DNA of 64,000 nt from a virus, in the IMG/VR virus record IMGVR_UViG_3300036835_000374, positions 482 to 64,481 of that record; one strand, given 5' to 3'. A program made the translations under genes and the position numbers. Shown one piece after another: positions 1 through 64,000 of this stretch (positions within the stretch are counted from its first letter, which is position 1; every line of letters begins with the position of its first letter). The notes beneath the pieces are model-generated. The model searched no databases. It had not been told where the DNA came from and saw nothing but the letters and a program-made list of their open reading frames with translations.

Positions 1-106
1 CCACCCCTCCTTCGCCGCCCACTCCTGCTGCGGATCCTCGCCTGGTTGAGGCGCTGGTTCTGATGCAGGCGTGGGCGCACGACAACCATGTGACGGGAGC
101 CTGACC

Positions 107-1153
107 ATGGCCACTCCGATGACCGCGGCGCAGGCCGTCGCCCAGCTGAAGAAGTGGCAGATCCGGTACGTCGAGGTCCCCGGCTGGGCCACCCACAACC
201 GCAACAGCAAGGGCGCCTGGGGACCGCTCAACGGGTTCATCTGGCACCACACCGGAGCCGACGTCCCCGACGCCCGCACCTACGCGGCAGGCACCCTCTA
301 CAACGGCCTCAGCGATCTACCCGGCCCGCTGTGCCACTTCTCCATCGGCCTGGACGGCACCGTGTACCTGGTCGGCTGGGGGCGTGCGAACCATGCGGGC
401 GGCGGCGACCCGGTGACGCTGCAGCATGTGATCGCCGAGGACTACACGGGCCAACTCCACCCCACGAAGGGCAACCTGACAGGGGTGGACGGCAACGCCC
501 ACTTCTACGGGGTGGAGATTCAGTACTCGGGCAGTCACACGATGAGCACCGCCCAGTACGCGACAGCCCGCCGGCTGTCCGCAGCCATCCTCGACTTCCA
601 CGGCTGGTCGGAGAAGTCCGTCATTGCGCACGGCGAGTGGTCGTCGGACAAGTGGGATCCCGGATACGCCCCCGGCAAGATCATGGCCATGCCTGCGGTG
701 CGCGCGGACGTGGCCTCCACCCTCGCAGCAGGACCGACCCAGGAGGATCCCGTGGCCCTGACCCCGGATGACATCAGCAAGGTCGCGGACGCCGTGTTCG
801 CCAAGCTCGCCGCAGGTGGCGGCGTGCTGGAGAACAGCGACCTCGACCGGATCATCGACCGCGACCACGTACCCGCAGCCCGGCCGCCGTACAACAACAG
901 CGACTACTTCGAAGCCGACGGCGTCACCCCGAAGAACACGACGTGGAAGCTCGGGTACGCGCTCCAGACCAACGCCGAGTACAGCCGCCACGCTGTCGCC
1001 CTGCTGGAGGCCATGCAGGACGCTGTGGGCGCGGTCGCTCTGACGGACGAGCAGATCACCGCGATCGCCGTCCAGGTGGCCGCCGCGCCTGGTCTCACCG
1101 ACGTCATCGCCTCGAAGGTCGCCGCGGACATCGCCGGACGCCTCGCCCAATAG
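107..1153 (+). CDS. Endolysin, N-acetylmuramoyl-L-alanine amidase (Amidase_2 type)
   Basis: IWHHT, CHF, GRANHAG, GVEI and IAHGEWSSDKWDP zinc-amidase motifs. GGGAG RBS before ATG 107. Followed by a holin. Confidence 0.9.
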   Translation: MATPMTAAQAVAQLKKWQIRYVEVPGWATHNRNSKGAWGPLNGFIWHHTGADVPDARTYAAGTLYNGLSDLPGPLCHFSIGLDGTVYLVGWGRANHAGGGDPVTLQHVIAEDYTGQLHPTKGNLTGVDGNAHFYGVEIQYSGSHTMSTAQYATARRLSAAILDFHGWSEKSVIAHGEWSSDKWDPGYAPGKIMAMPAVRADVASTLAAGPTQEDPVALTPDDISKVADAVFAKLAAGGGVLENSDLDRIIDRDHVPAARPPYNNSDYFEADGVTPKNTTWKLGYALQTNAEYSRHAVALLEAMQDAVGAVALTDEQITAIAVQVAAAPGLTDVIASKVAADIAGRLAQ

Positions 1154-1189
1154 ACCCTCTGCCCCAACCAGTAGAAGAGAGAGCCCGTC

Positions 1190-1453
1190 ATGACCACTCC
1201 ACTCCCCGACGTCAACACCGTCCTCAAGACCGGCAAGACCTACGCCATCGACCTCGCCGAGAGAATCATCTGGTCCTTCCTCGGCGGCACCGTCGCCGTC
1301 ATCGTCGCGGCCGGCCCGGCGGACATGTTCAACGCCAGCTTCTGGCAGGCCGCCGCCACGGGCGGTGTCGCCGCGGTGGTGTCGCTCGTGAAGGGCCTGT
1401 TCGCGCGTGGGATAGGCGCGAGTAACTCGGCGTCTACTGCACCGCGGGTCTGA
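1190..1453 (+). CDS. Holin (r1t-like)
   Basis: 87 aa with two hydrophobic helices and a DLAERIIWSFLGG motif, directly after the endolysin. Confidence 0.75.
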   Translation: MTTPLPDVNTVLKTGKTYAIDLAERIIWSFLGGTVAVIVAAGPADMFNASFWQAAATGGVAAVVSLVKGLFARGIGASNSASTAPRV

Positions 1454-1465
1454 TCGGAGCCGCAC

Positions 1466-1810
1466 GTGCCGGATGAGCCGACACTCGGCGAGGTCGTCAG
1501 ACGCCTGGAGGCCGTGCACCAAGACCTCAAGGAGGACTTCCGCGACGTCGCCGGGCGGCTCGACAGCAAGGTCTCGATCGAGCGCTACCAGTACGAGAAG
1601 GAAGCCGCCGCCGAACGGGAGCGGGTCCTGACGGAACGGGTCCGCGCGATCGAGGAGGCACGGAAGCAGGAAGCCCGGGAGAAGCAGGAAGCGGAACAGA
1701 ACGCCGCCAACCGGCGTGCTTCTGACCGCCGTCTGATTTTCTCGGCGCTGATAGCCCCCGTGATCATGCTCTTGTTGACCCTCTACCTCGGAAGCCGGGG
1801 AACCGCATGA
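1466..1810 (+). CDS. Lysis-cassette membrane protein (coiled coil plus C-terminal TM helix)
   Basis: Charged helical N-terminus and C-terminal [19 protein letters not shown]. Overlaps the next gene (ATGA). Confidence 0.6.
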
Positions 1811-2436
1811 CAGCGGGCCACGCCAACTGGCGCCAGCAGCAGCGCCGTAAGGATGCCGTGTTTGCGGTGCTGCTGCTGGGCGGGCTTGCTGCTGTGGTCG
1901 TGCTGGCGCTGTGGGTGCAGGGCCTGTCGCATGATCTGCGGGCGGCACAGGATGACCGGGCGGCTTTGGCGCAGCAGGTGCGGGAGTTGGGCGGGAAGCC
2001 GGTGGCGGGCCCGCCGGGCAAGAGCGTTACCGGCCCGCGGGGTGAGGTTGGCCCGTCGGGGCCGCCTGGCCCTGCCGGGTTGCCGGGCAAGGACGGGAAG
2101 GCTGGTGCTGCTGGTAGTCCGGGTGTGTCGGGGCCGCCGGGGGTGGTGGGTGCTACTGGTCCGGCTGGGAGTGCGGGCGTGCAGGGTCCGCCGGGCCCGC
2201 AGGGTGAGCCGGGTCCGGCTGGTCCGGCGGGGCAGGACGGCAAGGATGGCGCCGATGGGCGGGACGGGCAGACGTGCCCGGACGGCTATCACTTGGAGGC
2301 TCCGTCGTATGACCCGGACGCGTTGGTGTGTCGCAGGGATGGGGCTTCGGATCCGTCGCCGGCGCCGGGGGATGGGAAGGGTGGGCCGTCTCCGTTGGCT
2401 CTGGCGTGGGCTATGACGCGGCGGCAGTACGCATAG
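1807..2436 (+). CDS. Membrane-anchored collagen-like protein
   Basis: N-terminal TM helix, short coiled coil, long Gly-X-Y run ([21 protein letters not shown]...), then a CPDGY...C motif. Confidence 0.8.
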
Positions 2437-2445
2437 GAGGCTCTG

Positions 2446-2664
2446 GTGGGTGTGGTGTGGAACGGGCTGCTCGCGGTGGCTGCGGGCGCGGTCGTGGTGG
2501 GTGGCGGCTTCGAGGTGTATGCGCTGCGCACGAAGCGGGCTGGGGACACATTGTCGGAGCACATCCGGCCGTGGGCGAAGGCGCATCGCGGGCTGTTCCT
2601 TGCGCTGTGTGGGCTGCTGGTGTTCGTGGGTGGCTGGCTGCCGCATCACATTCTGGGCGGGTGA
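2446..2664 (+). CDS. Small membrane protein
   Basis: GGAGG RBS, two hydrophobic segments, DTLSEHIRPW motif. Confidence 0.55.
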   Translation: MGVVWNGLLAVAAGAVVVGGGFEVYALRTKRAGDTLSEHIRPWAKAHRGLFLALCGLLVFVGGWLPHHILGG

Positions 2665-2680
2665 CGGGCCGGTGGCTCGG

Positions 2681-2833
2681 ATGCTGAGCCGGATGCGTCC
2701 GTCGTTCTGCCCTGCCTGCCGTCGGAGCCCGGGGCTGGACTGCCCGGATGCGGGGGTGGGCAAGAGGGCGCAGCGGGCCCGGGAGAAACGGGAGTGGCGG
2801 CGGGAGGTTTTCACGGAGGCCCGTGAGAACTAG
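2681..2833 (+). CDS. Small Cys/Arg-rich hypothetical protein
   Basis: MLSRMRPSFCPACRRSPGLDCPD...; last gene of the rightward lysis unit. Confidence 0.4.
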   Translation: MLSRMRPSFCPACRRSPGLDCPDAGVGKRAQRAREKREWRREVFTEAREN

Positions 2834-2851
2834 CCTGACCTGCGGGAAGCC

Positions 2852-2880
2852 ATCACTTTACGGGCGCCCGCAAAGTGATC
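2852..2880. terminator. Hairpin at the convergence of the lysis and GntR units
   Basis: ATCACTTT-ACGGGCGCCCGC-AAAGTGAT near-perfect inverted repeat between convergent genes. Confidence 0.55.
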
Positions 2881-3058
2881 AAGCCGCCCTGATGGGCTCG
2901 CCGCGTGCCGCCGCCGCCCATTCCTCGTAGAGCCGTTCCAGCGCTGCCCGCCCCTCCCCGCTGAGCCGTACCCGCGGGTCCACCCACAGTGCGCGGATGT
3001 CCTCGTTCACGGCCGCAGCAGAGCGCAGAGTGCCGTCAGGCAAAGAAGCGGGGGACAT
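2879..3058 (-). CDS. Small hypothetical protein downstream of the GntR regulator
   Basis: MSPASLPDGTLRSAAAVNEDIRALW..., 59 aa, same strand as GntR. Confidence 0.55.
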   Translation of the reverse strand: MSPASLPDGTLRSAAAVNEDIRALWVDPRVRLSGEGRAALERLYEEWAAAARGEPIRAA

Positions 3059-3111
3059 GGGTAAATCGTATCGAGGGCACGGCCCAATCACTCATACCGA
3101 CCCCGACGTTC

Positions 3112-3861
3112 TCACTGCGGAGGGGCAGCCTCCACCGTGTACTCGTACCCGATCGTCAACCGCATCGGCAGGCACCACTCGCCGTACTCGATGACACCCT
3201 GGTCGTCCCACAGCCGGTGCGCGCCGGCGAGGATCGGTGAACCGGTTCGCAGGCCGAGGTAGTTGGCCTCGCGTGCGTCTGCGTCACGGCCGTGGATGTC
3301 GTCACGGCCGTCCGTGACCGTGCGCCCTGTCGTCTGCTGGATTTTCAGCAGCAGGCCGGGTGCTGACGAGCGCGCGGTGGACAGCAGTTCGGGGACGGCT
3401 GCCGCGAAGTGCGCCGGATACCAGGTGACGTGCAGGCCGGTGCGCTGCTGGCCCTTGCCGGTGTGCCACTCGCGTCGTACCACTTGGTGGCCGTCTTCGA
3501 GGTCGAAGAGTTCAGCAACGTACTGCGGGGGCTTGATGAGTTCGGCGCGGGTCACAATCATCGTCTCGCCCTCGGCGAGGACGCTGCCCGTGCGCAGGAC
3601 GCGGGTGATCCGGTCGTACCCGGACGGGGCGATCTCGGGGGCGTTCGCAACGAACGTGCCGCGGCGTGAGGTGGTGATGTAGCCCTCGACCTGGAGGTGG
3701 TCCAGGGCGCGGCCGAGGGTGGCGACGGCGACGCCTTCCTGCTGGGCCAACTCGCGCTGGTTGGGGAGTTTGGCGCCTTCTTCGAGTCGGCCATCGAGGA
3801 TGCGGCGGCGGATGCGTTCGGCGACCTGCATGTACGGCGGCTGCGGCTGGGTGTCGGGCAT
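3112..3861 (-). CDS. GntR/HutC-family transcriptional regulator with UTRA domain (KorSA-like)
   Basis: PYMQVAERIRRRILDGRLEEGAKLPNQRELA wHTH plus C-terminal UTRA-type fold. GAGGAG RBS. Confidence 0.9.
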   Translation of the reverse strand: MPDTQPQPPYMQVAERIRRRILDGRLEEGAKLPNQRELAQQEGVAVATLGRALDHLQVEGYITTSRRGTFVANAPEIAPSGYDRITRVLRTGSVLAEGETMIVTRAELIKPPQYVAELFDLEDGHQVVRREWHTGKGQQRTGLHVTWYPAHFAAAVPELLSTARSSAPGLLLKIQQTTGRTVTDGRDDIHGRDADAREANYLGLRTGSPILAGAHRLWDDQGVIEYGEWCLPMRLTIGYEYTVEAAPPQ

Positions 3862-3949
3862 CGTCGTCTCCTCGTGTCCTAGTTCACTGGCGACTGTACT
3901 AGGCCACGCGTCATCCGGAAGAGGGGAGTATCCGCGAGTCACTAGCCGA

Positions 3950-3984
3950 GTGCCCTAGGTCAGCGTATGTTGTGCCCTAGGTCA
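3950..3984. promoter_or_regulatory. Tandem 13-bp repeat GTGCCCTAGGTCA, probable GntR operator in a divergent promoter
   Basis: Exact copies at 3950-3962 and 3972-3984 (22-bp period). Further CTAG sites at 3879, 3899 and 3942. Confidence 0.55.
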
Positions 3985-4023
3985 CGCCAACCGAGGCGGC
4001 CGCCTTGACGAGAGCAGACTGAC

Positions 4024-4368
4024 GTGGACAACCCTACGGACGCTTCCAGAACCATCACCGTCGGCATGCCCACCCACGAAGCACTCGCCCTGCTCCCCCT
4101 CCCCGAACAGCTCTCCGACGCACAGCGCGACGGCCACGTCTGCGTATGGGGCGGCGAGACCCTCACCGTCGGGACAGGCATCGACCTCGGTTCACGAAAG
4201 ACCGACGACCGCCTCATATTCCCGCGCGCCTGCCGCCGCGACACCGGCGAAGCCGCATACCGGGCGCTCCTCGACCACGCCCCGGCCTGTGAGCAGTGCG
4301 TGGACAACGCCGCCGAATGCCCGTTGGGCCGCGCGCTGAACCGGCTGGTCCGCGAAGGCCGCCGATGA
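4024..4368 (+). CDS. Hypothetical protein with Cys/His cluster (HxxxCxxC...C)
   Basis: Divergent from GntR. Coupled to the next gene by ATGA overlap. Confidence 0.6.
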   Translation: MDNPTDASRTITVGMPTHEALALLPLPEQLSDAQRDGHVCVWGGETLTVGTGIDLGSRKTDDRLIFPRACRRDTGEAAYRALLDHAPACEQCVDNAAECPLGRALNRLVREGRR

Positions 4369-4538
4369 TCTGCGCGCGCTGCGATCAGCCGATCCAGGGC
4401 ACACCCGACCGGTACGATCACATGTCGCCGTCCGGCGCGGGCCATACGGTGTATCTGTGCCCGGGAGGCCGGTGCAGGCCGGTCCGGCGGCAGTCGGCGC
4501 CGGCGCTGCGGGTAAGTCGCGTGGTGCGCCGGCGGTGA
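4365..4538 (+). CDS. Small zinc-binding protein
   Basis: MICARCDQPI...HTVYLCPGGRC, 57 aa. Confidence 0.55.
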   Translation: MICARCDQPIQGTPDRYDHMSPSGAGHTVYLCPGGRCRPVRRQSAPALRVSRVVRRR

Positions 4539-4555
4539 TAGCAGTCCCTGAAGCT

Positions 4556-4601
4556 GGCCCCGTCTGTCTGCTTCCCCCGTGGCGGATGGGCGGGGCCTTT
4601 T
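4556..4601 (+). terminator. Intrinsic terminator
   Basis: GGCCCCGTCTGTCTGC / GCGGATGGGCGGGGCC stem followed by TTTT. Confidence 0.7.
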
Positions 4602-4664
4602 GCTGGCTGCTCCGACGGACGGCCTGTCCTGTCGCGTAGAGCAGGTGTCAGGGCTGAGAGGCCG

Positions 4665-4898
4665 TCAGCGCACAAGATCGGCGAGGGGGACACCGAGAGC
4701 GTCAGCAAGCAGGAGCAGGTCACTGAGGTCCGGGACGCGCTGCGCGTACTCCCACCGGTGAATGGTCCGGTGGTCGCGTCCGATCCGTTCGGCTAACTGC
4801 ATCTGCGTCAGACCGACGTCCAGGCGAGCGTCACGGATGCGGTTCCCGATCTCCCGGCGACGGGCGTGTACCCAGTCGGGCATCGGGTCAAGTGGCAC
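4665..4898 (-). CDS. XRE-family HTH regulator
   Basis: IGNRIRDARLDVGLTQMQLAERIGRDHRTIHRWE motif. Confidence 0.85.
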   Translation of the reverse strand: MPLDPMPDWVHARRREIGNRIRDARLDVGLTQMQLAERIGRDHRTIHRWEYAQRVPDLSDLLLLADALGVPLADLVR

Positions 4899-5079
4899 CC
4901 GCCAACGCTGTAACGATCTTGTGCTCTTGTCTTTGCCCGGCTGGGCAAATTTAATGATCTCTGGGTAGGGGAACCCGACAACCGTCGCGCCGGCCGAGGC
5001 GCGGCACCGAAGCGATCGGACGGGCGTTACGCGTCTCCGCACTCCGGTCGTCAGACACCGCGGCTTCGGCTGAGGTGTC

Positions 5080-5160
5080 CCGCCCCAGAGGTATATGCCT
5101 CTGGGGCGGTCTACTGTCTTCATGCAAGAGGCCCTCGCCGACATATCCAGCGAGGGCCTC
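5080..5160. other. Two adjacent perfect hairpins with AT-rich loops
   Basis: CCGCCCCAGAGG-TATATG-CCTCTGGGGCGG (5080-5109) and GAGGCCCTCGC-N11-GCGAGGGCCTC (5128-5160). Confidence 0.6.
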
Positions 5161-5326
5161 CCCCGTGAGGCCGGCCTCCCCGCCGGACGCCCACAGGACA
5201 TGAGAAGCGCGTCTCAGGCGCGCGTGGGGAGACGTGCCTGCCCCTCTCACGAGCAGCCACTTTACGTGGTAGTTGAACCTTGTCCAGTCCCCCGAATGGG
5301 TGAGGCTCAGCAAGATCCCGTGGAGA

Positions 5327-5346
5327 TGTGGACTCTCTGTGGACTC
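5327..5346 (+). repeat. Left arm-type integrase site pair (TGTGGACTC x2)
   Basis: TGTGGACTC at 5327 and 5338. The same pair recurs at 5584 and 5595. Confidence 0.7.
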
Positions 5347-5418
5347 CGATCATGGAACGAGCCTCCCGTTCGAATTGAACGAGAGGCCCGCACCAGCTCT
5401 GACCTGCTACACAGTCTG

Positions 5419-5460
5419 TGCCCCCGGCAGGATTCGAACCTGCGACACCCGCTTTAGGAG
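5419..5460 (-). other. attP: attP core: 3' half of tRNA-Arg(CCT)
   Basis: Minus strand reads CTCCTAA AGCGG GTGTC GCAGG TTCGAAT CCTGC CGGGGGCA (anticodon loop, T-arm, 3' acceptor strand). No D-arm or 5' half upstream. Lies next to the integrase 3' end. Confidence 0.9.
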
Positions 5461-5486
5461 AAAGCGTAAAGCGATCATGTGGTTCG

Positions 5487-5576
5487 GTGAGGCCGAATGA
5501 GCCGCAGTGAGACCGGACCGGCGAAGGCTTGACCAGCATAAGCAAGTCTCAGTGAGAGTCAGTGAGGATCAGTGAG
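5487..5576 (+). repeat. Helically phased GTGAG/TCAGTGAG repeats (candidate Xis or bending-factor sites)
   Basis: GTGAG/ATGAG/GTGAG at 5487, 5497, 5507 and TCAGTGAG at 5549, 5559, 5569 (10-bp period). Confidence 0.6.
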
Positions 5577-5583
5577 GGGGTGT

Positions 5584-5603
5584 TGTGGACTCTTTGTGGA
5601 CTC
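5584..5603 (+). repeat. Right arm-type integrase site pair (TGTGGACTC x2)
   Basis: Same 9-mer pair with 11-bp period as at 5327-5346. Confidence 0.7.
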
Positions 5604-5609
5604 CCACCC

Positions 5610-6893
5610 CTACACCGCCTTGAGGACTCGAACAACGGCCTTCTCAGGCGCCATAACAGCAAGCACCTGAGCCGCCACATCCTCGGCACTGTGCTGATAC
5701 AGCCACGTCACCTTGCTGCCGCGGTCGTGCCCCATCACCGTCTGAACGTCCTTCTCCGGAACCCCGAGATCCTTCAACCGGGTAGCGAACACATGCCGCA
5801 GATCATGCACCCGCGGCCACCACTCATCCCGGCCCGTCTCCTCGTTCCGCACCTTCCGTGCCAGGCCAGCAGCCTGAATCGCCGGAATCCACGTCCTGCG
5901 GAAGTTGTGCCGGGTAAGAGTGCCACCGTTGGGCCCGCGGAACACCAGCTCCTCCGGATGCAAGTCCCGCCCGTCCCCGATCGGAGAGACGGTCTCCACC
6001 GGCTTGAAGCGGGCAGCCATCGTCCGCACGGCCTCAACAGCCGCCGGGGTGAGCGGCACCGTGCGGAAGCCGGCGGCCGACTTGGGAGCCGCCTTACGGA
6101 GCAAGGTCCCCCGGTCCTCGGTGAGCACTTCCTTTACCTTGAGGTGCTTAGCTTCCAGGTCAACATGCCCCCACCGCAGGCCGGTCGCCTCACCCCAGCG
6201 CATCCCCGTCTCTTCGAGGAACACGACGAGCGGCCGGTACCACACGCCGACGTGCTCACGGATCAGCGCGCACTGCTCCCGGGTCGGCGGCCGCGAGTCC
6301 TCGGTGTCCTTCTTCGGCGCAGCCCCGATCTCCACCTCGGCGGCCGGGTTGAACGGAATCCGCTTGCCGTCCTTCACCGCGGAGCGCAGCATCTGGTTCA
6401 GCAGCTCCAGCACCTTCTTCTTGGTGTGATAGCCCTTCACCTCCGCCGTGACCCACTTCTGCAGTTCGATGTACTCCAGATCGCACAGACGCCACTGGCC
6501 CCACTTCGGCTCGATGTGATGGCGCCAGTTGGAGAGTTTGCGGTTGGTCGTCGTGACGGCCTTCTTCGGCTGTGCCGGCCACCACAGGTCCCACCACTGG
6601 GACACGGTGATCTCGCCGCGTTTCGGGTCGCCGTACTCGCGGCGCCGGACGCGGGAGCGAACATCGTCGAGGAACGCCTCGGCTGCTTTCTTCCCGCCAT
6701 CGCTGATGGGGAAGTTCTTGGAGCACTGCTTGCCGGCCGGGTCCCTGTAGCGGGCTTGCCACGGGCCGGTGCAGTCCCGCCGTCGCTTGCGGTCGCTGTA
6801 CTTGTCGCCGGGCGGGTACACGTCCATGCAGCGGGCGCAGCCGCATGCCTTGGACGGCACCTGCCGTGGGTTGTTGACGGTCCTACGCCCCAT
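5610..6893 (-). CDS. int: Tyrosine integrase, 427 aa (VWB-like)
   Basis: GMRWGE (R), KSAAG (K), HDLRH, MGH and WLY catalytic set. N-terminal WQARYRDP arm-binding domain. Confidence 0.95.
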   Translation of the reverse strand: MGRRTVNNPRQVPSKACGCARCMDVYPPGDKYSDRKRRRDCTGPWQARYRDPAGKQCSKNFPISDGGKKAAEAFLDDVRSRVRRREYGDPKRGEITVSQWWDLWWPAQPKKAVTTTNRKLSNWRHHIEPKWGQWRLCDLEYIELQKWVTAEVKGYHTKKKVLELLNQMLRSAVKDGKRIPFNPAAEVEIGAAPKKDTEDSRPPTREQCALIREHVGVWYRPLVVFLEETGMRWGEATGLRWGHVDLEAKHLKVKEVLTEDRGTLLRKAAPKSAAGFRTVPLTPAAVEAVRTMAARFKPVETVSPIGDGRDLHPEELVFRGPNGGTLTRHNFRRTWIPAIQAAGLARKVRNEETGRDEWWPRVHDLRHVFATRLKDLGVPEKDVQTVMGHDRGSKVTWLYQHSAEDVAAQVLAVMAPEKAVVRVLKAV

Positions 6894-7137
6894 GTCGGAT
6901 CACCGTCTGCTCTCCGTTCTCTCGCTGCTCGGGTACGTGTGCGAGGAGCCGGACGGGCTCCCCGCACCAGCAGCGTGCACCGGACGGCGGCTGTTCGACG
7001 GCGAGTTCAGTAAGGACCCTGCGAACGGCGCTGAGTGCGTAGGCCCCTTCGAGCTGCGTGGGGATCCTGATCAGATTCCGGTCCGCGTCGTATGGGCTGG
7101 AGGGCCAGGCGGAGACGTACTGGACGCGGACGCACAT
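6883..7137 (-). CDS. Hypothetical protein between repressor and integrase
   Basis: Overlaps the int start. Carries a CWCG motif. Confidence 0.6.
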   Translation of the reverse strand: MCVRVQYVSAWPSSPYDADRNLIRIPTQLEGAYALSAVRRVLTELAVEQPPSGARCWCGEPVRLLAHVPEQRENGEQTVIRHGA

Positions 7138-7321
7138 GCCGGACCCCCGGAGATGCAGGCGACAGGTTGGTAGCCGTGGGGGAGGTCATCGGCCGTGCGC
7201 TTGAAGGTACTCCTTGCGTGGCGGATTCGCGACCGTTTGGCGCTTCTGCGTGCGCATAAATGCACTCTGGGTGAGCGTGGCGTCTTACGGAGACACGCGA
7301 GGAGGGCGAAGGGTTGTACGG

Positions 7322-7696
7322 CTATCCCTGCTTCGTGCGGTTCGCCTCGGACAGCGCCCGCATCTCGATCTCCTTCGCGCGCTGCTGCTCTTCGGTGAGC
7401 TCGCGGAAGTACTCCAGAACCCGGGCTTCGCGGTCGGAGTCGAGGGGGCCAGGGGTGCGGCGGCCGGCGGCTTTGAAGATTTCGTCTTCGGTGAAGTCGG
7501 GGAAGGCTTGGTGGAGGGCGCGCAGGTTGTCGCGGTTCGGGCCGCGGCCGGTGCCTCGGGTGCGGTTGACCCAGGAGCTGACTGCTGCGGGGGAGACGCC
7601 GATGCGGCGCGCGACCTCGCTCCAGCTGACGCCGTGTACCGACTTCAGGCGGGCGAGCAGCTGCGCCAGGTCTTCGGTGCGCTCCTCATGTTCCAC
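7322..7696 (-). CDS. Immunity repressor (XRE HTH)
   Basis: VSWSEVARRIGVSPAAVSSWV HTH. Divergent from the Cro-like gene. Start could be 7711. Confidence 0.8.
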   Translation of the reverse strand: MEHEERTEDLAQLLARLKSVHGVSWSEVARRIGVSPAAVSSWVNRTRGTGRGPNRDNLRALHQAFPDFTEDEIFKAAGRRTPGPLDSDREARVLEYFRELTEEQQRAKEIEMRALSEANRTKQG

Positions 7697-7717
7697 GGGC
7701 CAAGAGTGCATGCTGAT

Positions 7718-7745
7718 CTTCTACTTTTGCAAGTGAAAGTAGAAG
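7718..7745. promoter_or_regulatory. Inverted repeat, putative operator
   Basis: CTTCTACTTT-N8-AAAGTAGAAG just upstream of the repressor. Confidence 0.6.
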
Positions 7746-7893
7746 CGTGGCGTGATACCGACGCGTCGCGTGACCTCCCCGTCGCACGCCGTCGCCGCCG
7801 TCATGTGCGCCCACCATAGGACACGCATTCGAATCACGTCACCCCATTGGATGCCTCACCGAAACTCACGCCGACTCACTTGACCTCACCGAC

Positions 7894-7916
7894 ACTGACA
7901 CAGTAGAAATGTGTCA
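7894..7916. promoter_or_regulatory. Putative operator at the rightward early promoter
   Basis: TGACACA-N7-TGTGTCA. ACTGACACAGTAG recurs exactly at 8224-8236. Confidence 0.55.
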
Positions 7917-7965
7917 ACGGCGACGCCAAGCCGCACCGCAGTCCCCAACAGGCGTGAGGCCACAC

Positions 7966-8274
7966 ATGACCGACCTGATCCGCAAGGACGAAGGCCAGCC
8001 ACTCAGAGCCGCAATGGAGCGGACCGGAGTGACCCAGGTCGACCTTGCAGAAAAGACGCGAACCGTCGACATCCGCGGACAGGGCGTCAGCCTCGCCACC
8101 GTCATCAAGGTCACCGGCCGCGGAAAGACCGCAGCCAACAAGTGCCGGCTCCGTACCGCATGGCTCATCACCACGGCACTCGACGAGCCCCTCCAACGGC
8201 ACTTCGACATGCCCTCAGTTTCAACTGACACAGTAGGAAGGTCTACCCCCCATGGCGACTCAGACCATCGCTGA
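7966..8274 (+). CDS. Cro-like HTH protein
   Basis: LRAAMERTGVTQVDLAEKT motif. Divergent from the repressor. GAGG RBS. Confidence 0.7.
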   Translation: MTDLIRKDEGQPLRAAMERTGVTQVDLAEKTRTVDIRGQGVSLATVIKVTGRGKTAANKCRLRTAWLITTALDEPLQRHFDMPSVSTDTVGRSTPHGDSDHR

Positions 8275-8524
8275 GCGCACCGAGCTCCTCGCCTCTGCTG
8301 GCATCGCTCCGCTCCTGAACACCGAGCAGCTCATGGCGCACTACGGCGTCTCGAACTGGACGGTCAACGAGTGGCGGAAGAAGGGGTGCCCCGTCGAGCG
8401 GCTCCCTGGCGGCATCCGGCGCTTCGACTTGGCTCAGGTTCGCGCGTGGCTGGCCGAGCAGTCCGAGAACGCCGCGCAGGCCCGCGCCGAGTTGTCGCGT
8501 AAGGGCGTTGCTGCCCGCGCCTGA
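8252..8524 (+). CDS. Excisionase-like wHTH protein
   Basis: LLNTEQLMAHYGVSNWTVNEWRKKGCP...RRFDLAQVRAWL motif. Confidence 0.75.
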   Translation: MATQTIAERTELLASAGIAPLLNTEQLMAHYGVSNWTVNEWRKKGCPVERLPGGIRRFDLAQVRAWLAEQSENAAQARAELSRKGVAARA

Positions 8525-8616
8525 CCCACCAGATGCCGAAGGCCCGCCCGACTGCCAGGCCCGGCGAGCCCCCAGCTTCGGCAATCCACCAGATCCCATC
8601 GAAGGAGTGGATCACC

Positions 8617-9024
8617 TTGAGCAACAATCCTAGCGATCTCCCCGGCAGAAGCGTCCTCGTGATGACGCTGCCGAAGAAGCCGCTGTCGCCGGTGGATGCG
8701 CAGCGTGCGCGCCGCCGGAATGAGGTGGCGTACGAGACGACGGTCACCGAGAAGGAGCTGCCTCAGACGCATGTCGCGTGGGAGGCGCTGCCCGACCGGG
8801 TGCTGGTGACGGCGACGGACATGAACGTCCTCGCCGACTGGCTGTTCGTGCAGGGCGGCCCGGTCACGACGACGGTTCTGCCGTGGGGTCAGACGGTGTG
8901 GACGCTGCATACGCGGACGTGGTCGGACTCGGACGGGTTTCCGCCGGTGCGGGTGCATGTGTCGGTGACGGTGTCGTCGGACGAGTCGGTGATGGATGAG
9001 GTTCGTCTGGCGGTGCGGCGATGA
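8617..9024 (+). CDS. Hypothetical protein
   Basis: AAGGAG RBS before TTG 8617. Overlaps the next gene. Confidence 0.6.
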   Translation: MSNNPSDLPGRSVLVMTLPKKPLSPVDAQRARRRNEVAYETTVTEKELPQTHVAWEALPDRVLVTATDMNVLADWLFVQGGPVTTTVLPWGQTVWTLHTRTWSDSDGFPPVRVHVSVTVSSDESVMDEVRLAVRR

Positions 9025-9455
9025 ACACGCGGGCGTTGAACTCGCTGGCGGATGTGATCTGCCGGGCGCAGAACAACGGGAAGCGGACGCCGATGGGGAT
9101 CGCGTTCGCGATCGATTCGGCTGGCCGTCACATGACGCCGGAGACGGCCGCGGAGTTGGAGCGGCTGCGGGCTCGGGTTGCCGAGTTGGAGCGGCAGGTA
9201 CGGCAGGCGAAGGCGGCCGGTGACCTGCTTGGTGCGGCGTTGGTGGACCGTGCGTTGGAGGAACTGGGGGTTGCTCCGGCGCCGGTGGAGGTCTCGTCTC
9301 CCGTTCCCGTGGTGCACCGCTGTATGAGCCATGACCTGCCGGACCGGGTGTGTGGGCTGGCTGGCCCGCATGGGGCGCATGTGGCTGAGGCGGGGTTGTC
9401 GTCGGAGTGGCTGTGCCACGGCCGTCCGGCTGAGGCGGGTGGTGCGTCGTGTTGA
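9021..9455 (+). CDS. Hypothetical protein with coiled coil
   Basis: ELERLRARVAELERQ. Translationally coupled. Confidence 0.6.
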   Translation: MNTRALNSLADVICRAQNNGKRTPMGIAFAIDSAGRHMTPETAAELERLRARVAELERQVRQAKAAGDLLGAALVDRALEELGVAPAPVEVSSPVPVVHRCMSHDLPDRVCGLAGPHGAHVAEAGLSSEWLCHGRPAEAGGASC

Positions 9456-9724
9456 TGTTCCTCGCCGGTCTGACTCCGGCTGCCGCAGTGTCCCTCGGTC
9501 TCGTCTCGGTCGGCGTGTTCGGTGTCGTGCTCGCGTTCGCCTACGCCAATGCCGCGTATTTCGATCCGCGCCGGTTCGACGAGTCGGACAGGGCTGTCCC
9601 GGTGCTGCTGGTCGTGGGGCCCGTCTTGGGTAACGTCCGCCGGTCTGTGCGTGATGTCGCGCTTGATGCGGCCGCTCTGATCCTCCTCCTCACCACCTCC
9701 CCGAAGGGGGCCATGACCTCATGA
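9449..9724 (+). CDS. Small membrane protein
   Basis: Hydrophobic N-terminus, in operon. Confidence 0.5.
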   Translation: MLMFLAGLTPAAAVSLGLVSVGVFGVVLAFAYANAAYFDPRRFDESDRAVPVLLVVGPVLGNVRRSVRDVALDAAALILLLTTSPKGAMTS

Positions 9725-10098
9725 CCGAAAACAACGCTGTGCGCGGCCCGATGTACGTCGAGGCCACCCCGCTCATGGTCACCGCGGACGTCGAACCGCT
9801 CGTCGTCGCGAACGTCGCCGAGCTCCTCAACCTGCTGTGCTCAGACGAGTTCTACGACGACTTCCGGGAGATCGCCGACACCACCCCGGCTGCTCCGCTC
9901 GAAGGCCGGTTCGCGTTCGAGCAGTTGCAGGCCCGGCTGGTGGAGCGGATGTCGACGAAGGTCGCGTTGACGGGGCCGCAGGCCATGAAGGTCGCGGGCC
10001 GGATGGCGAAGCTGGCGAAGCCGTTGGCGGATCTGTCGGCGAAGACGGCGGCCGTGGTGATGCGGACGCAGCGCCGTGTGAGGGGTGCTGCCGCGTGA
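9721..10098 (+). CDS. Hypothetical protein
   Basis: Coupled ORF with typical high-GC codon use. Confidence 0.6.
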   Translation: MTENNAVRGPMYVEATPLMVTADVEPLVVANVAELLNLLCSDEFYDDFREIADTTPAAPLEGRFAFEQLQARLVERMSTKVALTGPQAMKVAGRMAKLAKPLADLSAKTAAVVMRTQRRVRGAAA

Positions 10099-10484
10099 GC
10101 GCCTACAACGACCTGGTCGCCCGCTATCAGCCCACCTACAGCGACCACGGGCGCGCCGAGTTCAAGGCGCTCCTCGACGCCCACCGCACCGAGGTACGCG
10201 CCGAGGCACTCCAGAGGGCCATCGGCCGGCTCCGCGCCATCCCCGTCACCTGCACCGCCCTCACCGGGCCCGTCTGGTACGGCACCGGCTGGAACGAAGC
10301 GATCACCTGCCTGGAAGAGATCGCCGACTACCAGAAGCCCGACAACGAGGCGTACCCGGGCGAGTTGCAGCGGCTGCGTGCCGTGGTCCGTGAACTGCGG
10401 GCGGCTGCTCTGCGCCAGGAGGACTTGCCGCGGGTGCAGCAGCTTCTCATCGATCACGCAACCCATGAGGGGGTGGCTCGGTGA
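10095..10484 (+). CDS. Hypothetical protein
   Basis: GTG start overlapping the previous stop. Confidence 0.6.
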   Translation: MSAYNDLVARYQPTYSDHGRAEFKALLDAHRTEVRAEALQRAIGRLRAIPVTCTALTGPVWYGTGWNEAITCLEEIADYQKPDNEAYPGELQRLRAVVRELRAAALRQEDLPRVQQLLIDHATHEGVAR

Positions 10485-10663
10485 CCCGCAGTCGTCTCGG
10501 GTGGATTGCCCTGTACTGCGCCGCTGTCGGTGGTCTCGCGGTCATCGCCGGGGCCTCCCTGTCGCTGCTGGTTCAGGACACCACCGTCAAGCGGATCGTG
10601 TGGGTTGCGGCGGCAGCCGTGGTGGCTGTCCTCGGCGGCCTCGCAGGTCGGGGGGACCGATGA
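10481..10663 (+). CDS. Small two-TM membrane protein
   Basis: Hydrophobic, coupled. Confidence 0.55.
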   Translation: MTRSRLGWIALYCAAVGGLAVIAGASLSLLVQDTTVKRIVWVAAAAVVAVLGGLAGRGDR

Positions 10664-10842
10664 GCGTCCGTCTCGCCGCCCACTGGACGGCCGTCACCGT
10701 GGCCGCCGCCTTCGTCGTCACCGTCGCCACGATCCCCTTCACCGGCACCGCCGCCAGCTACGCGGCGATCGTCGCCGCGGCCGGGGTGTGCATGGCCGGC
10801 ATCGCACTCGCACCCAACACCCGGAAGGACCACCGCCCGTGA
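10660..10842 (+). CDS. Small two-TM membrane protein
   Basis: MSVRLAAHWTAVTVAAAFVV..., coupled. Confidence 0.55.
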   Translation: MSVRLAAHWTAVTVAAAFVVTVATIPFTGTAASYAAIVAAAGVCMAGIALAPNTRKDHRP

Positions 10843-11630
10843 GCACCACCGCCCGCCTTACCGAACAGCAAGTCGACGTCCTCCTCCAGCCCATCAGCGG
10901 CAACCGCGTCCGCAACCTGCGCGGCATGTCCCACCTCGAAGCCTGGGACGTCCGCCGACAGCTGATCCGTATCTTCGGCTTCGAGGGCTTCACTGTTGAG
11001 ACGCTCTCGCTCGACCTCGTTGCCGAGCGGGAGACCAAGCAGGGCGAGCGTTCCCGGTGGACGATCGTCTACCGGGCGCAGGTCCGGCTCACCGTCAAGA
11101 CCGCAGACGGCCGTGTCATCACCTCGTTCGAGGACGCCGCCGCCGGGGACGCCATCAACCAGCCCTCCCTCGGCGACGCCCACGACCTCGCCATGAAGAC
11201 CGCCCTGTCTCAGGCGCTGAAGCGGTGCGCGGTCAACCTCGGCGACCAGTTCGGCCTGTCGCTGTACAACGACGGCTCGAAGGACGCGGTCGTACTGCGG
11301 TCGCTGGCGTACATGGGCGAGCCGGTACGGGAGTCCGAGGACACCCCGGTCAAGCCGGAGCCGGTACCGCACACGCCGGCCGTCGTGCCGGATCAGGCGA
11401 ACGGCAACACGTCCCAGTCGGCGCCTGCAGCCTCGGGGCCCGTGCCCGCGCCGGTTGACGAGGACCGGCAGGTGGCGCTCGACGAGATGCAGAAGACCGC
11501 TGCGGGGATCGGCTTTGCTGCCGGTCTTGCTGCCCAGTTCCAGTCCACGTTCGGCCACTCGATCGAGCAGGGCACGACTGCCGAGTTCCGTGAGGCGACC
11601 GAGCTGATGCGCGGCGCGCCCGCCGCCTGA
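10839..11630 (+). CDS. Rad52/Rad22-family single-strand annealing protein (Sak-like)
   Basis: SHLEAWDVRRQLIRIFGF and HDLAMKTALSQALKRCAVNLGDQFGLSLY motifs. Confidence 0.85.
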   Translation: MSTTARLTEQQVDVLLQPISGNRVRNLRGMSHLEAWDVRRQLIRIFGFEGFTVETLSLDLVAERETKQGERSRWTIVYRAQVRLTVKTADGRVITSFEDAAAGDAINQPSLGDAHDLAMKTALSQALKRCAVNLGDQFGLSLYNDGSKDAVVLRSLAYMGEPVRESEDTPVKPEPVPHTPAVVPDQANGNTSQSAPAASGPVPAPVDEDRQVALDEMQKTAAGIGFAAGLAAQFQSTFGHSIEQGTTAEFREATELMRGAPAA

Positions 11631-11697
11631 CCCACTCATGGCACGGGGTCCCGCCCGTCGGAAGCAGGCGGGGCCCCGCCCAGCAAGGAGATCACAC

Positions 11698-12225
11698 ATG
11701 AGCCTCAAGGACACCGCGGCCCGCGCCGCGGTCCTCGACACCCTGTACAAGGCCATCGGCGACGAGCTCAAGGCCGCCAAGCAGGACCTGGAAGCCGGGC
11801 TACGCGCAGCGAAGGCAGAGACCGGAACCCAGAAAGTCACGATCAGCCTCGACGAGCAGCAGGACATCGGCACTGCCAGCCTCGTGCAGCCGAAGGCCGC
11901 AGCCGTCGTCACCGACGTCGAGAAGTTCAAGGCGTGGGTCGTCGACAACTACGCCTCGGAGATCGAGCGCCGCTTCGTCACCGACGTGCGTGCCGCGTTC
12001 ACCGCACGCCTGCTGAAAGACATGACCGCCGCCGGCGTCGCGCAATGGTGCGATCCGGAGACCGGCGAGCTGCATGACGTGCCCGGTGTGGAAATGCAGG
12101 GCCGGGCCGCGTACACGCGAATGACGGTGCCGGACGCCGGTAAGCAGGCGATCGCCGCGGCGTGGCAGTCCGGGGCGCTCTCCCACCTGGTCCTGCCGCA
12201 GATCACGGCGGGCGGTGAAGCATGA
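11698..12225 (+). CDS. Hypothetical recombination-module protein
   Basis: AAGGAG RBS. Lies between Sak and the exonuclease. Confidence 0.65.
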   Translation: MSLKDTAARAAVLDTLYKAIGDELKAAKQDLEAGLRAAKAETGTQKVTISLDEQQDIGTASLVQPKAAAVVTDVEKFKAWVVDNYASEIERRFVTDVRAAFTARLLKDMTAAGVAQWCDPETGELHDVPGVEMQGRAAYTRMTVPDAGKQAIAAAWQSGALSHLVLPQITAGGEA

Positions 12226-12947
12226 GGTTCAACCAGCTTCGCCGCCTTGCGTGGGATACGGAGACGACGGGCGTAAACCCACTCGATGCCCGCATCGTCA
12301 CCGCAGCCCTGGTCGTCCGCGGCGGCGGTCTCGAAGACCGCACCTTCTCGTACCTGATCAACCCGCAAGTTCCAATCCCGCCCGCAGCAACCGCAGTCCA
12401 CGGCATCGACGACGCCAAGGCCCAGGCCGAAGGCACCGACCCGAAGACCACCCTCGACGAGATCGCGGGCCACCTCGCGGCCGCCATCGCCTACGGCATG
12501 CCGGTGATCGCCTTCAACCAGTCTTACGACTGGTCCGTCTTGCACTACGACCTGCAGCGGCACGACCTGCCGACCATGTACGACCGCGTAGGCCCTGGTC
12601 CGTTGCCGCTCCTAGATCCGCACGTCATCGACCGGCAGTGCGTGCCCAAGCTGCGCGGCTCGGGGCTGCGGAAGCTGAAGCCGACGTGCGAACGGTACGG
12701 CGTCGCCCTGGACGACTGGCACACCGCCGAAGCCGACGCCCTCGCCGCACTGCTCCTGGCGGACGCGCAGTTCGACTACCACCCGCAGTTGGCCGACATG
12801 GGCCCGCAGCAGCTGTACGCGGCGCAGAAGGCTTGGCGGGCAGAGCAGCAGGCTGGGCTGCAGGAGTTCCTTCGGAGGTCGAACCCGCGGGCGTACTGCG
12901 CCCCTGAGTGGCCGCTGTTGTCGGCGCCGAGCCGGGGTGAAGCGTGA
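12222..12947 (+). CDS. DnaQ-like 3'-5' exonuclease (DEDDh)
   Basis: AWDTETTG, AFNQSYD and HTAEADA motifs. Confidence 0.9.
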   Translation: MRFNQLRRLAWDTETTGVNPLDARIVTAALVVRGGGLEDRTFSYLINPQVPIPPAATAVHGIDDAKAQAEGTDPKTTLDEIAGHLAAAIAYGMPVIAFNQSYDWSVLHYDLQRHDLPTMYDRVGPGPLPLLDPHVIDRQCVPKLRGSGLRKLKPTCERYGVALDDWHTAEADALAALLLADAQFDYHPQLADMGPQQLYAAQKAWRAEQQAGLQEFLRRSNPRAYCAPEWPLLSAPSRGEA

Positions 12948-13393
12948 TGTTCGGTCTGACCACACACCGCCGCAGCAACAACAAGATCAGTGAAGTCCTC
13001 GCCGAAAACATCCGGCTCCGTAAGGAACGCGACACCGCACGCGCGGAACGCGACACCGCCATGTTCAACCGCCGGCAGGTCGTCCAGCAGAACGCCGAAC
13101 TCGACGCCGCGAACCGGCGCCTGTACGGCCGGAATCTCGAACTCTGCACCCGCCTGTCCGCCTACGCGGAATCGGACCCCGATTACCTGGCCGCGATGGA
13201 ACTCCGCCTGGCCCGCGTGCTGGGAGCGTGCGCCCGCTATCTCGCCGCGTACTGGGTCGAGAAGCGGCGCGCGGACCGGCTGCAGCGCCGCCTCGACGGG
13301 CTGCTCGGCCTGAACGACCCGGCCGTCCTGGCGGGCGTGGACTGGCAGAAGCGGCGACAGGACAAGGGCGCGCCGTCGGAGGTGACGTCGTGA
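12947..13393 (+). CDS. Hypothetical coiled-coil protein
   Basis: Coupled ORF. Confidence 0.55.
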   Translation: MFGLTTHRRSNNKISEVLAENIRLRKERDTARAERDTAMFNRRQVVQQNAELDAANRRLYGRNLELCTRLSAYAESDPDYLAAMELRLARVLGACARYLAAYWVEKRRADRLQRRLDGLLGLNDPAVLAGVDWQKRRQDKGAPSEVTS

Positions 13394-13680
13394 ACCACAC
13401 GATCACTCTCGGTGCCGCCTCGCTCATGGCCGCGCTGGTCGGCGCGACCGGTCTGGTCCGGTGGGCTGTGACCCCGCCCCGGCCGAAGGGCCAGCACCGG
13501 GCGCGCCGTCGGCAGTCCGGCGAGTACGTGCCTGGTCATCACCTGATCCCCGCCCTGGCCGGGCAGACGTCCGCCCTGTGCCTGGGTTGTGGTGCCGAGG
13601 TTCCGGTGACCGTGCACCCAGGCGGCGCACGGCGGTGCGACCGCGGGCACGTCACCATCACCGCTGGGGAGGTGGCGTGA
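13390..13680 (+). CDS. Membrane-anchored protein with small Cys/His cluster
   Basis: N-terminal TM helix, CLGC...H...RCDRGH. Confidence 0.55.
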   Translation: MNHTITLGAASLMAALVGATGLVRWAVTPPRPKGQHRARRRQSGEYVPGHHLIPALAGQTSALCLGCGAEVPVTVHPGGARRCDRGHVTITAGEVA

Positions 13681-13970
13681 TGGGCATCACCGCTGCCGCC
13701 ATCGTCTCGGTCCTGCCCGCCGTCGCCGGCGTGTACGTCGTCTACCGGTGGGCCCGCAGCGCCCACCGGCACGAGACGCAGAAACGCGAGCAGTTCATCC
13801 GATCCACAGTGCCGCCGGTCGTGGACACCGCGCCCGGCATCAACCTCGCTGTCCAAGACGAACTCCAGCGCCTCTACGACGCGCCTGCCTACGGCGAGGA
13901 CATCGACGCCGACTGCGCCCGGCTGTGGCAGGCCATCCGCGACGAACAGCAGAAGGGAGAGCAGGCATGA
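13680..13970 (+). CDS. Hypothetical protein with N-terminal TM helix
   Basis: TGATG coupling. Confidence 0.55.
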   Translation: MGITAAAIVSVLPAVAGVYVVYRWARSAHRHETQKREQFIRSTVPPVVDTAPGINLAVQDELQRLYDAPAYGEDIDADCARLWQAIRDEQQKGEQA

Positions 13971-14590
13971 GCATGCTGTTCGATCTGACTCCCGAGGCAC
14001 CGGACGCACCCACGGCCGGGCCCCGGCCCCTCGTCATCGGCATCGACTCCAGCCTCACCAGCCTCGGTATCGCATCACCCGACTCCGCCGACGCGCTCCG
14101 CTGGAAGCACCAAGACAAGGGCCACGCACGCATCGAATGGCTCCGCACCGAAGTCCTCGACCGCACCAAGGCCGCTGACCTCGTCGTCATCGAAGGCCCC
14201 TCCTACGGCTCGAAGATGCTGCCCGGCCAGCACGAGACCGCTGGCATGTGGTGGATCCTTACGCACGACCTGTGGCGCAAGGGCATCCCGTATGCCGTCG
14301 CCTCCCCGCACAGCCGGACCATCTACGCCACCGGCGCCGCGTTCCCCGCGAAGAACGAGCCGAAGGAGAAGCGGGCCCGGATCGCGAAGGGCATGGTCCA
14401 CACGTTCGTCGTCGAGCGGCTGGGGATCTGGTGCGAGGGCGCCGGTAAGTACGACGCCAGCGACGCGGCGACCCTCGCGGCGATGGGCATGGACTGGCTG
14501 GGGTTCCCGCTGGTCGAGGTGCCGAAGCAGCAGCGGCGTGCACTAGACGGCGTGCACTGGCCCACGCGGACCGTGGCGGTGGCCCGATGA
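13967..14590 (+). CDS. RuvC-like Holliday junction resolvase
   Basis: VIGIDSSLTSLG, VVIEGPSYG and DASDA acidic motifs. Confidence 0.85.
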   Translation: MSMLFDLTPEAPDAPTAGPRPLVIGIDSSLTSLGIASPDSADALRWKHQDKGHARIEWLRTEVLDRTKAADLVVIEGPSYGSKMLPGQHETAGMWWILTHDLWRKGIPYAVASPHSRTIYATGAAFPAKNEPKEKRARIAKGMVHTFVVERLGIWCEGAGKYDASDAATLAAMGMDWLGFPLVEVPKQQRRALDGVHWPTRTVAVAR

Positions 14591-15012
14591 CCGTCCGCCC
14601 CGACATCGCCGAACTGTTGGCCGCCGGATACGGCGACCGCACCATCGCCCGCCAACTCGGCGTGTCCACCGGCTACGTCGAACGCTCCCGCGCCACCCTC
14701 GGCATCCCCGCAGGACGCCCCGGACCCAAAACCGCCGGAACCCCCGAAGACCTGTTCTGGCGGCGCGCACAACCCACCCCGGACGGACACCTGATCTGGC
14801 CGGCATACAGCCCGAGGAACGGCGCCCACGTCAAGCACGGCGGCGGCCGTCACTCCGTCCACCGCATCGCGTTCCGCCTCGGCAACGGCCGCGAACCCGT
14901 GGGCCGCGTCGAGACCGGCTGCGGCCGGACCGGCTGTGTGCACCCGCGGCACGTCGAGGACCAGCCGATGCGCAACCAGTACACCGCGATCTTCGGGAGC
15001 GCCGCCGCATGA
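14587..15012 (+). CDS. HTH protein with degenerate HNH/His-Cys-like domain
   Basis: DRTIARQLGVS HTH, then GHLIW...VHRIAF...CGRTGCVHPRHV. Confidence 0.65.
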   Translation: MTVRPDIAELLAAGYGDRTIARQLGVSTGYVERSRATLGIPAGRPGPKTAGTPEDLFWRRAQPTPDGHLIWPAYSPRNGAHVKHGGGRHSVHRIAFRLGNGREPVGRVETGCGRTGCVHPRHVEDQPMRNQYTAIFGSAAA

Positions 15013-15704
15013 GCCACTACCAGGGGAGCGTCCCCGAAACCCCGCGCAAGCCCGACTGGCGAGACACCGCACTGTGCCGCAAGGAAGACCCGGAACTGTT
15101 CTTCCCGAAGGGCTACGAAGGGCCCTGGCAACTGGTCATCGAGCAGGCCAAGGCTGTATGCAGGCGGTGCCCTTCAGCTGACGCCTGCCTCCAGTACGCC
15201 CTCACCGCAAGCATCCCGAGCGGCATCTTCGGCGGCCTCACCGAGCAGGAACGCGCGAGCCTCCGACGCGTCACGAACCGCCGCAAACTCGCCCCCGAAG
15301 CAGCAGCAGAGAAAGCAGCCCAAGCCCGCCAGCCGAAGCCGAAGCCGACCACCCTCCGCAGCCTCTTCGACGACAACACCGTCCGCCTGCACGGCGGCCA
15401 CCTCGGATGGACCGGGCCCGCGCGCCCCTGCTTCAAAGGCCAGGACTACACCCCGAAACAGCTCGCGTTCATCGTCGACCGCGGCTACTACCCGCAGGGC
15501 CGGGTCCTCGTCGACTGCGGCATCTCCGAATGCGTGCTGCCCCTGCACATCGCGGACGACGAGGAGCGGATCCGGTGCGGGACGCGGGCCGGGTATCGGC
15601 GGCACCGCGAGCGTGGTGAGGAGGCGTGCCGGCCGTGTAAGGACGCGAACACGGGCGCGGACAACCGGCTGCGCAGGACCGGCACCACGAAGGCCGCGGC
15701 ATGA
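15009..15704 (+). CDS. whiB: WhiB-family regulator fused to degenerate HNH-like and Cys/His modules
   Basis: WRDTALC...LFFP...AKAVCRRCPSADAC...GIFGGLTEQER, plus C-terminal CGISECVLPLH and CGTRAGYRRH...CRPC. Confidence 0.85.
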   Translation: MSHYQGSVPETPRKPDWRDTALCRKEDPELFFPKGYEGPWQLVIEQAKAVCRRCPSADACLQYALTASIPSGIFGGLTEQERASLRRVTNRRKLAPEAAAEKAAQARQPKPKPTTLRSLFDDNTVRLHGGHLGWTGPARPCFKGQDYTPKQLAFIVDRGYYPQGRVLVDCGISECVLPLHIADDEERIRCGTRAGYRRHRERGEEACRPCKDANTGADNRLRRTGTTKAAA

Positions 15705-15997
15705 CCGCCCGCTGCGCCCATTGGGTCGGCGCCGAGCGCCGCTACTGCGGGGCCACGGAGGGCGTGCGCCCGTACCTGACCGGGCTCGCGTGTGCGGCTC
15801 ACACCCCGAACGCGCTGCGAGGGCTGCCGGAGACGCCCCCGGGGCCGGGGGTGCCGGCCGGAGCGTGGACGACGCCGAGTCCGATCAACGACTCCCGTGT
15901 GGCAGACGCGCGGGCCGTGGCGTCTGGGAAGCGCCGGTCGAATCCGCAGGCGTACAAGGCCGCGCGCGCCGCGGTGGAGGAAGGGAAAGCCAGATGA
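15701..15997 (+). CDS. Hypothetical Cys/His protein
   Basis: CAHW...YC...CAAH, coupled. Confidence 0.6.
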   Translation: MTARCAHWVGAERRYCGATEGVRPYLTGLACAAHTPNALRGLPETPPGPGVPAGAWTTPSPINDSRVADARAVASGKRRSNPQAYKAARAAVEEGKAR

Positions 15998-16074
15998 CCT
16001 GCCCGAACTGTTCCGCTCCGTTGCCGCCGAATGCGGGTTTCTGCTCCCGCTGTTCGGCACCGATCGGCCAATAA
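15994..16074 (+). CDS. 26-aa zinc-ribbon micropeptide (two CxxC pairs)
   Basis: MTCPNCSAPLPPNAGFCSRCSAPIGQ. ATGA overlap with the upstream gene. Confidence 0.55.
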   Translation: MTCPNCSAPLPPNAGFCSRCSAPIGQ

Positions 16075-16131
16075 GCAGCAGCCCCGCCACGGACCTATCG
16101 CGGCGGGGCCACCCACCCCAAGGAGAACACG

Positions 16132-16869
16132 ATGAACATCTTCCGTAAGACCACTACCCCGACCACTCAGCTCCCGGCACCCGCCAGCTACGGCCCGGCG
16201 ATCAACCTCGACAAGATCCCGTCCGGGCTCGTCGACCTCACCAAGAAGGCCGCCGTCAGCCTGCAGAAGTCCGGACTGACCGGGCAGCGCGCCGCGGTCT
16301 ACCTCGTCCTCGACCACTCCGGGTCGATGATGAACTTCTACCGCGACGGCAGCGTCCAGAAGCTCGCCGAGCAGGCCCTCGGCCTGTCCGCCAACTTGGA
16401 CGACGACGGCATCGTCCCCCTCGTCTACTTCGGCTCTCACGTCAGCCAGGCCGGCGACGTCCGCCTCGATTCGTACCAGGGCATCATCAACCGCTCCCAC
16501 CAGACCGTGAGCTGGGGCTCCACCAACTACGCGGCCGCCATCGACTACATCGTCGACCTCCACGGCGACAGCCCGACACCCGGCCTGGTCATCTTCCAGA
16601 CCGACGGTGAACCCGACTCCCGGCCTGCCGCCCAGGACGCACTGCGCGAAGCCTCCCGCTCGCCGCTGCACTTCGCTTTCGTCGGCTTCGGCAACCACGT
16701 CGGCTTCCTCCAGAAGCTCGACGACCTCCGTGGTCGTGCCGTCGACAACGCGTCGTTCTTCCACGCGCGTGACCCGCACCGCGTGAGCGACGAGCAGCTG
16801 TACGACGGCATCACCCACGAGTACGCGGGCTGGCTTGCCGCCGCCACCGCTGCCGGGATCGCCCGCTGA
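16132..16869 (+). CDS. vWA-domain protein (vWA-TerF-like, Ter stress family)
   Basis: MIDAS DHSGS, GSTNYAAAI and IFQTDG motifs. AGGAG RBS. Confidence 0.85.
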   Translation: MNIFRKTTTPTTQLPAPASYGPAINLDKIPSGLVDLTKKAAVSLQKSGLTGQRAAVYLVLDHSGSMMNFYRDGSVQKLAEQALGLSANLDDDGIVPLVYFGSHVSQAGDVRLDSYQGIINRSHQTVSWGSTNYAAAIDYIVDLHGDSPTPGLVIFQTDGEPDSRPAAQDALREASRSPLHFAFVGFGNHVGFLQKLDDLRGRAVDNASFFHARDPHRVSDEQLYDGITHEYAGWLAAATAAGIAR

Positions 16870-17009
16870 CCGCCTGACCGGCGGCCGCCCGCGCCCCCAC
16901 GCCGCGGCCGCCACCCCGGGAGCCCGCACCCCCCCGGCGGGCTCCCGGGGACCCACACGGCACGAAGCCCCGCCGAAGCGGGGCCAGGAGAAGAAAGGAG
17001 GAGACGGTG

Positions 17010-17222
17010 TCAGGACTTCGGAGCAGGAGCGATCTTCGCAACCCACTCGCGGGTCATACCGGACCAGCGGGCCATGTCCGACGGGCCGACGCCCTGGGCG
17101 CGCCAGGCCACGAACAGCTCACGCAGCGCGGTGTCGTCCCGCTCGAAAGCGGCCTTCGACTTCTCTCGCTTGCGGGCGGCTTCCCGGATCTGGGCCTCGG
17201 CTTCGCTGGTCATGGCCCTCAT
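17010..17222 (-). CDS. Small HTH protein
   Basis: GVGPSDMARWSGMTREWVAKI motif. Confidence 0.65.
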   Translation of the reverse strand: MRAMTSEAEAQIREAARKREKSKAAFERDDTALRELFVAWRAQGVGPSDMARWSGMTREWVAKIAPAPKS

Positions 17223-17304
17223 GGTGACACACCTTGTCACGGTCGCGCTACGCATACGCGGTACGGGGTCGCGAAGCGCGGTCGCGAACGGTATTCTCAT
17301 CTCT

Positions 17305-17928
17305 ATGCAGTCGGATCAGAACTCTCACCCTGCCAACCAGAAGGCCCTCACCCTTGCGCGCCGACCACAGGTGCCGCGGGACGAGTGGCTCGATGCGAAC
17401 AGGGAACTGGGCCAGCTCCTACCCATGCACGTACCGCTGCGCAAGCTCGACAGGGAGGCGCCGAGGTCGGAGCTTCTCGAACTGGGCGAGGAGAGGCCGG
17501 AGTGGTGGCTACCGCTATGGCCGTATCTCTACAGGTTCTACGACGCCGACCTGAGGCCCCTGTACATCGGGATCTCCAGTTGCCACGCCACCCGGATCGA
17601 CAACCACCGCAGGCGTTCCGAGTGGTGGCCACTCGCCGAGTACATCGCCATCTCGGTCTACCCGACGAGCACCGCGGTCGCGGAAGCAGAGCGTGCGGCG
17701 CTCAGGCACGAGCAGCCCCGCTTCAACAAGCAGGGCGTGCGTGGACCGGCCAGCGTCGCGATCAATACCCGAGGTCCAGCCGAGGCGGCGGCAGCCCACC
17801 TCTTTCGCCACGTTGACCCGGCCTTCATCGCGGCCTTGGTGGAGCTCCTGGCCCAGCCCGAGCGCTTCCCCCAGCCGGGCCCGCCCCCGCCCGCCCGGTT
17901 CGCCGATGACGAGGCGCAAAACCCCTGA
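17305..17928 (+). CDS. GIY-YIG nuclease-family protein
   Basis: YLYRFY...LYIGIS...RIDNH...AERAAL...PRFNK pattern. Confidence 0.75.
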   Translation: MQSDQNSHPANQKALTLARRPQVPRDEWLDANRELGQLLPMHVPLRKLDREAPRSELLELGEERPEWWLPLWPYLYRFYDADLRPLYIGISSCHATRIDNHRRRSEWWPLAEYIAISVYPTSTAVAEAERAALRHEQPRFNKQGVRGPASVAINTRGPAEAAAAHLFRHVDPAFIAALVELLAQPERFPQPGPPPPARFADDEAQNP

Positions 17929-17960
17929 CCACTGCATGACCGGTACGAGAGAAGATCTTC

Positions 17961-19037
17961 ATGGCCCGCGGACACGGACGCGTCCTCACCAGCATCTGGG
18001 ACGACGCCGACTTCCTCGCCCTCACCGAGCGCGAGCAACGCCTCTATCTGTTCCTCATTTCCCAGCCGAACCTCAACCACGCCGGCCTGCTCGACCTCAC
18101 CCTGCGCCGCTGGTCCCGCAAGGCCCACGGCCTCACCTCCGACGGGCTGGAGGAACTCCTTCAGTCCCTGGAGAAGGCCCGGTTCATCGTCATGGACGAC
18201 GACACCGAGGAACTCCTCATCCGCTCCTTTGTCCGTAACGACGGTGTGTGGAAGCAGCCCAAGGTGATGGGCGCCATGGTGTCCGGCGCGATGGAGATCT
18301 CTTCCTGGAAGCTGCGGCACGCGCTCCTCGCCGAGGTCGACCGGATCCCGCTGCACGAACTCAGCGACGAGCCCGGCGCCCGCGGAGTGTCGATCCGCGC
18401 TCAGGTCGCCGAGCACATCGAGAGCCTACGGAACGCCTTCGGTACCCCGCCCCCCAACCCGTCCGGAACGGGTACAGCAACCCCCTCCGGAACCCCTTCG
18501 GGAACCCCCTCCGATACCCCTGCCGAAGGGGGTCGGAAAGCCTCTACGCGCGCGCACGCGCCCGCGTCACGCGCGCATTCCCCTGCCCCTGCCCCTGCCC
18601 CTGCCCCTATCCCCAGCCCCGTAGAAGAGGGGGCTGCTGAGACCGGTGGGCAAGTCGAGCTTGTCGTCGTCGAGGACTCCGACTTCGTCGGCGCGACAGA
18701 AGCCGCGACCGTGTCTGCTCAGACGATCGTCGGCGAGTGGATCGACCGCTGCGCCAAGCGGCCCCCGTCCCAGACCATCGGCCAGACCTCGAAGCAGATC
18801 AAAAAGCTCCTCGATGACGGCATCGACCCCGATGACATCCGCCGAGGGCTCGCCAAGTGGATGGCCAAGGGCTCCGCCCCGTCCGCCATCCCGAGCTTCG
18901 TGAACGAGGCGATGAACGCGGCCTCGTCCTGGACGCCCTCGAACGTCATCGCCCTCCCCGGCCAGCAGCCACTCACTGGCACAGACGCCCGTGTAGCCGG
19001 CTGGCTCGCCCTCGCATCAGGAGACGACACCCAATGA
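17961..19037 (+). CDS. Replication initiator / replisome organizer
   Basis: IWDDADFLALTEREQRLYLFLISQP N-terminal HTH, Pro/Thr linker and C-terminal helical domain. Confidence 0.75.
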   Translation: MARGHGRVLTSIWDDADFLALTEREQRLYLFLISQPNLNHAGLLDLTLRRWSRKAHGLTSDGLEELLQSLEKARFIVMDDDTEELLIRSFVRNDGVWKQPKVMGAMVSGAMEISSWKLRHALLAEVDRIPLHELSDEPGARGVSIRAQVAEHIESLRNAFGTPPPNPSGTGTATPSGTPSGTPSDTPAEGGRKASTRAHAPASRAHSPAPAPAPAPIPSPVEEGAAETGGQVELVVVEDSDFVGATEAATVSAQTIVGEWIDRCAKRPPSQTIGQTSKQIKKLLDDGIDPDDIRRGLAKWMAKGSAPSAIPSFVNEAMNAASSWTPSNVIALPGQQPLTGTDARVAGWLALASGDDTQ

Positions 19038-19684
19038 CCCCCGACGATGCAGCGAAGCTCCTCGCCGCCTGCGCAGCCTTCGACAACCGGCAGCCCTCCG
19101 AGATCGCCAAGCGCGCATGGGCCCGCGCCCTGAACAAGATCCCGCTGGACGACGACTGCTTTGAGGCCGTCGCCCGCTTCTACGGCACCCCCGCCAAGGA
19201 CGGCCAGCGACTGTGGATCCAACCCGCAGACGTCATCACCCACCGCAACATCATCCGCGCCGAACGTCTGGAGAACTTCGTCTACGAGCCGCCCCCCGGC
19301 CTCAACGACCCGGACTTCATCAAGCGGCTCCGCGGCCAGCAGTACGCCGTTGGTAGTGGGACCCGCCCTGCTCCCTCCAAGGCTCCGGCCCTCACCGGCG
19401 GACCACATCCGAAGCTGAAGGAGACCCTGGCCCTCATTGGCCGCGACGTGCCCGGCGAAGACGACGAGGTTGCCAGGGTCCGCCGGTCGGGCCCGCTCGG
19501 AATCGAATGCCCCAAGTGCGCGGCCCCCATCGGCCGGCCATGCCGGACACCGAGCGGCAAGGAACGCGCCGTCCACCCCGCCCGCCGCGGCGAAGGATCC
19601 GACCCGACCGTCGAGGCAGCAGAGATCGAGCGACGTAGAGCCGCCTCCGCCCGCCACCTCGCCCGAGGCACCGACGCGTCATGA
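19034..19684 (+). CDS. Helicase loader/inhibitor-like protein with C-terminal zinc finger
   Basis: MTPDDAAKLLAACAAFDNRQP...AWARAL...AVARFY, plus ECPKCAA...C...H. Follows the initiator. Confidence 0.6.
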   Translation: MTPDDAAKLLAACAAFDNRQPSEIAKRAWARALNKIPLDDDCFEAVARFYGTPAKDGQRLWIQPADVITHRNIIRAERLENFVYEPPPGLNDPDFIKRLRGQQYAVGSGTRPAPSKAPALTGGPHPKLKETLALIGRDVPGEDDEVARVRRSGPLGIECPKCAAPIGRPCRTPSGKERAVHPARRGEGSDPTVEAAEIERRRAASARHLARGTDAS

Positions 19685-19842
19685 CCAACCCACCCGAATG
19701 GGCCATCCGCTGCCCCTGGTGCGGAGCATCGCCCGGCACCCGCTGCACCAGCCCCCGCGGCCGACGCCTCCCCATCCAATCCCACGACGCCCGCATCCAA
19801 GCCCACACCACCCGCAACCAGAAGACCGGAGAAAACAGATGA
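19681..19842 (+). CDS. Small zinc-finger protein
   Basis: IRCPWCGASPGTRC...SHDAR, 53 aa, coupled on both sides. Confidence 0.6.
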   Translation: MTNPPEWAIRCPWCGASPGTRCTSPRGRRLPIQSHDARIQAHTTRNQKTGENR

Positions 19843-20102
19843 CCACCCTCCAGACCTTCGCCACCTACCTGCGAGACAGCGCTCTCGAAGCCGGATACCG
19901 GATCACCCGCCGCCGCGGAAAGCGCGCCCTCGCCAAGGCCGCAGGGATGTCATACGACGATCTCAACCGCACTCTCACCGGACTCCACTGCCCAGACCCG
20001 TACGAGCTGGAGCGTCTCGCCGACGCCCTCGGCCAGCCGCTGGTGGCACTCCTCGTCGACTCGGGCATGGTCGCGCCCCGCACCGACAAGGCCACCCCGT
20101 GA
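19839..20102 (+). CDS. XRE-like HTH protein
   Basis: RALAKAAGMSYDDLNRTL...LERLADALG motif. Confidence 0.65.
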   Translation: MTTLQTFATYLRDSALEAGYRITRRRGKRALAKAAGMSYDDLNRTLTGLHCPDPYELERLADALGQPLVALLVDSGMVAPRTDKATP

Positions 20103-20302
20103 GCCCCCTCGACCGGCTCCTCGCCGAAACCATTCCCACTCGCCCTACGCCGGCGCCGAAGCCCGCCACCGAGCCGTGGACCGCCGAGGAACAAGCCCAG
20201 CACTGGGCCGACCTCGCCGCCGCCCTCAACGGCTGGCACTGGGAGGACGACACCAGCCTCTCCAAACGCCGCCGCGAAGCCCGCCGCCGCACCGCCGCCT
20301 GA
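20099..20302 (+). CDS. Hypothetical protein
   Basis: Coupled ORF. Confidence 0.55.
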   Translation: MSPLDRLLAETIPTRPTPAPKPATEPWTAEEQAQHWADLAAALNGWHWEDDTSLSKRRREARRRTAA

Positions 20303-20362
20303 CCTCCGCCGCTACCCCATTCCGCCATCCACCCCCACCCAAAACACACGGAGGACCGACCG

Positions 20363-20752
20363 ATGACCGACCAGCCCAGCCGCCCCGCAATGACCATGCG
20401 AGAGATCCGCGAACACCTCGGCCACGTCCAGCCCGGCCACCCCGAAGTGATCGTCCAGATCACCCGCTACACCGTGTCCGTCCTGCCCGCCGACGACATC
20501 AACCACCGGTACTTCGCCCTGAACGTCGAACTGACCCCACGCGGATGGATCGTCACCGACGGCCACTCCGGCTACGACGCCGACGGCACCGCCCATCACG
20601 GCGAGACGCGATGGCATCCGTTCGCCGACTACGACGACGCGCTTGCGGTCGCCCGCCGCCTCGCACCTGGCCTCACCGTCAACGGCCACACCGCGGTGGA
20701 GGCGTACCACCGGACCCTTCCGGCTGCCGCGAGCGAGGAGCCCGGACGATGA
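20363..20752 (+). CDS. Hypothetical protein
   Basis: GGAGG RBS. Confidence 0.6.
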   Translation: MTDQPSRPAMTMREIREHLGHVQPGHPEVIVQITRYTVSVLPADDINHRYFALNVELTPRGWIVTDGHSGYDADGTAHHGETRWHPFADYDDALAVARRLAPGLTVNGHTAVEAYHRTLPAAASEEPGR

Positions 20753-21138
20753 CCACACCCCGCCGGATCCAACGCCGCCGAACCCCCGGCTGGCGCGCAA
20801 ACGGCGCCCGCTACGTCGGCCGCGGCACCCGCTACGGCAACCCCTGGGCCGTCATCCACACCACCAACGGAACCGGCTGGGCAGTGCAGTGGGCAGGCCA
20901 CGCCAACCAGCACCGGCCCCTCGGCCTGAACGACTTCGTCCCGGCCAACGACCAGCGAGACGCTCACGCTCTTGCCGTCGAGCTCTTCGAGATCTGGATC
21001 CACGCCCACCCGACGCTTCTGGACCGGGTCCGCCGCGATTTGGCGCGGCGGGACCTCATGTGCTGGTGCCGGGAGTCGATGCCCTGCCATGTCGACGTCC
21101 TGCTGCGCCTCGCCAACCCCGCCCTGCCTGCTGTCTGA
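20749..21138 (+). CDS. DUF4326-family protein
   Basis: YVGRGTRYGNPW and LARRDLMCWC...CHVDVL motifs. Confidence 0.8.
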   Translation: MTTPRRIQRRRTPGWRANGARYVGRGTRYGNPWAVIHTTNGTGWAVQWAGHANQHRPLGLNDFVPANDQRDAHALAVELFEIWIHAHPTLLDRVRRDLARRDLMCWCRESMPCHVDVLLRLANPALPAV

Positions 21139-21161
21139 CCGCCCGCCCCTTGGAGGACCCC

Positions 21162-21791
21162 ATGACCCAGCCCCAGCCCCTCGACCTCGACCAGATCGAA
21201 GCCCGCGCCGCCCGCGTCGCCAACGACCCGTTCTTCGTCTCCGACTGCGAGGGAGAACTCCAGGTCTGGCGTGAGAGCGCCCTCAAGCACGTCGTCCGCA
21301 ACGATGCAGGCGAGATCACCGGCTACTGCCTGCCCGGCGTCTACCGGGCCACCGACCACGTCATCGGCATCGACCTGGATTCGTGGGACCCGGGCGAGGA
21401 CGAGACGGACGACCAGCGGCGCCAGGACATCAACGACCTTGTGGACGCACGAGCCGCGCTGCCCGCGATGGCCGCCGAGATCCGCCGCCTCCGCGCCCGC
21501 GTCGCCGAGCTGCGCATCCGGGCCGAGCAGGCCGAGGAACTCCAGCGCATCGCGCACGAGACGTCCAACAAGTCCGAGGCAGAGCGCGCCAAAGCAGCAC
21601 GCCGAGCCGCCAAGGCCGAGGCCCTGCTGCTGCACTTCACCGCCGAAGCTCACCGCCGCAAGTGGGAGTACGACCGCGGCCTCAACGCTGACGGCGTGCC
21701 GATCAAGTCCGAAGCGTTCGACGCCCTGCACCGTCTCGGCGAGGAGATGCGCGTCGAGTTGGAGAAGCTCCGCGCCGCCTCCCGGCCGTGA
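21162..21791 (+). CDS. Hypothetical protein (LDLDQIEARA type, coiled coil)
   Basis: GGAGG RBS. Confidence 0.6.
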   Translation: MTQPQPLDLDQIEARAARVANDPFFVSDCEGELQVWRESALKHVVRNDAGEITGYCLPGVYRATDHVIGIDLDSWDPGEDETDDQRRQDINDLVDARAALPAMAAEIRRLRARVAELRIRAEQAEELQRIAHETSNKSEAERAKAARRAAKAEALLLHFTAEAHRRKWEYDRGLNADGVPIKSEAFDALHRLGEEMRVELEKLRAASRP

Positions 21792-21823
21792 CCGCACCCA
21801 CACCAACCACCAGGAGCAGCAAC

Positions 21824-22480
21824 GTGACCGCCTCCACCACCGTCGTAGCCCACGGCTACACGATGCGCGACCTCGACGCCTTCGCCCGCGCCGTCGTCAT
21901 GAACAACCGCACCTGGTGGCCCGCAGGCGACCGCGACGACCTCTACTCCGCCGCCTGGCACGGCATCGTCGAACACCTCTGCACCACCGACGAACCGCCC
22001 AGCCGACGCGATCTCCTTGAGGCCGGCCGCCAAGCCCTGGTGCAGGACGTGAAGGCCACGATGCGCCACCACGGCGCCCGCCGCGACACCAGCAACAACG
22101 GCGCCCGATACGCCATGTACTGGGAATGGGCCGGACGCGCCGTACCCAGCGCGGAGGCCGGGATCGTCGAACGCATCGCCCTGGAGCAGATCCTGGCCGC
22201 GCTCACCCCACGCCAGCGCGAAGCCTTCACGGCGCTTGCTACGACGGGCGACTACCTGGACGCGGCCAGCCTCCTCGACATCGAGGCCCAAACGTTCCGG
22301 TCCCTGATCGGCCGTGCGCGCGGAGCGTTCCGCGGGCTGTGGCACGAAGGGGAGACAGCGTCGGCGCACTGGGGCTGCGACCGCCGAGCCGGTGCGGTGC
22401 GCGGAACGGTCGGCAAGGGCGAGTCGGCCGTCGCCAACCTGCGCCGCCGTCAGCGCGCTGCCCAGAAGAACGCCGCATGA
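21824..22480 (+). CDS. Sigma-70/ECF-like factor
   Basis: Region-2-like DRDDLYSAAWHGI and region-4 LAALTPRQREAF...AASLLDIEAQTFRSLIGRAR. AGGAG RBS. Confidence 0.65.
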   Translation: MTASTTVVAHGYTMRDLDAFARAVVMNNRTWWPAGDRDDLYSAAWHGIVEHLCTTDEPPSRRDLLEAGRQALVQDVKATMRHHGARRDTSNNGARYAMYWEWAGRAVPSAEAGIVERIALEQILAALTPRQREAFTALATTGDYLDAASLLDIEAQTFRSLIGRARGAFRGLWHEGETASAHWGCDRRAGAVRGTVGKGESAVANLRRRQRAAQKNAA

Positions 22481-22560
22481 CCGGCGTGGCAAGGCCCCGT
22501 GGTGCAGCAACCACCACGGGGCCAGCCCCAGCCTCCCACACCCCGACCGAAAGAACCGCC

Positions 22561-22731
22561 ATGCCCAGCCCGGCCGACGCAGCCCGCATCCTCGCCGACC
22601 ACGGCCACACCGACCCCGACACCCCCACCCACGCCGACCTGATCGCCGCCGCCCACCTCTCCGGCCTGGGCTACCCGGACCGCGAGCAGCAGCACGCCAT
22701 CCGCGACGCCCTCGGCGAGGTGCAGTCGTGA
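22561..22731 (+). CDS. Hypothetical protein
   Basis: 56 aa, coupled to the next gene. Confidence 0.5.
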   Translation: MPSPADAARILADHGHTDPDTPTHADLIAAAHLSGLGYPDREQQHAIRDALGEVQS

Positions 22732-23057
22732 CCGCCCCCGGCATCCCGCCGCTGCTGTCCACCGTCCTGGAAGGCCTGATCCCCCTGCACCTCGTCCAGC
22801 TCGCCGAGTTGAGCGACCGGGCCCGGCAGCGCCTCGCCGTGCAGTACGCCGACGAGTTGGCCGCCGGCGCCGACCGGCTGACCGCACCCGGAAATTTCGC
22901 AGACCGGGCCGAGCGCTCCCGCGCACTCACCGCTCTCGCCGGGGCCATCGCGATCGGCGCGACCCAGCCCGGTGGGGTCACCTGGGCCGGACGGCACTGG
23001 TGCACTCAGCCACATGCTGGTTGCCCCGTGAACCCAGTCAACGCATCTGCCGCCTGA
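22728..23057 (+). CDS. Hypothetical protein
   Basis: GTGA overlap. Confidence 0.55.
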   Translation: MTAPGIPPLLSTVLEGLIPLHLVQLAELSDRARQRLAVQYADELAAGADRLTAPGNFADRAERSRALTALAGAIAIGATQPGGVTWAGRHWCTQPHAGCPVNPVNASAA

Positions 23058-23089
23058 CCGACCGCCCGAACCAGCCACCAGGAGTGACC

Positions 23090-24205
23090 GTGACCGAACC
23101 GACCGAGCCCGACTTCGACGGCTGCCGCCGCGCATGCCGCCTTGCCGGGGCCCACACGCTCGTCTCAGGCGAGTGCGAGCACGCCCCCGCCCCTGAGCCC
23201 ACCGTCAGCCTGTCCCACGTCTACACGGACACCGACGGGCGCAAGTCGATCGGCTTCGACACCTACACCGTCGACCAGCTTGCCGAGCTGCTGGACCCCG
23301 TCCTGGGCGGCGAGGCGATGCGTGCCCGGAAGGGGAGCGTCGATCTGGCCCACCTCGCCGCGCACGCGATCGTGCACCGGAACGACGAGCGCGCCGCCGC
23401 TCCTGCCGGCCCGTCGCCCGCCACCGACCGGCAGGCCGCCTACGACGCCGTGTTCGCGTACATCCGGCAGCGGCCGGTCGACTTCCTGCCCGCCACGGTC
23501 GTCGACCGCAACGCCATGATCTGGCGCGCCGTTCACGCCGCGCTGGATGCCGTGCTGCCCGCGCCCACAGACCGGGCCGCCGTGCTCCGGGAAGAGGCAG
23601 CCCGCATCCGCGACCACTGCCCGGACCACCTCGACAGCGACAGCGCTCCGGGTTCGTGGATGGCCTGTCACTGCGACGTGGCCGACGACATGCTGCGTCG
23701 TCTGGCCGAGGCGCAGCAGGACCGGGAGTGCACCAACTGCGGGGGCAGCGGCCTCGACCCCAGGTACAACGGGGAGTTCGGCTGCCCGGACTGCCAGCCC
23801 GCCCGTGTGGCGCGGCAGGACCCGACACAGGACGGCACCGAGGCGCGTGCCCCGTTCATCCCGCCCGCCCACTACCGCGGCAGGGACGGGACCGTCTACT
23901 GCGTCCACGCCACCCCGGTCGGTCCGGACTCGTGCTCGGAGTGCCGGGACCTCGCCGACGAAGGGCAGCCCGCCGCCCCGGCGCGGTCCGGGCAGCCCGA
24001 CACGGACGAGGACGACGAGCTGGTGCACGTCGGCTGGTGGTGCTGGCGCGGCGACAACCACGGCCACCTCGCCACCATGCCCTGCCGCAGCGACAACGTG
24101 CCCATCCACGTCCCCGCCGAGTGGGCCGACGACATGCGGGCTGTCCTCCAGCGCATCGAGGACGGCGACGAGCCCGACACGGACCCGGAGACGGACCCGT
24201 CGTGA
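23090..24205 (+). CDS. Mosaic Cys-rich hypothetical protein
   Basis: Several CxxC modules, including CTNCGGSG...CPDC. AGGAG RBS. Confidence 0.6.
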   Translation: MTEPTEPDFDGCRRACRLAGAHTLVSGECEHAPAPEPTVSLSHVYTDTDGRKSIGFDTYTVDQLAELLDPVLGGEAMRARKGSVDLAHLAAHAIVHRNDERAAAPAGPSPATDRQAAYDAVFAYIRQRPVDFLPATVVDRNAMIWRAVHAALDAVLPAPTDRAAVLREEAARIRDHCPDHLDSDSAPGSWMACHCDVADDMLRRLAEAQQDRECTNCGGSGLDPRYNGEFGCPDCQPARVARQDPTQDGTEARAPFIPPAHYRGRDGTVYCVHATPVGPDSCSECRDLADEGQPAAPARSGQPDTDEDDELVHVGWWCWRGDNHGHLATMPCRSDNVPIHVPAEWADDMRAVLQRIEDGDEPDTDPETDPS

Positions 24206-24471
24206 TCACGGAGGCGGTCGACACCGCCATCACCCTCGCCTGGACCCTCCTCCTGTGGGTCGCGGTGATCTCCGCGATCGGCACGCTGCTGCTCCTCGGT
24301 GGGATTGCAGCGGTCGCGTGGACCGTGCGGGCCGCGTGGAGGGCGCTGAGTCGCCGTCTGCGCCACGAAGTCCCGGCGGACGGCCCTCGCTTGCTTCAGC
24401 CCTCAGATCGGCGCTCAGCGGCCCGCACAACGGATCCACCCGACGGCCGGAACCACTCAGAGGCCGCCTGA
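24202..24471 (+). CDS. Membrane protein
   Basis: Long hydrophobic N-terminus. Confidence 0.55.
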   Translation: MITEAVDTAITLAWTLLLWVAVISAIGTLLLLGGIAAVAWTVRAAWRALSRRLRHEVPADGPRLLQPSDRRSAARTTDPPDGRNHSEAA

Positions 24472-24559
24472 CGCCACGACAGCCGCCCGACCCTCCCGCA
24501 CCCCACCCCACACCCCACAAGCCGCCACACGGCGGCACAGAGCCCGAGAAGAGGCACCC

Positions 24560-24733
24560 ATGACCGACATCCACGACTTCCAAGACCGAGGCGACACCGC
24601 CCGCCGCGCCGCAGGCATCGACGGCACCGCAGGCGACGCCCAAGACCTCCCCCACAGCTTCGTCCTCGACGAGCCCACCGGCGGCTGCCTGCTCTGCGGA
24701 CTCGCCCGCAGCTACCGCAAGCACACCGCCTGA
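24560..24733 (+). CDS. Small hypothetical protein
   Basis: GAGG RBS, H...CLLC...H motif. Confidence 0.5.
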   Translation: MTDIHDFQDRGDTARRAAGIDGTAGDAQDLPHSFVLDEPTGGCLLCGLARSYRKHTA

Positions 24734-24786
24734 CCTGCCCCCGGCCGCCCCAACCCGGGGCGGCCCCCACCCAGCACGGAGCACCG

Positions 24787-24927
24787 ATGACCAAGAAGAA
24801 GCGCACCCCCACGCAGAAGCTCGCCCGCCAGATCCAAGCAGAGACCGGCAAGCCCTACACCGCATGCCTCGCCGAAGCCAAGAAGCGGCTGGCCGAGCAG
24901 CAGCGAGACGGCGGTGAGCAGCCGTGA
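24787..24927 (+). CDS. Small basic hypothetical protein
   Basis: GGAG RBS, MTKKKRTPTQKLARQIQAETGKPYTACL. Confidence 0.5.
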   Translation: MTKKKRTPTQKLARQIQAETGKPYTACLAEAKKRLAEQQRDGGEQP

Positions 24928-25145
24928 CCTACCGCTGGACTGACCCCGACGGCAACACGATCACCATCCGCCCCACCGACCACCCCGACGGACCCGCCGT
25001 CACCATCCAAGTCCGCACCTGGGCCACCAGCGGCGCCGTCGTCTCCACCGCCACCGCCCACGTGCCCGCCGACCGGCTGGAGGAACTCGTCGCCGGCCTC
25101 CGCGACACCGCACGCCAAGCAGCCAACGAGGAGCAGCCCGCATGA
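24924..25145 (+). CDS. Hypothetical protein
   Basis: Coupled ORF. Confidence 0.55.
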   Translation: MTYRWTDPDGNTITIRPTDHPDGPAVTIQVRTWATSGAVVSTATAHVPADRLEELVAGLRDTARQAANEEQPA

Positions 25146-25258
25146 TCCGCCTCCTGCCCGCCCACCTCACCCCATGGCGCTGCCGATCCTGCGGCAACCG
25201 CCACGCCCGCGGGTACTACGCCTGCCCCTACACCAACCTGCCCAGAGGGACCCGATGA
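25142..25258 (+). CDS. 38-aa Cys/His peptide
   Basis: WRCRSCGNRH...ACPY. Coupled on both sides by ATGA. Confidence 0.45.
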   Translation: MIRLLPAHLTPWRCRSCGNRHARGYYACPYTNLPRGTR

Positions 25259-26064
25259 CCGAACGCATCCGCCTCGACGACCTAACCAGCGACCAGTACG
25301 ACGCCCTCTACGAGCGGCTCCGCAAAGCCGAACGCGCCGCTGATCTCCTCGCTGGCTCCCACCGCCGCGCCGAGGCCGCGCTCGCCCGCATGCGCGACCG
25401 GTACGAAGTCCTCGCCGTCCGGATCCGCAAGCTGGCCGACGCCATGCGCGGCTCCGCCGACACCCGATGGATTGGCGACCAGATCACCGCCGCCCTCGAC
25501 GGCGCGCCGATCGCCGCCGAGGCGGCCGAGGCCGAAGTAGCCCGGCTCCGCGCTGACATCGCCGGATGCCGTGCACAGCAGTGGCCGAGGCGCCTCGGGC
25601 ACGCCGAGAAGAAACTCCGCGCCGCCGAGGCCGCCATTGAACGTGTCCGCGGCTACGTCGAACACGCGCCCGCGGCGGACGGCCCCACGATCGGCCTGAG
25701 CCCCGGGTACATCTTGGCCCTCCTCGACTGTGACCCCATGCGCACCACGATCCCGGCGGCCGGCCAGCCCGAGCCCGCGACGATCACCGACCCGGAATGG
25801 CTCCGCTACCTGTACGCCCGCGCCCTCCGCGACGCCGTCACGCTCCCCGGCAAGAAGCCCAACGCGGAAGAGCAAGTCGTCCTCGACGACCTCACAGACG
25901 CTGTGATGCGCGTCCGTGACCGGCACGTCGCCCAACTCCGGCAGCGCCTCACCCTCGCCGACGCGACCCTCCGCGAGATCCTCACCGGAGGACAGATCAC
26001 CGGCGACCGCATCACACGATGGCGGGCCGTACTGGACGAACTCACCGAACAGGCCGGCCCCTGA
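25255..26064 (+). CDS. Hypothetical coiled-coil protein
   Basis: RIRLDDLTSDQYDALY motif. Last gene of the early operon. Confidence 0.6.
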   Translation: MTERIRLDDLTSDQYDALYERLRKAERAADLLAGSHRRAEAALARMRDRYEVLAVRIRKLADAMRGSADTRWIGDQITAALDGAPIAAEAAEAEVARLRADIAGCRAQQWPRRLGHAEKKLRAAEAAIERVRGYVEHAPAADGPTIGLSPGYILALLDCDPMRTTIPAAGQPEPATITDPEWLRYLYARALRDAVTLPGKKPNAEEQVVLDDLTDAVMRVRDRHVAQLRQRLTLADATLREILTGGQITGDRITRWRAVLDELTEQAGP

Positions 26065-26301
26065 CATGCCGCGGCCCGCCGTCAGTGAAGAAACGGCGGG
26101 CCACAGCGCCTCCAAGGGCGGCCCCCATTGCGGGACTGCCGACAGTACGCCCGGCATCCGCCGCAAGGGAAGACGTGTGTCAGCGGCCGCGCGTACCCTC
26201 GAACCGCTGGACGACCGCACCTGCTCTGCCGGCCGGACAGTGCTGCTACATGCGTAGGCCCCCGCCGATCCGTCGACGGGGGCCACGCTGCGCTCCGGGG
26301 G

Positions 26302-26736
26302 CTACTCGTTGTCGGGGTCCGGCGGCCCGTACCCGGCGGACTCCAGCTCCTGCATCAGGTCGCCGACGTCCGAGCCGAGCCCGTCGTTCGCGTCACTGAT
26401 CCACTCCCACACGATCTTCAGGATCGCGCGCGCATCGGCGCCGAGCGGTTGCACTTCCGTCTGTTCTTCGATCACCGGTACTGCTCCTTGCTGCTGTCTC
26501 GTGGCGAGGTCGGTCCGCTTGCCCTGCTGCTTCGGGTTCGCCTCGAACCAGGCGGCCACCTCGTCAGCACGGAAGCGCAGCTTCGTCTTCTCCATGCCTT
26601 CCACCGGAGCGGGCGCAGGGAAGGTGCCGCCGCGACGGTAGGCGTGCACGGTCGTCCGGCTGACGCCGTACTCGGCCGCGATCTCGCTGATGCTGATCAA
26701 TCGCGGACTCCCCTCGCGCTCAGGGTTCTTGGGCAC
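26302..26736 (-). CDS. AlpA/Xis-like HTH regulator of the transfer operon
   Basis: LISISEIAAEYGVSRTTVHAYRRGGTFPAP...FRADEVAAWF. GGGAGG RBS. Divergent from the transfer genes. Confidence 0.75.
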   Translation of the reverse strand: MPKNPEREGSPRLISISEIAAEYGVSRTTVHAYRRGGTFPAPAPVEGMEKTKLRFRADEVAAWFEANPKQQGKRTDLATRQQQGAVPVIEEQTEVQPLGADARAILKIVWEWISDANDGLGSDVGDLMQELESAGYGPPDPDNE

Positions 26737-26751
26737 GGCTACATCCTCCCT

Positions 26752-26779
26752 GAACTTCTTGACACTTGTCCAGAAGTTC
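26752..26779. promoter_or_regulatory. 28-bp near-perfect palindrome containing TTGACA
   Basis: GAACTTCTTGACACTTGTCCAGAAGTTC in the divergent intergenic region. Confidence 0.7.
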
Positions 26780-26871
26780 GCCACTGTGGAACAGCACCAA
26801 TGCAAGGGCCCCGGACGGGAGTTCGCACCTCCCGCCGGGGCCAGTCCACCCCTGACTGACCAGGAGAGACC

Positions 26872-27099
26872 GTGCCCGATCGTAACGGCCAACCCGCTGG
26901 CCAGCCCAGCCCCACGCTGGACGCCTACGCCCAAGCCGCCCAGGACTGCCGCGACATCGCGCAGCAGACCGGCGTCCGCAACTGCGACAGCGACCCCGAG
27001 TGGCGCGCCTCCGAGTACGAGGCCGAGCAGCGCTACACCGAGGCCCGCAGCGTCGGCTACTCGGCCGCCGAGGTCCTGAAGGCGGGGCGGAAGCAGTGA
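26872..27099 (+). CDS. Hypothetical protein, first gene of the transfer operon
   Basis: AGGAG RBS. Confidence 0.6.
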   Translation: MPDRNGQPAGQPSPTLDAYAQAAQDCRDIAQQTGVRNCDSDPEWRASEYEAEQRYTEARSVGYSAAEVLKAGRKQ

Positions 27100-27248
27100 C
27101 CGAGCAGCAGCCCGAGCCGGACCACACGCCGCAACCGAACCGGATCCTCGCCGAACCCGCCACGCCCGCCACGTGCGCCGCCGACTACGAGGCCGCCGCC
27201 GACGTCCGCCAGACCCTCGCCGCCCAAGAAGCGAGGACCCGCCGATGA
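27096..27248 (+). CDS. Small hypothetical protein
   Basis: Coupled on both sides. Confidence 0.5.
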   Translation: MTEQQPEPDHTPQPNRILAEPATPATCAADYEAAADVRQTLAAQEARTRR

Positions 27249-27451
27249 CCAGCGCTTGGCCTGACGGCGTGACCACCCGCTACGCGAACCTCGCCGGCGC
27301 CACCGTCGACATCAGCACCAGCCCGGCCACCGGCAAAACGTATGCCCTCTGCGGCGGCTGCCCCTGGACCGACGACAGCACCACCCCCAGCTACGTCCAC
27401 GGCAAGGCCCAAGGCCACGCCGAACGCTGCCGCGCCCTGCCCCGCCCCTGA
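27245..27451 (+). CDS. Small Cys/His protein
   Basis: CGGC...AQGHAERCRALPRP motif. Confidence 0.55.
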   Translation: MTSAWPDGVTTRYANLAGATVDISTSPATGKTYALCGGCPWTDDSTTPSYVHGKAQGHAERCRALPRP

Positions 27452-27591
27452 GACCGCCGCGCGGCCGGCTGACCGGTCCCCTCCCGTCCCGGCCGCGCGG
27501 CACGCCGTCCCGCTCGCCTCCGTTCCCCCACGGCCGAGCGGGACGGCACCCCAAGCCACCACCCCAAGACACCGAACGAAAGGAGCCCCAC

Positions 27592-27744
27592 ATGGGCCGC
27601 AAGAAGAACGAGACGACCGACCTCACCACCCCGACCAACATCCGCAAGGGCCAAGCCGTCTACGACCGAATGATCTCCGGCAAGTCCAAGGACGTCACGG
27701 CCGAGCTCCACAAGACCTACGGCACCAAGCCCAAGCGCGGCTGA
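27592..27744 (+). CDS. Small basic protein
   Basis: AAGGAG RBS, 50 aa. Confidence 0.55.
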   Translation: MGRKKNETTDLTTPTNIRKGQAVYDRMISGKSKDVTAELHKTYGTKPKRG

Positions 27745-27791
27745 CCGGCCACCCAGCAACCGGCCAAACCCGATCCGCAAGGACCCCGACC

Positions 27792-27905
27792 GTGGACGAC
27801 ACCGACCGCGCACAGCACGAGACCGACCCCGGACCCGAACAGGAAGCCGCTATCACCACCGGCCCCGCCGACTTCGGACTGAACACCGACACGACTGACC
27901 GGTAG
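27792..27905 (+). CDS. Very small acidic ORF
   Basis: AAGGA RBS before GTG, 37 aa. Confidence 0.35.
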   Translation: MDDTDRAQHETDPGPEQEAAITTGPADFGLNTDTTDR

Positions 27906-27977
27906 CCCTCGGTCCGCGTCTCGCACGCGGGCCCTGGAAATCCCTCAGCCACCCACCCCGAGCCTCAGGAGACCGCC

Positions 27978-28190
27978 ATGCCGAAATGCGCGTGGATCCT
28001 CACCGGAGCCCTGTTCTTCCTGCTGTCCCACACCATCGGGACCGCCGCGACCGTGGCAATCCCCTTCCAACTCGCCGCCTGGGTGATCCACACACCCGCC
28101 GCCCTCGTCATCGTCGCGTCCCTCGCCGCCTACCACCTGCTCAACTTCCACACCCCCCGACCCCGCCGCACCGCCCACACCCACCACTGA
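27978..28190 (+). CDS. Small membrane (Spd-like) protein
   Basis: AGGAG RBS, hydrophobic. Confidence 0.55.
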   Translation: MPKCAWILTGALFFLLSHTIGTAATVAIPFQLAAWVIHTPAALVIVASLAAYHLLNFHTPRPRRTAHTHH

Positions 28191-28223
28191 CCCCGCCCCG
28201 CCACGCGCCCCGGAGGCCCGACC

Positions 28224-29159
28224 GTGAACCGCCCAACCCGCACCCAGCGCATCCGCGACGCCGCCCTCTGGTGCCGCGACAGCGCCCTCGGCGGACTCGG
28301 CTACACCCTCGTCCTCACCGTCGCCGCCGCCGGATGGGCCGCCAGCTTCATCGGCCTCCACGACTTCGGCATGCACCACATGGGCCTCAGCCAAAACGCC
28401 GCCTGGCTCGTCCCCATCACCTTCGACGGCGCCCCCGCCGGCCTGTCCATCGTCGTCGCCCGCGCCTCCACCCACGGACGGCCCGCCCTCGTCTGGCGGC
28501 TCCTGATCGTCGGCTTCACCGGCCTGTCGTCGTGGATCAACTACCAGCACATCGACGATCCGCTCGGTCGCGGCGTCGCCGCGTTCATGCCGCCGTCCGC
28601 GGTGATCCTCTTCGAGGGCCTCATGTCCGAAGCACGGGCCGCAGCACAGCGCCGCCTCGGCCGCGCGATCCCGCGGATGCACCCGCTGCGGTGGGTGTTC
28701 GACCGGTCCGGGACCCTCGACCTGTACCGCCGGTACATCCTCGGCCTGCCACTGCCAACGGCTCTCGATGCCACCCCTGCCAGGCCGCCAGCGCCTGCCA
28801 CGAACCCTGCCAGCGCCCTGCCAGCCGAGGGTGCCAGCCGGGTGCCAGCCCCTGCCAGCCAGCCCCGCCAGCAGCCTGCCAGCCCCACCCTGCCAGCACA
28901 GGCGCCAGTGGCAGCGCCCGCGCCGGAGCAGCCCGCCACGCCTGCCAGTGCCAGCGACGCCAGCCAGGGCCGCGACCTCGACGAGGTGGCAGCCGCCTAC
29001 CGCTCCCTCCGCGCCAGCCTCGGCGTGCGCCGGCCATCATCCGCGAAGCTCGGCGAAGCCCTCGGCGTGTCCCGGTCCCGCGGCCAGCAGCTCCGCGAGC
29101 AGATCGAGACCCACCCCGACTACGCGGCGGAGTTCGCTCCGGCCCTGAAAAGCGCGTGA
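28224..29159 (+). CDS. DUF2637 membrane protein with C-terminal HTH (Spd-type)
   Basis: ASFIGLHDF, AWLVPITFDG, SSWINYQH and MPPSAVILFE motifs, four TM helices, C-terminal SAKLGEALGVSRSRGQQL HTH. Confidence 0.8.
   Translation: MNRPTRTQRIRDAALWCRDSALGGLGYTLVLTVAAAGWAASFIGLHDFGMHHMGLSQNAAWLVPITFDGAPAGLSIVVARASTHGRPALVWRLLIVGFTGLSSWINYQHIDDPLGRGVAAFMPPSAVILFEGLMSEARAAAQRRLGRAIPRMHPLRWVFDRSGTLDLYRRYILGLPLPTALDATPARPPAPATNPASALPAEGASRVPAPASQPRQQPASPTLPAQAPVAAPAPEQPATPASASDASQGRDLDEVAAAYRSLRASLGVRRPSSAKLGEALGVSRSRGQQLREQIETHPDYAAEFAPALKSA
28778..28954 (+). repeat. TGCCAG direct-repeat array (10 exact copies plus variants)
   Basis: Copies at 28778, 28808, 28819, 28832, 28843, 28853, 28877, 28891, 28943 and 28949, in two different codon phases. 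Confidence 0.85.
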
Positions 29160-29170
29160 GGTGACGTGCC

Positions 29171-31081
29171 GTGACTGACGCACCGAACGTCTGGAAGACC
29201 GCATACGGGCCCCTCCCGCGCCGCGACACGTCACGTCACCTCAAGCGGCTGCGGGGCGTTCTCGCAGGTCGCTGGCGGTACCTACTCCCGATCGGAGCAG
29301 CCCCCGCCTGGGGTGCGTGGATCTACACCGAACACTGGCTCACCGACGTGACATGGCGTGAACCCCTCGCCTACGGCGGCACCGGCGTTCTCGCCCTCAG
29401 CGGCACCGTGTGCGCAGCCGTCCTCGGCGTCCGCAACCCCGCCGCCCTCTACGCCGGCACCTTCACCAGCGGCATCCTCACCTGGTCCGCGTGGCAGGTG
29501 ACAGACCCGTCCCTGCCAGGCCTGGCAATCGGCGCCGTTGGCAGCCTGGGTGCCAGCGTCCCCTACTGGGCGTGGCTGGCACGCCACCTCCTCGACCGCG
29601 ACAAGCTGGCAGCCAAGACTGGCAAGCTGGCACCCCCGGACTCTGGCAGCGTGCTGGCACCCGACGACGTGGCAGGCGCCCTCGCTGCCACTGGCACCCC
29701 GGGCGCCAGCCTCGACCAGATGCACCGCCACCCCGACGGCGCCTGGACCGCCATCGTCAGCCTGCCCGTTGGCAGCAGCCCGCACGACATCGTCGGCAAC
29801 GCCGGCCGCATGGCGCGCCTGCAAGCCGCGCTCCGGCTGCCCCCGGGCTGGACCCTGGAAGCCGAAGACGGGGGAGCGTCGCACCACCTGATCGTCACCG
29901 CCCGCCCGCCAGCCCCGCCACGCGCCGAGGTCGTCATCCCCGACGTGCATCCGATCGTCGACCACCTCGGCGAGTGGGACCCGTGGCAGCCGCTCCTCGC
30001 CGCCCTGGACGTCGAGACCGGCGAGTCCGTGTTCCTGCACCTTCTCGGCCGGGCCGGGATCCTCATCGCGGGCCTGCAGCGCATGGGCAAGAGCGTGCTG
30101 CTGTCGGTGATCGTCGCGCATCTGGCACTGTCGAAGGCGCGGTTGATCCTCGCTGACGCCAAGCTCGTCGAACTCTCTTTGTGGGCGCCGCTGTGCCAGC
30201 GCCCGGACGACTTCGTAGGCCGGGACCCGGAGGCGTTCCTCGCGAAGCTGCTGGAACTGCAGACCGAGATCGACCAGCGGTACGCGCGGCTCGTTGAGGA
30301 AGGCCGCACCAAGGCCGCACCGGGCGACAACTGGGAGCCCATCGCTCTCATCGTCGACGAGCTCGCCGCGTTCATCGACATCCCAGACCGAAAACTCCGC
30401 GGGAAGATCGTGTCCGTTCTCCGCGACATCGTCTCCCGCGGTCCCGCATGTCTGGTGCCCGTGATCCTGGCGACACAGAAGCCTGAAGACAAGGTGGTCC
30501 CGTCGCAGATCCGCGACGTGTGCGGGCAGAAGGTCGCACTCGCCACGACCACACCGCAGATGACCGACACGATCCTTGGCCAAGGGTGGGCGTCCCGCGG
30601 CGCAACGCCGCACCTGTTCGGCGAGACCGACAAGGGCTCCGCCTGGATGCTCGAAGACGGCAGCCGGCCGCGGCAGGTGCAGACGTTCCCGTTCGAGCCG
30701 CCTGCCCGCCGCGAAGTCATCGACTACGCGCACAAGCTGTGGCCCGACCGTCCCGGGGCGCGGGTCCCGCTGCCCGGCGCCGACGAGCCCGATCCGGACC
30801 CGGACGGTGGCGGCAGGCCGCGGCTGCGGTCGGTGCCGTGCTTCCCGGACGGGACACGGATCCCGGACAACCGGGTCGGGTTGTGGCAGGCGATGGACCG
30901 TGCCGGTGGTGGCGGGTTCACGATCAACGACCTGGTGGCGTTGGGCTTGCCCGGCTACAGCGCCCGCACTTCGGTGGATGGTCCGCTGCAGCAGTGGCGG
31001 CGGTCCGGCTGGGTGGTGGAGATCGGCAAGCACGGTCGGGCGCAGTTGTTCGCTCTGGCCCGGCACGCGAAGGCGGCATGA
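29171..31081 (+). CDS. traB: TraB-like FtsK/SpoIIIE conjugative DNA translocase
   Basis: N-terminal TM helices, Walker A GLQRMGKS, Walker B IVDE, LATQKP motif and C-terminal wHTH. Confidence 0.88.
   Translation: MTDAPNVWKTAYGPLPRRDTSRHLKRLRGVLAGRWRYLLPIGAAPAWGAWIYTEHWLTDVTWREPLAYGGTGVLALSGTVCAAVLGVRNPAALYAGTFTSGILTWSAWQVTDPSLPGLAIGAVGSLGASVPYWAWLARHLLDRDKLAAKTGKLAPPDSGSVLAPDDVAGALAATGTPGASLDQMHRHPDGAWTAIVSLPVGSSPHDIVGNAGRMARLQAALRLPPGWTLEAEDGGASHHLIVTARPPAPPRAEVVIPDVHPIVDHLGEWDPWQPLLAALDVETGESVFLHLLGRAGILIAGLQRMGKSVLLSVIVAHLALSKARLILADAKLVELSLWAPLCQRPDDFVGRDPEAFLAKLLELQTEIDQRYARLVEEGRTKAAPGDNWEPIALIVDELAAFIDIPDRKLRGKIVSVLRDIVSRGPACLVPVILATQKPEDKVVPSQIRDVCGQKVALATTTPQMTDTILGQGWASRGATPHLFGETDKGSAWMLEDGSRPRQVQTFPFEPPARREVIDYAHKLWPDRPGARVPLPGADEPDPDPDGGGRPRLRSVPCFPDGTRIPDNRVGLWQAMDRAGGGGFTINDLVALGLPGYSARTSVDGPLQQWRRSGWVVEIGKHGRAQLFALARHAKAA
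29522..29696 (-). repeat. Inverted array of the same hexamer (CTGGCA, 8 exact copies)
   Basis: Copies at 29522, 29576, 29606, 29619, 29627, 29643, 29654 and 29691, again in two codon phases. Confidence 0.8.
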
Positions 31082-31082
31082 C

Positions 31083-31412
31083 ATGGAGCAGCACATTCGC
31101 ACGGCTGCCGAGCAGCAGGTGCAGATCGGGTACGACATGGCCGGCCGCCCCATGTACGCGCCGCCGGTCCCCTACCAGTACCAGCCCGTGCAGCCGTACC
31201 CGTTGCCCCCGATCCGGCAGCATCCGTGGGGTGCGTACATTGCGGGCGGCTGCCTCGGCGTGCTGGCGTTGACGGTGCTGGTGGTGGCGGTCGCGTTCGT
31301 GGTGTTCGGGTTCGCGATCCTGGCTGCGGTGCTGGCGTTGGCGGTGGTGGCGTTGACGATCTGTCTGTTGGTGTTGCGGGGGATGTGGAGGGATTACCAG
31401 AAGAGGCGTTGA
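31083..31412 (+). CDS. SpdD-like membrane protein
   Basis: Pro/Gln-rich N-terminus, long hydrophobic hairpin, basic tail. Follows traB. Confidence 0.6.
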   Translation: MEQHIRTAAEQQVQIGYDMAGRPMYAPPVPYQYQPVQPYPLPPIRQHPWGAYIAGGCLGVLALTVLVVAVAFVVFGFAILAAVLALAVVALTICLLVLRGMWRDYQKRR

Positions 31413-31543
31413 CGCGCGTGCCACACTGGGTGTGTCGAATGCAGCCCCCGCCGGTCCCCGTCCGGTGGGGGTTCGTCGTTTTCACCCCGGTTGTCGGTGC
31501 CAGCCGCTACGATCCGCGGCATTCGACACCGCTTGGGGGGACC

Positions 31544-31777
31544 ATGCGCCACAGACCGGTTGTCTGCCTGCTTGCTGCCATGCTCGCGCTCGCTGGCTGC
31601 TCCGGCGACGACCACAAGCCGGATCCTGCGGCATGCCGGAAGGCGATCAAAGCGCAGTACGTGCCGGGCACAGCGAAGTTGAAGGGTGAGCCGGAGCGGC
31701 CGAAGGAGTGCGATGGTCTCAGTACGGACCAGGTATCGAGCATCGCGGAGAGCGTGATCGAAGAGCTTTCGAAGTAG
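31544..31777 (+). CDS. Small lipoprotein
   Basis: Signal peptide with lipobox LAGC and two further Cys residues. Confidence 0.75.
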   Translation: MRHRPVVCLLAAMLALAGCSGDDHKPDPAACRKAIKAQYVPGTAKLKGEPERPKECDGLSTDQVSSIAESVIEELSK

Positions 31778-31789
31778 ACGGGCGTGCAG

Positions 31790-31824
31790 CGGCCCCGCTC
31801 CGGATCACCGTCCGGGCGGGGCCG
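31790..31824. terminator. Bidirectional hairpin terminator
   Basis: CGGCCCCGC...GCGGGGCCG between convergent genes. Confidence 0.6.
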
Positions 31825-31840
31825 TCGTCACGCGGTGGGC

Positions 31841-32014
31841 TTAGCGTCTCAGTGTCTTCCACGTGAACCAGCGCCAGAGGTCGCGCAGGTGCCACATGCG
31901 CGTGCCAGGTCCGGCGCGGTCGGGTACTGCCGTGATGTAGATGAACGCGACCCAGAACCCGATCAGGACGACGATGGCTGCGCTGGGCAACAGGGCGTTC
32001 ACGAAGTCGCTCAT
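31841..32014 (-). CDS. Small single-TM protein
   Basis: MSDFVNALLPSAAIVVLIGFWVAFIYIT..., 57 aa, coupled. Confidence 0.55.
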   Translation of the reverse strand: MSDFVNALLPSAAIVVLIGFWVAFIYITAVPDRAGPGTRMWHLRDLWRWFTWKTLRR

Positions 32015-32361
32015 GTGGTGGGCTCCTCGTCCGGGCGCACCGGGCCCGCGCCGAGGGCTCGCGCCGTGGACTCGTCGAGATATGCCCGGTGCTTACGGAC
32101 ACCCTCCTCGTCGTACGGCGCGTCCACCCCGATCTCCGCATGGATCCGCTGGTACACGCCGTCCTCGATCAGTTGGATGTCGAGTTTCTCCCACGGTGTC
32201 GGGCCGACGAGCGGCGTGATGGCCTTGATACGGCCCTCGATCCAGTCGCAGTGCATCGACCAGTTGCCTTTGTAGGCGCTGCGGCGGGCGGTCTGGAGGT
32301 CGGTCCATAGGCAGGACAGTTCCTCGGATAGGGCCTCGCGTAGGGTCTCCAGCTCGTTCAT
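32011..32361 (-). CDS. Hypothetical protein
   Basis: GAGGAG RBS, coupled. Confidence 0.6.
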   Translation of the reverse strand: MNELETLREALSEELSCLWTDLQTARRSAYKGNWSMHCDWIEGRIKAITPLVGPTPWEKLDIQLIEDGVYQRIHAEIGVDAPYDEEGVRKHRAYLDESTARALGAGPVRPDEEPTT

Positions 32362-32663
32362 GCGCTCGTCTCCTCGCTGCCCACCGGGCGCTCCGGGGCG
32401 GTGGTCGTCTTGCGGAGCCGTTCGGCCCTCTCCTTGTACCGCTCGTCAGTCTCGATGCCGGCTTCGCGCGCCATCTTCCGAACGTAAGCGGCGGTCCAGC
32501 CGGACGCCTTGGTGACCTCGGTCGGCTTGTGCGCGCCATCCCGGAGCGCGGCGAGCACGAGTGCCTTGAGCGCGTCGCTGGACTGCTTGAGTCGTTCGGC
32601 GTCGCGCTGTCGTCGTGCGCCGGCCGCTGCGATCTCGTCGAGTGTGGGTCCCTGGGTTGCCAT
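32358..32663 (-). CDS. Small HTH protein (same type as 17010-17222)
   Basis: GAHKPTEVTKASGWTAAYVRKMA motif. Confidence 0.65.
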   Translation of the reverse strand: MATQGPTLDEIAAAGARRQRDAERLKQSSDALKALVLAALRDGAHKPTEVTKASGWTAAYVRKMAREAGIETDERYKERAERLRKTTTAPERPVGSEETSA

Positions 32664-32769
32664 GAGAACAAGGTACCGCAACAGGGTTGCGATGCCACCC
32701 CCTCAGGCGTACAGTCTGAGTCACGGCAAGCGATAGCAGGTATCGCTACCGATGAGCCAAGGGGATTCG

Positions 32770-33153
32770 ATGAACGCCAAGACCCGCACCCGCCGCAACG
32801 GCCTCCACGCCGCAGCCACCACCAGCAAGGCCCTCGGCTACCGCACCCTCTCCGGCATCATCGCCACCCACGTCGACGCCGGCCGGCTCATCCGCACCGG
32901 CGACTTCCTCAACCGCATCGGCGGCAGCGACCTCCCCGACGGCAAGCAGTCCTGGTTCGGCCGGCACGTCGCGAAGGCCTACCGCGCCGCCACCGGCCGC
33001 GAGCCCCTCCGCGTGTGGGCGCAGCACCGGACGACGGGCAAGTGGATCCACGTCTTCGTGTACGGCGCCATCGACCCCGCCCTGTACGCCGGCCTCCGCT
33101 CCTACAAGGGCACCCAGCACCTCCTCCGCGCCTCGTACTCGGAGGCTGCCTAG
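32770..33153 (+). CDS. Hypothetical basic protein
   Basis: Divergent from the HTH gene. GGGGG RBS. Confidence 0.6.
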   Translation: MNAKTRTRRNGLHAAATTSKALGYRTLSGIIATHVDAGRLIRTGDFLNRIGGSDLPDGKQSWFGRHVAKAYRAATGREPLRVWAQHRTTGKWIHVFVYGAIDPALYAGLRSYKGTQHLLRASYSEAA

Positions 33154-33234
33154 ACCAACTTCACCGCGCACGACCAGAAGGATCAGCCGACCAGCCCCGC
33201 GCTGGCGTACCAGCAACGTCGTGCTGCGCGTTCC

Positions 33235-34263
33235 ATGGCCCGCTTTCAGGCCCGCCTGGACGAACTCGGTGCAACGCTCCTGGAGGACAGGTGGCTTGGG
33301 CGAGACGTTCCTCACCGGGTCCGCTGCGCAGCCGGCCACGAGTGTTCGCCGCGCCCCAGCGGCGTGATCAGAGGCCAGGGCGTCTGCCTCATCTGCGCAG
33401 GCAGGGACCCGCGCGTGTCCGAGGCTGCGTTCCGGGCCCGGCTCGCACAGTTGGGCGCGACGCTCGTCGAGCCGACCTGGCTCGGCGTCGAGCGTCCTCA
33501 CCGTGTGATCTGCTCGAACGGCCACGAGTGCAGCCCGCGACCACACTCTGTCCAGCAGGGGCAGGGGATCTGCGCGACTTGCGCCCGGCGCAGCCCGGCG
33601 CTGGCCGAAGCCAAGTTCCGCGCCCGGCTGGCCGAGGTGGGTGCGACACTCCTGGAGTCAAGTTGGCTCGGCGCCAGCACGCCTCACCGGGTCCTTTGCG
33701 CCGCAGGACACGAGTGCAGTCCGCGCCCCGGGAACGCCTACTCCGGACACGGCATCTGCGAAGCCTGCGCCAGCCGGTGTACCCGGACGGCAGAAGCTGC
33801 CTTCCGGGCCCGGCTGGAGGAACTGGGTGCGACCCTCCTCGAACCGAAGTGGCTTGGGAACGACCGCCCGCACCGAGTCCTCTGCTCCGCAGGGCATGCG
33901 TGTCGTTCACGCCCCGCCCACGTACAGCAGGGGCACGGCGTATGTCGCTTCTGCGCCAACAAGGAGTGGGACACCTTCTACGTCGTCGCCAACGGAGACG
34001 ATCAGTTAGTCAAGTTCGGCATCACCAATGGCGCTGGGCGCGCTCGCCTGGCGAGGCACCGACGCGACGGGTTCACGACGGTCATACGCCTGTTGCGGGG
34101 GCTGCCCTCCGACACGTCCGTACAGATGGAGGCCGACGTCCTTGCGACGTTGCGTCTCGCGCGCGAAGAGCCAGCGCGTGGCCGGGAGTACTTCCCTGAC
34201 CATGTGACGGCCCTCGTGCTCGACATCGTCGACCACTACCCAGGCGTTCCCCGCCCGCGCTGA
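33235..34263 (+). CDS. Four Zn-ribbon repeats plus GIY-YIG/T5orf172-like nuclease domain
   Basis: 4 copies of about 62 aa (FRARL.ELGATLLE..WLG...PHRV.C..GH.C..RP.....G.G.C..CA), then FYVV...VKFGIT...RL..H...E...GREYF. Confidence 0.7.
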   Translation: MARFQARLDELGATLLEDRWLGRDVPHRVRCAAGHECSPRPSGVIRGQGVCLICAGRDPRVSEAAFRARLAQLGATLVEPTWLGVERPHRVICSNGHECSPRPHSVQQGQGICATCARRSPALAEAKFRARLAEVGATLLESSWLGASTPHRVLCAAGHECSPRPGNAYSGHGICEACASRCTRTAEAAFRARLEELGATLLEPKWLGNDRPHRVLCSAGHACRSRPAHVQQGHGVCRFCANKEWDTFYVVANGDDQLVKFGITNGAGRARLARHRRDGFTTVIRLLRGLPSDTSVQMEADVLATLRLAREEPARGREYFPDHVTALVLDIVDHYPGVPRPR

Positions 34264-34409
34264 GCGCCCGGCTGCCGACGACAAGCCGGCCCGCACCACC
34301 ACCGGCCTCGCCACCGTCACCGTCCTCTACCCCGTCGACCTCCCCATCGCCGGCCGCATCAGCCTGCTGGCTGACGCCCTCGCCGCCTGACCCAACCCCA
34401 GGAGAACCC

Positions 34410-34589
34410 ATGCTCTACGCACGCGTCACCGCCTACCTCGACGACACCGGCACCCACACCATCAGCGGCATGATCACCGCCAGCGGCGGCCGCTACGACG
34501 ACATCAAGCACATCCGCTGGGACGACGGCATCACGTCCCACGTCGCCGAGCACGACCGCGGCACCACCTGGGACTACGACGAGGACTGA
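34410..34589 (+). CDS. Small hypothetical protein
   Basis: AGGAG RBS, 59 aa. Confidence 0.55.
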   Translation: MLYARVTAYLDDTGTHTISGMITASGGRYDDIKHIRWDDGITSHVAEHDRGTTWDYDED

Positions 34590-34647
34590 CCCACCGCAGG
34601 CCCGCCCACCCGGGCGGGCCCGCCTACCGCGAGAACGGAGCCCTGAC

Positions 34648-34959
34648 ATGATCAGCCTCGCACCCGCATACGCCGCCCGAGCGACCAACCACCTCGCCCG
34701 CCTGGGCTGGACCGCCATCGCCACGGCCGACTACATCGAGGTTCGTATCCCCATCGAGGCGACCGGGCAGCAGGCCGCCGCGAAGAGGGGCGACTGCCTG
34801 TACGTGTGGCCCACGGCGGAGGGCATGCGGTGGGAGATCCGGCCGCCCGGCGCACCGCAGGGCCAGGGTGAGGTGCTGGATCTGCCGGGCTCGCACTACG
34901 TGCAGCTCGTCGCCGAAATCGACTACCTGTTGCAGCCGACACACGACCCCGCACCGTGA
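34648..34959 (+). CDS. Hypothetical protein
   Basis: GGAG RBS. Confidence 0.55.
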   Translation: MISLAPAYAARATNHLARLGWTAIATADYIEVRIPIEATGQQAAAKRGDCLYVWPTAEGMRWEIRPPGAPQGQGEVLDLPGSHYVQLVAEIDYLLQPTHDPAP

Positions 34960-35005
34960 ACTCAGCGCACACACCGTTCGCCGCCTGACCGCCCGACACG
35001 ACAGG

Positions 35006-35302
35006 ATGAACCCCATGACCACCCTCAAGGCCGCCACCGACTGCCTGCGCGCCACCCTCACCGCCGCCCAGGAGGAACGGGCCCAGCGCCCCGACCTCGT
35101 GTCCGGACCGGACGGTCCCGAGTGCGAGTGGGCCGCCTACGAGCGGGCGCGCATGCACGCGAAGGTCAACGAGATCCGCACCGATCGCGGCCTGCCGCAC
35201 GTGCCGCTTGAGGACATCATGCGCGTCGAACGGCAGGCGGTCGGCCACGCCGACTACAGCCTCAAGTTCGCGTTCTACTGCGCCGAGCTCACCACCGCCT
35301 GA
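35006..35302 (+). CDS. Hypothetical protein
   Basis: Followed by a hairpin terminator at about 35318-35357. Confidence 0.55.
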   Translation: MNPMTTLKAATDCLRATLTAAQEERAQRPDLVSGPDGPECEWAAYERARMHAKVNEIRTDRGLPHVPLEDIMRVERQAVGHADYSLKFAFYCAELTTA

Positions 35303-35371
35303 CCCCTCGCACGCCAGAGGCCCCGCTCCTCCTCGCCCGAGGAAGACCGGGGCCTTCGCCCTGCGCGCACC

Positions 35372-35575
35372 TCAGTCGATGAACGACCCATCCGCCCGCC
35401 GCCGATGCCGCGAATCGAGGTGCTTGCACTGCGGGCAATGCCGCATCCCACCCCGCTTCACCACCCACGAGATCCCCGCCGTCATCAAATGCATGAACCC
35501 CACCCCCAAGTTCTGCCCCAGCCGAGAGAACCCCGGCATCGTGCACGTCTGACAATCCCGACAGCCACCAGCCAT
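35372..35575 (-). CDS. Small Cys-containing protein
   Basis: CRDCQTC and CPQC...H motifs. Confidence 0.5.
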   Translation of the reverse strand: MAGGCRDCQTCTMPGFSRLGQNLGVGFMHLMTAGISWVVKRGGMRHCPQCKHLDSRHRRRADGSFID

Positions 35576-35711
35576 CACAAACCCCCCAACCACAGCGCAC
35601 CCCCTGCGCGCAGTGCCGGAAGGCTACCGCCACAGACCGGACGCCCGCGGGGAAACGACGGGACCCCGGAGCCGCCGCCGAGCGCCCCGGGGTCCCACAC
35701 CCGCCCGCCGC

Positions 35712-38168
35712 CTACCGGGCGATCCACCCACCACCCGACGCCAACGGCAGCAGCTCAAGACTGTCCCACTGCGCGGCCAACGACGCCGACGCCGACCCGT
35801 TCACCGTCTCACTGCCCGCCGCAGCCACCGTCACCGCGTTCCCGCTGGAGTCCGTCTTCGTCACCAGCAGCCGCCGGCACCTGCCTGCCGCCGTCGGCAG
35901 CGTGACCGTGAACGTCCCACTGCTCGCGTCGGCCTGAACCGACTCGTCGAACGTCGAAGCCGTGTACGCCCCCGTGACCGCGACCGCCGGATACGAGAGC
36001 TGCCCGTCGAGGATGTCGTAGCCGACAGGGTGATCGAGAGTGAGGTTGGCGCGCGTGTACAGGCCGGTGAGGACCACGTCGCCGCGCGCTGTGCTGGAGG
36101 CGAAGCCGGAGTTGTTGTCGCCGAACCGGGGGGTGCTCGTCTCCGTGTCGACCCGCAGGTGCAGGAACGGTCCGAGACCGCCGGAGCCCGCGCCGATGAT
36201 GTAGACGAGGTACGTGCACGCCTCGATACTGAGGAGGGTGGCGACGATCGCGTGCGTGCTGCCCACCGACGAGTAGTAGGTGCCGACCGGGCAGAACGCG
36301 GCCCAGCAGTACAGGATCCGCATCCCGTACACGTCCGCGTGCTCGGTGACGAACACCCCGTAGGTGTAGCCGCCGTGGCAGGTCACGTTCCGCAGCAGCA
36401 CCAGGTCGTTGTTCCCGGACGCAGGCAGCAGCAAGCCGGGACACAGGCCGTTCGCGAAACCGCCCGGCGAGCTGTAGTCACCGCCGGCCACGGTGCCCGC
36501 GGTGCCGTAGGCGAAGTTCTCGATGGCGGCGTTGGCGAGACCGGTGAGATCGGCTGCGCCGTAGGTGAAGCCGTTCGCCGAGTGCGTCGTCAAGACCGAC
36601 AGGTTCCGCAGGGTGACGTGCATGTTGGAGAACACGCCAGGGCTCACGCCGTAGCCGCCCGGCTGGCTTGGGCCGCCGATCACGGCCGCGTTCCCCGCCG
36701 CGTTGATCGATGCGATCTGCGCGGCGAACGAAGCGAACACCCCGAACGACACGAGCGTGGCCCCCGACATCTGCGGCACCGTCTGCTCCCAGTGCTGCAC
36801 CGCCGCCCCATCCGCGGGCCCCTCGAAGGTCAGCACGACCTTGCTGCCGGTGGTGGCCACGACCGGCAGCGTCAGCTGCGAGTTGCCCTTCGTCGCCCCG
36901 CCCGTGACCAGCGGCCCGGCGATCCCGTAGAACCGGCCCGACGGAGCCGCAGGGAAGCGGATGGTGGCTGCACCGTGCGCCGCCGCATACGTGCCGGCCG
37001 CGTCGATCGCCGACTGGATCGCGGCAGTGTCGTCGGTCGCCCACATCACCAGCGCGTTGGTCACGTTGCCGCCGGAGGCATTCGCCGCGGCCAGCGTCAC
37101 AGAGGTCGAGGAATCGACGGTGCTGATCGTGGTGACCAGCGTCGTCACCCCGGACGCCCCGGCACCCTTGACGAGGATCGCCTTGCCCTGGTCCCCGGCC
37201 GTGAACGCTGCGGTGGCGCTGGTGAGCGTCGTCGACCCGGAGGACATCGCCCCATCGGTGACGACCTGCCCGTCGCCCACCGCGCCGTAGACGTTGTCGG
37301 TGACGTCGAACACCCACGCATCCGTGCCGGATGCCGCGTCCTGCCACACTGCAGTCGTGGAACCGGTCGCGGTCAGCACCTGCCCGGAGGATGGCGTCCC
37401 CGACACCCCGATCCCGTTGACCTTCGCGACCGTCGGATCCGGGTACGTGCCGGACAGGTCCCCGCCAGCAGGCCCGGTCGGTGTCCGCGCATCCGACAGA
37501 CGGGCATCGTCGCCCTCGCACGCCGTGCCGCCGCTCGCGCCGTAGGTGACGTTCAGGGTGCGGTCCGCGGCGAGGGTGCCGCCACCGGTCAGGCCGGTTC
37601 CGGCGATGATCTGCGTTGCTGCTGCGGCCCTGGTCGCTGTCTGCGTGTCGGTGTAGCTCCGGTCGCCGTGCGGGTCAGCCGCCGCAACGTGCGAGGCGAC
37701 GGCCGCTGCCGCAGCTCCGGAAGCGTCGGCGCCGACATCCGCGGCGGCCAGAGTGACTACGCCGGTGTGCCCGTTGACGGACAGCACGGACGGCGACACC
37801 ACCGTGCCAGCCGTGGAGCTGGTGGGTGCCACGTCCGGGAGCGCCACCGTCGGCACGGATGCGGGCAGGCTGATGCTGTAGGAGCGGGGCGGCTGACCGG
37901 TGAAGTTCTCGTCGACCCGGTAGGTCCAGTCGGTCGGGGTGAATCCGTCCGCGTCGGTCGCGAGAACGGGCCCGAGCGTGAACGTGCCCGACGCGCCCAG
38001 GGTGGCGTTGACGGGGCCGAGGACGATCAGCCCGTGCATGGAGGAGACGACGCGCTCCACGGACGGGGTGAGCGTGACCGTGCCCGCGGCGGCCGTGCCG
38101 TCGGGGTTGGCGAGGCCGCTGGTTCCGGCGTTGAGGGTGACGGAGTCGACCCCGGCAGGAAGGCCCAT
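35712..38168 (-). CDS. Spike/fibre-like protein with probable pectin-lyase-type beta-helix
   Basis: Fibre motifs VLSVNGHTGVVTL, HVAAADPHG, GTGLTGGGTL and GDLSGTYPDPTV; YGAVGDG...DDTAAIQSAIDAA...IRFP (pectate-lyase-3-like start); C-terminal FTVTLPTA...TKTDSSGNAVTV domain. Confidence 0.75.
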   Translation of the reverse strand: MGLPAGVDSVTLNAGTSGLANPDGTAAAGTVTLTPSVERVVSSMHGLIVLGPVNATLGASGTFTLGPVLATDADGFTPTDWTYRVDENFTGQPPRSYSISLPASVPTVALPDVAPTSSTAGTVVSPSVLSVNGHTGVVTLAAADVGADASGAAAAAVASHVAAADPHGDRSYTDTQTATRAAAATQIIAGTGLTGGGTLAADRTLNVTYGASGGTACEGDDARLSDARTPTGPAGGDLSGTYPDPTVAKVNGIGVSGTPSSGQVLTATGSTTAVWQDAASGTDAWVFDVTDNVYGAVGDGQVVTDGAMSSGSTTLTSATAAFTAGDQGKAILVKGAGASGVTTLVTTISTVDSSTSVTLAAANASGGNVTNALVMWATDDTAAIQSAIDAAGTYAAAHGAATIRFPAAPSGRFYGIAGPLVTGGATKGNSQLTLPVVATTGSKVVLTFEGPADGAAVQHWEQTVPQMSGATLVSFGVFASFAAQIASINAAGNAAVIGGPSQPGGYGVSPGVFSNMHVTLRNLSVLTTHSANGFTYGAADLTGLANAAIENFAYGTAGTVAGGDYSSPGGFANGLCPGLLLPASGNNDLVLLRNVTCHGGYTYGVFVTEHADVYGMRILYCWAAFCPVGTYYSSVGSTHAIVATLLSIEACTYLVYIIGAGSGGLGPFLHLRVDTETSTPRFGDNNSGFASSTARGDVVLTGLYTRANLTLDHPVGYDILDGQLSYPAVAVTGAYTASTFDESVQADASSGTFTVTLPTAAGRCRRLLVTKTDSSGNAVTVAAAGSETVNGSASASLAAQWDSLELLPLASGGGWIAR

Positions 38169-38359
38169 CAGCGGCCGCCCCGACGCTTGCGAGTCTTCGC
38201 GGCCTTACGCGCCATCTTGCTGCGCTGCGGGAAGGTGCGCCCGGCGTTACTGATCTCCGCCGCGCGAGTCTTCGAGAGGCCCTTGCGGCGTAGCGCGCGG
38301 TATGCCTTGAACCGGGTGCGGAAGACGAAGCCGTATTTGCCGCCGCGGCTGGAGACCAT
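38168..38359 (-). CDS. Very basic small protein
   Basis: Arg/Lys-rich, 63 aa, coupled to the spike gene. Confidence 0.6.
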   Translation of the reverse strand: MVSSRGGKYGFVFRTRFKAYRALRRKGLSKTRAAEISNAGRTFPQRSKMARKAAKTRKRRGGR

Positions 38360-38360
38360 G

Positions 38361-38552
38361 TCAGCGTCCCTTGCGTGCGGTGCGGCGGCGGCCTGCGGCG
38401 GCGAGTGCGGCCATCTTCGCCTTGCCGTACTTCCGTCGGCCGACAGCAGCGGCGACGGCCTTCGGGTTGCGGGCGCCGGACTTGGCCGCGGAGGCTGCGA
38501 CCGCGGCGAACCGCTTCCCCGTGCCGAGTTTCGGCGTCTTCTTCTTGGCCAC
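38361..38552 (-). CDS. Very basic Ala/Lys/Arg-rich small protein
   Basis: MAKKKTPKLGTGKRFAAV..., 63 aa. Confidence 0.6.
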   Translation of the reverse strand: MAKKKTPKLGTGKRFAAVAASAAKSGARNPKAVAAAVGRRKYGKAKMAALAAAGRRRTARKGR

Positions 38553-38599
38553 CTGGCCCACCTGCCTCACGCTGGAATCGAAGATGAGCGGGTGCCTTG

Positions 38600-38616
38600 A
38601 CCTACGATTCAAAGGT
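38600..38616. promoter_or_regulatory. Candidate late-gene motif ACCTACGATTCAAAGGT
   Basis: Near-identical to ACCTTCGATTCGAAGGC at 40822-40838. Confidence 0.55.
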
Positions 38617-38639
38617 ACAGGGCTAAGGAGGCACCCACC

Positions 38640-39203
38640 ATGGCCAACCCCCGAGGCAACCCCCGACAAGACGCACGCGGCCAACGCACCGGCCGCTACG
38701 TCCGCACCCTCGACGCCGCCGAACGCGACGCCCGCGTAGCCGAACTCGTCGCCGAAGGCTGGTCACAGCGCGCCATTGCTGCCGAGGTCGGCTACTCCCA
38801 CCACAGTTCCGTCGCTGAAGCGCACCGCCGCGCCGTCCGTTCCGTACTCCAAGGCCCGGCGGAGAAACTCCTCGCCCTGCACATGAACCGGCTGGAGTTC
38901 ATGTTCGCCAGCCTCATGGAGATGGCCGAGGACGACTACATCACCGTCTCCCACGGAAAGATCATCCGTGACGAGGAGGGCAACCCCGTCCCCGACATCG
39001 GCCCGAAGCTCGCCGCGTTCCGGGAAGCCCGCGCCAGCCTCGAAAGCTTCCGGCGCCTCGTCGGCCTCGACGAAGCCGTGAAGGTCGACGCCACCGTCCA
39101 CCAGGTCACCCAGGAAGACATCGAACTCGCCGAACTCATCCGGGAGGCCCAGGCACGCAACGCGACGGAGGAGGCGCGCATCAAAGGCGAGCCGCAGCCA
39201 TGA
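38640..39203 (+). CDS. terS: Terminase small subunit (HTH)
   Basis: GWSQRAIAAEVGYS HTH, AAGGAGG RBS, overlaps the large subunit. Confidence 0.75.
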   Translation: MANPRGNPRQDARGQRTGRYVRTLDAAERDARVAELVAEGWSQRAIAAEVGYSHHSSVAEAHRRAVRSVLQGPAEKLLALHMNRLEFMFASLMEMAEDDYITVSHGKIIRDEEGNPVPDIGPKLAAFREARASLESFRRLVGLDEAVKVDATVHQVTQEDIELAELIREAQARNATEEARIKGEPQP

Positions 39204-40783
39204 CCACCACGGAGGCGGCACGCCCGCAGGCCACCCCCTACCTCCACACCGAGGGCGGCGCCCCCCACGACGCGGGCACCTTCCACCTCGGCGAGTACGT
39301 CACCAGGGTCGACCCGAGACTGCTGGGCTCCCCGGAAGGCCGGCGCGCGCTCACCAGGCTGGACCCGCTGTTGTGGGCCACGCTCTACGTGCCGCACCTC
39401 CTCAAGGACCACGAGGGAACCGTCACCTTCGGCGACGTTCACCTCACGATCTACCGCGACGCCCTGGAACTCGTCCGCACCCCCGGGCCGAAGGAGTCCC
39501 GGCGCGCCTACGTCGCCCCTCGCGGCAGTGGGAAGAGTACGAGCCTCTTCCTCATCACTCCGCTATGGGCGGCATGCCACGGTCACGTCAACTTTGTTGC
39601 GGCCTTCTCCAGTTCCGCGACTCAGGCGCAAGATCACTTGGCCGGCCTGAGGAGGGAACTCCAGACAAACAAGCTTTTGCGCCTCGATTACCCGGATCTG
39701 TGTGAGCCTGCCCGAAAGAAGAACGGCACTCCCGTCGCCGATTCACAAGCGCTGCTGTTCACCAAGTCATCCTTTTCCTTCGCCGCGCGTGGCATCGACA
39801 CCGAAGTCCTCGGTCTGGTCGACCCGGAGAACCGGCGCCCCGACATGCTCCTCCTCGACGACATCGAGGGCGAGGAAGGCGCCGGGTACTCGCAGTACCA
39901 GGCGAAGAAACGCCTGACGACGCTGCTGGACGGCGTGCTCCCGATGAACGACCGGGCGCACGTCCGACTCGTGGGGACCGTGAACCTGCCCGGCGGGATC
40001 CTCGACCAGCTGACCAAGTCCGCCACGGAGACAGGCGACCCGGAGCGGTGGATCGCCGACGAGCGGTTCAACGTCACCTACTTTCCGCCGCTGGTCCCGC
40101 TCGGCGACGGCACGGAGCGGTCGTTGTGGCCGGGCCGATGGTCGACCGAGTATCTGCAGTCGATCTCGTCGACGCGAAGCTATATGAAGAACTTCGCGAA
40201 CAAGCCGGTGCCGGAGGATGCCGAGTACTGGTCGCCGTCCGACTTCACCTACGAGCAGCCGCCCGTGGTCCGGGCGTATCTGTCCGTGGACGGCGCGGTC
40301 ACCACGAAGAAGTCGTCTGACTTCACCGGTCTGTCAGTGGTGGGCGTTGCCGATGGGGCCGCTGGTGGGCCTGCCCGGTGTGTGGTCGAGCATGCGGAGG
40401 CGGTGAAGCTGCAAGGGGCTGCGCTGCGGGCGCGGGTGGTGCAGCTGCTGGAGTCGTTTCCGCATGTGGGTGCGGTGCTGGTGGAGACGAACCAGGGCGG
40501 CGACATGTGGCGGGAGGTGCTGGCCGGACTGCCGGTGCGGATCATCACGGTGCACAACTCGGAGCCGAAGACGGTGCGGGCCGGCCGCCTGTTGAATCTG
40601 TATCAGGCGGTGCCGCCGCGGGTGGTGCATGCGCGGCCGTTGCGTGCGCTGGAGGAGCAGATGTGCGCGTTCCCGAAGGCGTTGAACGATGACTTGGTCG
40701 ACAGTGTGGGGAATGCGGTGTTGCGGTTCTTGAAGCCGCCGCCGCGGAAGCGTGCTGCGGCCCGGTCGGTGACCCCCAGATAG
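39200..40783 (+). CDS. terL: Terminase large subunit
   Basis: Walker A APRGSGKST, Walker B LLLDDIE, nuclease SVDGA...DFTG...NDDLVD. Confidence 0.92.
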   Translation: MTTTEAARPQATPYLHTEGGAPHDAGTFHLGEYVTRVDPRLLGSPEGRRALTRLDPLLWATLYVPHLLKDHEGTVTFGDVHLTIYRDALELVRTPGPKESRRAYVAPRGSGKSTSLFLITPLWAACHGHVNFVAAFSSSATQAQDHLAGLRRELQTNKLLRLDYPDLCEPARKKNGTPVADSQALLFTKSSFSFAARGIDTEVLGLVDPENRRPDMLLLDDIEGEEGAGYSQYQAKKRLTTLLDGVLPMNDRAHVRLVGTVNLPGGILDQLTKSATETGDPERWIADERFNVTYFPPLVPLGDGTERSLWPGRWSTEYLQSISSTRSYMKNFANKPVPEDAEYWSPSDFTYEQPPVVRAYLSVDGAVTTKKSSDFTGLSVVGVADGAAGGPARCVVEHAEAVKLQGAALRARVVQLLESFPHVGAVLVETNQGGDMWREVLAGLPVRIITVHNSEPKTVRAGRLLNLYQAVPPRVVHARPLRALEEQMCAFPKALNDDLVDSVGNAVLRFLKPPPRKRAAARSVTPR

Positions 40784-40821
40784 CCTGCCGCCTTCGTGAC
40801 TGGGAGTAGAGCCATGCCGTA

Positions 40822-40838
40822 ACCTTCGATTCGAAGGC
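40822..40838. promoter_or_regulatory. Candidate late-gene motif (palindromic CCTTCGA-T-TCGAAGG)
   Basis: Intergenic, upstream of the portal RBS. Matches 38600-38616. Confidence 0.55.
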
Positions 40839-40857
40839 AAATCGGGAGGTGTGGTCG

Positions 40858-42399
40858 GTGGCAGCAAGCCCGGAACTGCTCGGCGCGTTCGAAGACCTCA
40901 CCCAGGCGCGTCCCGCCTACGCCAAGGCCCAGTCCTACTACGACGGCGACGTCGACGAAATCTACGCCTCCGACGCCGTGGCCCGGCTTCTCGCCAAGTC
41001 CCAGCTGGAAGAGATCGACGAGCTCAACTTCGCCCGGATCCCCGTCCGCGCCGTGCTGAACCGCCTTCACATCACCAGCATCACCACCGGCGACCAGCAC
41101 GCAGACGACGAGATCACCGACCTGATCACCGTCAACCAGCTCGACATGGAACTGCCGGGCCTGCTGGAGAAAGCCTGCTCACTCGGGGACGCCTACCTGA
41201 TGGTGTGGCCCAACCTCGACCCCGACGGCGCTATCACGTCCGTCGGGATGACCGTGCACAGCCCCACCACCGTCCGTGTCATCTACGACGACGAGCACCC
41301 GCTCCAAGTCCAGTTGGCGATCAAGTCGTGGTGTGTCGGACACGGCGAGTCCGAGACGGTCCGCGCCGACCTGTACTACCCGCCCGCCGTGGACGACACG
41401 GGCGCGGCGCTGTCGCGGATCGAACGCTACGTCCTGACGAAGAACAAGACCGGCACGAAAAGGTGGCAGCCCTACACCGGCGACGGGCAGCCCCCGGTCA
41501 TCACCCACCCATATGGGTTCCCGTTCCACCACTACCGCACCGCCCGCCCCTACGGACGGCCCGAGCACTACGCCGCCTACGGTGCGCAAACTCTGATCAA
41601 CAAGCTGGTCCTGTCCCACGCAGCGGTCATCGACTACCAGTCCCTGCCCCAGCGGTACGGGCTCATCGACCCCACCGTCGACCAGCCCGGCCAGCAAGCC
41701 GACTTCGACCCGGACTTCCCGGAGGACACCGCAGCGGATCCGGAGGACCCGGGCAACCCCTCCCAGCTGCGCTCGGATCCGGGCGAGTTCTGGCAGTTGC
41801 AGGGCTACAAGCAGGTCGGCCAGTTCGAGGCCGCGAACCCGTCCACCTACATGGAGCCGCTGGACCGGTACATCAAGGCCATGAGCCAGGTGACGGACAC
41901 GCCGTTCCACCTGTTCGACTCCACCGGCGACCAGATGTCCGGCGCCTCACGCAGGGAGGCGAATGCGCCGCTCATCGCCCGCGTCAACCACCTGCAACGC
42001 GCATTCGGCCCGGTCACCGAGGACGCCTTCGAGCACGCCCTCGCCCTCCTCGGTGTCGAGGACGTCACGGTGCAGGTGCGCTGGCAGCCGCCGCAGCAGA
42101 TCGACGACGCCGAAGGCTGGGCCACCGTCACCGCGAAAATCGACGCCGGCGTGCCCCGCGAGCAGGCGCTCGTGGAGACCGGCCGGGACCCGGAACTCGT
42201 ACGCGGATGGATGTCGAAGTTGGACGACGACGCCGAACTCGCCCGCCGCGTGGAACTGCTCACCAGCCTCGGCAACGCGGTGCAGGCCCTCGGTACCGGC
42301 GTGCAACTCGGCGCGATCAGCGAAGCCCAGGTGACACAGCTCCTCGACTCGGTCCTCGGCGCTACCGTGAACCTCAATGAACTTGAGGCCGGCACCTGA
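40858..42399 (+). CDS. Portal protein (SPP1 gp6-like)
   Basis: Position after terL; YYDG, NFARIPV, LGDAYLMVW and YGRPE motifs. Confidence 0.88.
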   Translation: MAASPELLGAFEDLTQARPAYAKAQSYYDGDVDEIYASDAVARLLAKSQLEEIDELNFARIPVRAVLNRLHITSITTGDQHADDEITDLITVNQLDMELPGLLEKACSLGDAYLMVWPNLDPDGAITSVGMTVHSPTTVRVIYDDEHPLQVQLAIKSWCVGHGESETVRADLYYPPAVDDTGAALSRIERYVLTKNKTGTKRWQPYTGDGQPPVITHPYGFPFHHYRTARPYGRPEHYAAYGAQTLINKLVLSHAAVIDYQSLPQRYGLIDPTVDQPGQQADFDPDFPEDTAADPEDPGNPSQLRSDPGEFWQLQGYKQVGQFEAANPSTYMEPLDRYIKAMSQVTDTPFHLFDSTGDQMSGASRREANAPLIARVNHLQRAFGPVTEDAFEHALALLGVEDVTVQVRWQPPQQIDDAEGWATVTAKIDAGVPREQALVETGRDPELVRGWMSKLDDDAELARRVELLTSLGNAVQALGTGVQLGAISEAQVTQLLDSVLGATVNLNELEAGT

Positions 42400-43403
42400 T
42401 GGCAGCCAATGCGCAGCAGCTCGCCGACCTGGTCCAGCAGCAGCAAACCAGCGAGGCCACCGACCTGGAATCCCAGACCGTCAGCGAGGCCGACGGCGGC
42501 GCGGACACCGCACTCGCAGCGGCGATCACTGCTGCCCTCGGCGGGTGGGTGACCGCGTTCGGGGCGCTCACCGTCGCCGGCTCCGGTCCTGCGCTCGCCG
42601 CTTACCTGGCGGGCGTCCGCAGAGACGTCGGCAGGGCAACGGCTGGACTGGAGGAGCGGGCCCCGCGGGTGGTGGCGGCCCGGCTCGGCGAGGCGGCCGG
42701 ACTGGGGGCCAGGCATGCGGTGGCGTTCGCCGTGCGGGCGGCGGGCGGGCGCCATCGTGTGCCGGAGGTGACCGTGCCGTCCGAGGCGTTGCAGGCGGCG
42801 CGCGCCTTGGGCGGCACGGTCCGGGAGCAGCTTCGGCTGGCGGCGCGGCTGCTGTCGGATCAAGAGGTGGGCCGGTCCGGGTGGCGGGGTGTCCTCACTG
42901 GCATTGGCGCGGCGCGTAAAGCGGTCGGGTTGGTGGGGAGGGCGGCGTCGTGGGCGCTGCACCGGGCCATCAACGACGGGGCCGCGCAGGCCGTGGCAGC
43001 GCTCGGCGCGCGCGGGCTGTGGGTGGCAGAGCCGGACGCCTGTGTGCTGTGCCTCGCCTACGCCGGACGTCTGGCCGATGCGGACGGCACGTTCCCGGGC
43101 GGCCTCGCCCTCGACCCACGTCAGCGGCAGACGTCCGCAGCCCGGATCGACGGCCCACCGCGGCACCCTCGCTGCCGGTGCCGGCTGGTTCCGTGGCGTG
43201 ACGAGTGGGCGCCTCGCCGCGGCCCAGCGCTGCCGGATCTGCTGCGGGAGCAGGCGTGGCGGTCCGTCGCTGCCGGCTCCGCCCGGCCGTCCGAGTCCCG
43301 TGCCGCACGGCTCCGTGCGGCACGCACGCTGCTCGCCACACGCGGTGTTCCTGCCGCCGTGCGCCGCCAGGCCCGAACCGCGGTCGCGGCCGGGCACTTC
43401 TGA
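42399..43403 (+). CDS. Minor head/morphogenesis protein (Mu gpF-like)
   Basis: WVAEPDACVLC and PPRHPRCRCRLVP motifs. Confidence 0.75.
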   Translation: MAANAQQLADLVQQQQTSEATDLESQTVSEADGGADTALAAAITAALGGWVTAFGALTVAGSGPALAAYLAGVRRDVGRATAGLEERAPRVVAARLGEAAGLGARHAVAFAVRAAGGRHRVPEVTVPSEALQAARALGGTVREQLRLAARLLSDQEVGRSGWRGVLTGIGAARKAVGLVGRAASWALHRAINDGAAQAVAALGARGLWVAEPDACVLCLAYAGRLADADGTFPGGLALDPRQRQTSAARIDGPPRHPRCRCRLVPWRDEWAPRRGPALPDLLREQAWRSVAAGSARPSESRAARLRAARTLLATRGVPAAVRRQARTAVAAGHF

Positions 43404-43414
43404 AGGAGAACCAG

Positions 43415-44149
43415 ATGGCACCCAACATGCCCGGATGGGCGCACCCCTACGACAACCCGTTCGTGCTGTACGCCGACGGCGGAGACCCTGACCCCGAGCC
43501 CACCGACGACCCGGCCCCGGAGCCCGACCCGGAGCCCGTCGACGACTGGCAGCCGCCGAGCCGGGAGGAATACGAGAAGCTCGTCGAAGCGAAGCGGAAG
43601 GCCGACGCTGAGGCTGCGGCGCGCCGCAAGTACCTGCGGCAGCACGGCATCGACCCGAAGACCGGGAACAAGTTGGAGCCCGACCCCGAGCCGGACCCCG
43701 CCCCCGCAGCGAGGCCGCAGGACCCCGCCGCCGCGGCCCCCGGCATGAGCGAAGCCGACGTCAAGCGGCTACTGGACAAGGCGGTCACGGAAACGCAGCT
43801 CCGAGGCCGCAGGCAGATGCACTCGTTCACCGTCGGCTTCAACCAGGAACTGGCGAAGGCCGGGTGGAACGGCTCCCGGCTCGGGCATCTGATGAAGCTC
43901 CTCGACTTCGACGACATAGACATCGACGACGACGGGGAGATCACCGGCCTGACGGAGCAGATCGAGGGCTTGAAGACCGAGTGGCCCGAGTTCTTCAAGC
44001 GCAACCGCTCCGGACCGTCCAAGCCGAACGGCGGTTCTGGCCAAAACGGCAGCCCGGCGGCTAACGTTGACACAGCCGACAAGAAGCCCCCCGCGCCGGA
44101 GCCCAAGGACTGGGCACACCAGGTCGCCGAAAAGCTGATGCGCGGCTAG
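43415..44149 (+). CDS. Capsid scaffolding protein
   Basis: Asp/Pro-rich, helical, WPEFF motif. Lies before the major capsid gene. Confidence 0.75.
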   Translation: MAPNMPGWAHPYDNPFVLYADGGDPDPEPTDDPAPEPDPEPVDDWQPPSREEYEKLVEAKRKADAEAAARRKYLRQHGIDPKTGNKLEPDPEPDPAPAARPQDPAAAAPGMSEADVKRLLDKAVTETQLRGRRQMHSFTVGFNQELAKAGWNGSRLGHLMKLLDFDDIDIDDDGEITGLTEQIEGLKTEWPEFFKRNRSGPSKPNGGSGQNGSPAANVDTADKKPPAPEPKDWAHQVAEKLMRG

Positions 44150-44258
44150 ACCCCCGAGCGGGGTCGACGTTTGAGCCGGAGGCTCACAGTTCGCCCAGGC
44201 AAGGGCACCCACCAACCGCGCGGGCTGTGAGCCCCTTGTCACCCCATGGAGTATTCGG

Positions 44259-45194
44259 GTGTCTGCTCAGACGATTCTCGACAACTGGATCCCGATCGAA
44301 TGGGATGACCAGGTCATTCAGCGCGTCCTCGCGGACTCGGCCGTCGAACGGTACGCGCATCCGACGAAGATGACGACCGCGACCAAGCGGATCCTGCGCA
44401 GCGCGGGCCTCGACGTGAACGGTGGTTCGACGTACACCGCCGACACCTCCGACAACGACTACGTCACCCTGACCGCCCGCAAGGTCAACAGCCTGTTCGA
44501 GGTAGACGAGGACGACCTGTCCGACGTCGACTCGGTCATCGACACCGTCAAGACCAAGGGCAACGACTGGGCCATCTCGTACGCCGACCACTTCGACAAC
44601 GCGTGCCTCGGCACGTCCGCCGCGTCGAACGGCACCACGATCCTGTACGACTCCGTGTACAAGTCGCTCCGCACCACCAACTCCGCCACGTCGTACACGG
44701 CGGACGACAACTATCTGTCGTGGAACGGCACCCTGCAGATCGCCTCCACCCCCGACGGCACCAGCCTGTACGAGAAGCTGTCCGCGACGTTCGCCCTCGT
44801 CGAAAACGGCAAGTACTGGAGTGCAGCCGATCAGCTCGTCATCGCCTCCCCGTCCTGGCGGTCCAAGCTCCGCAGCTGCCTCGACGGGCAGGGGCGCCCG
44901 ATCTTCACCCAGGGCACCGGCGGCACCCCGGACATGCTGTTCGAGGCGCCGATCGCCTGGTCCCGCGGCTGCAAGGTGTCCGCGACGAACACCCAGTCCC
45001 CGACGGGGAACGGGCTGCTGATCTACGGCAACCGGCAGTTCCTCAAGCGCGGCGACCGCTCCAACGGGGAGATCCTCGTCGACAAGGCGCGTGCGCAGGA
45101 CACCACGGACAACACCGCGGTGAAGATCCGCGTCCGTAAGGGCTTCGTTGTCGGCCACGAGAACGCGCTGGCGGTTTTGGAGGACGTGTCCTGA
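44259..45194 (+). CDS. Major capsid protein (HK97 fold)
   Basis: WIPIEW...VIQ, LTARK and LDGQGRPIF motifs. Position in head module. Confidence 0.88.
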   Translation: MSAQTILDNWIPIEWDDQVIQRVLADSAVERYAHPTKMTTATKRILRSAGLDVNGGSTYTADTSDNDYVTLTARKVNSLFEVDEDDLSDVDSVIDTVKTKGNDWAISYADHFDNACLGTSAASNGTTILYDSVYKSLRTTNSATSYTADDNYLSWNGTLQIASTPDGTSLYEKLSATFALVENGKYWSAADQLVIASPSWRSKLRSCLDGQGRPIFTQGTGGTPDMLFEAPIAWSRGCKVSATNTQSPTGNGLLIYGNRQFLKRGDRSNGEILVDKARAQDTTDNTAVKIRVRKGFVVGHENALAVLEDVS

Positions 45195-45283
45195 TGCGGG
45201 ATTGATCCTCCCCTTGGATCCTCCGCCGGGGCTTGGTGGGTGCCACCTCGGCGGAGACCCCGCATACAGGCGCAGAGAGGTGT

Positions 45284-45682
45284 ATGGGCGTGGATTACCA
45301 GAGCATGAGCGCACGTGAGTTGCAGCAGGCATGCCGCGACCGCGGCCTGGCCACGGCCCGCGACAAGGACACCATGGTCGCCCGCCTCACCGAGGCCGAC
45401 AGCAAGCAGGGGCCGCTGCGCGCCGAGAACGAGGCTGTCACGGCTGACCCTGCAGACCAGGCCCTGCCCGTCACGGATGCCACGCCAGAGGTGCCCGCCG
45501 TGTGGCAGGAGCGATACCCGGCTGGCGAGCACCTCGCCGACCGCGAGCACCAAGCCAACTGCGCGGCCGTCGTCGCTGCAGCCGAGGCCCACGGCTACCA
45601 GCCGATGGGCGGCGGCTACCGCGTCGGCACGGTCGACGGCCAGCACGTGTACGAAGTCCACCTCTGCCGGGGGACGTCATGA
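45284..45682 (+). CDS. SAP/HeH-motif protein
   Basis: YQSMSARELQQACRDRGLATARDKDTMVARL motif. Confidence 0.6.
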   Translation: MGVDYQSMSARELQQACRDRGLATARDKDTMVARLTEADSKQGPLRAENEAVTADPADQALPVTDATPEVPAVWQERYPAGEHLADREHQANCAAVVAAAEAHGYQPMGGGYRVGTVDGQHVYEVHLCRGTS

Positions 45683-46134
45683 CCGACTGGGCCACCACCG
45701 GGGACGTCGCCACCTACACCGGTGTGAGTGCGACCGCCGCGCAGGTTGCGCAGGCTCAGGCCGTGGTGGAGATCTTCGCCGACACCACCACCGACGCATC
45801 CGACGCCGGGAACATCTCGGAGAAGAACCTCCGCCTCCTCAAGCAGGCCGTCTCCTACCAGGCGGCGTGGATCACCCAGCACCCCGACGCCTTCACCAAC
45901 ATGGACGTCAGCAGCGTCAGCCAGGACCAGGTGTCCGCGACGTTCCGCCACGACAACGCCCAGATCCTCGCCCCGCTCGCAAAGCGCTGCATCGACCGCC
46001 TGTCCTGGAAGCGGATGCGCCCGCTACGGATCGGACGCGGTGGCCGGCCGCTCTCGCGGACCCTGAACGTCACCTCCGCGACGCAGGACGAGAACGACCC
46101 CAGGTGGCGGCCGCTCAGCCATGGGGGTGTCTGA
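45679..46134 (+). CDS. Head-tail adaptor
   Basis: WATTGDV...LKQAVSYQAAW...SQDQVS motif. Confidence 0.75.
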   Translation: MTDWATTGDVATYTGVSATAAQVAQAQAVVEIFADTTTDASDAGNISEKNLRLLKQAVSYQAAWITQHPDAFTNMDVSSVSQDQVSATFRHDNAQILAPLAKRCIDRLSWKRMRPLRIGRGGRPLSRTLNVTSATQDENDPRWRPLSHGGV

Positions 46135-46463
46135 TGCTGGCGCTCGCGACGACCACGGTGACCGTGTACCGGGGCACGACCACGGACGCGTATGGCGACG
46201 AGCAGGACACGAACACCGCCGTCTACACCGGGATCCCAGCGTCGATTGTCGAGCAGACCCGGCGGACCACGACCCGCGACGATCCCACACCGCGGATCGT
46301 GCGGTACGCCGTCGGCCGCGTCACCTCGGGTACGGACATCACAGACCAGGACCGCCTGTACGACGAGAAGACCGGCGCCACGTACATCGTTGAGGCCGTC
46401 TCCTCCATGACTTCCGCAGCCGTGGCCGCCGACGTGCGGCTGGAGCTGCGGCGCACCACCTGA
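46134..46463 (+). CDS. Head closure/stopper protein
   Basis: TVYRG...DAYGD...TYIVEAV motif. Confidence 0.7.
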   Translation: MLALATTTVTVYRGTTTDAYGDEQDTNTAVYTGIPASIVEQTRRTTTRDDPTPRIVRYAVGRVTSGTDITDQDRLYDEKTGATYIVEAVSSMTSAAVAADVRLELRRTT

Positions 46464-46566
46464 TCACTTTGCGGGCACCCACAACGCGATCAAGAACTGA
46501 ACAGGCCACACAGCTCGGGGAGACCGGGCGGCCACCACAACGACCGGCTTCGGAGAGGAGGCGGCC

Positions 46567-46938
46567 ATGGCACGATCCGGTGTACGGATCGACCCCTCAG
46601 CACGCGCGCACGTCGACGCAGCCATCAACGACTGGCTCGACAAGACCATCGGCTCCGCGATCCTCTCCGACGCCCGGAACTACGTGCCCAAACGCACCGG
46701 CAGGCTCCTCGAATCGCTGCGCAGCGAGGTCCACGACAAGGTGCTCCGCGTCGGCTCGCTCGACGTGAACTACTGCACCGACGTGGAGATGGGCACGTCC
46801 GCACACGTCATCAAGCCGCGCTACAAGAAGGCCCTGTACTGGGAAGGCGCCCAGCATCCGGTGGCGCGCGTCAACCATCCCGGCACCGCCCCCCGGCCGT
46901 TCCTCCGCACAGCCCTGTTCCAGCGGAGGACACCATGA
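46567..46938 (+). CDS. HK97 gp10-like neck protein
   Basis: VPKRTGRL, VEMGT and HPGTAPRPFLR motifs. Confidence 0.85.
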   Translation: MARSGVRIDPSARAHVDAAINDWLDKTIGSAILSDARNYVPKRTGRLLESLRSEVHDKVLRVGSLDVNYCTDVEMGTSAHVIKPRYKKALYWEGAQHPVARVNHPGTAPRPFLRTALFQRRTP

Positions 46939-47396
46939 GCACACCCGCCCTCCGCGCCACCCCCGAACTCGTCGCGATCGCCTGGCTGAAGACTGTGGTC
47001 GGTGACATCGTGGCCACCACCCTGCCCAAGCCCAGTAGCGACGGCAGCCTCTCGTGGGAGACCACCGGTTTCGTCACCGTGACCACCGTCGGCGGCACCC
47101 CCAACGCCTACGTACCGATGCGGGAACCGGTCATCGGCGTGGACTGCTGGGCCGCCAACACCAGCAGCCAGAAGCCGCCATGGAACAAGGCAGCCTGCCT
47201 CGCCGAAGCCATCAACACCGCGTGCCAAGCCCACACCGCGATTCCGCAGACCGTCACCCTCCCGGCCGGCTACCCGGACGTACAGGTCCGTTCCGCCTAC
47301 GTCACGGGCGACCCGCGCCGTGTCCCCGACGACCCGAGCAGCTACGCCCGCTACAGCATCCCGGGCCTGGCCGTCGCATGGGTGGAGGTGCCATGA
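46935..47396 (+). CDS. Tail terminator
   Basis: Position, plus the PVIGVDCWA motif. Confidence 0.7.
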   Translation: MSTPALRATPELVAIAWLKTVVGDIVATTLPKPSSDGSLSWETTGFVTVTTVGGTPNAYVPMREPVIGVDCWAANTSSQKPPWNKAACLAEAINTACQAHTAIPQTVTLPAGYPDVQVRSAYVTGDPRRVPDDPSSYARYSIPGLAVAWVEVP

Positions 47397-47617
47397 GCCG
47401 CTACGCCCTCCAGGGCGCCACCAGCCGAGACCTCCTCACCTGGAACGGCCGCGTGCTGGTCCACGACAACCGGGCCGAGTTGGAGTTCCTCATCGCCGGA
47501 GCCCGCGTCATCGTGTGCCCGCGCGACATCCCGCCCGAGCAAACCCTGGAGCTCCGCTTCCACCCGCAGTTCGCCCACCACCGCTTCCCGCTGCAGCGAG
47601 AGGACTACCCGGCATGA
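47393..47617 (+). CDS. Small structural-region protein
   Basis: GGAGG RBS, coupled. Confidence 0.55.
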   Translation: MSRYALQGATSRDLLTWNGRVLVHDNRAELEFLIAGARVIVCPRDIPPEQTLELRFHPQFAHHRFPLQREDYPA

Positions 47618-47817
47618 CCCACAGGATCTCCACCACCATGCGGCCCGACCAGCCGATCGACGTCGGTGACGCCGAGTACCTCGACCTCAAGCGGCAGGGC
47701 CTCATCGCCCACGACTACACCCGGCAGCCTGCTGCTCCCGTACCTCCGCCGGCGCCTGCCGCGCGGACGGCCACCACAAAGAAGGCCGCCCCGTCGGCCA
47801 CCAGCAAGGAGGACTGA
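47614..47817 (+). CDS. Small structural-region protein
   Basis: Coupled, Pro/Ala tail. Confidence 0.55.
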   Translation: MTHRISTTMRPDQPIDVGDAEYLDLKRQGLIAHDYTRQPAAPVPPPAPAARTATTKKAAPSATSKED

Positions 47818-47820
47818 CCA

Positions 47821-48384
47821 GTGTCCGTGACTGCAACCAACTTGGTCGAGGGACCTGCCACCCTCTACACCGGAGCGTTCGGTGCGACCGAGCCCGCCGA
47901 CACCGCCGTCAACACCACCCCGGCTGCCTCGTCGTGGACGGACGTCGGCGGCACCCAGGACGGTGTGAAGCTCACCATCGACCAGAGCTATCAGGAGTTG
48001 GAGGTCGACCAGATCGTTGACCGTGTCGGCTCGCGGCTGACGAAGCGCGACTTCATGGTGGAGACGACGCTCGCCGAACCGACCCTGGACAACCTCAGCC
48101 TGGCACTGAACGGCGGCACATCGGCGTCTGGGGCGGGCTACTCGTCGTTCGAGCCGTCGTTCGCGAGTTCGGCGACGCAGCCGACGTACATCGCGCTCCT
48201 CTTCGACGGCTGGGCCCCGGGCGGCGCGTACACGCGGCGGGCCATCGTCCGCAAGGCACTGTCCACGGACGCCACAGAGATGGCGTACACGAAGGACAAG
48301 ATGACCGTGTTCGGCGTCAAGTTCGCAGGTCACTACGTGTCCGCGTCCACGGCCCCTATACACATCGTCGATCAGACCAGCTAG
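47821..48384 (+). CDS. Major tail (tube) protein
   Basis: WTDVGGTQDGV, VDQ and ETTLAEPTLDNL motifs. Confidence 0.85.
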   Translation: MSVTATNLVEGPATLYTGAFGATEPADTAVNTTPAASSWTDVGGTQDGVKLTIDQSYQELEVDQIVDRVGSRLTKRDFMVETTLAEPTLDNLSLALNGGTSASGAGYSSFEPSFASSATQPTYIALLFDGWAPGGAYTRRAIVRKALSTDATEMAYTKDKMTVFGVKFAGHYVSASTAPIHIVDQTS

Positions 48385-48418
48385 CCCCTACCCCTGCACG
48401 CCTGCGAGGAGCACCACC

Positions 48419-48838
48419 ATGGCACCCACCACCCCCCGTACCCGGCAGACCACCGCAGCCCGCAAGCGGGCCGCCGCCAAGCCCAGCGTGAACGGCAGTG
48501 GCGGTCTGGACTTCGAGCCGATCCGGATCGCGGCCGACACCGAAGTCCCCGAGGAGCGGGTTCCGCTGTTCTACATCGGCGACACCGAGTACACGATCCC
48601 CAAGCACATCTCGCGCGGTGTTGCCCTTCAGTACCTGCGGCACGCCGCCGAGGTCGGCCACGACCTGGCGACCGCGCCGCTCCTCATTCGCGTGCTGGGC
48701 GAGGAGGCGTACACGGCGCTGGAGGAGTCCCGCGCGCTGACCGAGGAGCAGCTCGGAGAGATCGTTGACATCATCATCAAGCAGGCCCTCGGCGGCCCGG
48801 AGAAGGAGAAGGAGGGAAAAGCGGCCCGGCGTGGCTGA
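48419..48838 (+). CDS. Tail assembly chaperone (short form)
   Basis: Lies between tube and tape-measure genes. Ends just after the slippery site. Confidence 0.8.
   Translation: MAPTTPRTRQTTAARKRAAAKPSVNGSGGLDFEPIRIAADTEVPEERVPLFYIGDTEYTIPKHISRGVALQYLRHAAEVGHDLATAPLLIRVLGEEAYTALEESRALTEEQLGEIVDIIIKQALGGPEKEKEGKAARRG
48814..48820 (+). other. Programmed -1 frameshift site G GGA AAA
   Basis: X XXY YYZ heptamer in correct phase. The -1 frame is open to 49224. Confidence 0.8.
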
Positions 48839-49224
48839 CCCGCCTACGTGACTGGGCCTACGAGTCCGCCTGGCTGGACGCGATCGCGGACCGCCTCGGT
48901 CAGGTCATGTGGGTCCTCGACCACCAGGACGACTTGGACGCCGATTTCCTCGCCATCTACGGAATTGATCTCCTTGAGCAAGAGATCAGCGCACGACGGT
49001 ACTTCGCCCTCGCGCACCGGCTGGCCGCGTACCAGGGTGTGATGGCCGCCCGCATCGAAGCCGAACGGGAAGCAACACAAGCGAACAGTACGAGCAGTAC
49101 AACCCGCACACGAAACGACGCACCACCCGCGACGGGTGACGGCGGAGACCGCGAGGTCTCGCTGACAGCGTTCCGGGTCATGTTCCCCGGAATCGTGAGC
49201 GGAGGAAAGCAAGGTGGCGGGTAG
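48820..49224 (+). CDS. Tail assembly chaperone, frameshift extension (GT-like long form)
   Basis: Open -1 frame: SGPAWLTRLRDW...DLDADFLAIYGIDL. Confidence 0.75.
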   Translation, partial: SGPAWLTRLRDWAYESAWLDAIADRLGQVMWVLDHQDDLDADFLAIYGIDLLEQEISARRYFALAHRLAAYQGVMAARIEAEREATQANSTSSTTRTRNDAPPATGDGGDREVSLTAFRVMFPGIVSGGKQGGG

Positions 49225-52200
49225 CTTTCGCATAGCCGAGGGATACGTCGAGGTCACGGCCGACGAGACTGGCTACGACCGGGCGATGCAGCGGCTGCGG
49301 TCGAAGAAGACGACCGCGACCGTCACCCTCGACATCGACGACTCCGCCGCGCTGGCGAAGCTGCGCCGGTTCGCCGACGAGCACTCGCGGACTGTACTGA
49401 AGGCGGTCATCGACGCCGACCTGTCCGAGGCGTCCGTCCGGCGTGTGTCGGCCGCGCTGGACCGGCTCACCAAGGACCGTGTCGTCAACATCCGCGTCCA
49501 ACTCGACGACTCCGCTGCGCTTGCCCGCCTGAATGAGTTCGCTCGCTCGCGTGTCACCCGGATCACCGCGGACCTCGACATGCGTGCGGCGGCGGACGAT
49601 CTGGCTCTGCTGACCCGGCCGCGTACGACGCGCATCACCGCGGACGCGGACACCCGCGCGGCGGCTGACGACCTGGCGCTGCTGACGCGGCACCGCACAG
49701 TCAACGTCCGCGTCGACCTAGACCGTTCGATGATCGGCGTGCTGTCCTCGCTCGGAAGCAGCAGCGGCGGCAGTTCATCCGGGATCAAGCGCCTGTTCTC
49801 CGCGCTGACCAACCTGAAGGTCCTGGCGGTCGGTGCGTCGCCGGCCCTGGCGTCCCTTGGACAAGCGCTCATCCAGATGGGCCCGGCGGCCGCGGTGGCT
49901 GCGCCGGCGGTGTTGTCGCTGGGTGCTGCGTTCGCCGCGATCAAGATCGGCACCAGTGGGATCGGGGACGCGTTCAAGGCGGCGTTCGCGCCGGCCACGA
50001 AGTCCGCGGGCGCCGCCGAGTCGTCGACGCGGAAGGTGGAGTCGGCCCAGCGGTCCCTCGCGAAGGCGCAGCAAGCGGTGAAGGACGCGGAGGTCAACGC
50101 CGCGGAGGCCCGCGTCAAGGCGGCCCGGGACATTCAGGACGCGCAGCAGAACCTGAAGAACACCGTGCAGGACGTCGCCGACGCCAACCGGCGCGCGGCC
50201 GAATCGGTGGCGTCGGCGGAGCGGGATCTCGCGGACGCGCAGCGTGCGGCCCGGCAGGCGCAGCAGGATCTCACGGCCGCGCGGAAGGAAGCCGCGCAGG
50301 AACTGGAAGACCTGAACAACCGGCTCGCGGACGCCCAGTTGGACCAGCGGCAGAAGGTCCTCGACCTCCAGGACGCCGAGCAGGAGCTGGCCGCGGTCAA
50401 GGCCAAGGGCAGCAAGGCCACGCAGGAGGAGCTCGACAAGGCGCAGCTGGCCTACGACAGGGCCGTGCAGGCGCTGCAGGAGCAGCAGACCGAGACGGCC
50501 CGGCTGCAGGACCAGACCGACGCCGCGAACACGGCCGGGGTGGAGGGCTCTCAGAAGGTCAAGAAGGCCAAGGACGACATCAAGGACGCCAACCAGGAAG
50601 TCGCCGACAAGACCCAGGCGCTCAAGGACGCGGAGATCGAGGCGGCCCGCGCGCAGGAGGACGGGGCGCAGCGCGTCGCGAAAGCCCAAAGGGATGTGGC
50701 GGACGCGCAGGCGGCTGCGGCGAAGGCCGCAGCGGACGGGGCCCGGCAGATCGCGGATGCGCAGGAGGCCGCGCGGGAGGCGGCGCAGGCCCTCGCGGAC
50801 GCGCAGAAGTCCGGGGCCGCAGCCACCAGCAAGGTGGGCGACGCGATGGCGAAGCTCGCTCCGAACGCCCGCGCGTTCGTCGACGCGGTCCTTGCCCAGC
50901 GCGACGCGTGGCGGGGACTGAAGCTGGACGTCCAGAACACCCTGTTCGAGGGGCTGGGGCAGAAGTTCACGACCATGTCCACGGCGATCCTGCCGTCCTT
51001 GAAGCAGGGACTGTCCGGTACGGCGGGCGTGCTCAACACGATGGCGAAGAACGCCATGACCACGGTCACCGAACTCGGCAAGACCGGCATGATCAAGAAG
51101 CTGTTCGCGGGGCTCAACGAGGGACTCAAGCCCCTGGCGAAGGTGCCGGGCCAGTTCATCAAAGGTCTGACGCAGATCTCTATCGCGGCGTCCCCGGCGT
51201 TCAAGCGTGTCACCACAGCGGCCGGTGGCTTCTTCGACCGGTTCTCCAAGCAGATCGACAAGGCATCGAAGAACGGCCACCTGGAAAAGATCATCGATCA
51301 GGCGTTGGACATCGCTTCGCAGTTCGGGCATCTGATCGGTGACATCTTCGGCACCCTCGGCAACGTCATGAAAGCCGCCGGGAAGGCCGGTGGCGACGCT
51401 CTAGGGGCGCTCGGCGAGACGTTCAAGGAGCTCCGCCGCATCACAGCTATGCCGGAGGTGCAGAAGGCCCTCACATCGATCTTCAAGGCCATCAACGCGG
51501 TCGCCAAGGTCTTCGCGACGACGCTCGGTGCGGTCATTGAGGCAGCTCTGCCGCTGCTCGCCGCGATCGCCCCCGTGATAACAGAGTTGGCGGAGAAGTT
51601 CGGGCCGGTCTTGGTGGATCTGGCGAAGACGCTGGGTGAGGCGCTGATGCCGATCGTGGACGCGCTGCTGCCGGTGGTGTCGGACATCGGCGGCGTCATC
51701 GTCGGCCTGGTCGCGGCGGTCCTGCCGCTGTTGAAGCCGCTCGGTGATCTGATCGCGGCGATCGTCACGGCGATCGCTCCGGTACTCTCCTCGATCGGGT
51801 CCGCGCTGGTGCCGCTGATCGCGGCGCTGGCGCAGGGGATGATGCCGGTGGTGGCCGCGCTTACGCCGATCGTGCAGATGCTCGGCGGGTTCCTCGCCCA
51901 GCTGGCGCCGCTGTTCCCGCCGATCATCACGGCTCTGCTGCCGTTGATCCCGCCGATTGCTCAGCTGACGACGGCGCTGCTCACTTTGGCGCTGCAGGTG
52001 ATCACGCCGCTGATGCCGCTCATCATCGGGCTGGCGCAGTTGTTCACGGGCGTGCTGGCCGGGGCGATTCAGATTCTGGTGCCGGTGATCACGACGGTGA
52101 TCGGGTGGATCACGACGTTTGTGCAGGCCATGGCGGACGGCGTGAAGCTGATCGTTGACGGGTTCAAGTGGCTGTACGACACGCTGGTCGGGCACTCGAT

Positions 52201-53812
52201 CATCCCGGACCTGGTGAAGGCGATCGTCTCGTGGTTCACGTCGTTGTGGACGAAGACGAAGGAGATCTTCACGACCCTGAAGAACTGGGTCGTGCAGACC
52301 TGGAAGGACCTATGGGGCGCGGTGCGCTCGAAGTGGGATGGCTTCTGGTCTGGGCTGAGGTCGGCGGTGTCCGGCGCGTGGAAGTCCCTGAAGGACAGCG
52401 TGTCGTCGCTGAAGAGCGGGATCACGAACACGTGGAACTCGCTGTGGAACGGCGCCAAGGACAAAGTGTCGGGCATCTTCTCGACGATCCGCGGGAAGGT
52501 CACCGACTTCAAGAACGCGATGAAGTCCGCGTTCTCCACCCTGCGGGACTCGCTGGGCTCCATCTGGAACGGCGTCAAGTCGAAGATCGGCAGCCCCATC
52601 AAGTGGGTCATCGATCACGTGTACAACAACGGCATCCGCAAGATGTGGAACACGATCGCCGGGAAGATCAGCAGCCACCTCACCCTTCCCACGATCAGCC
52701 TCGGTTTCAACAAGGGCGGCGTTGTCCCCGGCTCCGGCAACAGCGACACGGTTCCCGCGATGCTCACCCCCGGCGAACGCATCCTGTCCAAGCAGCAGGT
52801 CGACCAGCTCGGCGGGCATCGCGGTATCGACGCGATGCTCGGCCAGGACCACCCCACGAAGACCGGCGGGAACCCGAGCAACCAGCAGGAACGCAAGCGC
52901 GAACAGGCGACCCAGCATTTCGCGTCGGGCGGGATCATCGGGAAGATCGGCAGCGTCGTCGGCGGTGCCGTCGACTGGGCGAAGGACCTCGTCATCGGCG
53001 GGCTGCAAGCCGCGGCACGCAAGGCCATCACCTCGCTGGTGAAGCCGCTCATCAACTCCATTCCCGGCGGCGGCGTCGGCTCCCTGCTGAAGGGCCTGTC
53101 GAACAAAGCCTTGGACGGGATCCTCGGGTTCCTCGGCAAGGAGGACAAGAAGGCAGTCGGCGGGCCGGCGGTGCAGCGGGCTTTGGCGTGGGTGAAGACG
53201 CAGGACGGCAAGAAGTACCAGTGGGCCGGAAACGGGAACCCCAGTTGGGACTGCTCGGGTCTGATGTCCGCTATCGAGTCGGTGATCCGCGGCGAGCATC
53301 CGCATCGTCGTTGGGCAACGGGCGCGTTCTCCGGTTCCAATGGCCCGTCCGGTTGGGTGCGGAACCTGAACTCCCCGTTCATGATCGGCATCACGAATGC
53401 GGGCGTCGGCCACACTGCAGGCACGCTCGCCGGGATGAACGTCGAGAGCTCGGGCGGCCGCGGCGTCCACATGGGCAAGAGCGCACGCGGCTACAACGAC
53501 CCGATGTTCACCAGCCGGTGGGGCTTCAAGCCCGCCACGAAGTACGACACCGGCGGCCTGCTACAGCCCGGCGCGACACTCGCCGTGAACAACACCGGCC
53601 GCCCGGAGGCCGTCCTCACCGCCGATGAGCGCGCCCAGTTCCAGGCGCTCATCGGCGGCCTGCACGCAGGGATGTCGATCCAGAACCTGACCGTCAGCAT
53701 CGCGGGGACGTTCGACCTGTCCAGCCCGTCCGAGCGGAAGAAGGCCGCGAACGCCATGGTCGTCGAGATCAAAGAGGCGCTCCGCAACTACGACCGGGGG
53801 AGGGCACGCTGA
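49214..53812 (+). CDS. Tape measure protein with C-terminal NlpC/P60-like domain
   Basis: 1532 aa, helical, with Trp-periodic repeats. YQWAGNGNPSWDCSGLMS...HTAG near the C-terminus. Confidence 0.93.
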   Translation: MAGSFRIAEGYVEVTADETGYDRAMQRLRSKKTTATVTLDIDDSAALAKLRRFADEHSRTVLKAVIDADLSEASVRRVSAALDRLTKDRVVNIRVQLDDSAALARLNEFARSRVTRITADLDMRAAADDLALLTRPRTTRITADADTRAAADDLALLTRHRTVNVRVDLDRSMIGVLSSLGSSSGGSSSGIKRLFSALTNLKVLAVGASPALASLGQALIQMGPAAAVAAPAVLSLGAAFAAIKIGTSGIGDAFKAAFAPATKSAGAAESSTRKVESAQRSLAKAQQAVKDAEVNAAEARVKAARDIQDAQQNLKNTVQDVADANRRAAESVASAERDLADAQRAARQAQQDLTAARKEAAQELEDLNNRLADAQLDQRQKVLDLQDAEQELAAVKAKGSKATQEELDKAQLAYDRAVQALQEQQTETARLQDQTDAANTAGVEGSQKVKKAKDDIKDANQEVADKTQALKDAEIEAARAQEDGAQRVAKAQRDVADAQAAAAKAAADGARQIADAQEAAREAAQALADAQKSGAAATSKVGDAMAKLAPNARAFVDAVLAQRDAWRGLKLDVQNTLFEGLGQKFTTMSTAILPSLKQGLSGTAGVLNTMAKNAMTTVTELGKTGMIKKLFAGLNEGLKPLAKVPGQFIKGLTQISIAASPAFKRVTTAAGGFFDRFSKQIDKASKNGHLEKIIDQALDIASQFGHLIGDIFGTLGNVMKAAGKAGGDALGALGETFKELRRITAMPEVQKALTSIFKAINAVAKVFATTLGAVIEAALPLLAAIAPVITELAEKFGPVLVDLAKTLGEALMPIVDALLPVVSDIGGVIVGLVAAVLPLLKPLGDLIAAIVTAIAPVLSSIGSALVPLIAALAQGMMPVVAALTPIVQMLGGFLAQLAPLFPPIITALLPLIPPIAQLTTALLTLALQVITPLMPLIIGLAQLFTGVLAGAIQILVPVITTVIGWITTFVQAMADGVKLIVDGFKWLYDTLVGHSIIPDLVKAIVSWFTSLWTKTKEIFTTLKNWVVQTWKDLWGAVRSKWDGFWSGLRSAVSGAWKSLKDSVSSLKSGITNTWNSLWNGAKDKVSGIFSTIRGKVTDFKNAMKSAFSTLRDSLGSIWNGVKSKIGSPIKWVIDHVYNNGIRKMWNTIAGKISSHLTLPTISLGFNKGGVVPGSGNSDTVPAMLTPGERILSKQQVDQLGGHRGIDAMLGQDHPTKTGGNPSNQQERKREQATQHFASGGIIGKIGSVVGGAVDWAKDLVIGGLQAAARKAITSLVKPLINSIPGGGVGSLLKGLSNKALDGILGFLGKEDKKAVGGPAVQRALAWVKTQDGKKYQWAGNGNPSWDCSGLMSAIESVIRGEHPHRRWATGAFSGSNGPSGWVRNLNSPFMIGITNAGVGHTAGTLAGMNVESSGGRGVHMGKSARGYNDPMFTSRWGFKPATKYDTGGLLQPGATLAVNNTGRPEAVLTADERAQFQALIGGLHAGMSIQNLTVSIAGTFDLSSPSERKKAANAMVVEIKEALRNYDRGRAR

Positions 53813-55023
53813 TGGCCGCATTCAACTGGGGCGACCTGACCATCGGCCGGATCCCGCTCAGGGAGACGTTCGTTGCGACCGAGTCCGGCGGCGATGGCCG
53901 CGGCCTGGACCTGGAGGGGCAGGAGTCGTATCCGCCGTTGACCCGGGCGCAGGTCATCGCCCGGCACGATGGCATCAACGCGCTGATCCCGGGCCAGTGC
54001 ATTCCGGTGACGTTCACGGACAAACCGGAACGCAACGGCTACTATGCGGTGAAGTCGGCGGGCTCCACCTACACCGAGTACCTCAACGACTCGGTGACCG
54101 CCAGCTGGAAAGTGTCCCTGGACCGGATCGGCTCCGACTCGGAAACCGACCTCCAGAGCAGATTGACCGGCGCCGTCCGCCTCAACGACTTCAGCCTCAC
54201 GGGCGAGCGCTGGCATGCCCCGCCGGTCGGCCACTACGGCTACTACACCGGCACCACCAACCCCACCACCATGACGCGTGCCGGAGCGGACGGCACCATC
54301 ACCGTCTACCGCGGCGTACCCGCCGACGTCTCCCCGCGGTGGGGCTGCGACCCAACCGACTACCTGGTCGGCCGGGTCCGGGTCACGACCACGGCCTCGC
54401 AAGAGGTGTACGGCGTCGACGTGCCCCTCGCCGCGACCGGCTGGTCCCTGACCAACGGGCTGATCAACGTCACCTTGGGTGCGAGCGGCAGGCTCGACGT
54501 GCAGTCCTACACGGGTGGCGCGTACCACTCGAAACTCTGGGGGATCTTCTCGGACTCCTCCACGGAGGTCGTCTCCTGGGACGGGGCAGTCCTCCTGCGG
54601 AACGACCCGGAGATGGCGATCCTCCGCCTGGTCAAGAGCCTGTCGCCAGGGCGCTTCACCATGGACCTCACGCTGCGCCGCGGCAGCCGATTCGTCGAGG
54701 GCTACCTGCAGCGCGGCACCTCCGCGGACCAGTTGAAGGTTCGGTTGAACACGGCGGAGACGAACAACACAGCGTTGGCCGCATCCGGGTATGTGACCGC
54801 GACCAGTGATGACGCGGACGGCAACCGGTTCGTGGCCGGGTCGGCGCTGACGTTCACCGGGCACGCCAACGGCGGAGTGCAGAAGAACACCAGCACGACG
54901 ATGGACTTCTTCCTCGGCGTGGCAGCCGGCGGCGGCTCCGCGGTGTCCGGGGACGCGGCCACGGACCTGCGGAACATGTACATCGCATGTATGCCCGAGG
55001 CCGTCTATGGCGTGCGGAGGTAG
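53812..55023 (+). CDS. Minor tail protein (distal tail-like)
   Basis: Directly follows the tape measure gene. Confidence 0.7.
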   Translation: MAAFNWGDLTIGRIPLRETFVATESGGDGRGLDLEGQESYPPLTRAQVIARHDGINALIPGQCIPVTFTDKPERNGYYAVKSAGSTYTEYLNDSVTASWKVSLDRIGSDSETDLQSRLTGAVRLNDFSLTGERWHAPPVGHYGYYTGTTNPTTMTRAGADGTITVYRGVPADVSPRWGCDPTDYLVGRVRVTTTASQEVYGVDVPLAATGWSLTNGLINVTLGASGRLDVQSYTGGAYHSKLWGIFSDSSTEVVSWDGAVLLRNDPEMAILRLVKSLSPGRFTMDLTLRRGSRFVEGYLQRGTSADQLKVRLNTAETNNTALAASGYVTATSDDADGNRFVAGSALTFTGHANGGVQKNTSTTMDFFLGVAAGGGSAVSGDAATDLRNMYIACMPEAVYGVRR

Positions 55024-55028
55024 GGCGG

Positions 55029-57938
55029 GTGGCCGTTTCTGAAATCCTCAAAGCCCTCGGCTCGTGGGACGTCAAGCTCGCCCCGAACACCCCCCGCGAC
55101 GTCCTCGACGCCCTTGATTATTTTGGGCACGTCGCGATCGTCCCGGGCCGTCTCGACCCGGCCCAGTACGGCGACAACCTGCTCGCCGCAGCCCGCTACG
55201 TCGGCGTGCTCCGCACCCGAACGATCGGCGACGACGGCCGCACGAACGCCCCCCAGGACGATCTCAGCGTGGGCGGCGTCGGTATGGCGTTCTGGCTCGG
55301 CGATGAGGACGGCAAGGGCGACGTCTACGAGAACGCCGTCGAACCAGCCTCCACGAGTTTCGCCACCGCAATCAACATGCTGCTGCCCGCCTCGGGCGCG
55401 GTGACCGCGGGCACCATCTACAGCGTGTCCGGCCAGTACACCGGCCGCCACCAGTACGAGTCCCCCCGCAGCGCGATCACCTACGTGTGCGACACCATGT
55501 CCACCACCAGCGTGCCGGTCTCCTGGCGGGTCAACGGCGACGGCACGCTGGACGCCGGCCCCGAGAGCGATCTGTTCGTCACCGATCCGACGTGCGTGAT
55601 CATGGCGGTCGGTGCGGGCGAGGATATGACCTTGCGGGCGTTGCCCGGCAGCATAGATGTCACCCGGGATGTGGAGGACTACAGCACGCGAGTCGTCCTG
55701 CTCGCGGAGGGCGAGGGGTCGAGTATCGCCACCGGCAGCGCGGACATCTCGCCGGCGACCTCGTACAAGGACATCCACGGCAACACGCTGAAGCTGACGC
55801 GGCTCGTCAGCGAGTCGGATACGGCGACCGCGAACGCCGCCACCCGCGCGGAGTTGGCGCTGTCGCAGTTCACCTCGACCAGGAACGCCCTCAGCCTTTC
55901 GACGAGCGACTACGACGTCCACGGCACCTTCACCGTCGGCGATCACGTGTGGGTGTACGACCCGGACTCCGGGCTGGTGGACACGTCCACCGAGGTGACG
56001 TTCCGCGGCCTGCGGATCAACCCGATCAAACTGCAAGTGACTGAGACACAGTGGGCGATCACCGACCGGTACACGGTTGCCTACCGGTCCGGGGCCGGGG
56101 TGTGGACGGACCTCACCCAGTACGTGGAGTGGGAGACCGACAGCACGTCGAATGTGACGGTCGGGGACTTCTCCCGGCAGCTCACCAGCTCCTCGACCGA
56201 GCCGGTCGGCACCCGCCCCAACAGCGACACGTCCACGCCCGGCGTGCCCACGTTCATCGAGCCGTTCACCGGAGCCGCCTACCTCGACGACCGTGGCTTC
56301 ACCCGAGCACGGGTGATCCTCTCGTGGAACGCCCCGAACAACGTCGACGGCTCCACCGTGCTGGACGGCGACCACTACGACATCCGGTGGGCGATCGACA
56401 CCGACATGATCTACCCGGCGACCTGGGCGGCCGTGTCTCAGATCCGCTGGGAGGACATCCAGGTCTGGGCGCAGCCGTTCGCCGCCCCGTCCACGCAGTG
56501 GCAGTACATGACGGTGGCCTGGGACCACACCCAAGCTGAACTCCTCGACCTGTCCCCGGGGATCGGCTACGACGTGCAGATCCGCGGCGTGGACTCGACG
56601 GGGAACACGGGCGCCTGGTCCGGGACGACCACGTTCGTCGCCACCAGCGACAACATTCCGCCGTCCACGCCGGAGCCGCCGTCCGTGGCCGGGTCGCGGA
56701 TCGCCGTGCAGATCACCCACACCCTCGGCAAGAGCTCCGGCGGCACCTACAACCTCGAATCCGACCTCGACCACCTCGAAGTCCACGTGAGCTACGAGCC
56801 CACGTTCACGCCGTCCACCAGCACGCTCCTCGGCAAGGCCGTCGCGAACGCGGGCATGATCCAGGCGCAGATCCCCGTCGTCTACACCGTGCAGGTCGAG
56901 GAGACCTCCGCGCGGTACGTGCGGGTGGTCGCGGTCGATAAGGCCGGTAACAAGTCCGGCCCGTCGGACGCCGCGACCGCTACGGCGCTCCTCATCGACG
57001 ACGCCCACATCAGCGACCTCACCGTCACCAAGGTCACCGCCGGGACTATCTCCGCCGACTGGATCGTCGGCTCCCGCATCAAGACCGCCGACACCGGCGC
57101 ACGCGTCGAACTCTCGTCGGCCGGGATGCTCGCCTACGACTCCGCCGGCACCCAGACGGTGAACATCGCGGCCGCCGACGGCAGCGTGTCCATCATCGGG
57201 CAGCTCAAATCGGGCACCTCCGGCAAGCGCATCGAGATCAACCCCACCAGCACCTACCTCCCGGAGATCCGCTGGTACGCCAACACCGGCACCGACTTCG
57301 GCTACATCAACGCCGTCTCAGCAGGCACAGACGTCAGCCTCGGCATGAACTCCAGCGCCTACGATGACGGCGGCGTCGATGTCATCTCCCGCGTCTACCT
57401 GAACACCACCACCGCCGAACTGGCCGTCATCCGGGCTGACGACCAGACCCGCCGCGGAGGATTCGTCTGGGCCCTACCGGCCTCCCTGTACGCCGGCTAC
57501 CACCGGGCCAGCACGGACGGCGGACTCCTGATCGCCGACGACGCGAATGCCCTCCTCACCTCTCCCGGAGGCGGGTTCGCGTACCTCACAGCGTCGGCTA
57601 CGCAAATTGGTTTCGACTTCGGCGCCAGTACTGAGAACTGGTTCGGATTCGGCGACGACGGCATCACCTACCACTTCGGCAAGTGGGATGACTTCGTCGA
57701 CCGCGGCGCCCACGTGGGACTCTTCACCGGTTCCATCGACGCCACCAGCAGCGCGTCGTCCGTCGGGGTTTCCTTCGGAGCCACCAAGTCCTCGCAGCTC
57801 CTGCCGATGTATTCCATCCGCGACAACGTCGTGCACTCCAGCGCCGTCACCGCATCCGATGCCACCGGGTTCACCGTCGACATCAGCCCCGCCGGATCCG
57901 GGGCCTGGTCCATCTACTTCTGGTGCTTCCGGATCTGA
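55029..57938 (+). CDS. Minor tail / baseplate hub protein with FN3-like domains
   Basis: YDVQIRGVDSTGNTGAWS, YVRVVAVDKAGNKSGPS and ITKV/TAGTI-type repeats. Confidence 0.8.
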   Translation: MAVSEILKALGSWDVKLAPNTPRDVLDALDYFGHVAIVPGRLDPAQYGDNLLAAARYVGVLRTRTIGDDGRTNAPQDDLSVGGVGMAFWLGDEDGKGDVYENAVEPASTSFATAINMLLPASGAVTAGTIYSVSGQYTGRHQYESPRSAITYVCDTMSTTSVPVSWRVNGDGTLDAGPESDLFVTDPTCVIMAVGAGEDMTLRALPGSIDVTRDVEDYSTRVVLLAEGEGSSIATGSADISPATSYKDIHGNTLKLTRLVSESDTATANAATRAELALSQFTSTRNALSLSTSDYDVHGTFTVGDHVWVYDPDSGLVDTSTEVTFRGLRINPIKLQVTETQWAITDRYTVAYRSGAGVWTDLTQYVEWETDSTSNVTVGDFSRQLTSSSTEPVGTRPNSDTSTPGVPTFIEPFTGAAYLDDRGFTRARVILSWNAPNNVDGSTVLDGDHYDIRWAIDTDMIYPATWAAVSQIRWEDIQVWAQPFAAPSTQWQYMTVAWDHTQAELLDLSPGIGYDVQIRGVDSTGNTGAWSGTTTFVATSDNIPPSTPEPPSVAGSRIAVQITHTLGKSSGGTYNLESDLDHLEVHVSYEPTFTPSTSTLLGKAVANAGMIQAQIPVVYTVQVEETSARYVRVVAVDKAGNKSGPSDAATATALLIDDAHISDLTVTKVTAGTISADWIVGSRIKTADTGARVELSSAGMLAYDSAGTQTVNIAAADGSVSIIGQLKSGTSGKRIEINPTSTYLPEIRWYANTGTDFGYINAVSAGTDVSLGMNSSAYDDGGVDVISRVYLNTTTAELAVIRADDQTRRGGFVWALPASLYAGYHRASTDGGLLIADDANALLTSPGGGFAYLTASATQIGFDFGASTENWFGFGDDGITYHFGKWDDFVDRGAHVGLFTGSIDATSSASSVGVSFGATKSSQLLPMYSIRDNVVHSSAVTASDATGFTVDISPAGSGAWSIYFWCFRI

Positions 57939-57946
57939 GGAGACCC

Positions 57947-58441
57947 ATGGACACCTACACCGTGACCGAAGTCCGGGAATACCGGCCCGACAACGAGACT
58001 CCCTGCTGGATGCTGGTCATGGAACGCCCGGACGGCGGCACCCATTTGCAGGTCATGCCGAAGAGCATCATCGACTGGCGGATGGCCGAGTACGGAGTCG
58101 ATGCGGAAACCGCGCTCGACATGGTCCTGCACGAGCCGTTCGCCGCCCGCCTCCGCGCCCCGGGTGAGATCCCGGCGCTGTTCACCGCGGACAGTGTGCA
58201 GGCTGCTCGTGACAGCCACCTGACGCTGGTGCAGCGCGCCAAGGAGGAAGTCGTCCATGTCGTGACTGCCGCGCAGAAGCCGCGGGCCGTGGATCCCCTG
58301 GACGTCATCCGGCAGGCCCCGCGTGCATCCGACCAGATGGTCACCGCGATGCGGCAGTCCGTCGTCGCCGCCCGCGGCAGTCTCCGCAAGACCGCCCCCA
58401 TACGTACTGCCGACTTGGCCAGGGAGGCCCCGCATGCCTGA
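57947..58441 (+). CDS. Hypothetical tail-region protein
   Basis: GAGGAG RBS. Confidence 0.6.
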   Translation: MDTYTVTEVREYRPDNETPCWMLVMERPDGGTHLQVMPKSIIDWRMAEYGVDAETALDMVLHEPFAARLRAPGEIPALFTADSVQAARDSHLTLVQRAKEEVVHVVTAAQKPRAVDPLDVIRQAPRASDQMVTAMRQSVVAARGSLRKTAPIRTADLAREAPHA

Positions 58442-59453
58442 CACCCCGACCACCCGTTTGGGCTTGTACAAGTCTTTGTCTGACGGCTCGGAACTGGTCG
58501 ACTACTCCCAGGACATCGGCCAGAACCTCGACCTGATCGACCTTGCGGCCGGATTCCAGATCGTCACCTCGTCGACGCGCCCGTCCAGCCCGTACTCCGG
58601 GAAGCCGATCGCCGAGTCCGACACCTCGTACCGCACCTACTTCTCCAACGGCACCAGCCCAGCGAGCGCCAGCTGGGTGGAGATACCCAACAGCAGCGGC
58701 ACGTTCGGCGGGAACCTCGCCCTGTCCTCCTCCAGCAGTCTGTCTATCGGCGCCGCCACGCTGACCCGCTCCTCCGGCGGCGCCGTCAGCAGCAACACCA
58801 ACTACCAGGCGTCGCGATCCGACACCACCGACATCGCCTACAGCGCCCTCGTCACCGGAGACACCTTCGACCGAACCCGGATCTACACCGATGGCAAGTT
58901 CGAACTCGGGCCCGGAAACGCCGCACGCGACACCAACCTGTACCGGTCAGCGGCCGACACCCTGAAAACCGACGACAGCCTCATCGTCGGCACCAACCTC
59001 ACCGTGTCCGGGACCGCCGCCATCACCGGAAACCTCACGGTGAGCACGACCACCTGGACGACGTACACGCCGACCGTCGCCAACGGCGGCACCGTCACCT
59101 GGACCACGCGAACCGGCTACTACTACAAGCTCGGCAAGATTGTCTTCGTGTGCATCTACCTCAACGCCAACGCCGCAGGCAGCGGCACCAGCATCGTCAC
59201 CGTCGACATGCCCTCCTCCGTCGACCGAGGCAACCGGCAAGCCCTCACCCTGCATGCCGAAACCATCGGCGCCAACGGCAACGCCACGAGCAGCATTCGC
59301 GGCGGCGAGTGCGTGTTCTTCACCGGCGGCAGCGGCGCAACCTGCGACAGGCTGCGTGTCGACAACGGCACTTCCAACGAGTCCAACATCCAGGGCGTCG
59401 ACCTGCTGTCCGGTGGCCTCATCACCATTCAGGGCTGGTACCGCGAAGCCTAA
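58434..59453 (+). CDS. Tail fibre / receptor-binding protein
   Basis: TTRLGLYK N-terminus, RDTNLYRSAADTLKTDD motif, WTTYTPT...GYYYKLGKIVFV tip domain. Confidence 0.75.
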   Translation: MPDTPTTRLGLYKSLSDGSELVDYSQDIGQNLDLIDLAAGFQIVTSSTRPSSPYSGKPIAESDTSYRTYFSNGTSPASASWVEIPNSSGTFGGNLALSSSSSLSIGAATLTRSSGGAVSSNTNYQASRSDTTDIAYSALVTGDTFDRTRIYTDGKFELGPGNAARDTNLYRSAADTLKTDDSLIVGTNLTVSGTAAITGNLTVSTTTWTTYTPTVANGGTVTWTTRTGYYYKLGKIVFVCIYLNANAAGSGTSIVTVDMPSSVDRGNRQALTLHAETIGANGNATSSIRGGECVFFTGGSGATCDRLRVDNGTSNESNIQGVDLLSGGLITIQGWYREA

Positions 59454-59476
59454 GGGCGCGTTGCAGGTAGGTGTCG

Positions 59477-59707
59477 CTAGCTGAGGTCGTCGCCAGGGTG
59501 CGGAGGCTGCGTCGCGAGATCGGGGCCGCCGCTGGGGGCCGGGGCGGCGCCGGCCTGCTGGAGTCTGCTGTTCCCCTCCTGCGCAGCGGCGAGTTTGCGC
59601 TCCAGGATGTCGTTTTGGGCTTGGAGGAGCAGGTTGGCCTCGAAGAGTTCTCTCACCTTCTTCTGGAAGGTGGGGAACGCGTCCTCGATGCTGATCTGCT
59701 GGCTCAT
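59477..59707 (-). CDS. Small coiled-coil protein
   Basis: MSQQISIEDAF...ENLLLQAQ-like heptads. Confidence 0.6.
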   Translation of the reverse strand: MSQQISIEDAFPTFQKKVRELFEANLLLQAQNDILERKLAAAQEGNSRLQQAGAAPAPSGGPDLATQPPHPGDDLS

Positions 59708-59895
59708 GGCTGCTCCGGCGGGTTGAGGGTGTCGTTGAGGGCGAGGATGGCTTGGGCTACGGCTGCGGTCGCGATGGCTTGCGCTCGTGCGGCGTTGGCG
59801 ATGGCGACGTCGGTGGTGGTGCGCCGGCCTTGGATCTCGGCGAGGGTGTCGCGGGCTGCGATGAGGCTGGCTTCGGCGTCGGAGCGGTGGGTCAC
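59704..59895 (-). CDS. Small Ala-rich protein
   Basis: Coupled on both sides. Confidence 0.5.
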   Translation of the reverse strand: MTHRSDAEASLIAARDTLAEIQGRRTTTDVAIANAARAQAIATAAVAQAILALNDTLNPPEQP

Positions 59896-59897
59896 GG

Positions 59898-60773
59898 TCA
59901 GGCTCCGATCTTCTCGGCGAGCGCACGGTACCGGTCGAGGATGTCCGTGCTCGTCAGGTGGGGCTTCTGCGGCTTGAAGGAGTAGTGGGAGACGAGGGCG
60001 TTGCCGACGAGGATGTTGGAGACGCCGGTCTTCAGCGGGCGGGCGACGGTGTGCCAGTTCTCCTCCTCGATCGTGACCGGGTTCGGGTCGAGGACGCCCG
60101 GCCCGTCGGGGAGGTCGCGGTACATGGAGCCGAGGGACGCGAAGCAGGACACGGAGAACTGGGTGCCAGGCTTGATCGGGAAGCTCTGGTACAGCTCCAG
60201 GTCGTCCGCACGCCCGGCGTCGATCTTGTCCAGTAGCAGTTCGTGGATCTTCACGGCGAATGCCCCGTCGGCCCAGCCGACGGGGTCCATGCAGTACATC
60301 GTGCACCGCCCCCACTCCCGCGGGATCAGCCCCTGCATCTGCGCGAAGTAGGACACGATCGCGTTGTTCCACATCGTCGAGAACACGGCGGCCGGCGCGG
60401 GCTGAGCCAGCCGCTGCGAGACAAGGTTGCTGACCGCGTGCTCGTCGACCCAGACGATGTCGTCATCCATGCGGATGTACACCGTCTGCGGGTCGGTCAT
60501 GTACTCGTAGGCGAAGCCGGTGTTCCGTTGGATGATCCGATTTCTCGGTCGGCCGCCGGGGCGTTCCTTCAGGTGGAACCACGGGTACGTCGCGGCGAGC
60601 TCGTGGGCGTAGGCGATGTCCGCCTCCTGCCCGACCGGCTCGGTGTTCATGTACGCCCAGACTTCGTCGACGAGGCCCCGTTCGACGTCCCGGCGGAGGT
60701 AGTTGATGAGGATGCTGTACGTGGGGATCCTGCCGTAAGGAGTCCACACGATCACCCGGTGGCCATTGATCAT
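59898..60773 (-). CDS. Atypical GT-A-like glycosyltransferase
   Basis: VIVWTPYGR N-terminus, YIRMDDDIVWVD DxD motif, SHYSF C-terminal His. Confidence 0.65.
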   Translation of the reverse strand: MINGHRVIVWTPYGRIPTYSILINYLRRDVERGLVDEVWAYMNTEPVGQEADIAYAHELAATYPWFHLKERPGGRPRNRIIQRNTGFAYEYMTDPQTVYIRMDDDIVWVDEHAVSNLVSQRLAQPAPAAVFSTMWNNAIVSYFAQMQGLIPREWGRCTMYCMDPVGWADGAFAVKIHELLLDKIDAGRADDLELYQSFPIKPGTQFSVSCFASLGSMYRDLPDGPGVLDPNPVTIEEENWHTVARPLKTGVSNILVGNALVSHYSFKPQKPHLTSTDILDRYRALAEKIGA

Positions 60774-60801
60774 AATCGTCCCTTCAGCGAGAGCGCGGGC
60801 G

Positions 60802-61002
60802 TCAGAGAACTTCGTAGATGAGCTTGACCTGCTCCCACGGGACGAAGACCCGGTAGTCCACCTCATTGAGGGTGTGCTCGACAATGACGCCGTGCTCCTG
60901 GAATTCGATCGCGGTGGCGTCATAGGTGTCGCCGAACGTCAGGTGAACGACGCGGAGGTCGGCGCCGTCGGTGAAGCTGATCTGCTTGATGTCAGTGGCC
61001 AT
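60802..61002 (-). CDS. Hypothetical protein
   Basis: 66 aa, GGAGG RBS, coupled. Confidence 0.55.
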   Translation of the reverse strand: MATDIKQISFTDGADLRVVHLTFGDTYDATAIEFQEHGVIVEHTLNEVDYRVFVPWEQVKLIYEVL

Positions 61003-61723
61003 GGCTGGCCTCCGTTCGTTGTCGGTGGAGTTCCCAGACGTCTGGGTGCTTGGCGCGGATCAGCGCCACGGTCTGGTCGTGGATGCTGGCGCGCTGCTCG
61101 TGGAGTTGGCCGGGCCGCATCCGGTAGTAGTAGGTCGGCTCTGCGACTACGCCGTAGTCGGTGTATCCGGCCTTGAGCACTTTGATCCAGAACTCCCAGT
61201 CCTCGGCGCACCCGTAGGAGCCAGGCACGCTCACGTCCGCCGAATAGCCACCGACCGCCTGCCACACCTCGGAACGGATGAGCGCGTAGTTGACAACCGG
61301 CGGCCACACCGCAAAGTCCGCGAGCGTGGCGTGCGTGTCGGAGGCCTGGACGACGTTCTCCCCGCCGATCTGCTGGGCATAGGTGACGACCCAGTCGTGG
61401 CGGGTGAGGGCACGGGCGCACTGTTCGATGCAGTCGAGGCGCAGCCAGTCGTCGGCGTTGGCGGTGAAGATGGCGTCGCAGCCGTCGGCGAGGGCCAGGG
61501 CCGCAGCGTGGTTGAGAGTGGCGGGCCAGCCTTGCCGTTCCTCGTGGCGGACGAGGCGCCGGTACCAGTGGGGCCGGTCGGTGAGGAATTCGGTGGTGCC
61601 GTCGTCGGACGCGTCGTCGACGATGTAGGCGGCACACGGATGGGTTTGGGCGTTGATGCTGGTGAGGCAGGTTTCGATGTAGGGGGCTACGTTGCGAGCG
61701 GGGAGCGCGATACCGATCTTCAT
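60992..61723 (-). CDS. Glycosyltransferase family 2
   Basis: IALPARN, IVDDASDDGT, NADD and EDWEFW motifs. Confidence 0.9.
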   Translation of the reverse strand: MKIGIALPARNVAPYIETCLTSINAQTHPCAAYIVDDASDDGTTEFLTDRPHWYRRLVRHEERQGWPATLNHAAALALADGCDAIFTANADDWLRLDCIEQCARALTRHDWVVTYAQQIGGENVVQASDTHATLADFAVWPPVVNYALIRSEVWQAVGGYSADVSVPGSYGCAEDWEFWIKVLKAGYTDYGVVAEPTYYYRMRPGQLHEQRASIHDQTVALIRAKHPDVWELHRQRTEASHGH

Positions 61724-61923
61724 CCGATGGCCTCCTGCCAGGCGCGGCTGTCGGGGAACCGGTCGGCGGCAAGGACGGCGGCGATAGCGGCGAGGAAGTG
61801 GGCTTGGGCCATGGCGGCTTCGTGCATGGCGCCCGTGACGTCTCCGTTGTGGGCTTCCTGCCATTGGTAGTCGCTGGCGCGCATACGCTCCTCGCCCTCC
61901 CGGTAATGCTCGGGCCCGTTCAT
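61720..61923 (-). CDS. Hypothetical protein
   Basis: MNGPEHYREGEE..., coupled. Confidence 0.55.
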   Translation of the reverse strand: MNGPEHYREGEERMRASDYQWQEAHNGDVTGAMHEAAMAQAHFLAAIAAVLAADRFPDSRAWQEAIG

Positions 61924-62942
61924 ACCGCCGCCCTCTCCGGGACGCGTACGACGGCGTCCCACTGCTGGTTCAACGCCTGCAAAATGCTCCGTGACGCCCG
62001 CGACCGGGCCGCCAACCCCATCCGCTGCCGCAGCCCCGCATCGTCCACCAGCCGCTTCACATACCGGCCGAACAGGTGCTCCTGGCCAGGCGGCACCAAG
62101 AACCCCGTCTCGCCGTGAACGACCGCATCCCGGTACGGGCCGATCCCGGACGCCACCAGCGGGATCCCCAGGAACCCGGCCTCCAGCGCCTTCGTCGCGA
62201 ACTTCGCCCGGTTGAACGCGATGTCCCGGTACGGGGCCACCCACACATCGAACTCAGAGACCACATCCCGGAGGTACTGCTCCGGCTGCGGCACCCAACC
62301 CAACGCACCCACCCGCGTGCCCTTCAACCCGCGCTGCATCGCCTGCTCGGGCGTGATCCCCACCAGCCGCACCATGACCCCGCCCGGCCGACGGTAATCC
62401 GCAATCCGGGACAGGGCCCGCGCCGCCAACGGCAGCTCGGCGACCGTGCTCCCCGACCCGGCCCAGCCGACGTACAGCGGCCGGCCCACCGCCTCGTAGT
62501 CACGCGGGACGCTCAGGTACTGGGCGGGCAGCCCGTTCGGCACCACCCTGACGTCGACCGCGTACTCGCGCAGCACTTCGGCGAGGGGCTCCGAGCAGCA
62601 GGTGACCACATCCGACAGCGCCAGATTCGCGGCCAGCGACTGCTGCATCTCCGGCGTCCACACCGCGACTGCCGCCTGGTTGGCGGGGTCGAGGTGGAAG
62701 TAGTCGTCATCCAAGTCCAGCACGAGCCTGATCCCGCGCTCCTTCAACGCCCGCCACGCCTTGCTCGCCCCCGGCATCGCGATACGACACCCGATCATCG
62801 CGTCCAACGGTTCCTCATCCGGCGGCCGGCGCTGCCCCATCGACATGTGATGGCCGAGCCAGGACAGGCCGAGAGCGACGAGGTGGCCGCGGTACCAGCC
62901 GGATCCGGCTGCGTCGGCGGTCCAGATGTGCACGCGCGTCAT
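61920..62942 (-). CDS. Glycosyltransferase, GT-B fold (family 4-like)
   Basis: DLDDDYF, VVPNGLP, AKFATKALEAGFLGIPLVAS and HGETGFLV motifs. Confidence 0.9.
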   Translation of the reverse strand: MTRVHIWTADAAGSGWYRGHLVALGLSWLGHHMSMGQRRPPDEEPLDAMIGCRIAMPGASKAWRALKERGIRLVLDLDDDYFHLDPANQAAVAVWTPEMQQSLAANLALSDVVTCCSEPLAEVLREYAVDVRVVPNGLPAQYLSVPRDYEAVGRPLYVGWAGSGSTVAELPLAARALSRIADYRRPGGVMVRLVGITPEQAMQRGLKGTRVGALGWVPQPEQYLRDVVSEFDVWVAPYRDIAFNRAKFATKALEAGFLGIPLVASGIGPYRDAVVHGETGFLVPPGQEHLFGRYVKRLVDDAGLRQRMGLAARSRASRSILQALNQQWDAVVRVPERAAV

Positions 62943-62944
62943 GA

Positions 62945-63328
62945 CTACGGCGCCTTCGGCCTGCTGGCGTGTACTGGCTGTCCGCCGCCGTCGGTCTTGG
63001 GCTCCTCGTCGACGAGCGTGTACGTCTTGCCGCCGTCGGTGGACATGGCGCGCGAGTCGCGAGTGTTCTGCCAGATCGGGTAGCCGCTCATCTCGGATCG
63101 GTCTTCCCACTCGGCGGGATCGTCGGTGAGTGGGCTGAGGGGCTGGTAGCGCAGCAGCTTCTCCAGTACGACGGTGGAGTGCTCGGCGGAGAACCCGCTG
63201 TGTCCCATTTCCGCGAAGGCTGCGATGACCTTGCACAGGCCGTTGGTGAGCCATTCGTCTTCGCCGATGAGGGCGAGTTCGCGGCGGGCATGGTCTACGA
63301 GCGGGCTGTCGGTTGCGGTACGGGCCAT
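62945..63328 (-). CDS. Conserved-looking phage hypothetical protein
   Basis: GHSGFSA...PLSPLTDDPAEW...WQNTR motif. Confidence 0.6.
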   Translation of the reverse strand: MARTATDSPLVDHARRELALIGEDEWLTNGLCKVIAAFAEMGHSGFSAEHSTVVLEKLLRYQPLSPLTDDPAEWEDRSEMSGYPIWQNTRDSRAMSTDGGKTYTLVDEEPKTDGGGQPVHASRPKAP

Positions 63329-63346
63329 GGGCGCGGGCTCCTGTGG

Positions 63347-63586
63347 TCAGTGGTGGGAGAGCAGGAAGAGGGTCCGCTTGCCGAAGCAGAGGCCGATTTC
63401 CCACTTGCTGCCGTCGCGGGCTATGTGGAGTGGTGTGAGGTGGAACTGCCACAGCCAGCGGCTGCGACGGTAGGTGCGGTAGCCACGCGGCTGGACGTGC
63501 CCGAGGTAGAGGGCCTTCCAGTGCCAGGCCTTGTCACCTCGCCAGATGGTCTTGAGGTGGCGCGTGCTCTCAGCGGTCGTCGACAT
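63347..63586 (-). CDS. Hypothetical Trp/His-rich protein
   Basis: 79 aa, in the minus-strand operon. Confidence 0.5.
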   Translation of the reverse strand: MSTTAESTRHLKTIWRGDKAWHWKALYLGHVQPRGYRTYRRSRWLWQFHLTPLHIARDGSKWEIGLCFGKRTLFLLSHH

Positions 63587-63602
63587 GGATGCGCTCTTTC
63601 GG

Positions 63603-64000
63603 TCAGGCGGCCGGGGCGTAGCTGGGGAGCCATTGGGTGGCGTAGTAGTCGACGGTGCGCCGGATGCCTTCCTTCAGCGGCACGAAGTCCGCGGCGGTCA
63701 TGCCGATCTGCGCGAGCGTCGACGTGTCCGACGAGACCACCGCGTTCGGCACCTCACCCGGGCGCATCGGCAGATGCTTGATCCCCACCGGCTCCCGCGC
63801 GGTGACCTCGGCCGCGTACTCGGCGACGAGGCGAGCGATGTCGTTGACGGTGACCGACGTGAGCGGGCCGACCTCCACCGGGTCCTTCGTGGGGCCGCCA
63901 GTCGCAGCGTTGTGTTCGAGGGCCTCGACGAAGACGCGGGCGACGTCCTCGACGTACACGCAGTCGGAGACCTGGGTGCCGTCGCCGTACACCTCAATGT
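63603..64000 (-). CDS. NAD-dependent epimerase/dehydratase (C-terminal part; 5' end outside the window)
   Basis: IEVYGDGTQVSDCVYVEDVA and LPMRPGE motifs of extended SDRs. Confidence 0.85.
   Translation of the reverse strand, partial: IEVYGDGTQVSDCVYVEDVARVFVEALEHNAATGGPTKDPVEVGPLTSVTVNDIARLVAEYAAEVTAREPVGIKHLPMRPGEVPNAVVSSDTSTLAQIGMTAADFVPLKEGIRRTVDYYATQWLPSYAPAA

What the first reader, a model, noticed from the sequence alone, without database searches (positions are those of the whole stretch)
26302..31412. Virion-forming phage carrying a Streptomyces conjugal transfer module (TraB plus Spd-type genes)
Seen: between the early operon and the packaging genes of a complete siphophage lie a divergent HTH regulator and an operon ending in a DUF2637+HTH membrane protein, a TM-FtsK-wHTH translocase (GLQRMGKS, IVDE) and an SpdD-like gene. 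Known: in Streptomyces plasmids and AICEs, TraB alone can transfer double-stranded circular DNA between hyphae, and Spd proteins aid spreading. Inference: the excised phage circle may have two horizontal routes, virions and hypha-to-hypha conjugation, bypassing receptors and possibly mobilising chromosomal DNA. The cassette has no recognisable integrase or Rep of its own, so it would serve the phage replicon. I cannot say how often this has been reported.
Basis: partly seen in the sequence, partly recalled or inferred. Interest (0 to 1): 0.9.

Follow-up and report, generated by a model that had tools for sequence, protein, structure and literature searches.

The report
Plasmid-type DNA pump in Streptomyces phage
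A complete temperate tailed phage of Streptomyces from soil carries the TraB-type DNA pump, membrane helper genes and a likely docking site that Streptomyces plasmids use to push double-stranded DNA between hyphae, so it may also spread without virus particles; phage-plasmid hybrids of this kind are already known (pZL12).

Summary
At 26302-31483 lies a self-contained transcription unit. It holds a divergent HTH_17 regulator, an operator-like palindrome, small ORFs, a 70-aa 2-TM protein and a DUF2637 membrane protein. These are followed by a 636-aa TraB-like FtsK/SpoIIIE translocase, a 109-aa Pro-rich/TM protein and a strong terminator. It sits inside a 67.2-kb phage genome with its own integrase, replication initiator and siphovirus morphogenesis genes.

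TraB has intact Walker A/B motifs, an FtsK alpha/beta motor fold and a C-terminal winged helix. It is 30% identical to the characterised pSVH1 TraB (E 3e-22). Outside its own clade, its nearest relatives are Tra proteins of canonical AICEs. Two oppositely oriented arrays of YGCCAG flank the traB start. Rare-codon use shows they are maintained at the DNA level, so they look like a clt.

The TraB clade occurs only in phage or phage-plasmid contexts and is under purifying selection. No repeats mark the cassette as a separate element.

The dual-route interpretation is plausible but untested, and it is not new. pZL12 is an experimental precedent, SpdB2 homologues are known in phiC31 and VWB, and FtsK-like genes are common in actinophages. 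This scan has already noted the same kind of module on at least 8 other genomes. Verdict: a new variant of a known kind, of moderate interest.

The parts
26302..26736 (-). Divergent HTH_17 (MerR/Xis-like) regulator, 144 aa, GTG start with GGGAGGA ribosome-binding site
   Evidence: PF12728 E 1.4e-8; phrog_66 E 1.3e-16; start codon; conserved with L007 at 73% nt
26752..26779 (.). 28-bp imperfect palindrome (8-bp perfect arms) in the divergent promoter region; candidate operator
26872..27099 (+). First ORF of the operon, 75 aa, soluble, no family hit. One to three further small ORFs between 27100 and 27970 are uncertain.
   Evidence: GC3 0.92; Pfam found nothing
27978..28190 (+). 70-aa hydrophobic (about 2-TM) protein, conserved just upstream of the DUF2637 gene in related phages
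   Evidence: GC3 0.90; hydrophobic segments and homologues in L004 and L007; nt conservation
28224..29159 (+). DUF2637 membrane protein (311 aa) with a Pro/Ala/Ser-rich linker and a basic C-terminal tail; it occupies the SpdB2 position upstream of traB
   Evidence: PF10935 E 5.4e-33; phrog_10376. A 53%-identical homologue of pSVH1 SpdB2 passes the DUF2637 threshold. Direct BLAST and hhalign to SpdB2 are not significant.
28779..29017 (+). Forward array: 17 copies of GCCAG (10 exact TGCCAG; 8-mer CCTGCCAG) on the + strand, inside the DUF2637 linker-coding region
   Evidence: Pro codons CCT/CCA make up 11/17 here against 9.8% background, p 1.6e-7, and the motif falls in two codon phases.
29171..31081 (+). 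TraB-like dsDNA translocase, 636 aa: four N-terminal hydrophobic helices, FtsK alpha/beta motor, C-terminal winged helix
29522..29696 (-). Reverse array: 8 copies of TGCCAG on the - strand, inside the linker-coding part of traB, convergent with the forward array
   Evidence: Ala codons GCA/GCT make up 7/13 here against 14% background, p 0.001, and the motif falls in two codon phases.
30071..30094 (+). Walker A motif (GLQRMGKS, residues 301-308)
   Evidence: G301, G306, K307 and S308 are invariant in 25 homologues
30350..30361 (+). Walker B motif (IVDE, residues 394-397)
   Evidence: D396 and E397 are invariant
30866..31057 (+). C-terminal winged helix-turn-helix (residues 566-629)
   Evidence: AF2 pLDDT 86-89 in the full model and 87 when folded alone, topology H-H-H-beta-beta. 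The leading Foldseek matches (PerR/Fur, SmtB/ArsR, MepR/MarR, RNA polymerase III winged helix) are winged-helix DNA-binding domains, TM 0.6-0.65, E 0.01-0.1.
31083..31412 (+). 109-aa protein with a Pro-rich N-terminus and a C-terminal TM region; its ATG comes two bases after the traB stop codon ('Spd-like' by architecture only)
   Evidence: GC3 0.91. Analogous genes follow traB in L004, in L007 and in phage Gilgamesh (gp9).
31443..31483 (+). Intrinsic terminator (12-bp stem, 9 GC pairs, T tail) that closes the operon

Best explanation
This is a native module of a temperate Streptomyces siphovirus. The phage genome is 67.2 kb and circular or terminally redundant. The module is homologous to the tra/spd transfer-and-spreading region of actinomycete conjugative plasmids and AICEs.

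Proposed mechanism. The operon has its own divergent HTH_17 regulator and operator and its own terminator. When it is derepressed, TraB hexamers anchored in the membrane bind the convergent YGCCAG arrays (a clt-like site) through the C-terminal winged helix. TraB then pumps the circular double-stranded phage genome across a membrane, septal cross-wall or hyphal contact. The DUF2637 (SpdB2-position) protein and the two small TM proteins would form the accompanying membrane complex. The result would be virion-independent movement of phage DNA. That could be spreading between compartments of one mycelium, transfer into a neighbouring mycelium, or both. Establishment in the recipient would follow through the phage's own integrase and replication initiator.

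Shown here: gene content, homology, fold, intact catalytic motifs, purifying selection, DNA-level selection on the arrays, phage-only context of the clade, and absence of signs of a nested element. Inferred: binding of TraB to the arrays, the substrate, the direction of transport, and any actual transfer.
For: - TraB has PF01580 and phrog_1358 hits and intact Walker A/B motifs.
- It is 30% identical over 350 aa to the experimentally characterised pSVH1 TraB, E 3e-22.
- The AF2 model has an FtsK alpha/beta motor. Top PDB matches are FtsK bound to dsDNA (6T8O, 2IUT; E 2e-14) and the conjugation coupling protein TcpA. It also has a confident C-terminal winged helix.
- The nearest proteins outside the clade (E 1e-30 to 1e-43) are about 450-aa Tra proteins; the two whose contexts were examined (P0092, P0066) lie in canonical AICEs with RepSA and Int (P0092 also NUDIX and Xis). 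A bona fide FtsK scores only E 1e-4.
- The gene order regulator(-) / small ORFs / membrane protein / traB / small TM gene mirrors pSVH1 and SLP2.
- DUF2637 genes sit next to tra in a pFP11-like plasmid, in pMR2, in a Saccharopolyspora plasmid and at 3 of 8 chromosomal DUF2637 loci.
- The pFP11-like DUF2637 protein is 53% identical to SpdB2.
- Arrays: 20 of the window's 51 TGCCAG sites lie within 920 bp. There are 17 forward and 8 reverse GCCAG against a background of 3.5 per kb.
- It is the strongest short-word (6- and 7-mer) clustering in the window.
- Rare-codon enrichment and two codon phases show selection on the DNA itself.
- The arrays are kept in L003 and L004/L005 although individual positions have turned over.
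- Nucleotide conservation among otherwise diverged phages begins exactly at the forward array and ends at the traB stop.
- traB dN/dS is 0.16-0.32.
- Every close homologue whose context was examined lies in a phage-like or phage-plasmid context. L003 has a TerL 7.7 kb downstream. A 125-kb circular S. zaomyceticus replicon has portal, capsid and tape-measure genes.
- Precedent: conjugal transfer of pZL12 needs its tra gene (PMC3583192). Its relative pSLE1 has a regulator-operon-Tra block immediately upstream of the terminase. The idea that phage SpdB2 homologues spread phage DNA is published (PMC4447253).
Against: - There is no functional data and no RNA evidence.
- The deep phylogeny is unresolved. 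The clade is a long-branched lineage of its own with no supported sister among plasmid TraBs.
- L007 has a nearly identical winged helix but weaker arrays of CGCCAG rather than TGCCAG. The 65%-identity clade has no array at this position. The link between winged helix and array is therefore not clean.
- The arrays could instead be bound by the DUF2637 protein or by the regulator.
- The DUF2637 to SpdB2 link is only transitive, through the Pfam model. BLAST and hhalign are not significant.
- Five of 8 chromosomal DUF2637 genes have no Tra gene nearby.
- FtsK-like genes also occur in large phages such as Gilgamesh and the cluster J mycobacteriophages, where other roles have been proposed.
Confidence: 0.6

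Rival explanations
1. The translocase serves an intracellular phage function. Examples are segregation or partition of phage or prophage DNA into hyphal compartments and spores, resolution or processing of replicating DNA, or help with replication. The arrays would then act as KOPS/SRS-like polarity signals, not as a transfer origin.
For: The architecture (TM anchor, motor, winged helix) is the same as in FtsK/SpoIIIE. Convergent polar arrays recall KOPS converging on dif. Authors of Streptomyces phage papers suggest a replication-related role for FtsK-like proteins (PMC11536984). Cluster J mycobacteriophage FtsK-like proteins group with a bona fide FtsK.
Against: Similarity ranks AICE Tra above plasmid TraB and far above septal FtsK. 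No FtsK_alpha or FtsK_gamma Pfam domains were found. The translocase sits in an operon with membrane proteins of the kind found in transfer modules. The motif is clustered in 920 bp and is not spread with a strand skew over the replicon.
Confidence: 0.2
2. The module acts on other DNA or on the host: exclusion of incoming plasmid, AICE or phage DNA, interference with the host's septal translocases, or mobilisation of host DNA. In that case it is a moron that benefits the lysogen or the phage indirectly.
For: It is an autonomous transcription unit with its own regulator and terminator, as is typical of morons. PHROGs files phage FtsK-like proteins under 'moron/host takeover'. A lipoprotein gene follows the terminator.
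Against: The cis-array is carried on the phage genome itself and is co-inherited with traB, which points to the phage DNA as the substrate. No known exclusion system uses a TraB-type pump.
Confidence: 0.1
3. The cassette is a remnant of an AICE or plasmid that inserted into the phage and is carried passively. It would be non-functional or decaying cargo, or an independent nested element.
For: The nearest outgroup proteins are AICE Tra proteins. Phage genomes are mosaic: TraB is 88% identical between the window and L003, while their TerL proteins are only 52% identical.
Against: - Reading frames and catalytic motifs are intact.
- dN/dS is 0.16-0.32 across homologues down to 65% identity.
- The clade is monophyletic (100/100) and is found only in phage contexts.
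- The cassette has no Int or Rep, and no flanking direct repeat is longer than 15 bp.
- Contigs in the source-candidate run (X1) are continuous across both borders; four soil runs hold pieces of the cassette and no credible cassette-less form was seen.
Confidence: 0.07

Closest known systems
Streptomyces plasmid-phage pZL12 / phiZL12 (Zhong et al. 2010, J Bacteriol 192:3747) and its relative pSLE1 (NZ_LN831788)
   Same: A tailed-phage genome also carries a Streptomyces-type (FtsK-like, single-protein) tra gene in an operon behind a divergent regulator, placed between early genes and the terminase. For pZL12, conjugal transfer needing the major tra gene plus two neighbouring genes is reported (PMC3583192).
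   Different: pZL12 and pSLE1 are ParA/ParB-maintained plasmid prophages of 86-90 kb. Here the genome is 67 kb with a tyrosine integrase, and no Par genes were found among the ORFs scanned. The Tra proteins are not detectably similar by BLAST (E 0.15); pSLE1's Tra belongs to the family common on large Streptomyces plasmids. The regulator is HTH_17, not GntR, and the partner is a DUF2637 protein.
pSVH1 tra/spd region (TraR, SpdB3-Spd79-SpdB2, Orf108, TraB, clt) of S. venezuelae
   Same: The gene order is divergent regulator, small ORFs, polytopic membrane protein, traB, small proteins. The TraB motors are homologous (E 3e-22). Both TraBs have a C-terminal DNA-recognition domain (known for pSVH1, predicted here), and both loci have short repeated words as the (candidate) clt. 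The Spd genes are closely packed; the small TM gene's ATG follows the traB stop by two bases.
   Different: The host replicon is a virion-forming phage, not a 12-kb rolling-circle plasmid. TraB is 636 aa rather than 772 aa and belongs to a separate clade. SpdB2 itself is not detectably similar to the DUF2637 protein. The repeats are YGCCAG in two convergent arrays inside coding sequence, not the pSVH1 TRS (GACCCGGA, recalled from memory and not checked here).
AICEs of the pSAM2/pMR2 type (Int, Xis, RepSA, Tra, NUDIX)
   Same: These hold the nearest Tra relatives outside the clade. pMR2 also has a DUF2637 gene in its transfer region. The element has a tyrosine integrase and an HTH_17 protein.
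   Different: There is no RepSA, RepAM or Prim-Pol replication gene (Pfam found nothing for the phage initiator). A full morphogenesis and lysis module is present. The element is 67 kb, against 10-25 kb for an AICE.
'FtsK-like DNA translocase' genes of cultured actinophages (Streptomyces phage Gilgamesh gp10-gp9; cluster J mycobacteriophages)
   Same: These are phage-borne FtsK-family translocases. The Gilgamesh gp10-gp9 pair (translocase plus an overlapping membrane protein) matches the traB plus small TM gene pair, and gp9 is homologous to the 147-aa protein that follows traB in L007.
   Different: Gilgamesh gp10 is only 30% identical over 39% of the protein, and no DUF2637 gene was found upstream of it. 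The cluster J proteins group with a bona fide FtsK. No function has been assigned to any of them.

Membership tests
Streptomyces TraB-type conjugative dsDNA translocase | FtsK/SpoIIIE P-loop motor with intact Walker A and B | tested here: met
   PF01580 E 5e-7; motifs at residues 301-308 and 394-397, invariant in 25 homologues; Foldseek to the FtsK motor, E 2e-14
Streptomyces TraB-type conjugative dsDNA translocase | Sequence homology to an experimentally characterised TraB | tested here: met
   pSVH1 TraB: 30% identity over residues 190-539, E 3e-22
Streptomyces TraB-type conjugative dsDNA translocase | N-terminal membrane-association domain | tested here: inconclusive
   AF2 predicts four long helices at residues 22-150, but with pLDDT below 50. 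A simple hydropathy scan flags only one segment at a strict threshold.
Streptomyces TraB-type conjugative dsDNA translocase | C-terminal winged helix that recognises clt | tested here: met
   The fold is present: H-H-H-beta-beta, pLDDT 87, and the leading PDB matches are winged-helix DNA-binding domains. DNA binding itself cannot be tested with these tools.
Streptomyces TraB-type conjugative dsDNA translocase | A cis-acting clt made of repeated short recognition words near traB | tested here: inconclusive
   Arrays are present, strongly clustered and selected at the DNA level. Binding by TraB is not shown, and motif and winged-helix type do not co-vary cleanly.
Streptomyces TraB-type conjugative dsDNA translocase | Groups with plasmid/AICE Tra rather than septal FtsK | tested here: inconclusive
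   By score, AICE Tra (E 1e-43) ranks above plasmid TraB (1e-18) and FtsK (1e-4). In the tree the clade is monophyletic (100/100), but its sister is unresolved.
Streptomyces TraB-type conjugative dsDNA translocase | Mediates contact-dependent transfer or pock formation | not testable with these tools
   Needs mating experiments
SpdB2 / DUF2637 spread-protein family | DUF2637 domain; polytopic membrane protein encoded next to tra | tested here: met
   PF10935 at 114.6 bits; directly upstream of traB. The same adjacency is seen in a pFP11-like plasmid, in pMR2 and in a Saccharopolyspora plasmid.
SpdB2 / DUF2637 spread-protein family | Homology to characterised SpdB2 of pSVH1 | tested here: inconclusive
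   Direct BLAST E 1.5 and hhalign probability 0.7%. However, a 53%-identical SpdB2 homologue passes the DUF2637 threshold at 34.8 bits. SpdB2's N-terminal coiled coil is absent here.
AICE (Ghinet et al. 2011 criteria: Int + Rep + Tra) | AICE-type replication gene (RepSA, RepAM, Prim-Pol) | tested here: not met
   The only initiator found is phage-type (phrog_8064 E 3e-76), with no Pfam Rep family hit
AICE (Ghinet et al. 2011 criteria: Int + Rep + Tra) | No virion genes; size about 10-25 kb | tested here: not met
   A full packaging, head and tail module is present in a 67.2-kb genome
pZL12-type plasmid-phage | Phage morphogenesis genes plus a Streptomyces tra gene on one replicon | tested here: met
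pZL12-type plasmid-phage | Plasmid maintenance by ParA/ParB; Tra of the pZL12/pSLE1 family | tested here: not met
   Tra is not similar to pSLE1 Tra (E 0.15). No Par protein was found among the ORFs scanned, and an integrase is present instead. The Par search was not exhaustive.
Septal FtsK/SpoIIIE | FtsK_alpha and FtsK_gamma domains; chromosomal, not on a mobile element | tested here: not met
   Only PF01580 is found. A true FtsK (P0107) scores E 1.4e-4. The gene lies in a phage genome.

The most novel reading that the evidence does not exclude
An integrative temperate siphovirus is at the same time a working AICE-like element. A phage-specific TraB clade loads on two convergent YGCCAG arrays hidden in the coding sequence around its own start codon. 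It then exports the excised phage circle to neighbouring compartments and hyphae. This would give the phage a receptor-independent, virion-independent route under a switch separate from the lysis/lysogeny decision. Together with at least 8 similar modules noted elsewhere in this scan, dual-route transmission would then be a common strategy of Streptomyces phages and not a peculiarity of pZL12.
Probability: 0.35. Interest if true: 0.75.

Novelty: new variant of a known kind. Interest (0 to 1): 0.5.

Why it matters
If the module works as inferred, a tailed phage of a mycelial bacterium has two transmission routes: particles, and direct pumping of dsDNA. This bears on how phages spread through multicellular hosts, on escape from receptor-based resistance, and on the fluid boundary between phages, AICEs and plasmids in actinomycetes. 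It also gives a compact test system: one pump, one candidate docking site and a few membrane proteins. The finding further suggests that 'FtsK-like DNA translocase' annotations in Streptomyces phages hide at least two different origins, TraB/AICE-like and FtsK-like. The concept is not new, because pZL12 was shown to conjugate in 2010. The value here lies in the new variant and its well-defined candidate cis site.

Tried and rejected
- **Nested element.** A search for direct repeats flanking the cassette found nothing longer than 15 bp (repeat finder). There are no tRNA genes in the window.
- **DUF2637 equals SpdB2 by direct comparison.** BLAST and hhalign of shallow alignments were not significant. 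Only the transitive Pfam link holds.
- **Pfam support for an HTH in the DUF2637 C-terminus.** None, even at E<=1.
- **Phylogeny to decide TraB versus FtsK.** The clade is solid, but deep nodes are unresolved and long branches attract each other.
- **Looking for pZL12 itself.** The paper is not held. pSLE1's Tra has no match in the phage collection, so pSLE1 was used as a stand-in.
- **A matching array in the 65%-identity (type B winged helix) elements.** There is none near traB. A TCCCGG x6 cluster in the DUF2637 linker of the S. zaomyceticus replicon may simply reflect a Pro/Val/Ala peptide repeat.
- **Exact-pattern scans.** The genome collection gave no hit with the single protein. The family is rare: 2 species genomes and 2 other IMG/VR contigs.
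- **RNA evidence.** No RNA run holds the sequence.
- **Laying contigs of four soil runs.** This showed continuity across the cassette but nothing about excision; the listed 'joints' have sides of only 20-27 letters and are not credible.
- **Promoter scan.** No sigma-70 consensus promoter was found in 26200-32800. This is not informative for Streptomyces.

Full report
**What is there.** Third-position GC (GC3) gene calling and family searches give the following map for 26302-31483:
- On the minus strand, a 144-aa HTH_17 (MerR/Xis-like) protein at 26302-26736 (PF12728 E 1.4e-8; phrog_66 E 1.3e-16).
- A 28-bp palindrome (26752-26779), 16 bp upstream of that gene's start.
- On the plus strand, a 75-aa ORF (26872-27099), followed by one to three uncertain small ORFs.
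- A conserved 70-aa hydrophobic protein (27978-28190).
- A 311-aa DUF2637 protein (28224-29159, PF10935 E 5e-33).
- A 636-aa FtsK/SpoIIIE protein (29171-31081).
- A 109-aa protein with a Pro-rich N-terminus and a C-terminal TM region (31083-31412). Its ATG comes two bases after the traB stop codon.
- A strong intrinsic terminator (31443-31483).

**The surrounding element is a complete phage.**
- The window belongs to a 67,330-bp IMG/VR record. Its first 144 bases repeat at its end with one mismatch, so the molecule is circular or terminally redundant and 67.2 kb long.
- It comes from a soil metagenome. Pieces identical to the cassette are found in four soil runs. Contigs run across both cassette borders, and no credible cassette-less form was seen.
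- The phage has an amidase endolysin, a GntR/UTRA regulator and a tyrosine integrase (5610-6893).
- It has a Rad52-like recombinase, an exonuclease, a sigma-like protein and its own replication initiator (17961-19037, phrog_8064 E 3e-76).
- Morphogenesis genes: TerS, TerL (phrog_38 E 6e-57), an SPP1-type portal, scaffold, an HK97-type capsid, tail completion and terminator proteins, a 187-aa major tail protein, a 1532-aa tape measure and tail-fibre genes. This is a siphovirus-type virion module.
No direct repeat longer than 15 bp flanks it.

**The translocase.**
- The protein aligns with the experimentally characterised TraB of pSVH1 over residues 190-539 (30% identity, E 3e-22).
- An AlphaFold model built from 25 homologues shows four N-terminal helices (low confidence), an alpha/beta motor at 165-525 and a C-terminal H-H-H-beta-beta domain at 566-629 with pLDDT 86-89.
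- Foldseek places the motor on FtsK bound to dsDNA (6T8O, 2IUT; E 2e-14) and on the conjugation coupling protein TcpA.
- The C-terminal domain folded alone (pLDDT 87) matches mainly winged-helix DNA-binding domains, at TM 0.6-0.65.
- In a 5.8-billion-protein search there is a tight family at 62-100% identity, all of whose named members are from Streptomyces. Scores then drop sharply to about 450-aa proteins (E 1e-30 to 1e-43). Next come 770-aa pSVH1-type TraBs (1e-18), and only then a bona fide FtsK with alpha and gamma domains (1e-4).
- Two of the 450-aa proteins were looked up. Both sit in textbook AICEs: FtsK, RepSA and Int in both, with NUDIX, an HTH regulator and an HTH_17 Xis as well in one.
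- A maximum-likelihood tree of the motor domain recovers the phage clade with 100/100 support on a long stem. It does not resolve the clade's sister.
- traB is under purifying selection: dN/dS is 0.16-0.32 overall and 0.11-0.22 in the motor.

**The partner genes.**
- pSVH1 has the order traR(-) / small genes / spdB2 / orf108 / traB. SLP2 has spdB2-like / traB.
- A pFP11-like plasmid has a 'DUF2637' gene directly upstream of traB. That protein is 53% identical to pSVH1 SpdB2 (E 1e-135) and passes Pfam's DUF2637 threshold at 34.8 bits.
- pMR2 and a Saccharopolyspora plasmid also have DUF2637 genes in their transfer regions.
- In two Streptomyces genomes, 3 of 8 chromosomal DUF2637 genes have a Tra-like gene within 7 kb.
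- The window's DUF2637 protein therefore occupies the SpdB2 position and shares a Pfam family with SpdB2 homologues. Direct BLAST and hhalign to SpdB2 are not significant, and the supposed C-terminal HTH has no Pfam support.
- The small TM proteins are 'Spd-like' only by architecture and position.
- The protein that follows traB in a related phage contig (L007) is homologous to gp9, the membrane protein that follows the 'FtsK-like DNA translocase' gp10 of the cultured Streptomyces phage Gilgamesh.

**A candidate clt.**
- Twenty of the window's 51 TGCCAG sites lie within 920 bp.
- Counting the core GCCAG, there are 17 copies, all on the plus strand, at 28779-29017 in the linker-coding part of the DUF2637 gene.
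- There are 8 copies on the minus strand at 29522-29696 in the linker-coding part of traB. The background is 3.5 per kb on both strands together.
- It is the strongest short-word (6- and 7-mer) clustering in the window.
- The arrays are not a by-product of peptide repeats. In the first array, 11 of 17 proline codons are the rare CCT or CCA, against 9.8% elsewhere (p 1.6e-7). In the second, 7 of 13 alanine codons are GCA or GCT, against 14% (p 0.001). The motif falls in two codon phases in each gene.
- The arrays are retained, with turnover of individual positions, in the 88%-identical relatives L003 and L004/L005.
- Nucleotide-level conservation between these otherwise diverged phages starts at the first array and stops at the traB stop codon. 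Array and pump therefore travel together as one module.
- Caveats. L007 has a nearly identical winged helix but a weaker CGCCAG array. The 65%-identity clade has a different winged-helix type (dN 0.50 in that domain) and shows no array at this position. Which protein binds the arrays is unknown.

**Where the clade lives.** Close homologues whose context could be read all lie in phage-like DNA:
- A 40-kb IMG/VR contig with a TerL (52% identical to the window's) 7.7 kb downstream of traB.
- S. ipomoeae and metagenome contigs full of small phage-type genes such as Endonuclease_7, DUF6221 and Gp80.
- A 125-kb circular 'plasmid' of S. zaomyceticus with portal, major capsid, tape-measure and integrase genes, which is a phage-plasmid.

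Only traB is shared between that replicon and the window.

**Comparison with what is known.**
- The plasmid-phage pZL12/phiZL12 is the experimental precedent. [quoted passage not shown] 2010, as cited in PMC3583192; the original paper is not held).
- Its relative pSLE1 shows a GntR(-) / operon / 774-aa FtsK-like Tra block immediately upstream of the terminase. That Tra is not detectably similar to the one here.
- Thoma et al. [quoted passage not shown]
- FtsK-like genes are routinely annotated in actinophages without a tested function.
- This scan's own notebook lists at least 8 other genomes with a TraB/DUF2637/Spd-like module in a complete phage. These are unchecked AI notes and not independent evidence, but they agree with what I found.

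**Verdict.** The homology claim (a tra/spd-type module native to a virion-forming phage) is well supported. The functional claim (a second, contact-dependent route) is the best explanation, at about 0.6 for any virion-independent DNA movement and less for true intermycelial conjugation. It is untested. The finding is a new variant of a known kind. It is integrative rather than plasmid-borne. It has a distinct phage-specific TraB clade close to AICE Tra and a DUF2637 partner. It also has a well-defined convergent array as candidate cis site. Interest is moderate.

Noticed in passing
G000 record, bases 1-144 and 67187-67330 (outside the window, which is 482-64481 of the record): The contig ends are a 144-bp direct repeat with one mismatch. 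The record that IMG/VR classes as 'linear, 85% complete' is probably a complete circular or terminally redundant 67.2-kb genome.
   Followed up: partly
L001 / L015 (NZ_CP107934.1, S. zaomyceticus NBC_00415 'plasmid unnamed1', 125 kb circular): This replicon is annotated as a plasmid but carries a portal, a major capsid protein, a 1363-aa tape-measure-like protein, tail genes, an integrase and a 4453-aa UvrD-domain giant protein. It also has an ATP-grasp RiPP pair (tgmA/tgmB) and a type-B TraB. It looks like a large phage-plasmid. Similar contigs of about 126-130 kb exist in several Streptomyces genomes.
   Followed up: partly
window 3112-3942 (-): A GntR/UTRA regulator next to the integrase is 24% identical (E 1e-8) to TraR of pSVH1, the repressor family (TraR/KorA/KorSA) that controls transfer genes on Streptomyces plasmids and AICEs. 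It lies 25 kb from traB.
   Followed up: partly
window 31544-31777 (+): A 77-aa predicted lipoprotein (lipobox LAGC) lies just after the operon terminator. It could be a surface or exclusion function.
   Followed up: no
L021 (Streptomyces phage Gilgamesh gp10-gp9) and L010 (NZ_CP107821.1, 132-kb plasmid of Streptomyces sp. NBC_00536): Gilgamesh's FtsK-like translocase groups 100/100 with the translocase of a 132-kb circular 'plasmid' whose neighbourhood looks phage-like (DUF6221 and many small ORFs). This may be another phage-plasmid lineage with its own TraB-like clade.
   Followed up: no
L022 (Mycobacterium phage Courthouse gp201): The cluster J mycobacteriophage 'FtsK-like' protein groups 100/100 with a bona fide FtsK (alpha, motor and gamma domains), not with the TraB/Tra lineages. 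Phage 'FtsK-like' annotations therefore cover at least two different origins.
   Followed up: partly
L015:41858-43153 (-): The DUF2637 gene of the S. zaomyceticus replicon has six TCCCGG within 175 bp of its Pro/Val/Ala linker. This may be a codon or peptide-repeat effect, or a different cis array; it was not resolved.
   Followed up: partly
window 35712-38168 (-): An 818-aa protein with tail-fibre and pectin-lyase-like PHROG hits is encoded on the opposite strand just upstream of terS, outside the tail module.
   Followed up: no
window 33235-34263 (+): A 342-aa protein with four 186-bp tandem repeats matches HNH/endonuclease PHROGs (phrog_681 E 2e-21).
   Followed up: no

What the first reader, a model, noticed from the sequence alone, without database searches (positions are those of the whole stretch)
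28778..29696. Two oppositely oriented arrays of the hexamer TGCCAG hidden inside the spd and traB coding sequences
Seen: 10 exact TGCCAG copies at 28778-28954, and 8 exact reverse-complement copies (CTGGCA) at 29522-29696, with 2 forward copies at 29514 and 29551. In both genes the motif falls in two codon phases (PAS/GAS versus LPA/VPA; LA versus TG/SG) and forces unusual codons such as GCA, CCA and CCT, so selection looks DNA-level. Known: TraB wHTH domains recognise short (8-bp) direct repeats in clt loci. Inference: these arrays are the cis-acting transfer locus, or a centromere-like site for the DUF2637 HTH, with orientation providing loading polarity.
Basis: partly seen in the sequence, partly recalled or inferred. 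Interest (0 to 1): 0.8.

Follow-up and report, generated by a model that had tools for sequence, protein, structure and literature searches.

The report
Inverted DNA-site arrays hidden in phage genes
A Streptomyces tailed phage has about twenty copies of the DNA word TGCCAG written into two neighbouring genes in opposite orientations; they are kept by selection on the DNA, and probably dock a DNA-binding membrane protein beside a plasmid-type DNA pump.

Summary
There are 10 forward TGCCAG at 28778-28954, in the linker of a DUF2637 membrane protein that ends in an HTH tail. There are 8 reverse copies at 29522-29696, in the linker of a TraB-like FtsK/SpoIIIE translocase. These are the two densest hexamer clusters in the 67-kb replicon, which is a temperate siphophage, not a plasmid.

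Shuffles that keep the protein and its codon usage give about 0.7 copies where 10 are seen, and 1.2 where 8 are seen. All nine relatives that share the same HTH tail keep both arrays in the same orientation. One of them has a TraB only 29% identical.

Relatives with a nearly identical TraB DNA-binding domain but a different tail lack the arrays. Two of them carry CGCCAG-type words instead. So the word follows the DUF2637 tail, not TraB.

Best reading (confidence 0.4): these are DNA sites for the tail HTH. They would tether phage DNA at the membrane next to the pump, like a plasmid transfer locus (clt). Rivals are traB regulation by the same protein, recognition by TraB, and RNA pairing between the two arrays.

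Earlier notes from this scan describe similar arrays in DUF2637 genes of other genomes, so the pattern recurs. I found no publication describing it.

The parts
28224..29159 (+). Gene for a 311-aa membrane protein: DUF2637 domain with four hydrophobic segments, then a Pro/Ala/Ser linker, then a C-terminal HTH tail.
   Evidence: Pfam PF10935, E 5e-33, residues 28-175. Translation. GC3 0.88.
28745..28966 (+). Upstream array: 10 exact forward TGCCAG plus degenerate TGCCA(C/A) and CGCCAG sites. Consensus S-TGCCAG-Y, degenerate 11-bp period. It encodes the interdomain linker.
28977..29135 (+). Coding region of the predicted three-helix HTH tail (residues about 252-304). Helix-turn-helix at 29040-29111, with the conserved motif LGEALGVSRSRGQQLR.
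   Evidence: AlphaFold2 on 26 tails, pLDDT 84-91 over the helices. All weak fold matches are HTH DNA-binding domains. GntR-like signature, E 0.19. Invariant columns.
29153..29247 (+). Central inverted repeat of tandem pentamers: (GTGAC)n over the traB ribosome-binding site and GTG start, and (GTCAC)n inside codons T-S-R-H. It lies between the two arrays.
   Evidence: Inverted repeat I6, 21 nt, 90% complementary. Present at the traB start in the window and all 13 other loci examined. RNA hairpin -56.4 kcal/mol, z -2.6.
29171..31081 (+). Gene for a 636-aa TraB-like translocase: N-terminal hydrophobic region, linker, FtsK/SpoIIIE ATPase (GLQRMGKS, IVDE), C-terminal winged helix.
   Evidence: Pfam PF01580, E 5e-7. 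PHROG 1358 FtsK/SpoIIIE-like, E 2e-27. Translation.
29514..29556 (+). Two forward copies at the inner edge of the downstream array. The first abuts a reverse copy and forms a perfect 14-bp palindrome, TGCCAGGCCTGGCA, at 29514-29527.
   Evidence: The copies at +343 and +380 recur in most type-A relatives.
29522..29696 (-). Downstream array: 8 TGCCAG on the minus strand (CTGGCA on +). It encodes the TraB linker between the membrane region and the motor (codons 118-176).
   Evidence: Rare codons GCA and ACT are fixed at LA and TG positions in all type-A relatives. Relatives with another tail use different codons for the same residues.
30866..31057 (+). Coding region of the TraB C-terminal winged-helix domain. 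Recognition helix RTSVDGPLQQWRR at 30965-31003.
   Evidence: AlphaFold2 pLDDT 80, topology H-H-H-beta-beta. Foldseek probability 0.99-1.0 to PerR/Fur/MarR winged helices.

Best explanation
The two arrays are protein-binding DNA sites of about 8 bp (S-TGCCAG-Y). They are written into the coding sequence of two interdomain linkers, where the protein tolerates them.

Their most likely reader is the HTH tail of the DUF2637 membrane protein, which is encoded between the arrays. Many tail domains, held at the membrane by the four-helix DUF2637 domain, would coat the two oppositely oriented arrays. This would tether this stretch of phage DNA beside the TraB-like pump made from the next gene. In function that is the counterpart of a plasmid clt locus, with recognition moved from the pump to its membrane partner.

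Shown: selection on the DNA, conserved orientation, linkage of the word to the tail type, and predicted HTH folds.
Inferred: actual binding, membrane tethering, and any role in DNA transfer or spread.
For: 1. The protein sequence and codon usage do not explain the arrays.
- First gene: 7-10 copies observed against 0.5-1.0 expected in every one of 9 type-A loci tested (0 of 1000-3000 shuffles).
- traB codons 100-190: 5-8 against 1.2-2.2, reached in 0-2 of 2000 shuffles.
- L142: 5 against 0.29.

2. Residues shared by all TraBs (VLAPD, ATGT) use CTG-GCA and ACT-GGC only where the tail is type A. L008, L009 and L001 use other codons for the same residues. Sites are gained and lost as Leu and Ala codons change together.

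3. The arrays follow the tail, not TraB.
- L142: TraB core 29% identical, wHTH 42%, tail 49%. Both arrays are present.
- L008 and L009: TraB core 88-91%, wHTH 90-92%, tail 24-26%. No TGCCAG arrays.
- L004, L143, L006 and L012: DUF2637 domain only 28-34% identical, tail 71-89%. Arrays are present.

4. Loci with the second tail type carry GCGCCAG in the linker (8 against 2.6 in L008). They carry its reverse complement in the same part of traB (L009 CCTGGCG: 4 against 0.39, 0 of 2000).

5. Blocks of nucleotide homology start at about -400 and end at about +500 relative to the traB start. These are the outer edges of the arrays.

6. Position 5 is always A. TGCCGG occurs 0 times upstream and twice downstream, against 83 and 63 exact sites, although it is commoner than TGCCAG in the background (19 against 11). 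An RNA helix would tolerate that change as a G-U pair.

7. The upstream array has a period of about 11.3 bp, which is not a multiple of 3.

8. The tail is predicted to be a three-helix HTH.

9. In a 40-kb relative, closely paired TGCCAG sites occur only at this locus.

From the literature: TraB clt loci are clusters of short direct repeats that can overlap tra genes (PMC4447253, PMC3583192). SpdB2 binds DNA and TraB, and homologues in actinophages were proposed to help phage DNA spread (PMC4447253).
Against: - No binding was tested.
- The link between tail and word rests on about three independent contrasts (L008/L009, L011, L142). The upstream array adjoins the tail-coding DNA, so co-inheritance alone explains part of the link.
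- The tail matches no Pfam family, and its fold matches are weak (best E 0.11).
- L011, with a third tail type, has GAGACC x16 only in the linker and no array in traB. Its count is mostly explained by Glu-Thr repeats in preferred codons (15 against 11.9).
- The two arrays are on one transcript and pair in the predicted RNA fold.
- The phage has an integrase and a full virion module, so a need for transfer without virions is conjecture.
Confidence: 0.4

Rival explanations
1. Same reader, different purpose. The tail HTH binds both arrays to control traB, which in plasmids is a lethal 'kil' gene. Control would work as a roadblock or as a loop closed over the traB start. The tail would then act like the GntR-type TraR/Kor repressor of plasmids, fused to the membrane protein.
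For: The arrays flank the traB ribosome-binding site and start, and a universally conserved hairpin that sequesters them. The tail has a GntR-like signature, PSxxxLxxxLGVSRS. traB-traR form a kil-kor pair in most plasmids (PMC4447253). All the evidence for tail binding applies here too.
Against: No promoter-like site was found between the arrays. About twenty sites is many for an operator. Direct repeats with a period near 11 bp look more like a coating or tethering array than a dimer operator. A membrane-anchored repressor is unusual.
Confidence: 0.2
2. This was the first reader's main idea. The arrays are the clt locus, read by the TraB C-terminal winged helix as TraB recognition sequences. 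Their orientation would set the direction of loading, as KOPS does for FtsK.
For: The sites are 8-bp-class repeats clustered in and next to traB, as in pSVH1, pJV1 and pWTY27 (PMC4447253, PMC3583192, PMC5133688). TraB here has a confident winged-helix C-terminus. Orientation is strictly conserved. L142 keeps a similar recognition helix (RTSISDPLQAWKAR).
Against: L008, L009 and L011 have 79-92% identical TraB C-termini, with the same recognition helix in L008 and L009 and one substitution after it in L011. Yet they have 0-1 CTGGCA in traB, where 1.3-2.6 are expected, and no TGCCAG array within the 5.6-7.9 kb fetched. The word shows no strand skew elsewhere in the genome.
Confidence: 0.12
3. The signal is RNA. 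UGCCAG repeats in the first gene pair with CUGGCA repeats in traB on the shared mRNA. This closes a loop of about 700 nt around the traB start and controls its translation or its cleavage by RNase III.
For: The minimum-energy fold of the 981-nt stretch pairs 28778-28856 with 29569-29696 through 64 base pairs, in nested order. The arrays are exact reverse complements on one strand. In the second tail type both arrays change together, from T to C. A local hairpin already covers the traB start.
Against: Wobble-compatible variants favoured by codon usage (TGCCGG) are absent from the upstream array. Controls with shuffled spacers give mixed results, z from -0.1 to -3.2, so complementarity beyond the words themselves is not consistent. 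The period near 11 bp fits a DNA helix. Both arms lie in translated regions. There is no Rfam match.
Confidence: 0.13
4. There is no function. The arrays are by-products of repeat slippage in low-complexity linkers, or short homologies that merely mark recombination joints between mosaic phages.
For: Both arrays lie in low-complexity linkers. A 34-bp period, close to an in-frame 33-bp unit of three sites, is also detectable. Mosaic joints coincide with the outer edges of the arrays.
Against: Slippage does not explain the same word in inverse orientation in a second gene. It does not explain fixed rare codons at conserved TraB residues. It does not explain persistence where the surrounding proteins are only 29-49% identical.
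Confidence: 0.05

Closest known systems
clt loci with TraB recognition repeats of Streptomyces conjugative plasmids (pSVH1 GACCCGGA; pJV1 nine 9-bp repeats; pWTY27 four TGACACC). Sources: PMC4447253, PMC3583192, PMC5133688.
   Same: A cluster of short (7-9 bp) repeats in or beside the translocase gene, next to a TM-FtsK-wHTH pump. The clt of pWTY27 also overlaps tra coding sequence.
   Different: Here there are two arrays in inverse orientation, both wholly inside coding linkers. The word does not follow the TraB winged helix but the HTH tail of the neighbouring membrane protein. The host element is a tailed phage. No requirement in cis has been shown.
SpdB2 of pSVH1, the spread protein of Streptomyces plasmids (PMC4447253).
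   Same: An oligomeric four-TM membrane protein encoded next to traB. It binds DNA and TraB. Homologues in actinophages were proposed to aid the spread of phage DNA.
   Different: SpdB2 is reported to bind DNA non-specifically. The protein here carries a discrete HTH tail and a matching site array. tblastn found no similarity to plasmid Spd genes beyond three DUF2637 hits.
Streptomyces plasmid-phage pZL12 (Zhong et al. 2010, J Bacteriol 192:3747, as cited in PMC4487206 and PMC3583192).
   Same: A virion-forming Streptomyces element that also carries a tra gene and transfers by conjugation.
   Different: pZL12 is a 90-kb plasmid prophage with ParAB. The element here is a 67-kb phage with an integrase. 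I could not read that paper and did not compare the sequences.
Phage lambda ori iterons inside gene O (from my own knowledge, not tested here).
   Same: Binding sites for a protein are written into the linker-coding part of that protein's own gene.
   Different: Lambda's sites form one array for a replication initiator. Here the phage's replication initiator is a different gene 10 kb away.
parC centromere of plasmid R1: two blocks of five 11-bp repeats flanking the par promoter, bound by ParR (from my own knowledge, not tested here).
   Same: Two blocks of repeats with an 11-bp period flank a regulatory region. They are coated by many copies of a small DNA-binding domain, and serve both to handle DNA and for autoregulation.
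   Different: All parC repeats are direct and non-coding, and they work with an actin-like motor. Here the blocks are inverted and coding, and they sit beside an FtsK-type pump.
KOPS and SRS, the polar loading sites of FtsK and SpoIIIE.
   Same: An 8-bp word whose orientation matters, read by a helix-turn-helix domain linked to an FtsK-family pump.
   Different: KOPS are spread over the whole genome with strand skew. TGCCAG is at background level and unskewed outside this 950-bp locus.

Membership tests
clt / TraB recognition sequence locus | A cluster of short (about 7-9 bp) repeats on the mobile element, in or next to the tra gene. | tested here: met
   18 exact sites plus 2 forward copies within 920 bp spanning the junction of the two genes. 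Consensus S-TGCCAG-Y.
clt / TraB recognition sequence locus | The repeat is specific to, and read by, the recognition helix of the cognate TraB winged helix. | tested here: not met
   Comparison only. Loci with the same TraB recognition helix but another DUF2637 tail lack the word. A locus with a 29%-identical TraB keeps it. Binding itself was not tested.
clt / TraB recognition sequence locus | Required in cis for TraB-dependent transfer. | not testable with these tools
   Needs mobilisation assays.
TraB-type conjugative translocase | N-terminal membrane region, FtsK/SpoIIIE ATPase with Walker A and B, and a C-terminal winged helix. | tested here: met
   PF01580, E 5e-7. GLQRMGKS and IVDE in the translation. 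Winged-helix model with pLDDT 80 and Foldseek probability 1.0 to PerR/MarR. Best plasmid relative is 65% identical. Transfer activity was not tested.
SpdB2 spread protein | Sequence homology to plasmid SpdB2, and a four-TM oligomeric pore protein beside traB. | tested here: inconclusive
   The architecture and gene position fit. tblastn against 72,556 plasmids gave only three DUF2637 hits, none annotated Spd. No SpdB2 reference sequence was compared.
GntR-family HTH | Match to the GntR winged-HTH profile. | tested here: not met
   No Pfam hit for the tail even at E 10. The only match is a weak profile hit to a GntR structure, E 0.19. The model shows three helices and no wing.
KOPS-like polar guide sequences | Over-representation across the genome, with strand skew that switches at a defined point. 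| tested here: not met
   Outside the locus there are 14 forward and 17 reverse copies in 66 kb, with no pattern.
Invertible DNA segment flanked by inverted repeats | Both orientations of the enclosed segment are found. | tested here: inconclusive
   All 14 loci have the same orientation. Only assembled contigs of four soil metagenome runs were available, and these cannot show minority forms.

The most novel reading that the evidence does not exclude
DUF2637-HTH proteins and the site arrays written into their own gene and the neighbouring gene form a self-contained, swappable specificity cassette (sites, reader, sites). The cassette anchors a mobile genome to the membrane next to an FtsK-type pump. 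It decides which DNA is passed through hyphal cross-walls or into neighbouring hyphae. This would give temperate Streptomyces phages a route of spread without virions, with recognition specificity held by the membrane partner and not by the pump.
Probability: 0.3. Interest if true: 0.85.

Novelty: new variant of a known kind. Interest (0 to 1): 0.68.

Why it matters
In Streptomyces plasmids, TraB is the only protein known to read the transfer locus. If a membrane partner reads it instead, and in a phage, two things follow. The model of how double-stranded DNA is chosen for transfer in actinomycetes would need a second recognition mode. A family of temperate phages would also gain a testable way to move DNA without capsids. 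The locus is also a clear case of cis sites hidden in coding sequence. The word dictates the amino-acid make-up of two protein linkers and fixes rare codons, which matters for gene annotation and for designing synonymous recoding.

Tried and rejected
- Scan of IMG/VR for three TGCCAG words at 4-8 bp gaps. It returned 119 or more unrelated hits, mostly 12-bp coding tandem repeats. None had TraB or DUF2637 homologues or dual arrays. The pattern is too unspecific.
- The search for related loci in genome contigs with TraB and with the tail alignment found nothing. Metagenome contigs gave one locus. Viral contigs gave only the relative already held.
- INPHARED phages: only a 30%-identical FtsK-like gene in phage Gilgamesh, and no hit for the DUF2637 protein.
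- The whole contigs of L008 and L009 could not be searched. A TGCCAG cluster elsewhere in those genomes is therefore not excluded.
- Sequencing runs: no RNA holder was listed. The four soil metagenome runs laid are contigs only. They showed the same sequence and no informative joints.
- Rfam: only a chance miRNA-model hit at E 0.89.
- Promoter scan: no sigma-70-like site in 26-32 kb. The scan does not cover other promoter types.
- RNA duplex test with shuffled spacers: mixed z-scores, not decisive.
- Synonymous divergence in traB is lowest over codons 120-181 (0.17 against a gene mean near 0.31). Individual sites turn over, so site-by-site conservation alone is not significant.
- Chi-like recombination hotspot: considered because mosaic joints sit at the array edges and the phage has a Rad52-type recombinase. 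The word is not over-represented elsewhere, and I could not test a host genome.
- Complex prediction was not used, because no protein-protein claim is made.
- The pZL12 paper (PMC2897331) is not held.
Full report
**1. The observation**

There are ten forward TGCCAG at 28778-28954, eight CTGGCA at 29522-29696, and two forward copies at 29514 and 29551.

The window covers nearly all of a single 67,330-bp contig with 68.7% G+C. That contig holds only 26 forward and 25 reverse copies in all. When every hexamer is ranked by its densest 180-bp cluster, TGCCAG and CTGGCA, with hexamers that overlap them, take the top places.

The codon phases and the encoded peptides are as described. The codons involved are rare in this genome: CCT, CCA, GGT, GCA, ACT and TCT.

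- Shuffling synonymous codons within the first gene gives a mean of 0.69 TGCCAG (maximum 4), against 10 observed.
- Resampling codons from genome usage gives 0.21.
- For traB the figures are 9 CTGGCA against 3.2, reached in 1 of 3000 shuffles.
- Within traB codons 100-190 they are 8 against 1.2, reached in 0 of 2000.

Tandem Repeats Finder reads the upstream array as a degenerate 11-bp repeat with 9.9 copies. That period explains why the word cycles through reading phases.

**2. The genes and the replicon**

The first gene (28224-29159) encodes a 311-aa protein. It has a DUF2637 domain (E 5e-33) containing four hydrophobic segments, then a Pro/Ala/Ser linker that holds the array, then a C-terminal tail.

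The second gene (29171-31081) encodes a 636-aa protein of the FtsK/SpoIIIE family. It has Walker motifs GLQRMGKS and IVDE. Its downstream array lies in the linker between the membrane region and the motor.

The replicon is a temperate siphophage, not a plasmid. It has a tyrosine integrase, a GntR regulator, a Rad52-type recombinase, an exonuclease, WhiB and a replication initiator. It also has a large terminase, portal, major head protein, a 1532-aa tape measure, tail proteins and an endolysin. The genome tool also treats it as a virus record.

The name 'spd' is an inference from gene position. tblastn of the protein against plasmids gave only three DUF2637 hits, and against phages none.

**3. 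Relatives**

A protein search found about 45 TraB relatives at 62-89% identity. I fetched DNA for fourteen loci. They include a prophage in a Streptomyces chromosome (L143), S. ipomoeae contigs (L004, L005) and 125-kb Streptomyces plasmids (L001).

Nine relatives share the window's tail (conserved motif LGEALGVSRSRGQQLR): L003, L004, L006, L007, L010, L012, L133, L142 and L143. With the window this makes ten 'type A' loci. Every one has 5-10 forward TGCCAG in the linker and 5-9 CTGGCA in the same part of traB. Summed over the ten loci:
- upstream sites are 86 forward and 9 reverse;
- downstream sites are 70 reverse and 17 forward;
- the consensus is S-TGCCAG-Y.

The shuffle tests repeat in each locus tested. 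In the first gene, 7-10 copies are seen against 0.5-1.0 expected. In traB codons 100-190, 5-8 are seen against 1.2-2.2.

**4. What the arrays follow**

A table of segment identities shows a three-way mosaic.

| Loci | TraB core | TraB wHTH | DUF2637 domain | Tail | TGCCAG arrays |
|---|---|---|---|---|---|
| L008, L009 | 88-91% | 90-92% | 28-32% | 24-26% | absent |
| L142 | 29% | 42% | 56% | 49% | present |
| L004, L143, L006, L012 | 83-91% | 91-95% | 28-34% | 71-89% | present |

- L008 and L009 have the same TraB recognition helix as the window. They show 0-1 CTGGCA in traB, where 1.3-1.6 are expected.
- L142 keeps nine forward TGCCAG (0.64 expected). It also has five CTGGCA at +438 to +579 of a TraB region whose N-terminal part is only 31% identical (0.29 expected, 0 of 2000).

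The codon alignment makes the same point at single residues. The peptides VLAPD and ATGT are shared by all TraBs. They are spelled CTG-GCA and ACT-GGC only in type-A loci.

The loci with the second tail type carry GCGCCAG in the linker. They carry its complement in the same traB region (L009 CCTGGCG: 4 against 0.39). So the word changes from T to C in both arrays together with the tail.

L011, with a third tail, has GAGACC sixteen times in the linker only. This is largely explained by Glu-Thr repeats.

Profiles of nucleotide identity put the edges of the shared block at about -400 and about +500 relative to the traB start. These are the outer edges of the two arrays. The unit that is inherited together is therefore array, tail, traB start, array.

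**5. DNA or RNA**

The arrays are reverse complements on one transcript. The minimum-energy fold of 981 nt pairs them through 64 base pairs. Three results weigh against an RNA helix but do not exclude it.
- TGCCGG would pair through a G-U wobble, uses the commonest Pro codon, and is commoner than TGCCAG in background sequence. Yet it is absent from the upstream arrays: 0 against 83 exact sites.
- Complementarity beyond the words is not consistent across loci. Spacer-shuffle z-scores run from -0.1 to -3.2.
- The upstream sites show a period of about 11.3 bp, close to the DNA helical repeat and not a multiple of three.

**6. The candidate readers**

The tail, folded with 26 homologues, gives three helices with pLDDT 84-91. 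All of its weak structural matches are HTH DNA-binding domains: sigma region 4, LexA and MntR. A profile search gave a weak match to a GntR regulator over PSxxxLxxxLGVSRS. Pfam finds nothing.

The TraB C-terminus folds as a winged helix with pLDDT 80. Foldseek gives probability about 1.0 to PerR, Fur and MarR domains.

Both proteins could in principle read DNA. The comparative data favour the tail.

**7. Mechanism proposed**

Many copies of the membrane-anchored tail bind the two oppositely oriented arrays. They hold this stretch of the phage genome at the membrane beside the pump encoded by the next gene. This is a clt-like docking locus whose specificity sits in the membrane partner.

Three published findings are consistent with this.
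- SpdB2 binds DNA and TraB, and phage homologues were suggested to help phage DNA spread (PMC4447253).
- clt loci are repeat clusters that can overlap tra genes (PMC3583192).
- A plasmid-phage that transfers by conjugation exists: pZL12, cited in PMC4487206 and PMC3583192.

Binding, tethering and transfer are all inferences. A regulatory role for the same binding (control of traB) is the closest rival.

**8. Novelty**

I found no paper on DUF2637 tails or such arrays. The term occurs in two unrelated papers.

Earlier notes of this scan describe arrays of other words in DUF2637 genes of other phages and plasmids. One follow-up reached the same idea of tail-word covariation. These are unchecked AI notes, not independent evidence. 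My own data reproduce the pattern for three tail types.

The feature that seems particular to this locus is the second, inverted array inside traB. I rate the finding a new variant of a known kind, clt-like cis sites.

Noticed in passing
window 29153-29247; also L001, L003-L013, L142, L143 at the traB start: A conserved inverted repeat of tandem pentamers. (GTGAC)2-3 covers the traB ribosome-binding site and GTG start. (GTCAC)2-3 lies about 55 nt downstream, in codons T-S-R-H, and uses rare TCA and CGT codons. It is present in every relative, including the 29%-identical TraB and the 125-kb plasmid family. It folds as an RNA hairpin that hides the start (-56.4 kcal/mol, z -2.6). It could be translational control of a toxic gene, an operator, or the true TraB site.
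   Followed up: partly
window about 28770 and about 29690 (relative to the traB start: -400 and +500): Mosaic recombination joints between related phages coincide with the outer edges of the two arrays. Either the cassette is kept intact by selection, or the repeats themselves favour exchange.
   Followed up: partly
window 29514-29527: A perfect 14-bp palindrome, TGCCAGGCCTGGCA, where a forward and a reverse site abut at the inner edge of the downstream array. It is only partly conserved in relatives.
   Followed up: partly
L001:8039-8240 (Streptomyces zaomyceticus plasmid NZ_CP107934.1): Five CGACCC within 200 bp, just 3' of the 65%-identical traB. This is the classical clt position. The plasmid has no adjacent DUF2637 gene and no TGCCAG arrays.
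   Followed up: no
L011:785-1181: A relative with a third tail type carries GAGACC sixteen times in its linker, mostly as in-frame Glu-Thr. It has no counterpart array in traB. The amino-acid make-up of the linker changes with the repeated word across tail types (Pro/Ala/Ser, Ser/Ala, Glu/Thr/Arg).
   Followed up: partly
L003:1500-2989 and proteins P0115, P0121, P0122, P0126: The same HTH tail and TGCCAG linker are also found on a protein of about 410 aa whose N-terminal part has no Pfam DUF2637 match. The tail plus array therefore moves as a module between different N-terminal domains.
   Followed up: no
L143 (Streptomyces sp. NBC_00024 chromosome, CP108298.1, about 6.30 Mb): A close relative of the cassette, with both arrays, sits in a bacterial chromosome and is presumably an integrated prophage. 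It is a possible strain for experiments.
   Followed up: no
window 35712-38168 (-) and 59900-64560 (-): An 818-aa gene resembling a tail fibre or pectin lyase lies outside the tail module, and a block of reverse-strand genes follows the tail genes. I saw these only in my gene calls and PHROG hits.
   Followed up: no

Follow-up and report, generated by a model that had tools for sequence, protein, structure and literature searches.

Organization of the locus

The stretch of DNA analysed here, hereafter the window, comprises 64,000 nucleotides of a viral contig (IMGVR_UViG_3300036835_000374). Genes were called by GC3 frame analysis together with ORF listing, and positions are given in window coordinates. 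The rightward tail module ends with a tail fibre gene (58434..59453, plus strand, 339 aa; phrog_16641 tail fiber). Beyond it, a leftward operon occupies the minus strand from 59477 to the end of the window and about 2.3 kb further, up to roughly window-equivalent 66300. The operon is convergent on the tail fibre, minor tail, Dit and tape-measure genes. The initial annotation had described a block antisense to the structural operon that continues past the window and has small ORFs interspersed among its enzymes, and all of these points are confirmed.

The last gene of the operon is a 76-aa coiled-coil ORF with a high GC3 frame (59477..59707, minus strand, like all genes listed below for the window). 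It is preceded by a 63-aa small ORF (59704..59895), whose 3' end, stop codon included, runs 4 bases into the start of the following gene. Further small ORFs of 66 aa (60802..61002, GC3 0.85), 67 aa (61720..61923, phrog_16141) and 79 aa (63347..63586, a gene call) separate the enzyme genes, and four more lie upstream of the SDR gene, as far as L001 ~8783. Since neighbouring genes touch each other or share a few bases, they form a single transcription unit. No significant family match was found for the 76-aa ORF in Pfam or phrog, none for the 63-aa ORF in Pfam, and none for the 66-aa and 79-aa ORFs in phrog or NCBIfam. The 63-aa ORF has a homologue in L086, and relatives of the 67-aa ORF are also present in the alternative cassettes described below.

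The whole contig measures 67 kb and closes on itself by overlapping ends, although the CheckV estimate in IMG/VR for this record is 85% complete. Peptidase, endolysin and holin genes come after the glycosylation block. Self-closure and the lysis genes identify the block as phage DNA and exclude that it is host DNA beyond an att site. The phage is temperate, with an integrase at 5610-6893 and relatives integrated in Streptomyces genomes; it is a soil Streptomyces phage. The island is flanked by late genes for tail and lysis functions; it is not adjacent to attP, and the integrase is some 7 kb away.

The intergenic region from which the operon starts is divergent and contains a palindromic motif twice; elsewhere in the genome this motif occurs only twice more, just before terS and portal. 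This sharing hints at late co-regulation of the operon. The motif adjoins the lysin start and is at least ~115 bp away from the leftward operon start, and it may act only rightward.

Enzymes of the cassette

The extended SDR enters the window with its C-terminal 131 codons (63603..64000); the gene extends to window-equivalent 64562, and its full length is 319 aa (L001:6085-7044). The 131-aa fragment already matches PF01370 with 24.5 bits (cut-off 20.9), and the complete protein hits phrog_540 (nucleotide-sugar epimerase) at E 3e-54. Its closest solved relatives are UDP-hexose 4-epimerases, PDB matches to 4-epimerases reaching down to E 4e-24. An alignment of 26 family members reveals the GxxGxxG NAD site and the YxxxK motif, with G7, G10 and Y125/K129 invariant. 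At the catalytic Ser/Thr site, which is S-S/A in solved epimerases, the family has invariant V-G-N, in a region where HMMER introduces gaps and aligns with low confidence. Because V-G-N replaces the usual catalytic Ser/Thr, the reaction (4-epimerase, dehydratase or other) is uncertain.

The GT4 (GT-B) glycosyltransferase (61920..62942, 340 aa; phrog_7162, E 3e-37) carries a C-terminal Rossmann domain recognised by PF13692 (Glyco_trans_1_4; 54.8 bits, cut-off 27) and PF00534 (Glycos_transf_1; 45.9 bits, cut-off 26.4), while its N-terminal Glyco_transf_4 domain falls slightly under the Pfam cut-off (24.5 versus 28.5). The GT2 glycosyltransferase (60992..61723, 243 aa) matches PF00535 (Glycos_transf_2) with 58 bits against a cut-off of 23.3, as well as phrog_2456. 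Its translation contains DDASDD, a DxD-type ADD motif and an ED motif, and C-terminal membrane spans were not found in it.

The 291-aa DxD protein (59898..60773) has no Pfam match at E <= 0.1 and no NCBIfam match; the sole family hit is phrog_4447, "glycosyltransferase", at E 0.004. Structure prediction, which the initial annotation had proposed as a check, gave an AF2 model with a confident GT-A fold (pLDDT 96.6, pTM 0.93). The model aligns over ~200 residues with SpsA, Mnn9, hyaluronan synthase, GalNAc-T1 and TarP (Z 12-13.6); among wall-teichoic-acid transferases, Z is 12.9 for TarP, 12.1 for TarS and 12.7 for RmlT. D103-D104-D105 is invariant in 84 aligned sequences, and so are R15, H177, E238 and H263. 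The family comprises 801 clusters in the 50% library and is mainly viral, with members in giant-virus MAGs and a Pithovirus protein (TMq 0.77). Judged by its predicted fold, the DxD protein is a GT-A glycosyltransferase of an unclassified, mostly viral family absent from Pfam.

Distant members are fused to or located beside GT2, GT4, methyltransferase, sulfotransferase and UDP-galactopyranose mutase (UGM). A GLF/UGM gene occurs at 27 of 68 distant cellular loci of the family, usually in adjacent position. GlfT2, the mycobacterial galactofuranosyltransferase of family GT2, is among the top Foldseek matches of the model. The DxD protein resembles GlfT2 in structure and through its UGM-linked relatives, but not by sequence-level membership in GT2. 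The association of cellular relatives with UGM suggests that the DxD protein may represent a new family of galactosyl- or galactofuranosyl-transferases. Since the phage clade pairs it with the SDR and UGM was not found in five Streptomyces lysogen genomes, the donor is probably a pyranose 4-epimer and not Galf.

The products of the cassette are an SDR that modifies nucleotide sugars and three soluble glycosyltransferases of Leloir type (GT4, GT2, GT-A). All four enzymes predicted in the initial annotation (NAD-dependent epimerase/dehydratase, GT-B, GT2 and atypical DxD enzyme) were recovered, three by Pfam and the last by its modelled fold. Its idea that the phage has a pathway for synthesising a nucleotide sugar and assembling an oligosaccharide gains support from the SDR and the three glycosyltransferases, each from a different family, which a single operon on phage DNA encodes.

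Passenger genes

The designation as a sugar-modification cassette holds for the SDR and the glycosyltransferases, but the operon is not purely devoted to sugars, as a Tad3-family anti-defence gene and an HNH endonuclease gene lie inside it. The 127-aa ORF (62945..63328) matches PF25185 (Tad3) with 111.7 bits against a cut-off of 27 (E 2.3e-32, profile positions 2-112 of 119). The only PDB matches of its AF2 model above 0.3 probability are chains D and B (Tad3) of 9b7d, with probability 1.00 and 0.99, respectively (TMq 0.54, 111 aligned columns, rmsd 3.8). Tad3 inhibits ThsB, the sensor of type I Thoeris, and the complex of both is deposited as PDB 9b7d (PMC13728456, PMC13402655). The 127-aa protein shares with known Tad3 the match to PF25185 and to the Tad3 chain of 9b7d, but it is shorter (127 versus ~190 aa) and ~25% identical. 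It is a predicted inhibitor of the ThsB sensor, that is, a putative anti-Thoeris protein. ThsB_TIR domains were detected in 7 of 61 sampled Streptomyces genomes.

The Tad3-family gene is present at just 3 of 62 related loci, which indicates an insertion, not a functional partner of the glycosylation genes. Together with the HNH endonuclease, encoded upstream of the SDR gene (L001:7046-7630), it is an independent passenger of the operon.

Conservation of the cassette in Streptomyces phages

We examined 62 loci anchored on the DxD gene, comprising viral contigs and Streptomyces genomes. The SDR gene was present at 59 and the GT4 gene at 58 of them; the order SDR, GT4, DxD is kept at 54, and the cassette converges on tail genes at 51. 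GT2 is an optional member found at 23 loci, about a third of relatives. Homologues of the 76-aa ORF occur at 29 of these loci as well as at loci with alternative cassettes [tblastn search], and the ORF is kept beside the fibre gene regardless of cassette type. The SDR-GT4-DxD core, convergent on the tail genes, recurs in dozens of Streptomyces prophages and viral contigs from soil, and a large lineage of temperate siphophages of Streptomyces has it fixed in this position.

When loci were instead sampled by their tail genes, a glycosylation cassette was found at this spot in 28 of the 29 loci with enough sequence. Twenty of these cassettes are of the DxD type, the other eight being an alternative set of GT2, SAM-methyltransferase, GT-A-like protein, 2OG-Fe(II) oxygenase, GT4 and SDR. 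A constant position combined with variable content sets the island apart from sporadic conversion morons. Its opposite orientation is shared across the lineage and does not indicate that a moron was inserted recently. The island resembles the sets of a methyltransferase and three glycosyltransferases carried by cluster O mycobacteriophages (PMC11600133).

Homologous genes also occur in another context. Viral contig L031 encodes homologues of DxD (54% identity), GT2 (68%), SDR (59%) and GT4 (42%) in co-orientation with, and directly upstream of, terS, terL and portal. In Streptomyces phage KimJongPhill, terS is immediately preceded by genes for an SDR-like protein, a methyltransferase and a GT4 (33% identical). 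In phage JustBecause, an SDR 69% identical to that of the cassette adjoins another glycosyltransferase. Since neither tyrosine nor serine integrase was found in KimJongPhill or JustBecause, related genes also serve phages that are probably unable to lysogenise.

Proposed glycosylation of virion proteins and its alternatives

The best reading of the cassette is cytoplasmic O-glycosylation of virion proteins, to which we assign a probability of about 0.5. The SDR, most similar to UDP-hexose 4-epimerases, would supply an unusual UDP-sugar, probably galacto-configured. One transferase would start a short O-linked glycan on virion proteins and the others would extend it, in the cytoplasm and during lytic growth. 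The likeliest acceptors would be Ser/Thr residues exposed at the C-termini of the major tail and capsid subunits, or else the Ser/Thr-rich fibre; particles would then carry a glycan coat like those of mycobacteriophages Che8, Corndog and Myrna. No cassette protein contains a segment resembling a membrane span (top 19-residue Kyte-Doolittle hydropathy below 1.6), and no flippase or bactoprenol-type component was found in the cassette; both observations point to cytoplasmic chemistry. The capsid protein ends with ...EDVS and the tail tube protein with ...VDQTS, compared with ...KTGS and ...SDGS in Che8, so that both subunits end in Ser in both phages. The terminal TS of the tail tube is kept in most of the lineage, yet C-terminal Ser/Thr is common to most members whatever their cassette type; it is compatible with such acceptors but is weak, nonspecific evidence.

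Virion glycosylation genes are described for Che8 (gp108-110), Corndog and Myrna (Freeman et al. 2023, Cell Host Microbe 31:1216, summarised in PMC12363180, PMC11600133 and PMC13313380). These actinobacteriophages share with the Streptomyces cassette two to four clustered, soluble, phage-encoded transferases along with accessory sugar-tailoring enzymes. The proven Che8 genes 108-110 are located at the right genome end before terS (PMC12363180), the same pre-terminase position as that of the homologues in L031 and KimJongPhill. When each protein of the cassette was compared with Che8 gp107-111 by BLASTP, no match was better than E 0.1, and tblastn matched no mycobacteriophage with the GT4, GT2 or DxD proteins. 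Because the transferases lack detectable homology to Che8 gp108-110, the parallel is one of functional analogy only. Unlike Che8, the Streptomyces phage encodes an SDR nucleotide-sugar enzyme of its own and a member of an unclassified GT-A family, its cassette is convergent on tail genes and not co-oriented at the genome end, its host is Streptomyces, and its virion glycosylation is predicted.

A broader parallel is offered by giant viruses. Chlorovirus-encoded GT-A enzymes glycosylate the major capsid protein as part of giant-virus capsid machinery. Like the Streptomyces phage, giant viruses encode nucleotide-sugar enzymes and soluble GT-A transferases, and their glycosylation is cytoplasmic and independent of host pathways. 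They differ in their eukaryotic hosts, acceptors and glycans, and identity to the DxD protein is at most ~30%.

The strongest competing explanation, although clearly less probable, is conversion of the host envelope, either lysogenic or at the time of infection. On the cytoplasmic face, the soluble transferases would add sugars to the lipid-linked precursor of a wall glycopolymer, for example a teichoic or teichulosonic-type polymer, as does prophage-encoded TarP in Staphylococcus aureus, and thereby mask the phage receptor against superinfection and re-adsorption of progeny. Like Salmonella P22 and Shigella SfV (gtrABC) and the S. aureus prophage with TarP, the phage is temperate, and its relatives are integrated prophages. 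The cassette adjoins a receptor-binding fibre gene in opposite orientation, and a cassette beside the receptor-binding protein gene and convergent on tail genes is the classic layout of P22-type serotype converters. Moreover, TarP is a soluble GT-A enzyme of similar fold, and the DxD model matches TarP, TarS and RmlT as well as any other GT-A enzyme. On the contrary, GtrA-, GtrB- and GtrC-type membrane proteins (flippase, bactoprenol glycosyltransferase and polytopic transferase) are lacking from the cassette. The P22, SfV and TarP systems add a single sugar, as do, to our knowledge, lysogenic conversions in general, whereas two or three transferases with one or two SDRs (plus methyltransferase and oxygenase in the alternative sets) would build an oligosaccharide. 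The island is fixed across the lineage rather than sporadic, it is not adjacent to attP or the integrase, its homologues head the packaging operon in L031 and KimJongPhill, and they also occur in integrase-less phages. At least one fibre type is paired with two different cassette types, though this comparison is underpowered. The initial annotation had left virion, host surface and DNA all open as targets; on the comparative evidence, virion glycosylation appears favoured over lysogenic conversion.

Modification of some other cytoplasmic acceptor (a host or non-structural phage protein, a lipid or a small molecule) seems improbable. It would serve host takeover or counter-defence, for instance by inactivating an antibiotic or immune signal. 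Streptomyces GT-B enzymes commonly glycosylate small molecules, every cassette enzyme is soluble, and the operon is shared with the Tad3-family anti-defence gene and small accessory ORFs. The rarity of Tad3 among related cassettes speaks against this explanation, and three transferases of different families with a dedicated sugar-nucleotide enzyme better fit glycan assembly than a single detoxifying transfer. The polysaccharide-type enzymes fused to or beside distant DxD members point in the same direction.

That the cassette glycosylates bases of the phage DNA to protect it from restriction is very improbable. Some phages do glycosylate hydroxymethylated bases with GT-A or GT-B enzymes, and the alternative cassettes of relatives include an oxygenase and a methyltransferase, a combination also seen in TET-type DNA hypermodification; but neither thymidylate-synthase-family hydroxymethylase (PF00303) nor TGT/DpdA (PF01702) was matched in the whole 67-kb genome, the cassette itself lacks oxygenase and DNA methyltransferase, the integrated phage is copied as a prophage from host nucleotide pools, and the relatives' enzymes are a prolyl-hydroxylase-like oxygenase (PF13640 type) and a methyltransferase that belongs to the small-molecule class and not to the C5 DNA methyltransferases.

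Virion glycosylation, if generalised from this phage, leads to a more tentative proposal, which we consider plausible but somewhat less probable: that a whole lineage of temperate siphophages of Streptomyces carries, at the end of its tail module, a fixed but interchangeable virion-glycan island built on an unclassified, mainly viral GT-A family. Mycobacterial phages coat their particles too, but by means of unrelated enzymes. Should the proposal hold, the island would constitute the first system for virion glycosylation known beyond the mycobacteriophages, and glycan types would be swapped among phages much like O-antigen types among bacteria.

Genomic setting of the cassette

The virus record comprises 67,330 bases (68.7% G+C), of which the window covers 64 kb. 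Since its first 144 bases recur at record positions 67187-67330 with one mismatch, the assembly is circular, with 67,186 unique bases. The same record is classed as linear by IMG/VR and as 85% complete by CheckV, despite its overlapping ends. The sequence is also present in soil metagenome runs; the six listed are presumed to be DNA, and no RNA run is among them. Prophages in many Streptomyces genomes contain close homologues of window genes, so that by homology the host is Streptomyces; strains with such a prophage include Streptomyces triculaminicus JCM 4242 and S. capoamus JCM 4253. Megablast and blastn searches against 50,697 phage records revealed no close relative, the sole nucleotide match being between the 3' end of the SDR gene of the cassette and Streptomyces jumbo-type phages.

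High-GC DNA yields many spurious ORFs, and real frames were picked by third-position GC. All real genes from 59477 to the window end lie on the minus strand. In transcription order, the window part of the cassette consists of a 319-aa SDR, a protein of the nucleotide-sugar epimerase/dehydratase family (63603 onward; full gene at 6085-7044 of L001, the stretch running beyond the window end), a 79-aa ORF, a 127-aa ORF (62945-63328), GT4 (61920-62942), a 67-aa ORF, GT2 (60992-61723), a 66-aa ORF, the 291-aa DxD protein (59898-60773), a 63-aa ORF and, as the last gene, a 76-aa coiled-coil ORF ending at 59477, with 23 bases separating it from the tail fibre stop codon. Adjacent genes directly adjoin or share a few bases and hence form one operon. 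The SDR, GT4 and GT2 calls of the initial annotation, and its description of an antisense block continuing past the window, are borne out by Pfam, PHROG, NCBIfam and third-position GC.

Beyond the window, the operon continues with a minus-strand gene for an HNH endonuclease with repeated Cys-rich zinc-ribbon-like motifs (L001:7046-7630, window-equivalent 64564-65148) and, at its upstream end, four small ORFs that reach to about position 8783 of L001. A single base separates the HNH gene from the start of the SDR gene, and HNH genes occupy the same place in three other loci (L033, L108 and L137); this position may be a homing-endonuclease hot spot. In a scan of the block for promoter and terminator consensus sequences nothing exceeded shuffled expectation, and RNA folding of the convergent junction (59430-59510) gave no terminator-like hairpin (z 0.68).

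The rightward genes faced by the cassette encode major head, major tail, tape measure, Dit, minor tail and fibre proteins. On the other side, beyond a divergent intergenic region, the rightward lysis module begins with a 271-aa papain-like (C1-type) cysteine peptidase (from record position 66956 through the junction to window 104); an endolysin of 360 aa, encoded separately (window 71-1153), and a holin come next. Since late phage genes thus flank the block on both sides, with tail genes at one end and lysis genes at the other, we reject the possibility, raised at the outset, that it is host DNA beyond an att site.

A fixed island with exchangeable content

Window proteins were compared by tblastn with 80 viral and 80 genome loci found through DxD; DxD-anchored counts refer to the 62 loci in which DxD identity is 45% or higher. 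The order SDR, GT4, DxD, 76-aa ORF, with a second SDR and GT2 inserted between GT4 and DxD in about one third, is conserved in 54 of them. The cassette converges on the fibre, minor tail, Dit and tape measure genes, and tail genes are convergent in 51 of the 62 loci.

Sampling was also performed from the tail side, where 45 loci were found through Dit and 29 contained enough sequence. A DxD-type cassette is present in 20 of these and a different one at the same place in eight; only a distant outgroup is devoid of any cassette. As nearly all sampled loci thus carry one type or the other, gene content identifies the site as a glycosylation island that is itself fixed while its content can be exchanged. 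The alternative set (L092:16135-20305, L117:17066-20308, L123:15821-21192 and similar loci) comprises GT2, a SAM-methyltransferase, a GT-A-like protein, a prolyl-hydroxylase-like 2OG-Fe(II) oxygenase, GT4 and sometimes a dehydratase-like SDR; its oxygenase hints at hydroxylation before glycosylation. Fibre type was compared with cassette type as well, since covariation of the two might distinguish masking of the receptor from coating of the virion: the 29 fibres fall into 23 clusters, one of which spans two cassette types, a sample underpowered for covariation.

The DxD protein represents an uncurated GT-A family

The DxD protein has no match in Pfam or NCBIfam. Its family counts 476 proteins in the 90% collection, all of them unnamed, and 801 clusters in the 50% library. 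An alignment of 84 sequences reveals invariant R15, D103, D104, D105, H177, E238 and H263. The AlphaFold model (pLDDT 96.6) matches SpsA, Mnn9, hyaluronan synthase, GalNAc-T1, GnT-I, TarP and RmlT with Z of 12-13.6 over about 200 residues, a broad GT-A match in which none of these transferases stands out. The nearest predicted structures are viral proteins, among them one of Pithovirus (TMq 0.77), and Atlas clusters of the family are 64-89% viral. Longer family members combine the domain with GT2, GT4, methyltransferase or sulfotransferase domains. The invariant motif residues, the modelled fold and the mostly viral relatives identify DxD as a genuine GT-A glycosyltransferase whose family is uncurated and mainly viral; structure prediction thereby upholds the earlier call of an "atypical DxD enzyme".

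The phage JustBecause encodes an SDR 69% identical to that of the cassette, adjoined by another glycosyltransferase, gp157. This protein was considered as a DxD relative and rejected, as neither BLASTP nor profile comparison detected similarity.

Sugar donor and the SDR

A UDP-galactopyranose mutase gene neighbours the DxD homologue in two distant cellular genomes, Lacipirellula and Nostoc. Altogether, the mutase (PF03275) occurs within 27 of 68 distant bacterial and archaeal DxD loci (L148, L181 and 25 others within L143-L210) from several phyla, usually in adjacent position, and also in two viral DxD loci (L081 and L085). By chance, a gene that genomes contain once at most would be expected in far fewer than 1% of random 18-kb stretches. 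Genomic context suggests that the uncharacterised DxD family includes galactofuranosyltransferases. For the phage enzyme itself, UDP-galactofuranose as donor has lost support, because five Streptomyces genomes containing the prophage have no UDP-galactopyranose mutase.

In the phage clade, the constant partner of DxD is the SDR, present in 59 of 62 loci and still directly adjoining DxD where GT4 is absent. Its best solved relatives are UDP-hexose 4-epimerases, with the top match to 6wj9, which we take to be the UDP-GlcNAc 4-epimerase PelX. The SDR family retains the GxxGxxG and YxxxK motifs and has an invariant V-G-N at the usual position of the catalytic Ser/Thr. We infer that the DxD family uses galacto-configured donors, one of which would be supplied by the phage SDR.

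In three related viral contigs (L013:4879-6546, L029:4604-6280, L066:4271-5944) an intein of about 238 residues that bears a LAGLIDADG endonuclease motif is inserted in frame into the SDR. The insertion begins with Cys, ends with His-Asn and is followed by Ser. It is located at the invariant PYG/SKVRK motif of the SDR, which argues that this site is functionally critical. The SDR of the window itself contains no intein.

Candidate acceptors

None of the cassette proteins contains a membrane-span-like segment. Gtr-type periplasmic conversion is thereby excluded, and the predicted glycosylation chemistry is assigned to the cytoplasm. Of the two main candidate acceptors, virion proteins and a lipid-linked precursor of the wall, comparative evidence, all of it circumstantial, leans to the former, and we assign virion-protein glycosylation a probability of about 50%.

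A convergent, fibre-adjacent cassette in a temperate phage is a layout also expected of a receptor-converting cassette, and conversion of the host wall glycan via the lipid-linked precursor is a possible, though rather unlikely, alternative. The island is fixed and multi-enzyme, which speaks against wall conversion and resembles the methyltransferase-plus-three-GT sets of cluster O mycobacteriophages (PMC11600133). Further evidence against it comes from gene position. In viral contig L031, homologous GT4, DxD, GT2 and SDR genes are co-oriented directly upstream of terS, terL and portal; in the Streptomyces phage KimJongPhill, an SDR-like gene, a methyltransferase and a GT4 homologue directly precede terS. 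The same position is occupied by genes 108-110 of mycobacteriophage Che8, whose role in glycosylation is proven by experiment (PMC12363180); the cassette transferases, however, are not homologous to those of Che8. No integrase was found in KimJongPhill or JustBecause, which likewise counts against wall conversion.

Virion-protein glycosylation also fits the predominantly viral DxD family, which includes members from giant viruses; giant viruses glycosylate their capsids. Regulatory context points the same way: the genome contains four copies of the palindromic motif CCTaCGATTCaAAGG. Two of them (record positions 66900-66914 and 66932-66946, L001 about 8901-8947) lie just beyond the window, in the intergenic stretch where the leftward operon starts and from which the peptidase/lysin genes diverge; this pair, 32 bases apart, is kept before the lysin gene in relatives. 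The other two copies precede terS and portal (window 38601-38615 and 40823-40837). The motif is probably a late-gene control site.

In Che8, glycans are reportedly attached at the C-termini of capsid and tail-tube subunits, both of which end in ...GS. In the present phage, the major tail protein (47821-48384) ends in ...VDQTS and the major capsid protein (44259-45194) in ...EDVS, in both cases with Ser, and the terminal TS of the tail protein is conserved in most of the lineage. As an acceptor signature, these residues are compatible but not discriminating.

That another cytoplasmic acceptor is glycosylated seems improbable. Glycosylation of phage DNA is highly improbable, since it needs a modifiable base and neither a thymidylate-synthase-family enzyme nor TGT was found in the genome.

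A Tad3-family passenger gene

The 127-aa ORF belongs to the Tad3 family by profile (PF25185, 111.7 bits, E 2e-32), and in the PDB its model has a real match only to the Tad3 chain of 9b7d, a ThsB-Tad3 complex. Tad3 is a direct inhibitor of the Thoeris sensor ThsB (PMC13728456, PMC13402655). The ORF occurs in only three of 62 related cassettes and at varying positions, which marks it as a passenger. ThsB_TIR domains were detected in seven of 61 sampled Streptomyces genomes. On its profile and model, the ORF is a candidate anti-Thoeris gene.

Significance

Virion glycosylation by phage-encoded transferases is already known; to our knowledge, the only phages whose particles have been demonstrated to be glycosylated are a few mycobacteriophages, in which the modification shields the particles from antibodies. 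The original paper reportedly noted in its abstract putative transferases in some Streptomyces phages. The novelty lies in a conserved island, with its anatomy and interchangeable content, in an SDR dedicated to it, in an unclassified GT-A family linked to the mutase, and in the embedded candidate anti-Thoeris gene. The GT-A family, uncharacterised and large (about 800 mostly viral clusters at 50% identity), comes with a testable donor prediction, and for actinomycete phages the Tad3-family gene offers a ready anti-Thoeris candidate. Should wall conversion be right, the island would be the first example of prophage-driven wall-glycan conversion in Streptomyces. With virion proteins as acceptors, it would represent a second, independent system for the environmental roles of virion glycans in stability, adhesion and evasion of host or predator recognition, with the advantages of a genetically tractable genus, an island that is lineage-fixed yet variable in content, and enzymes unrelated to the mycobacterial ones.
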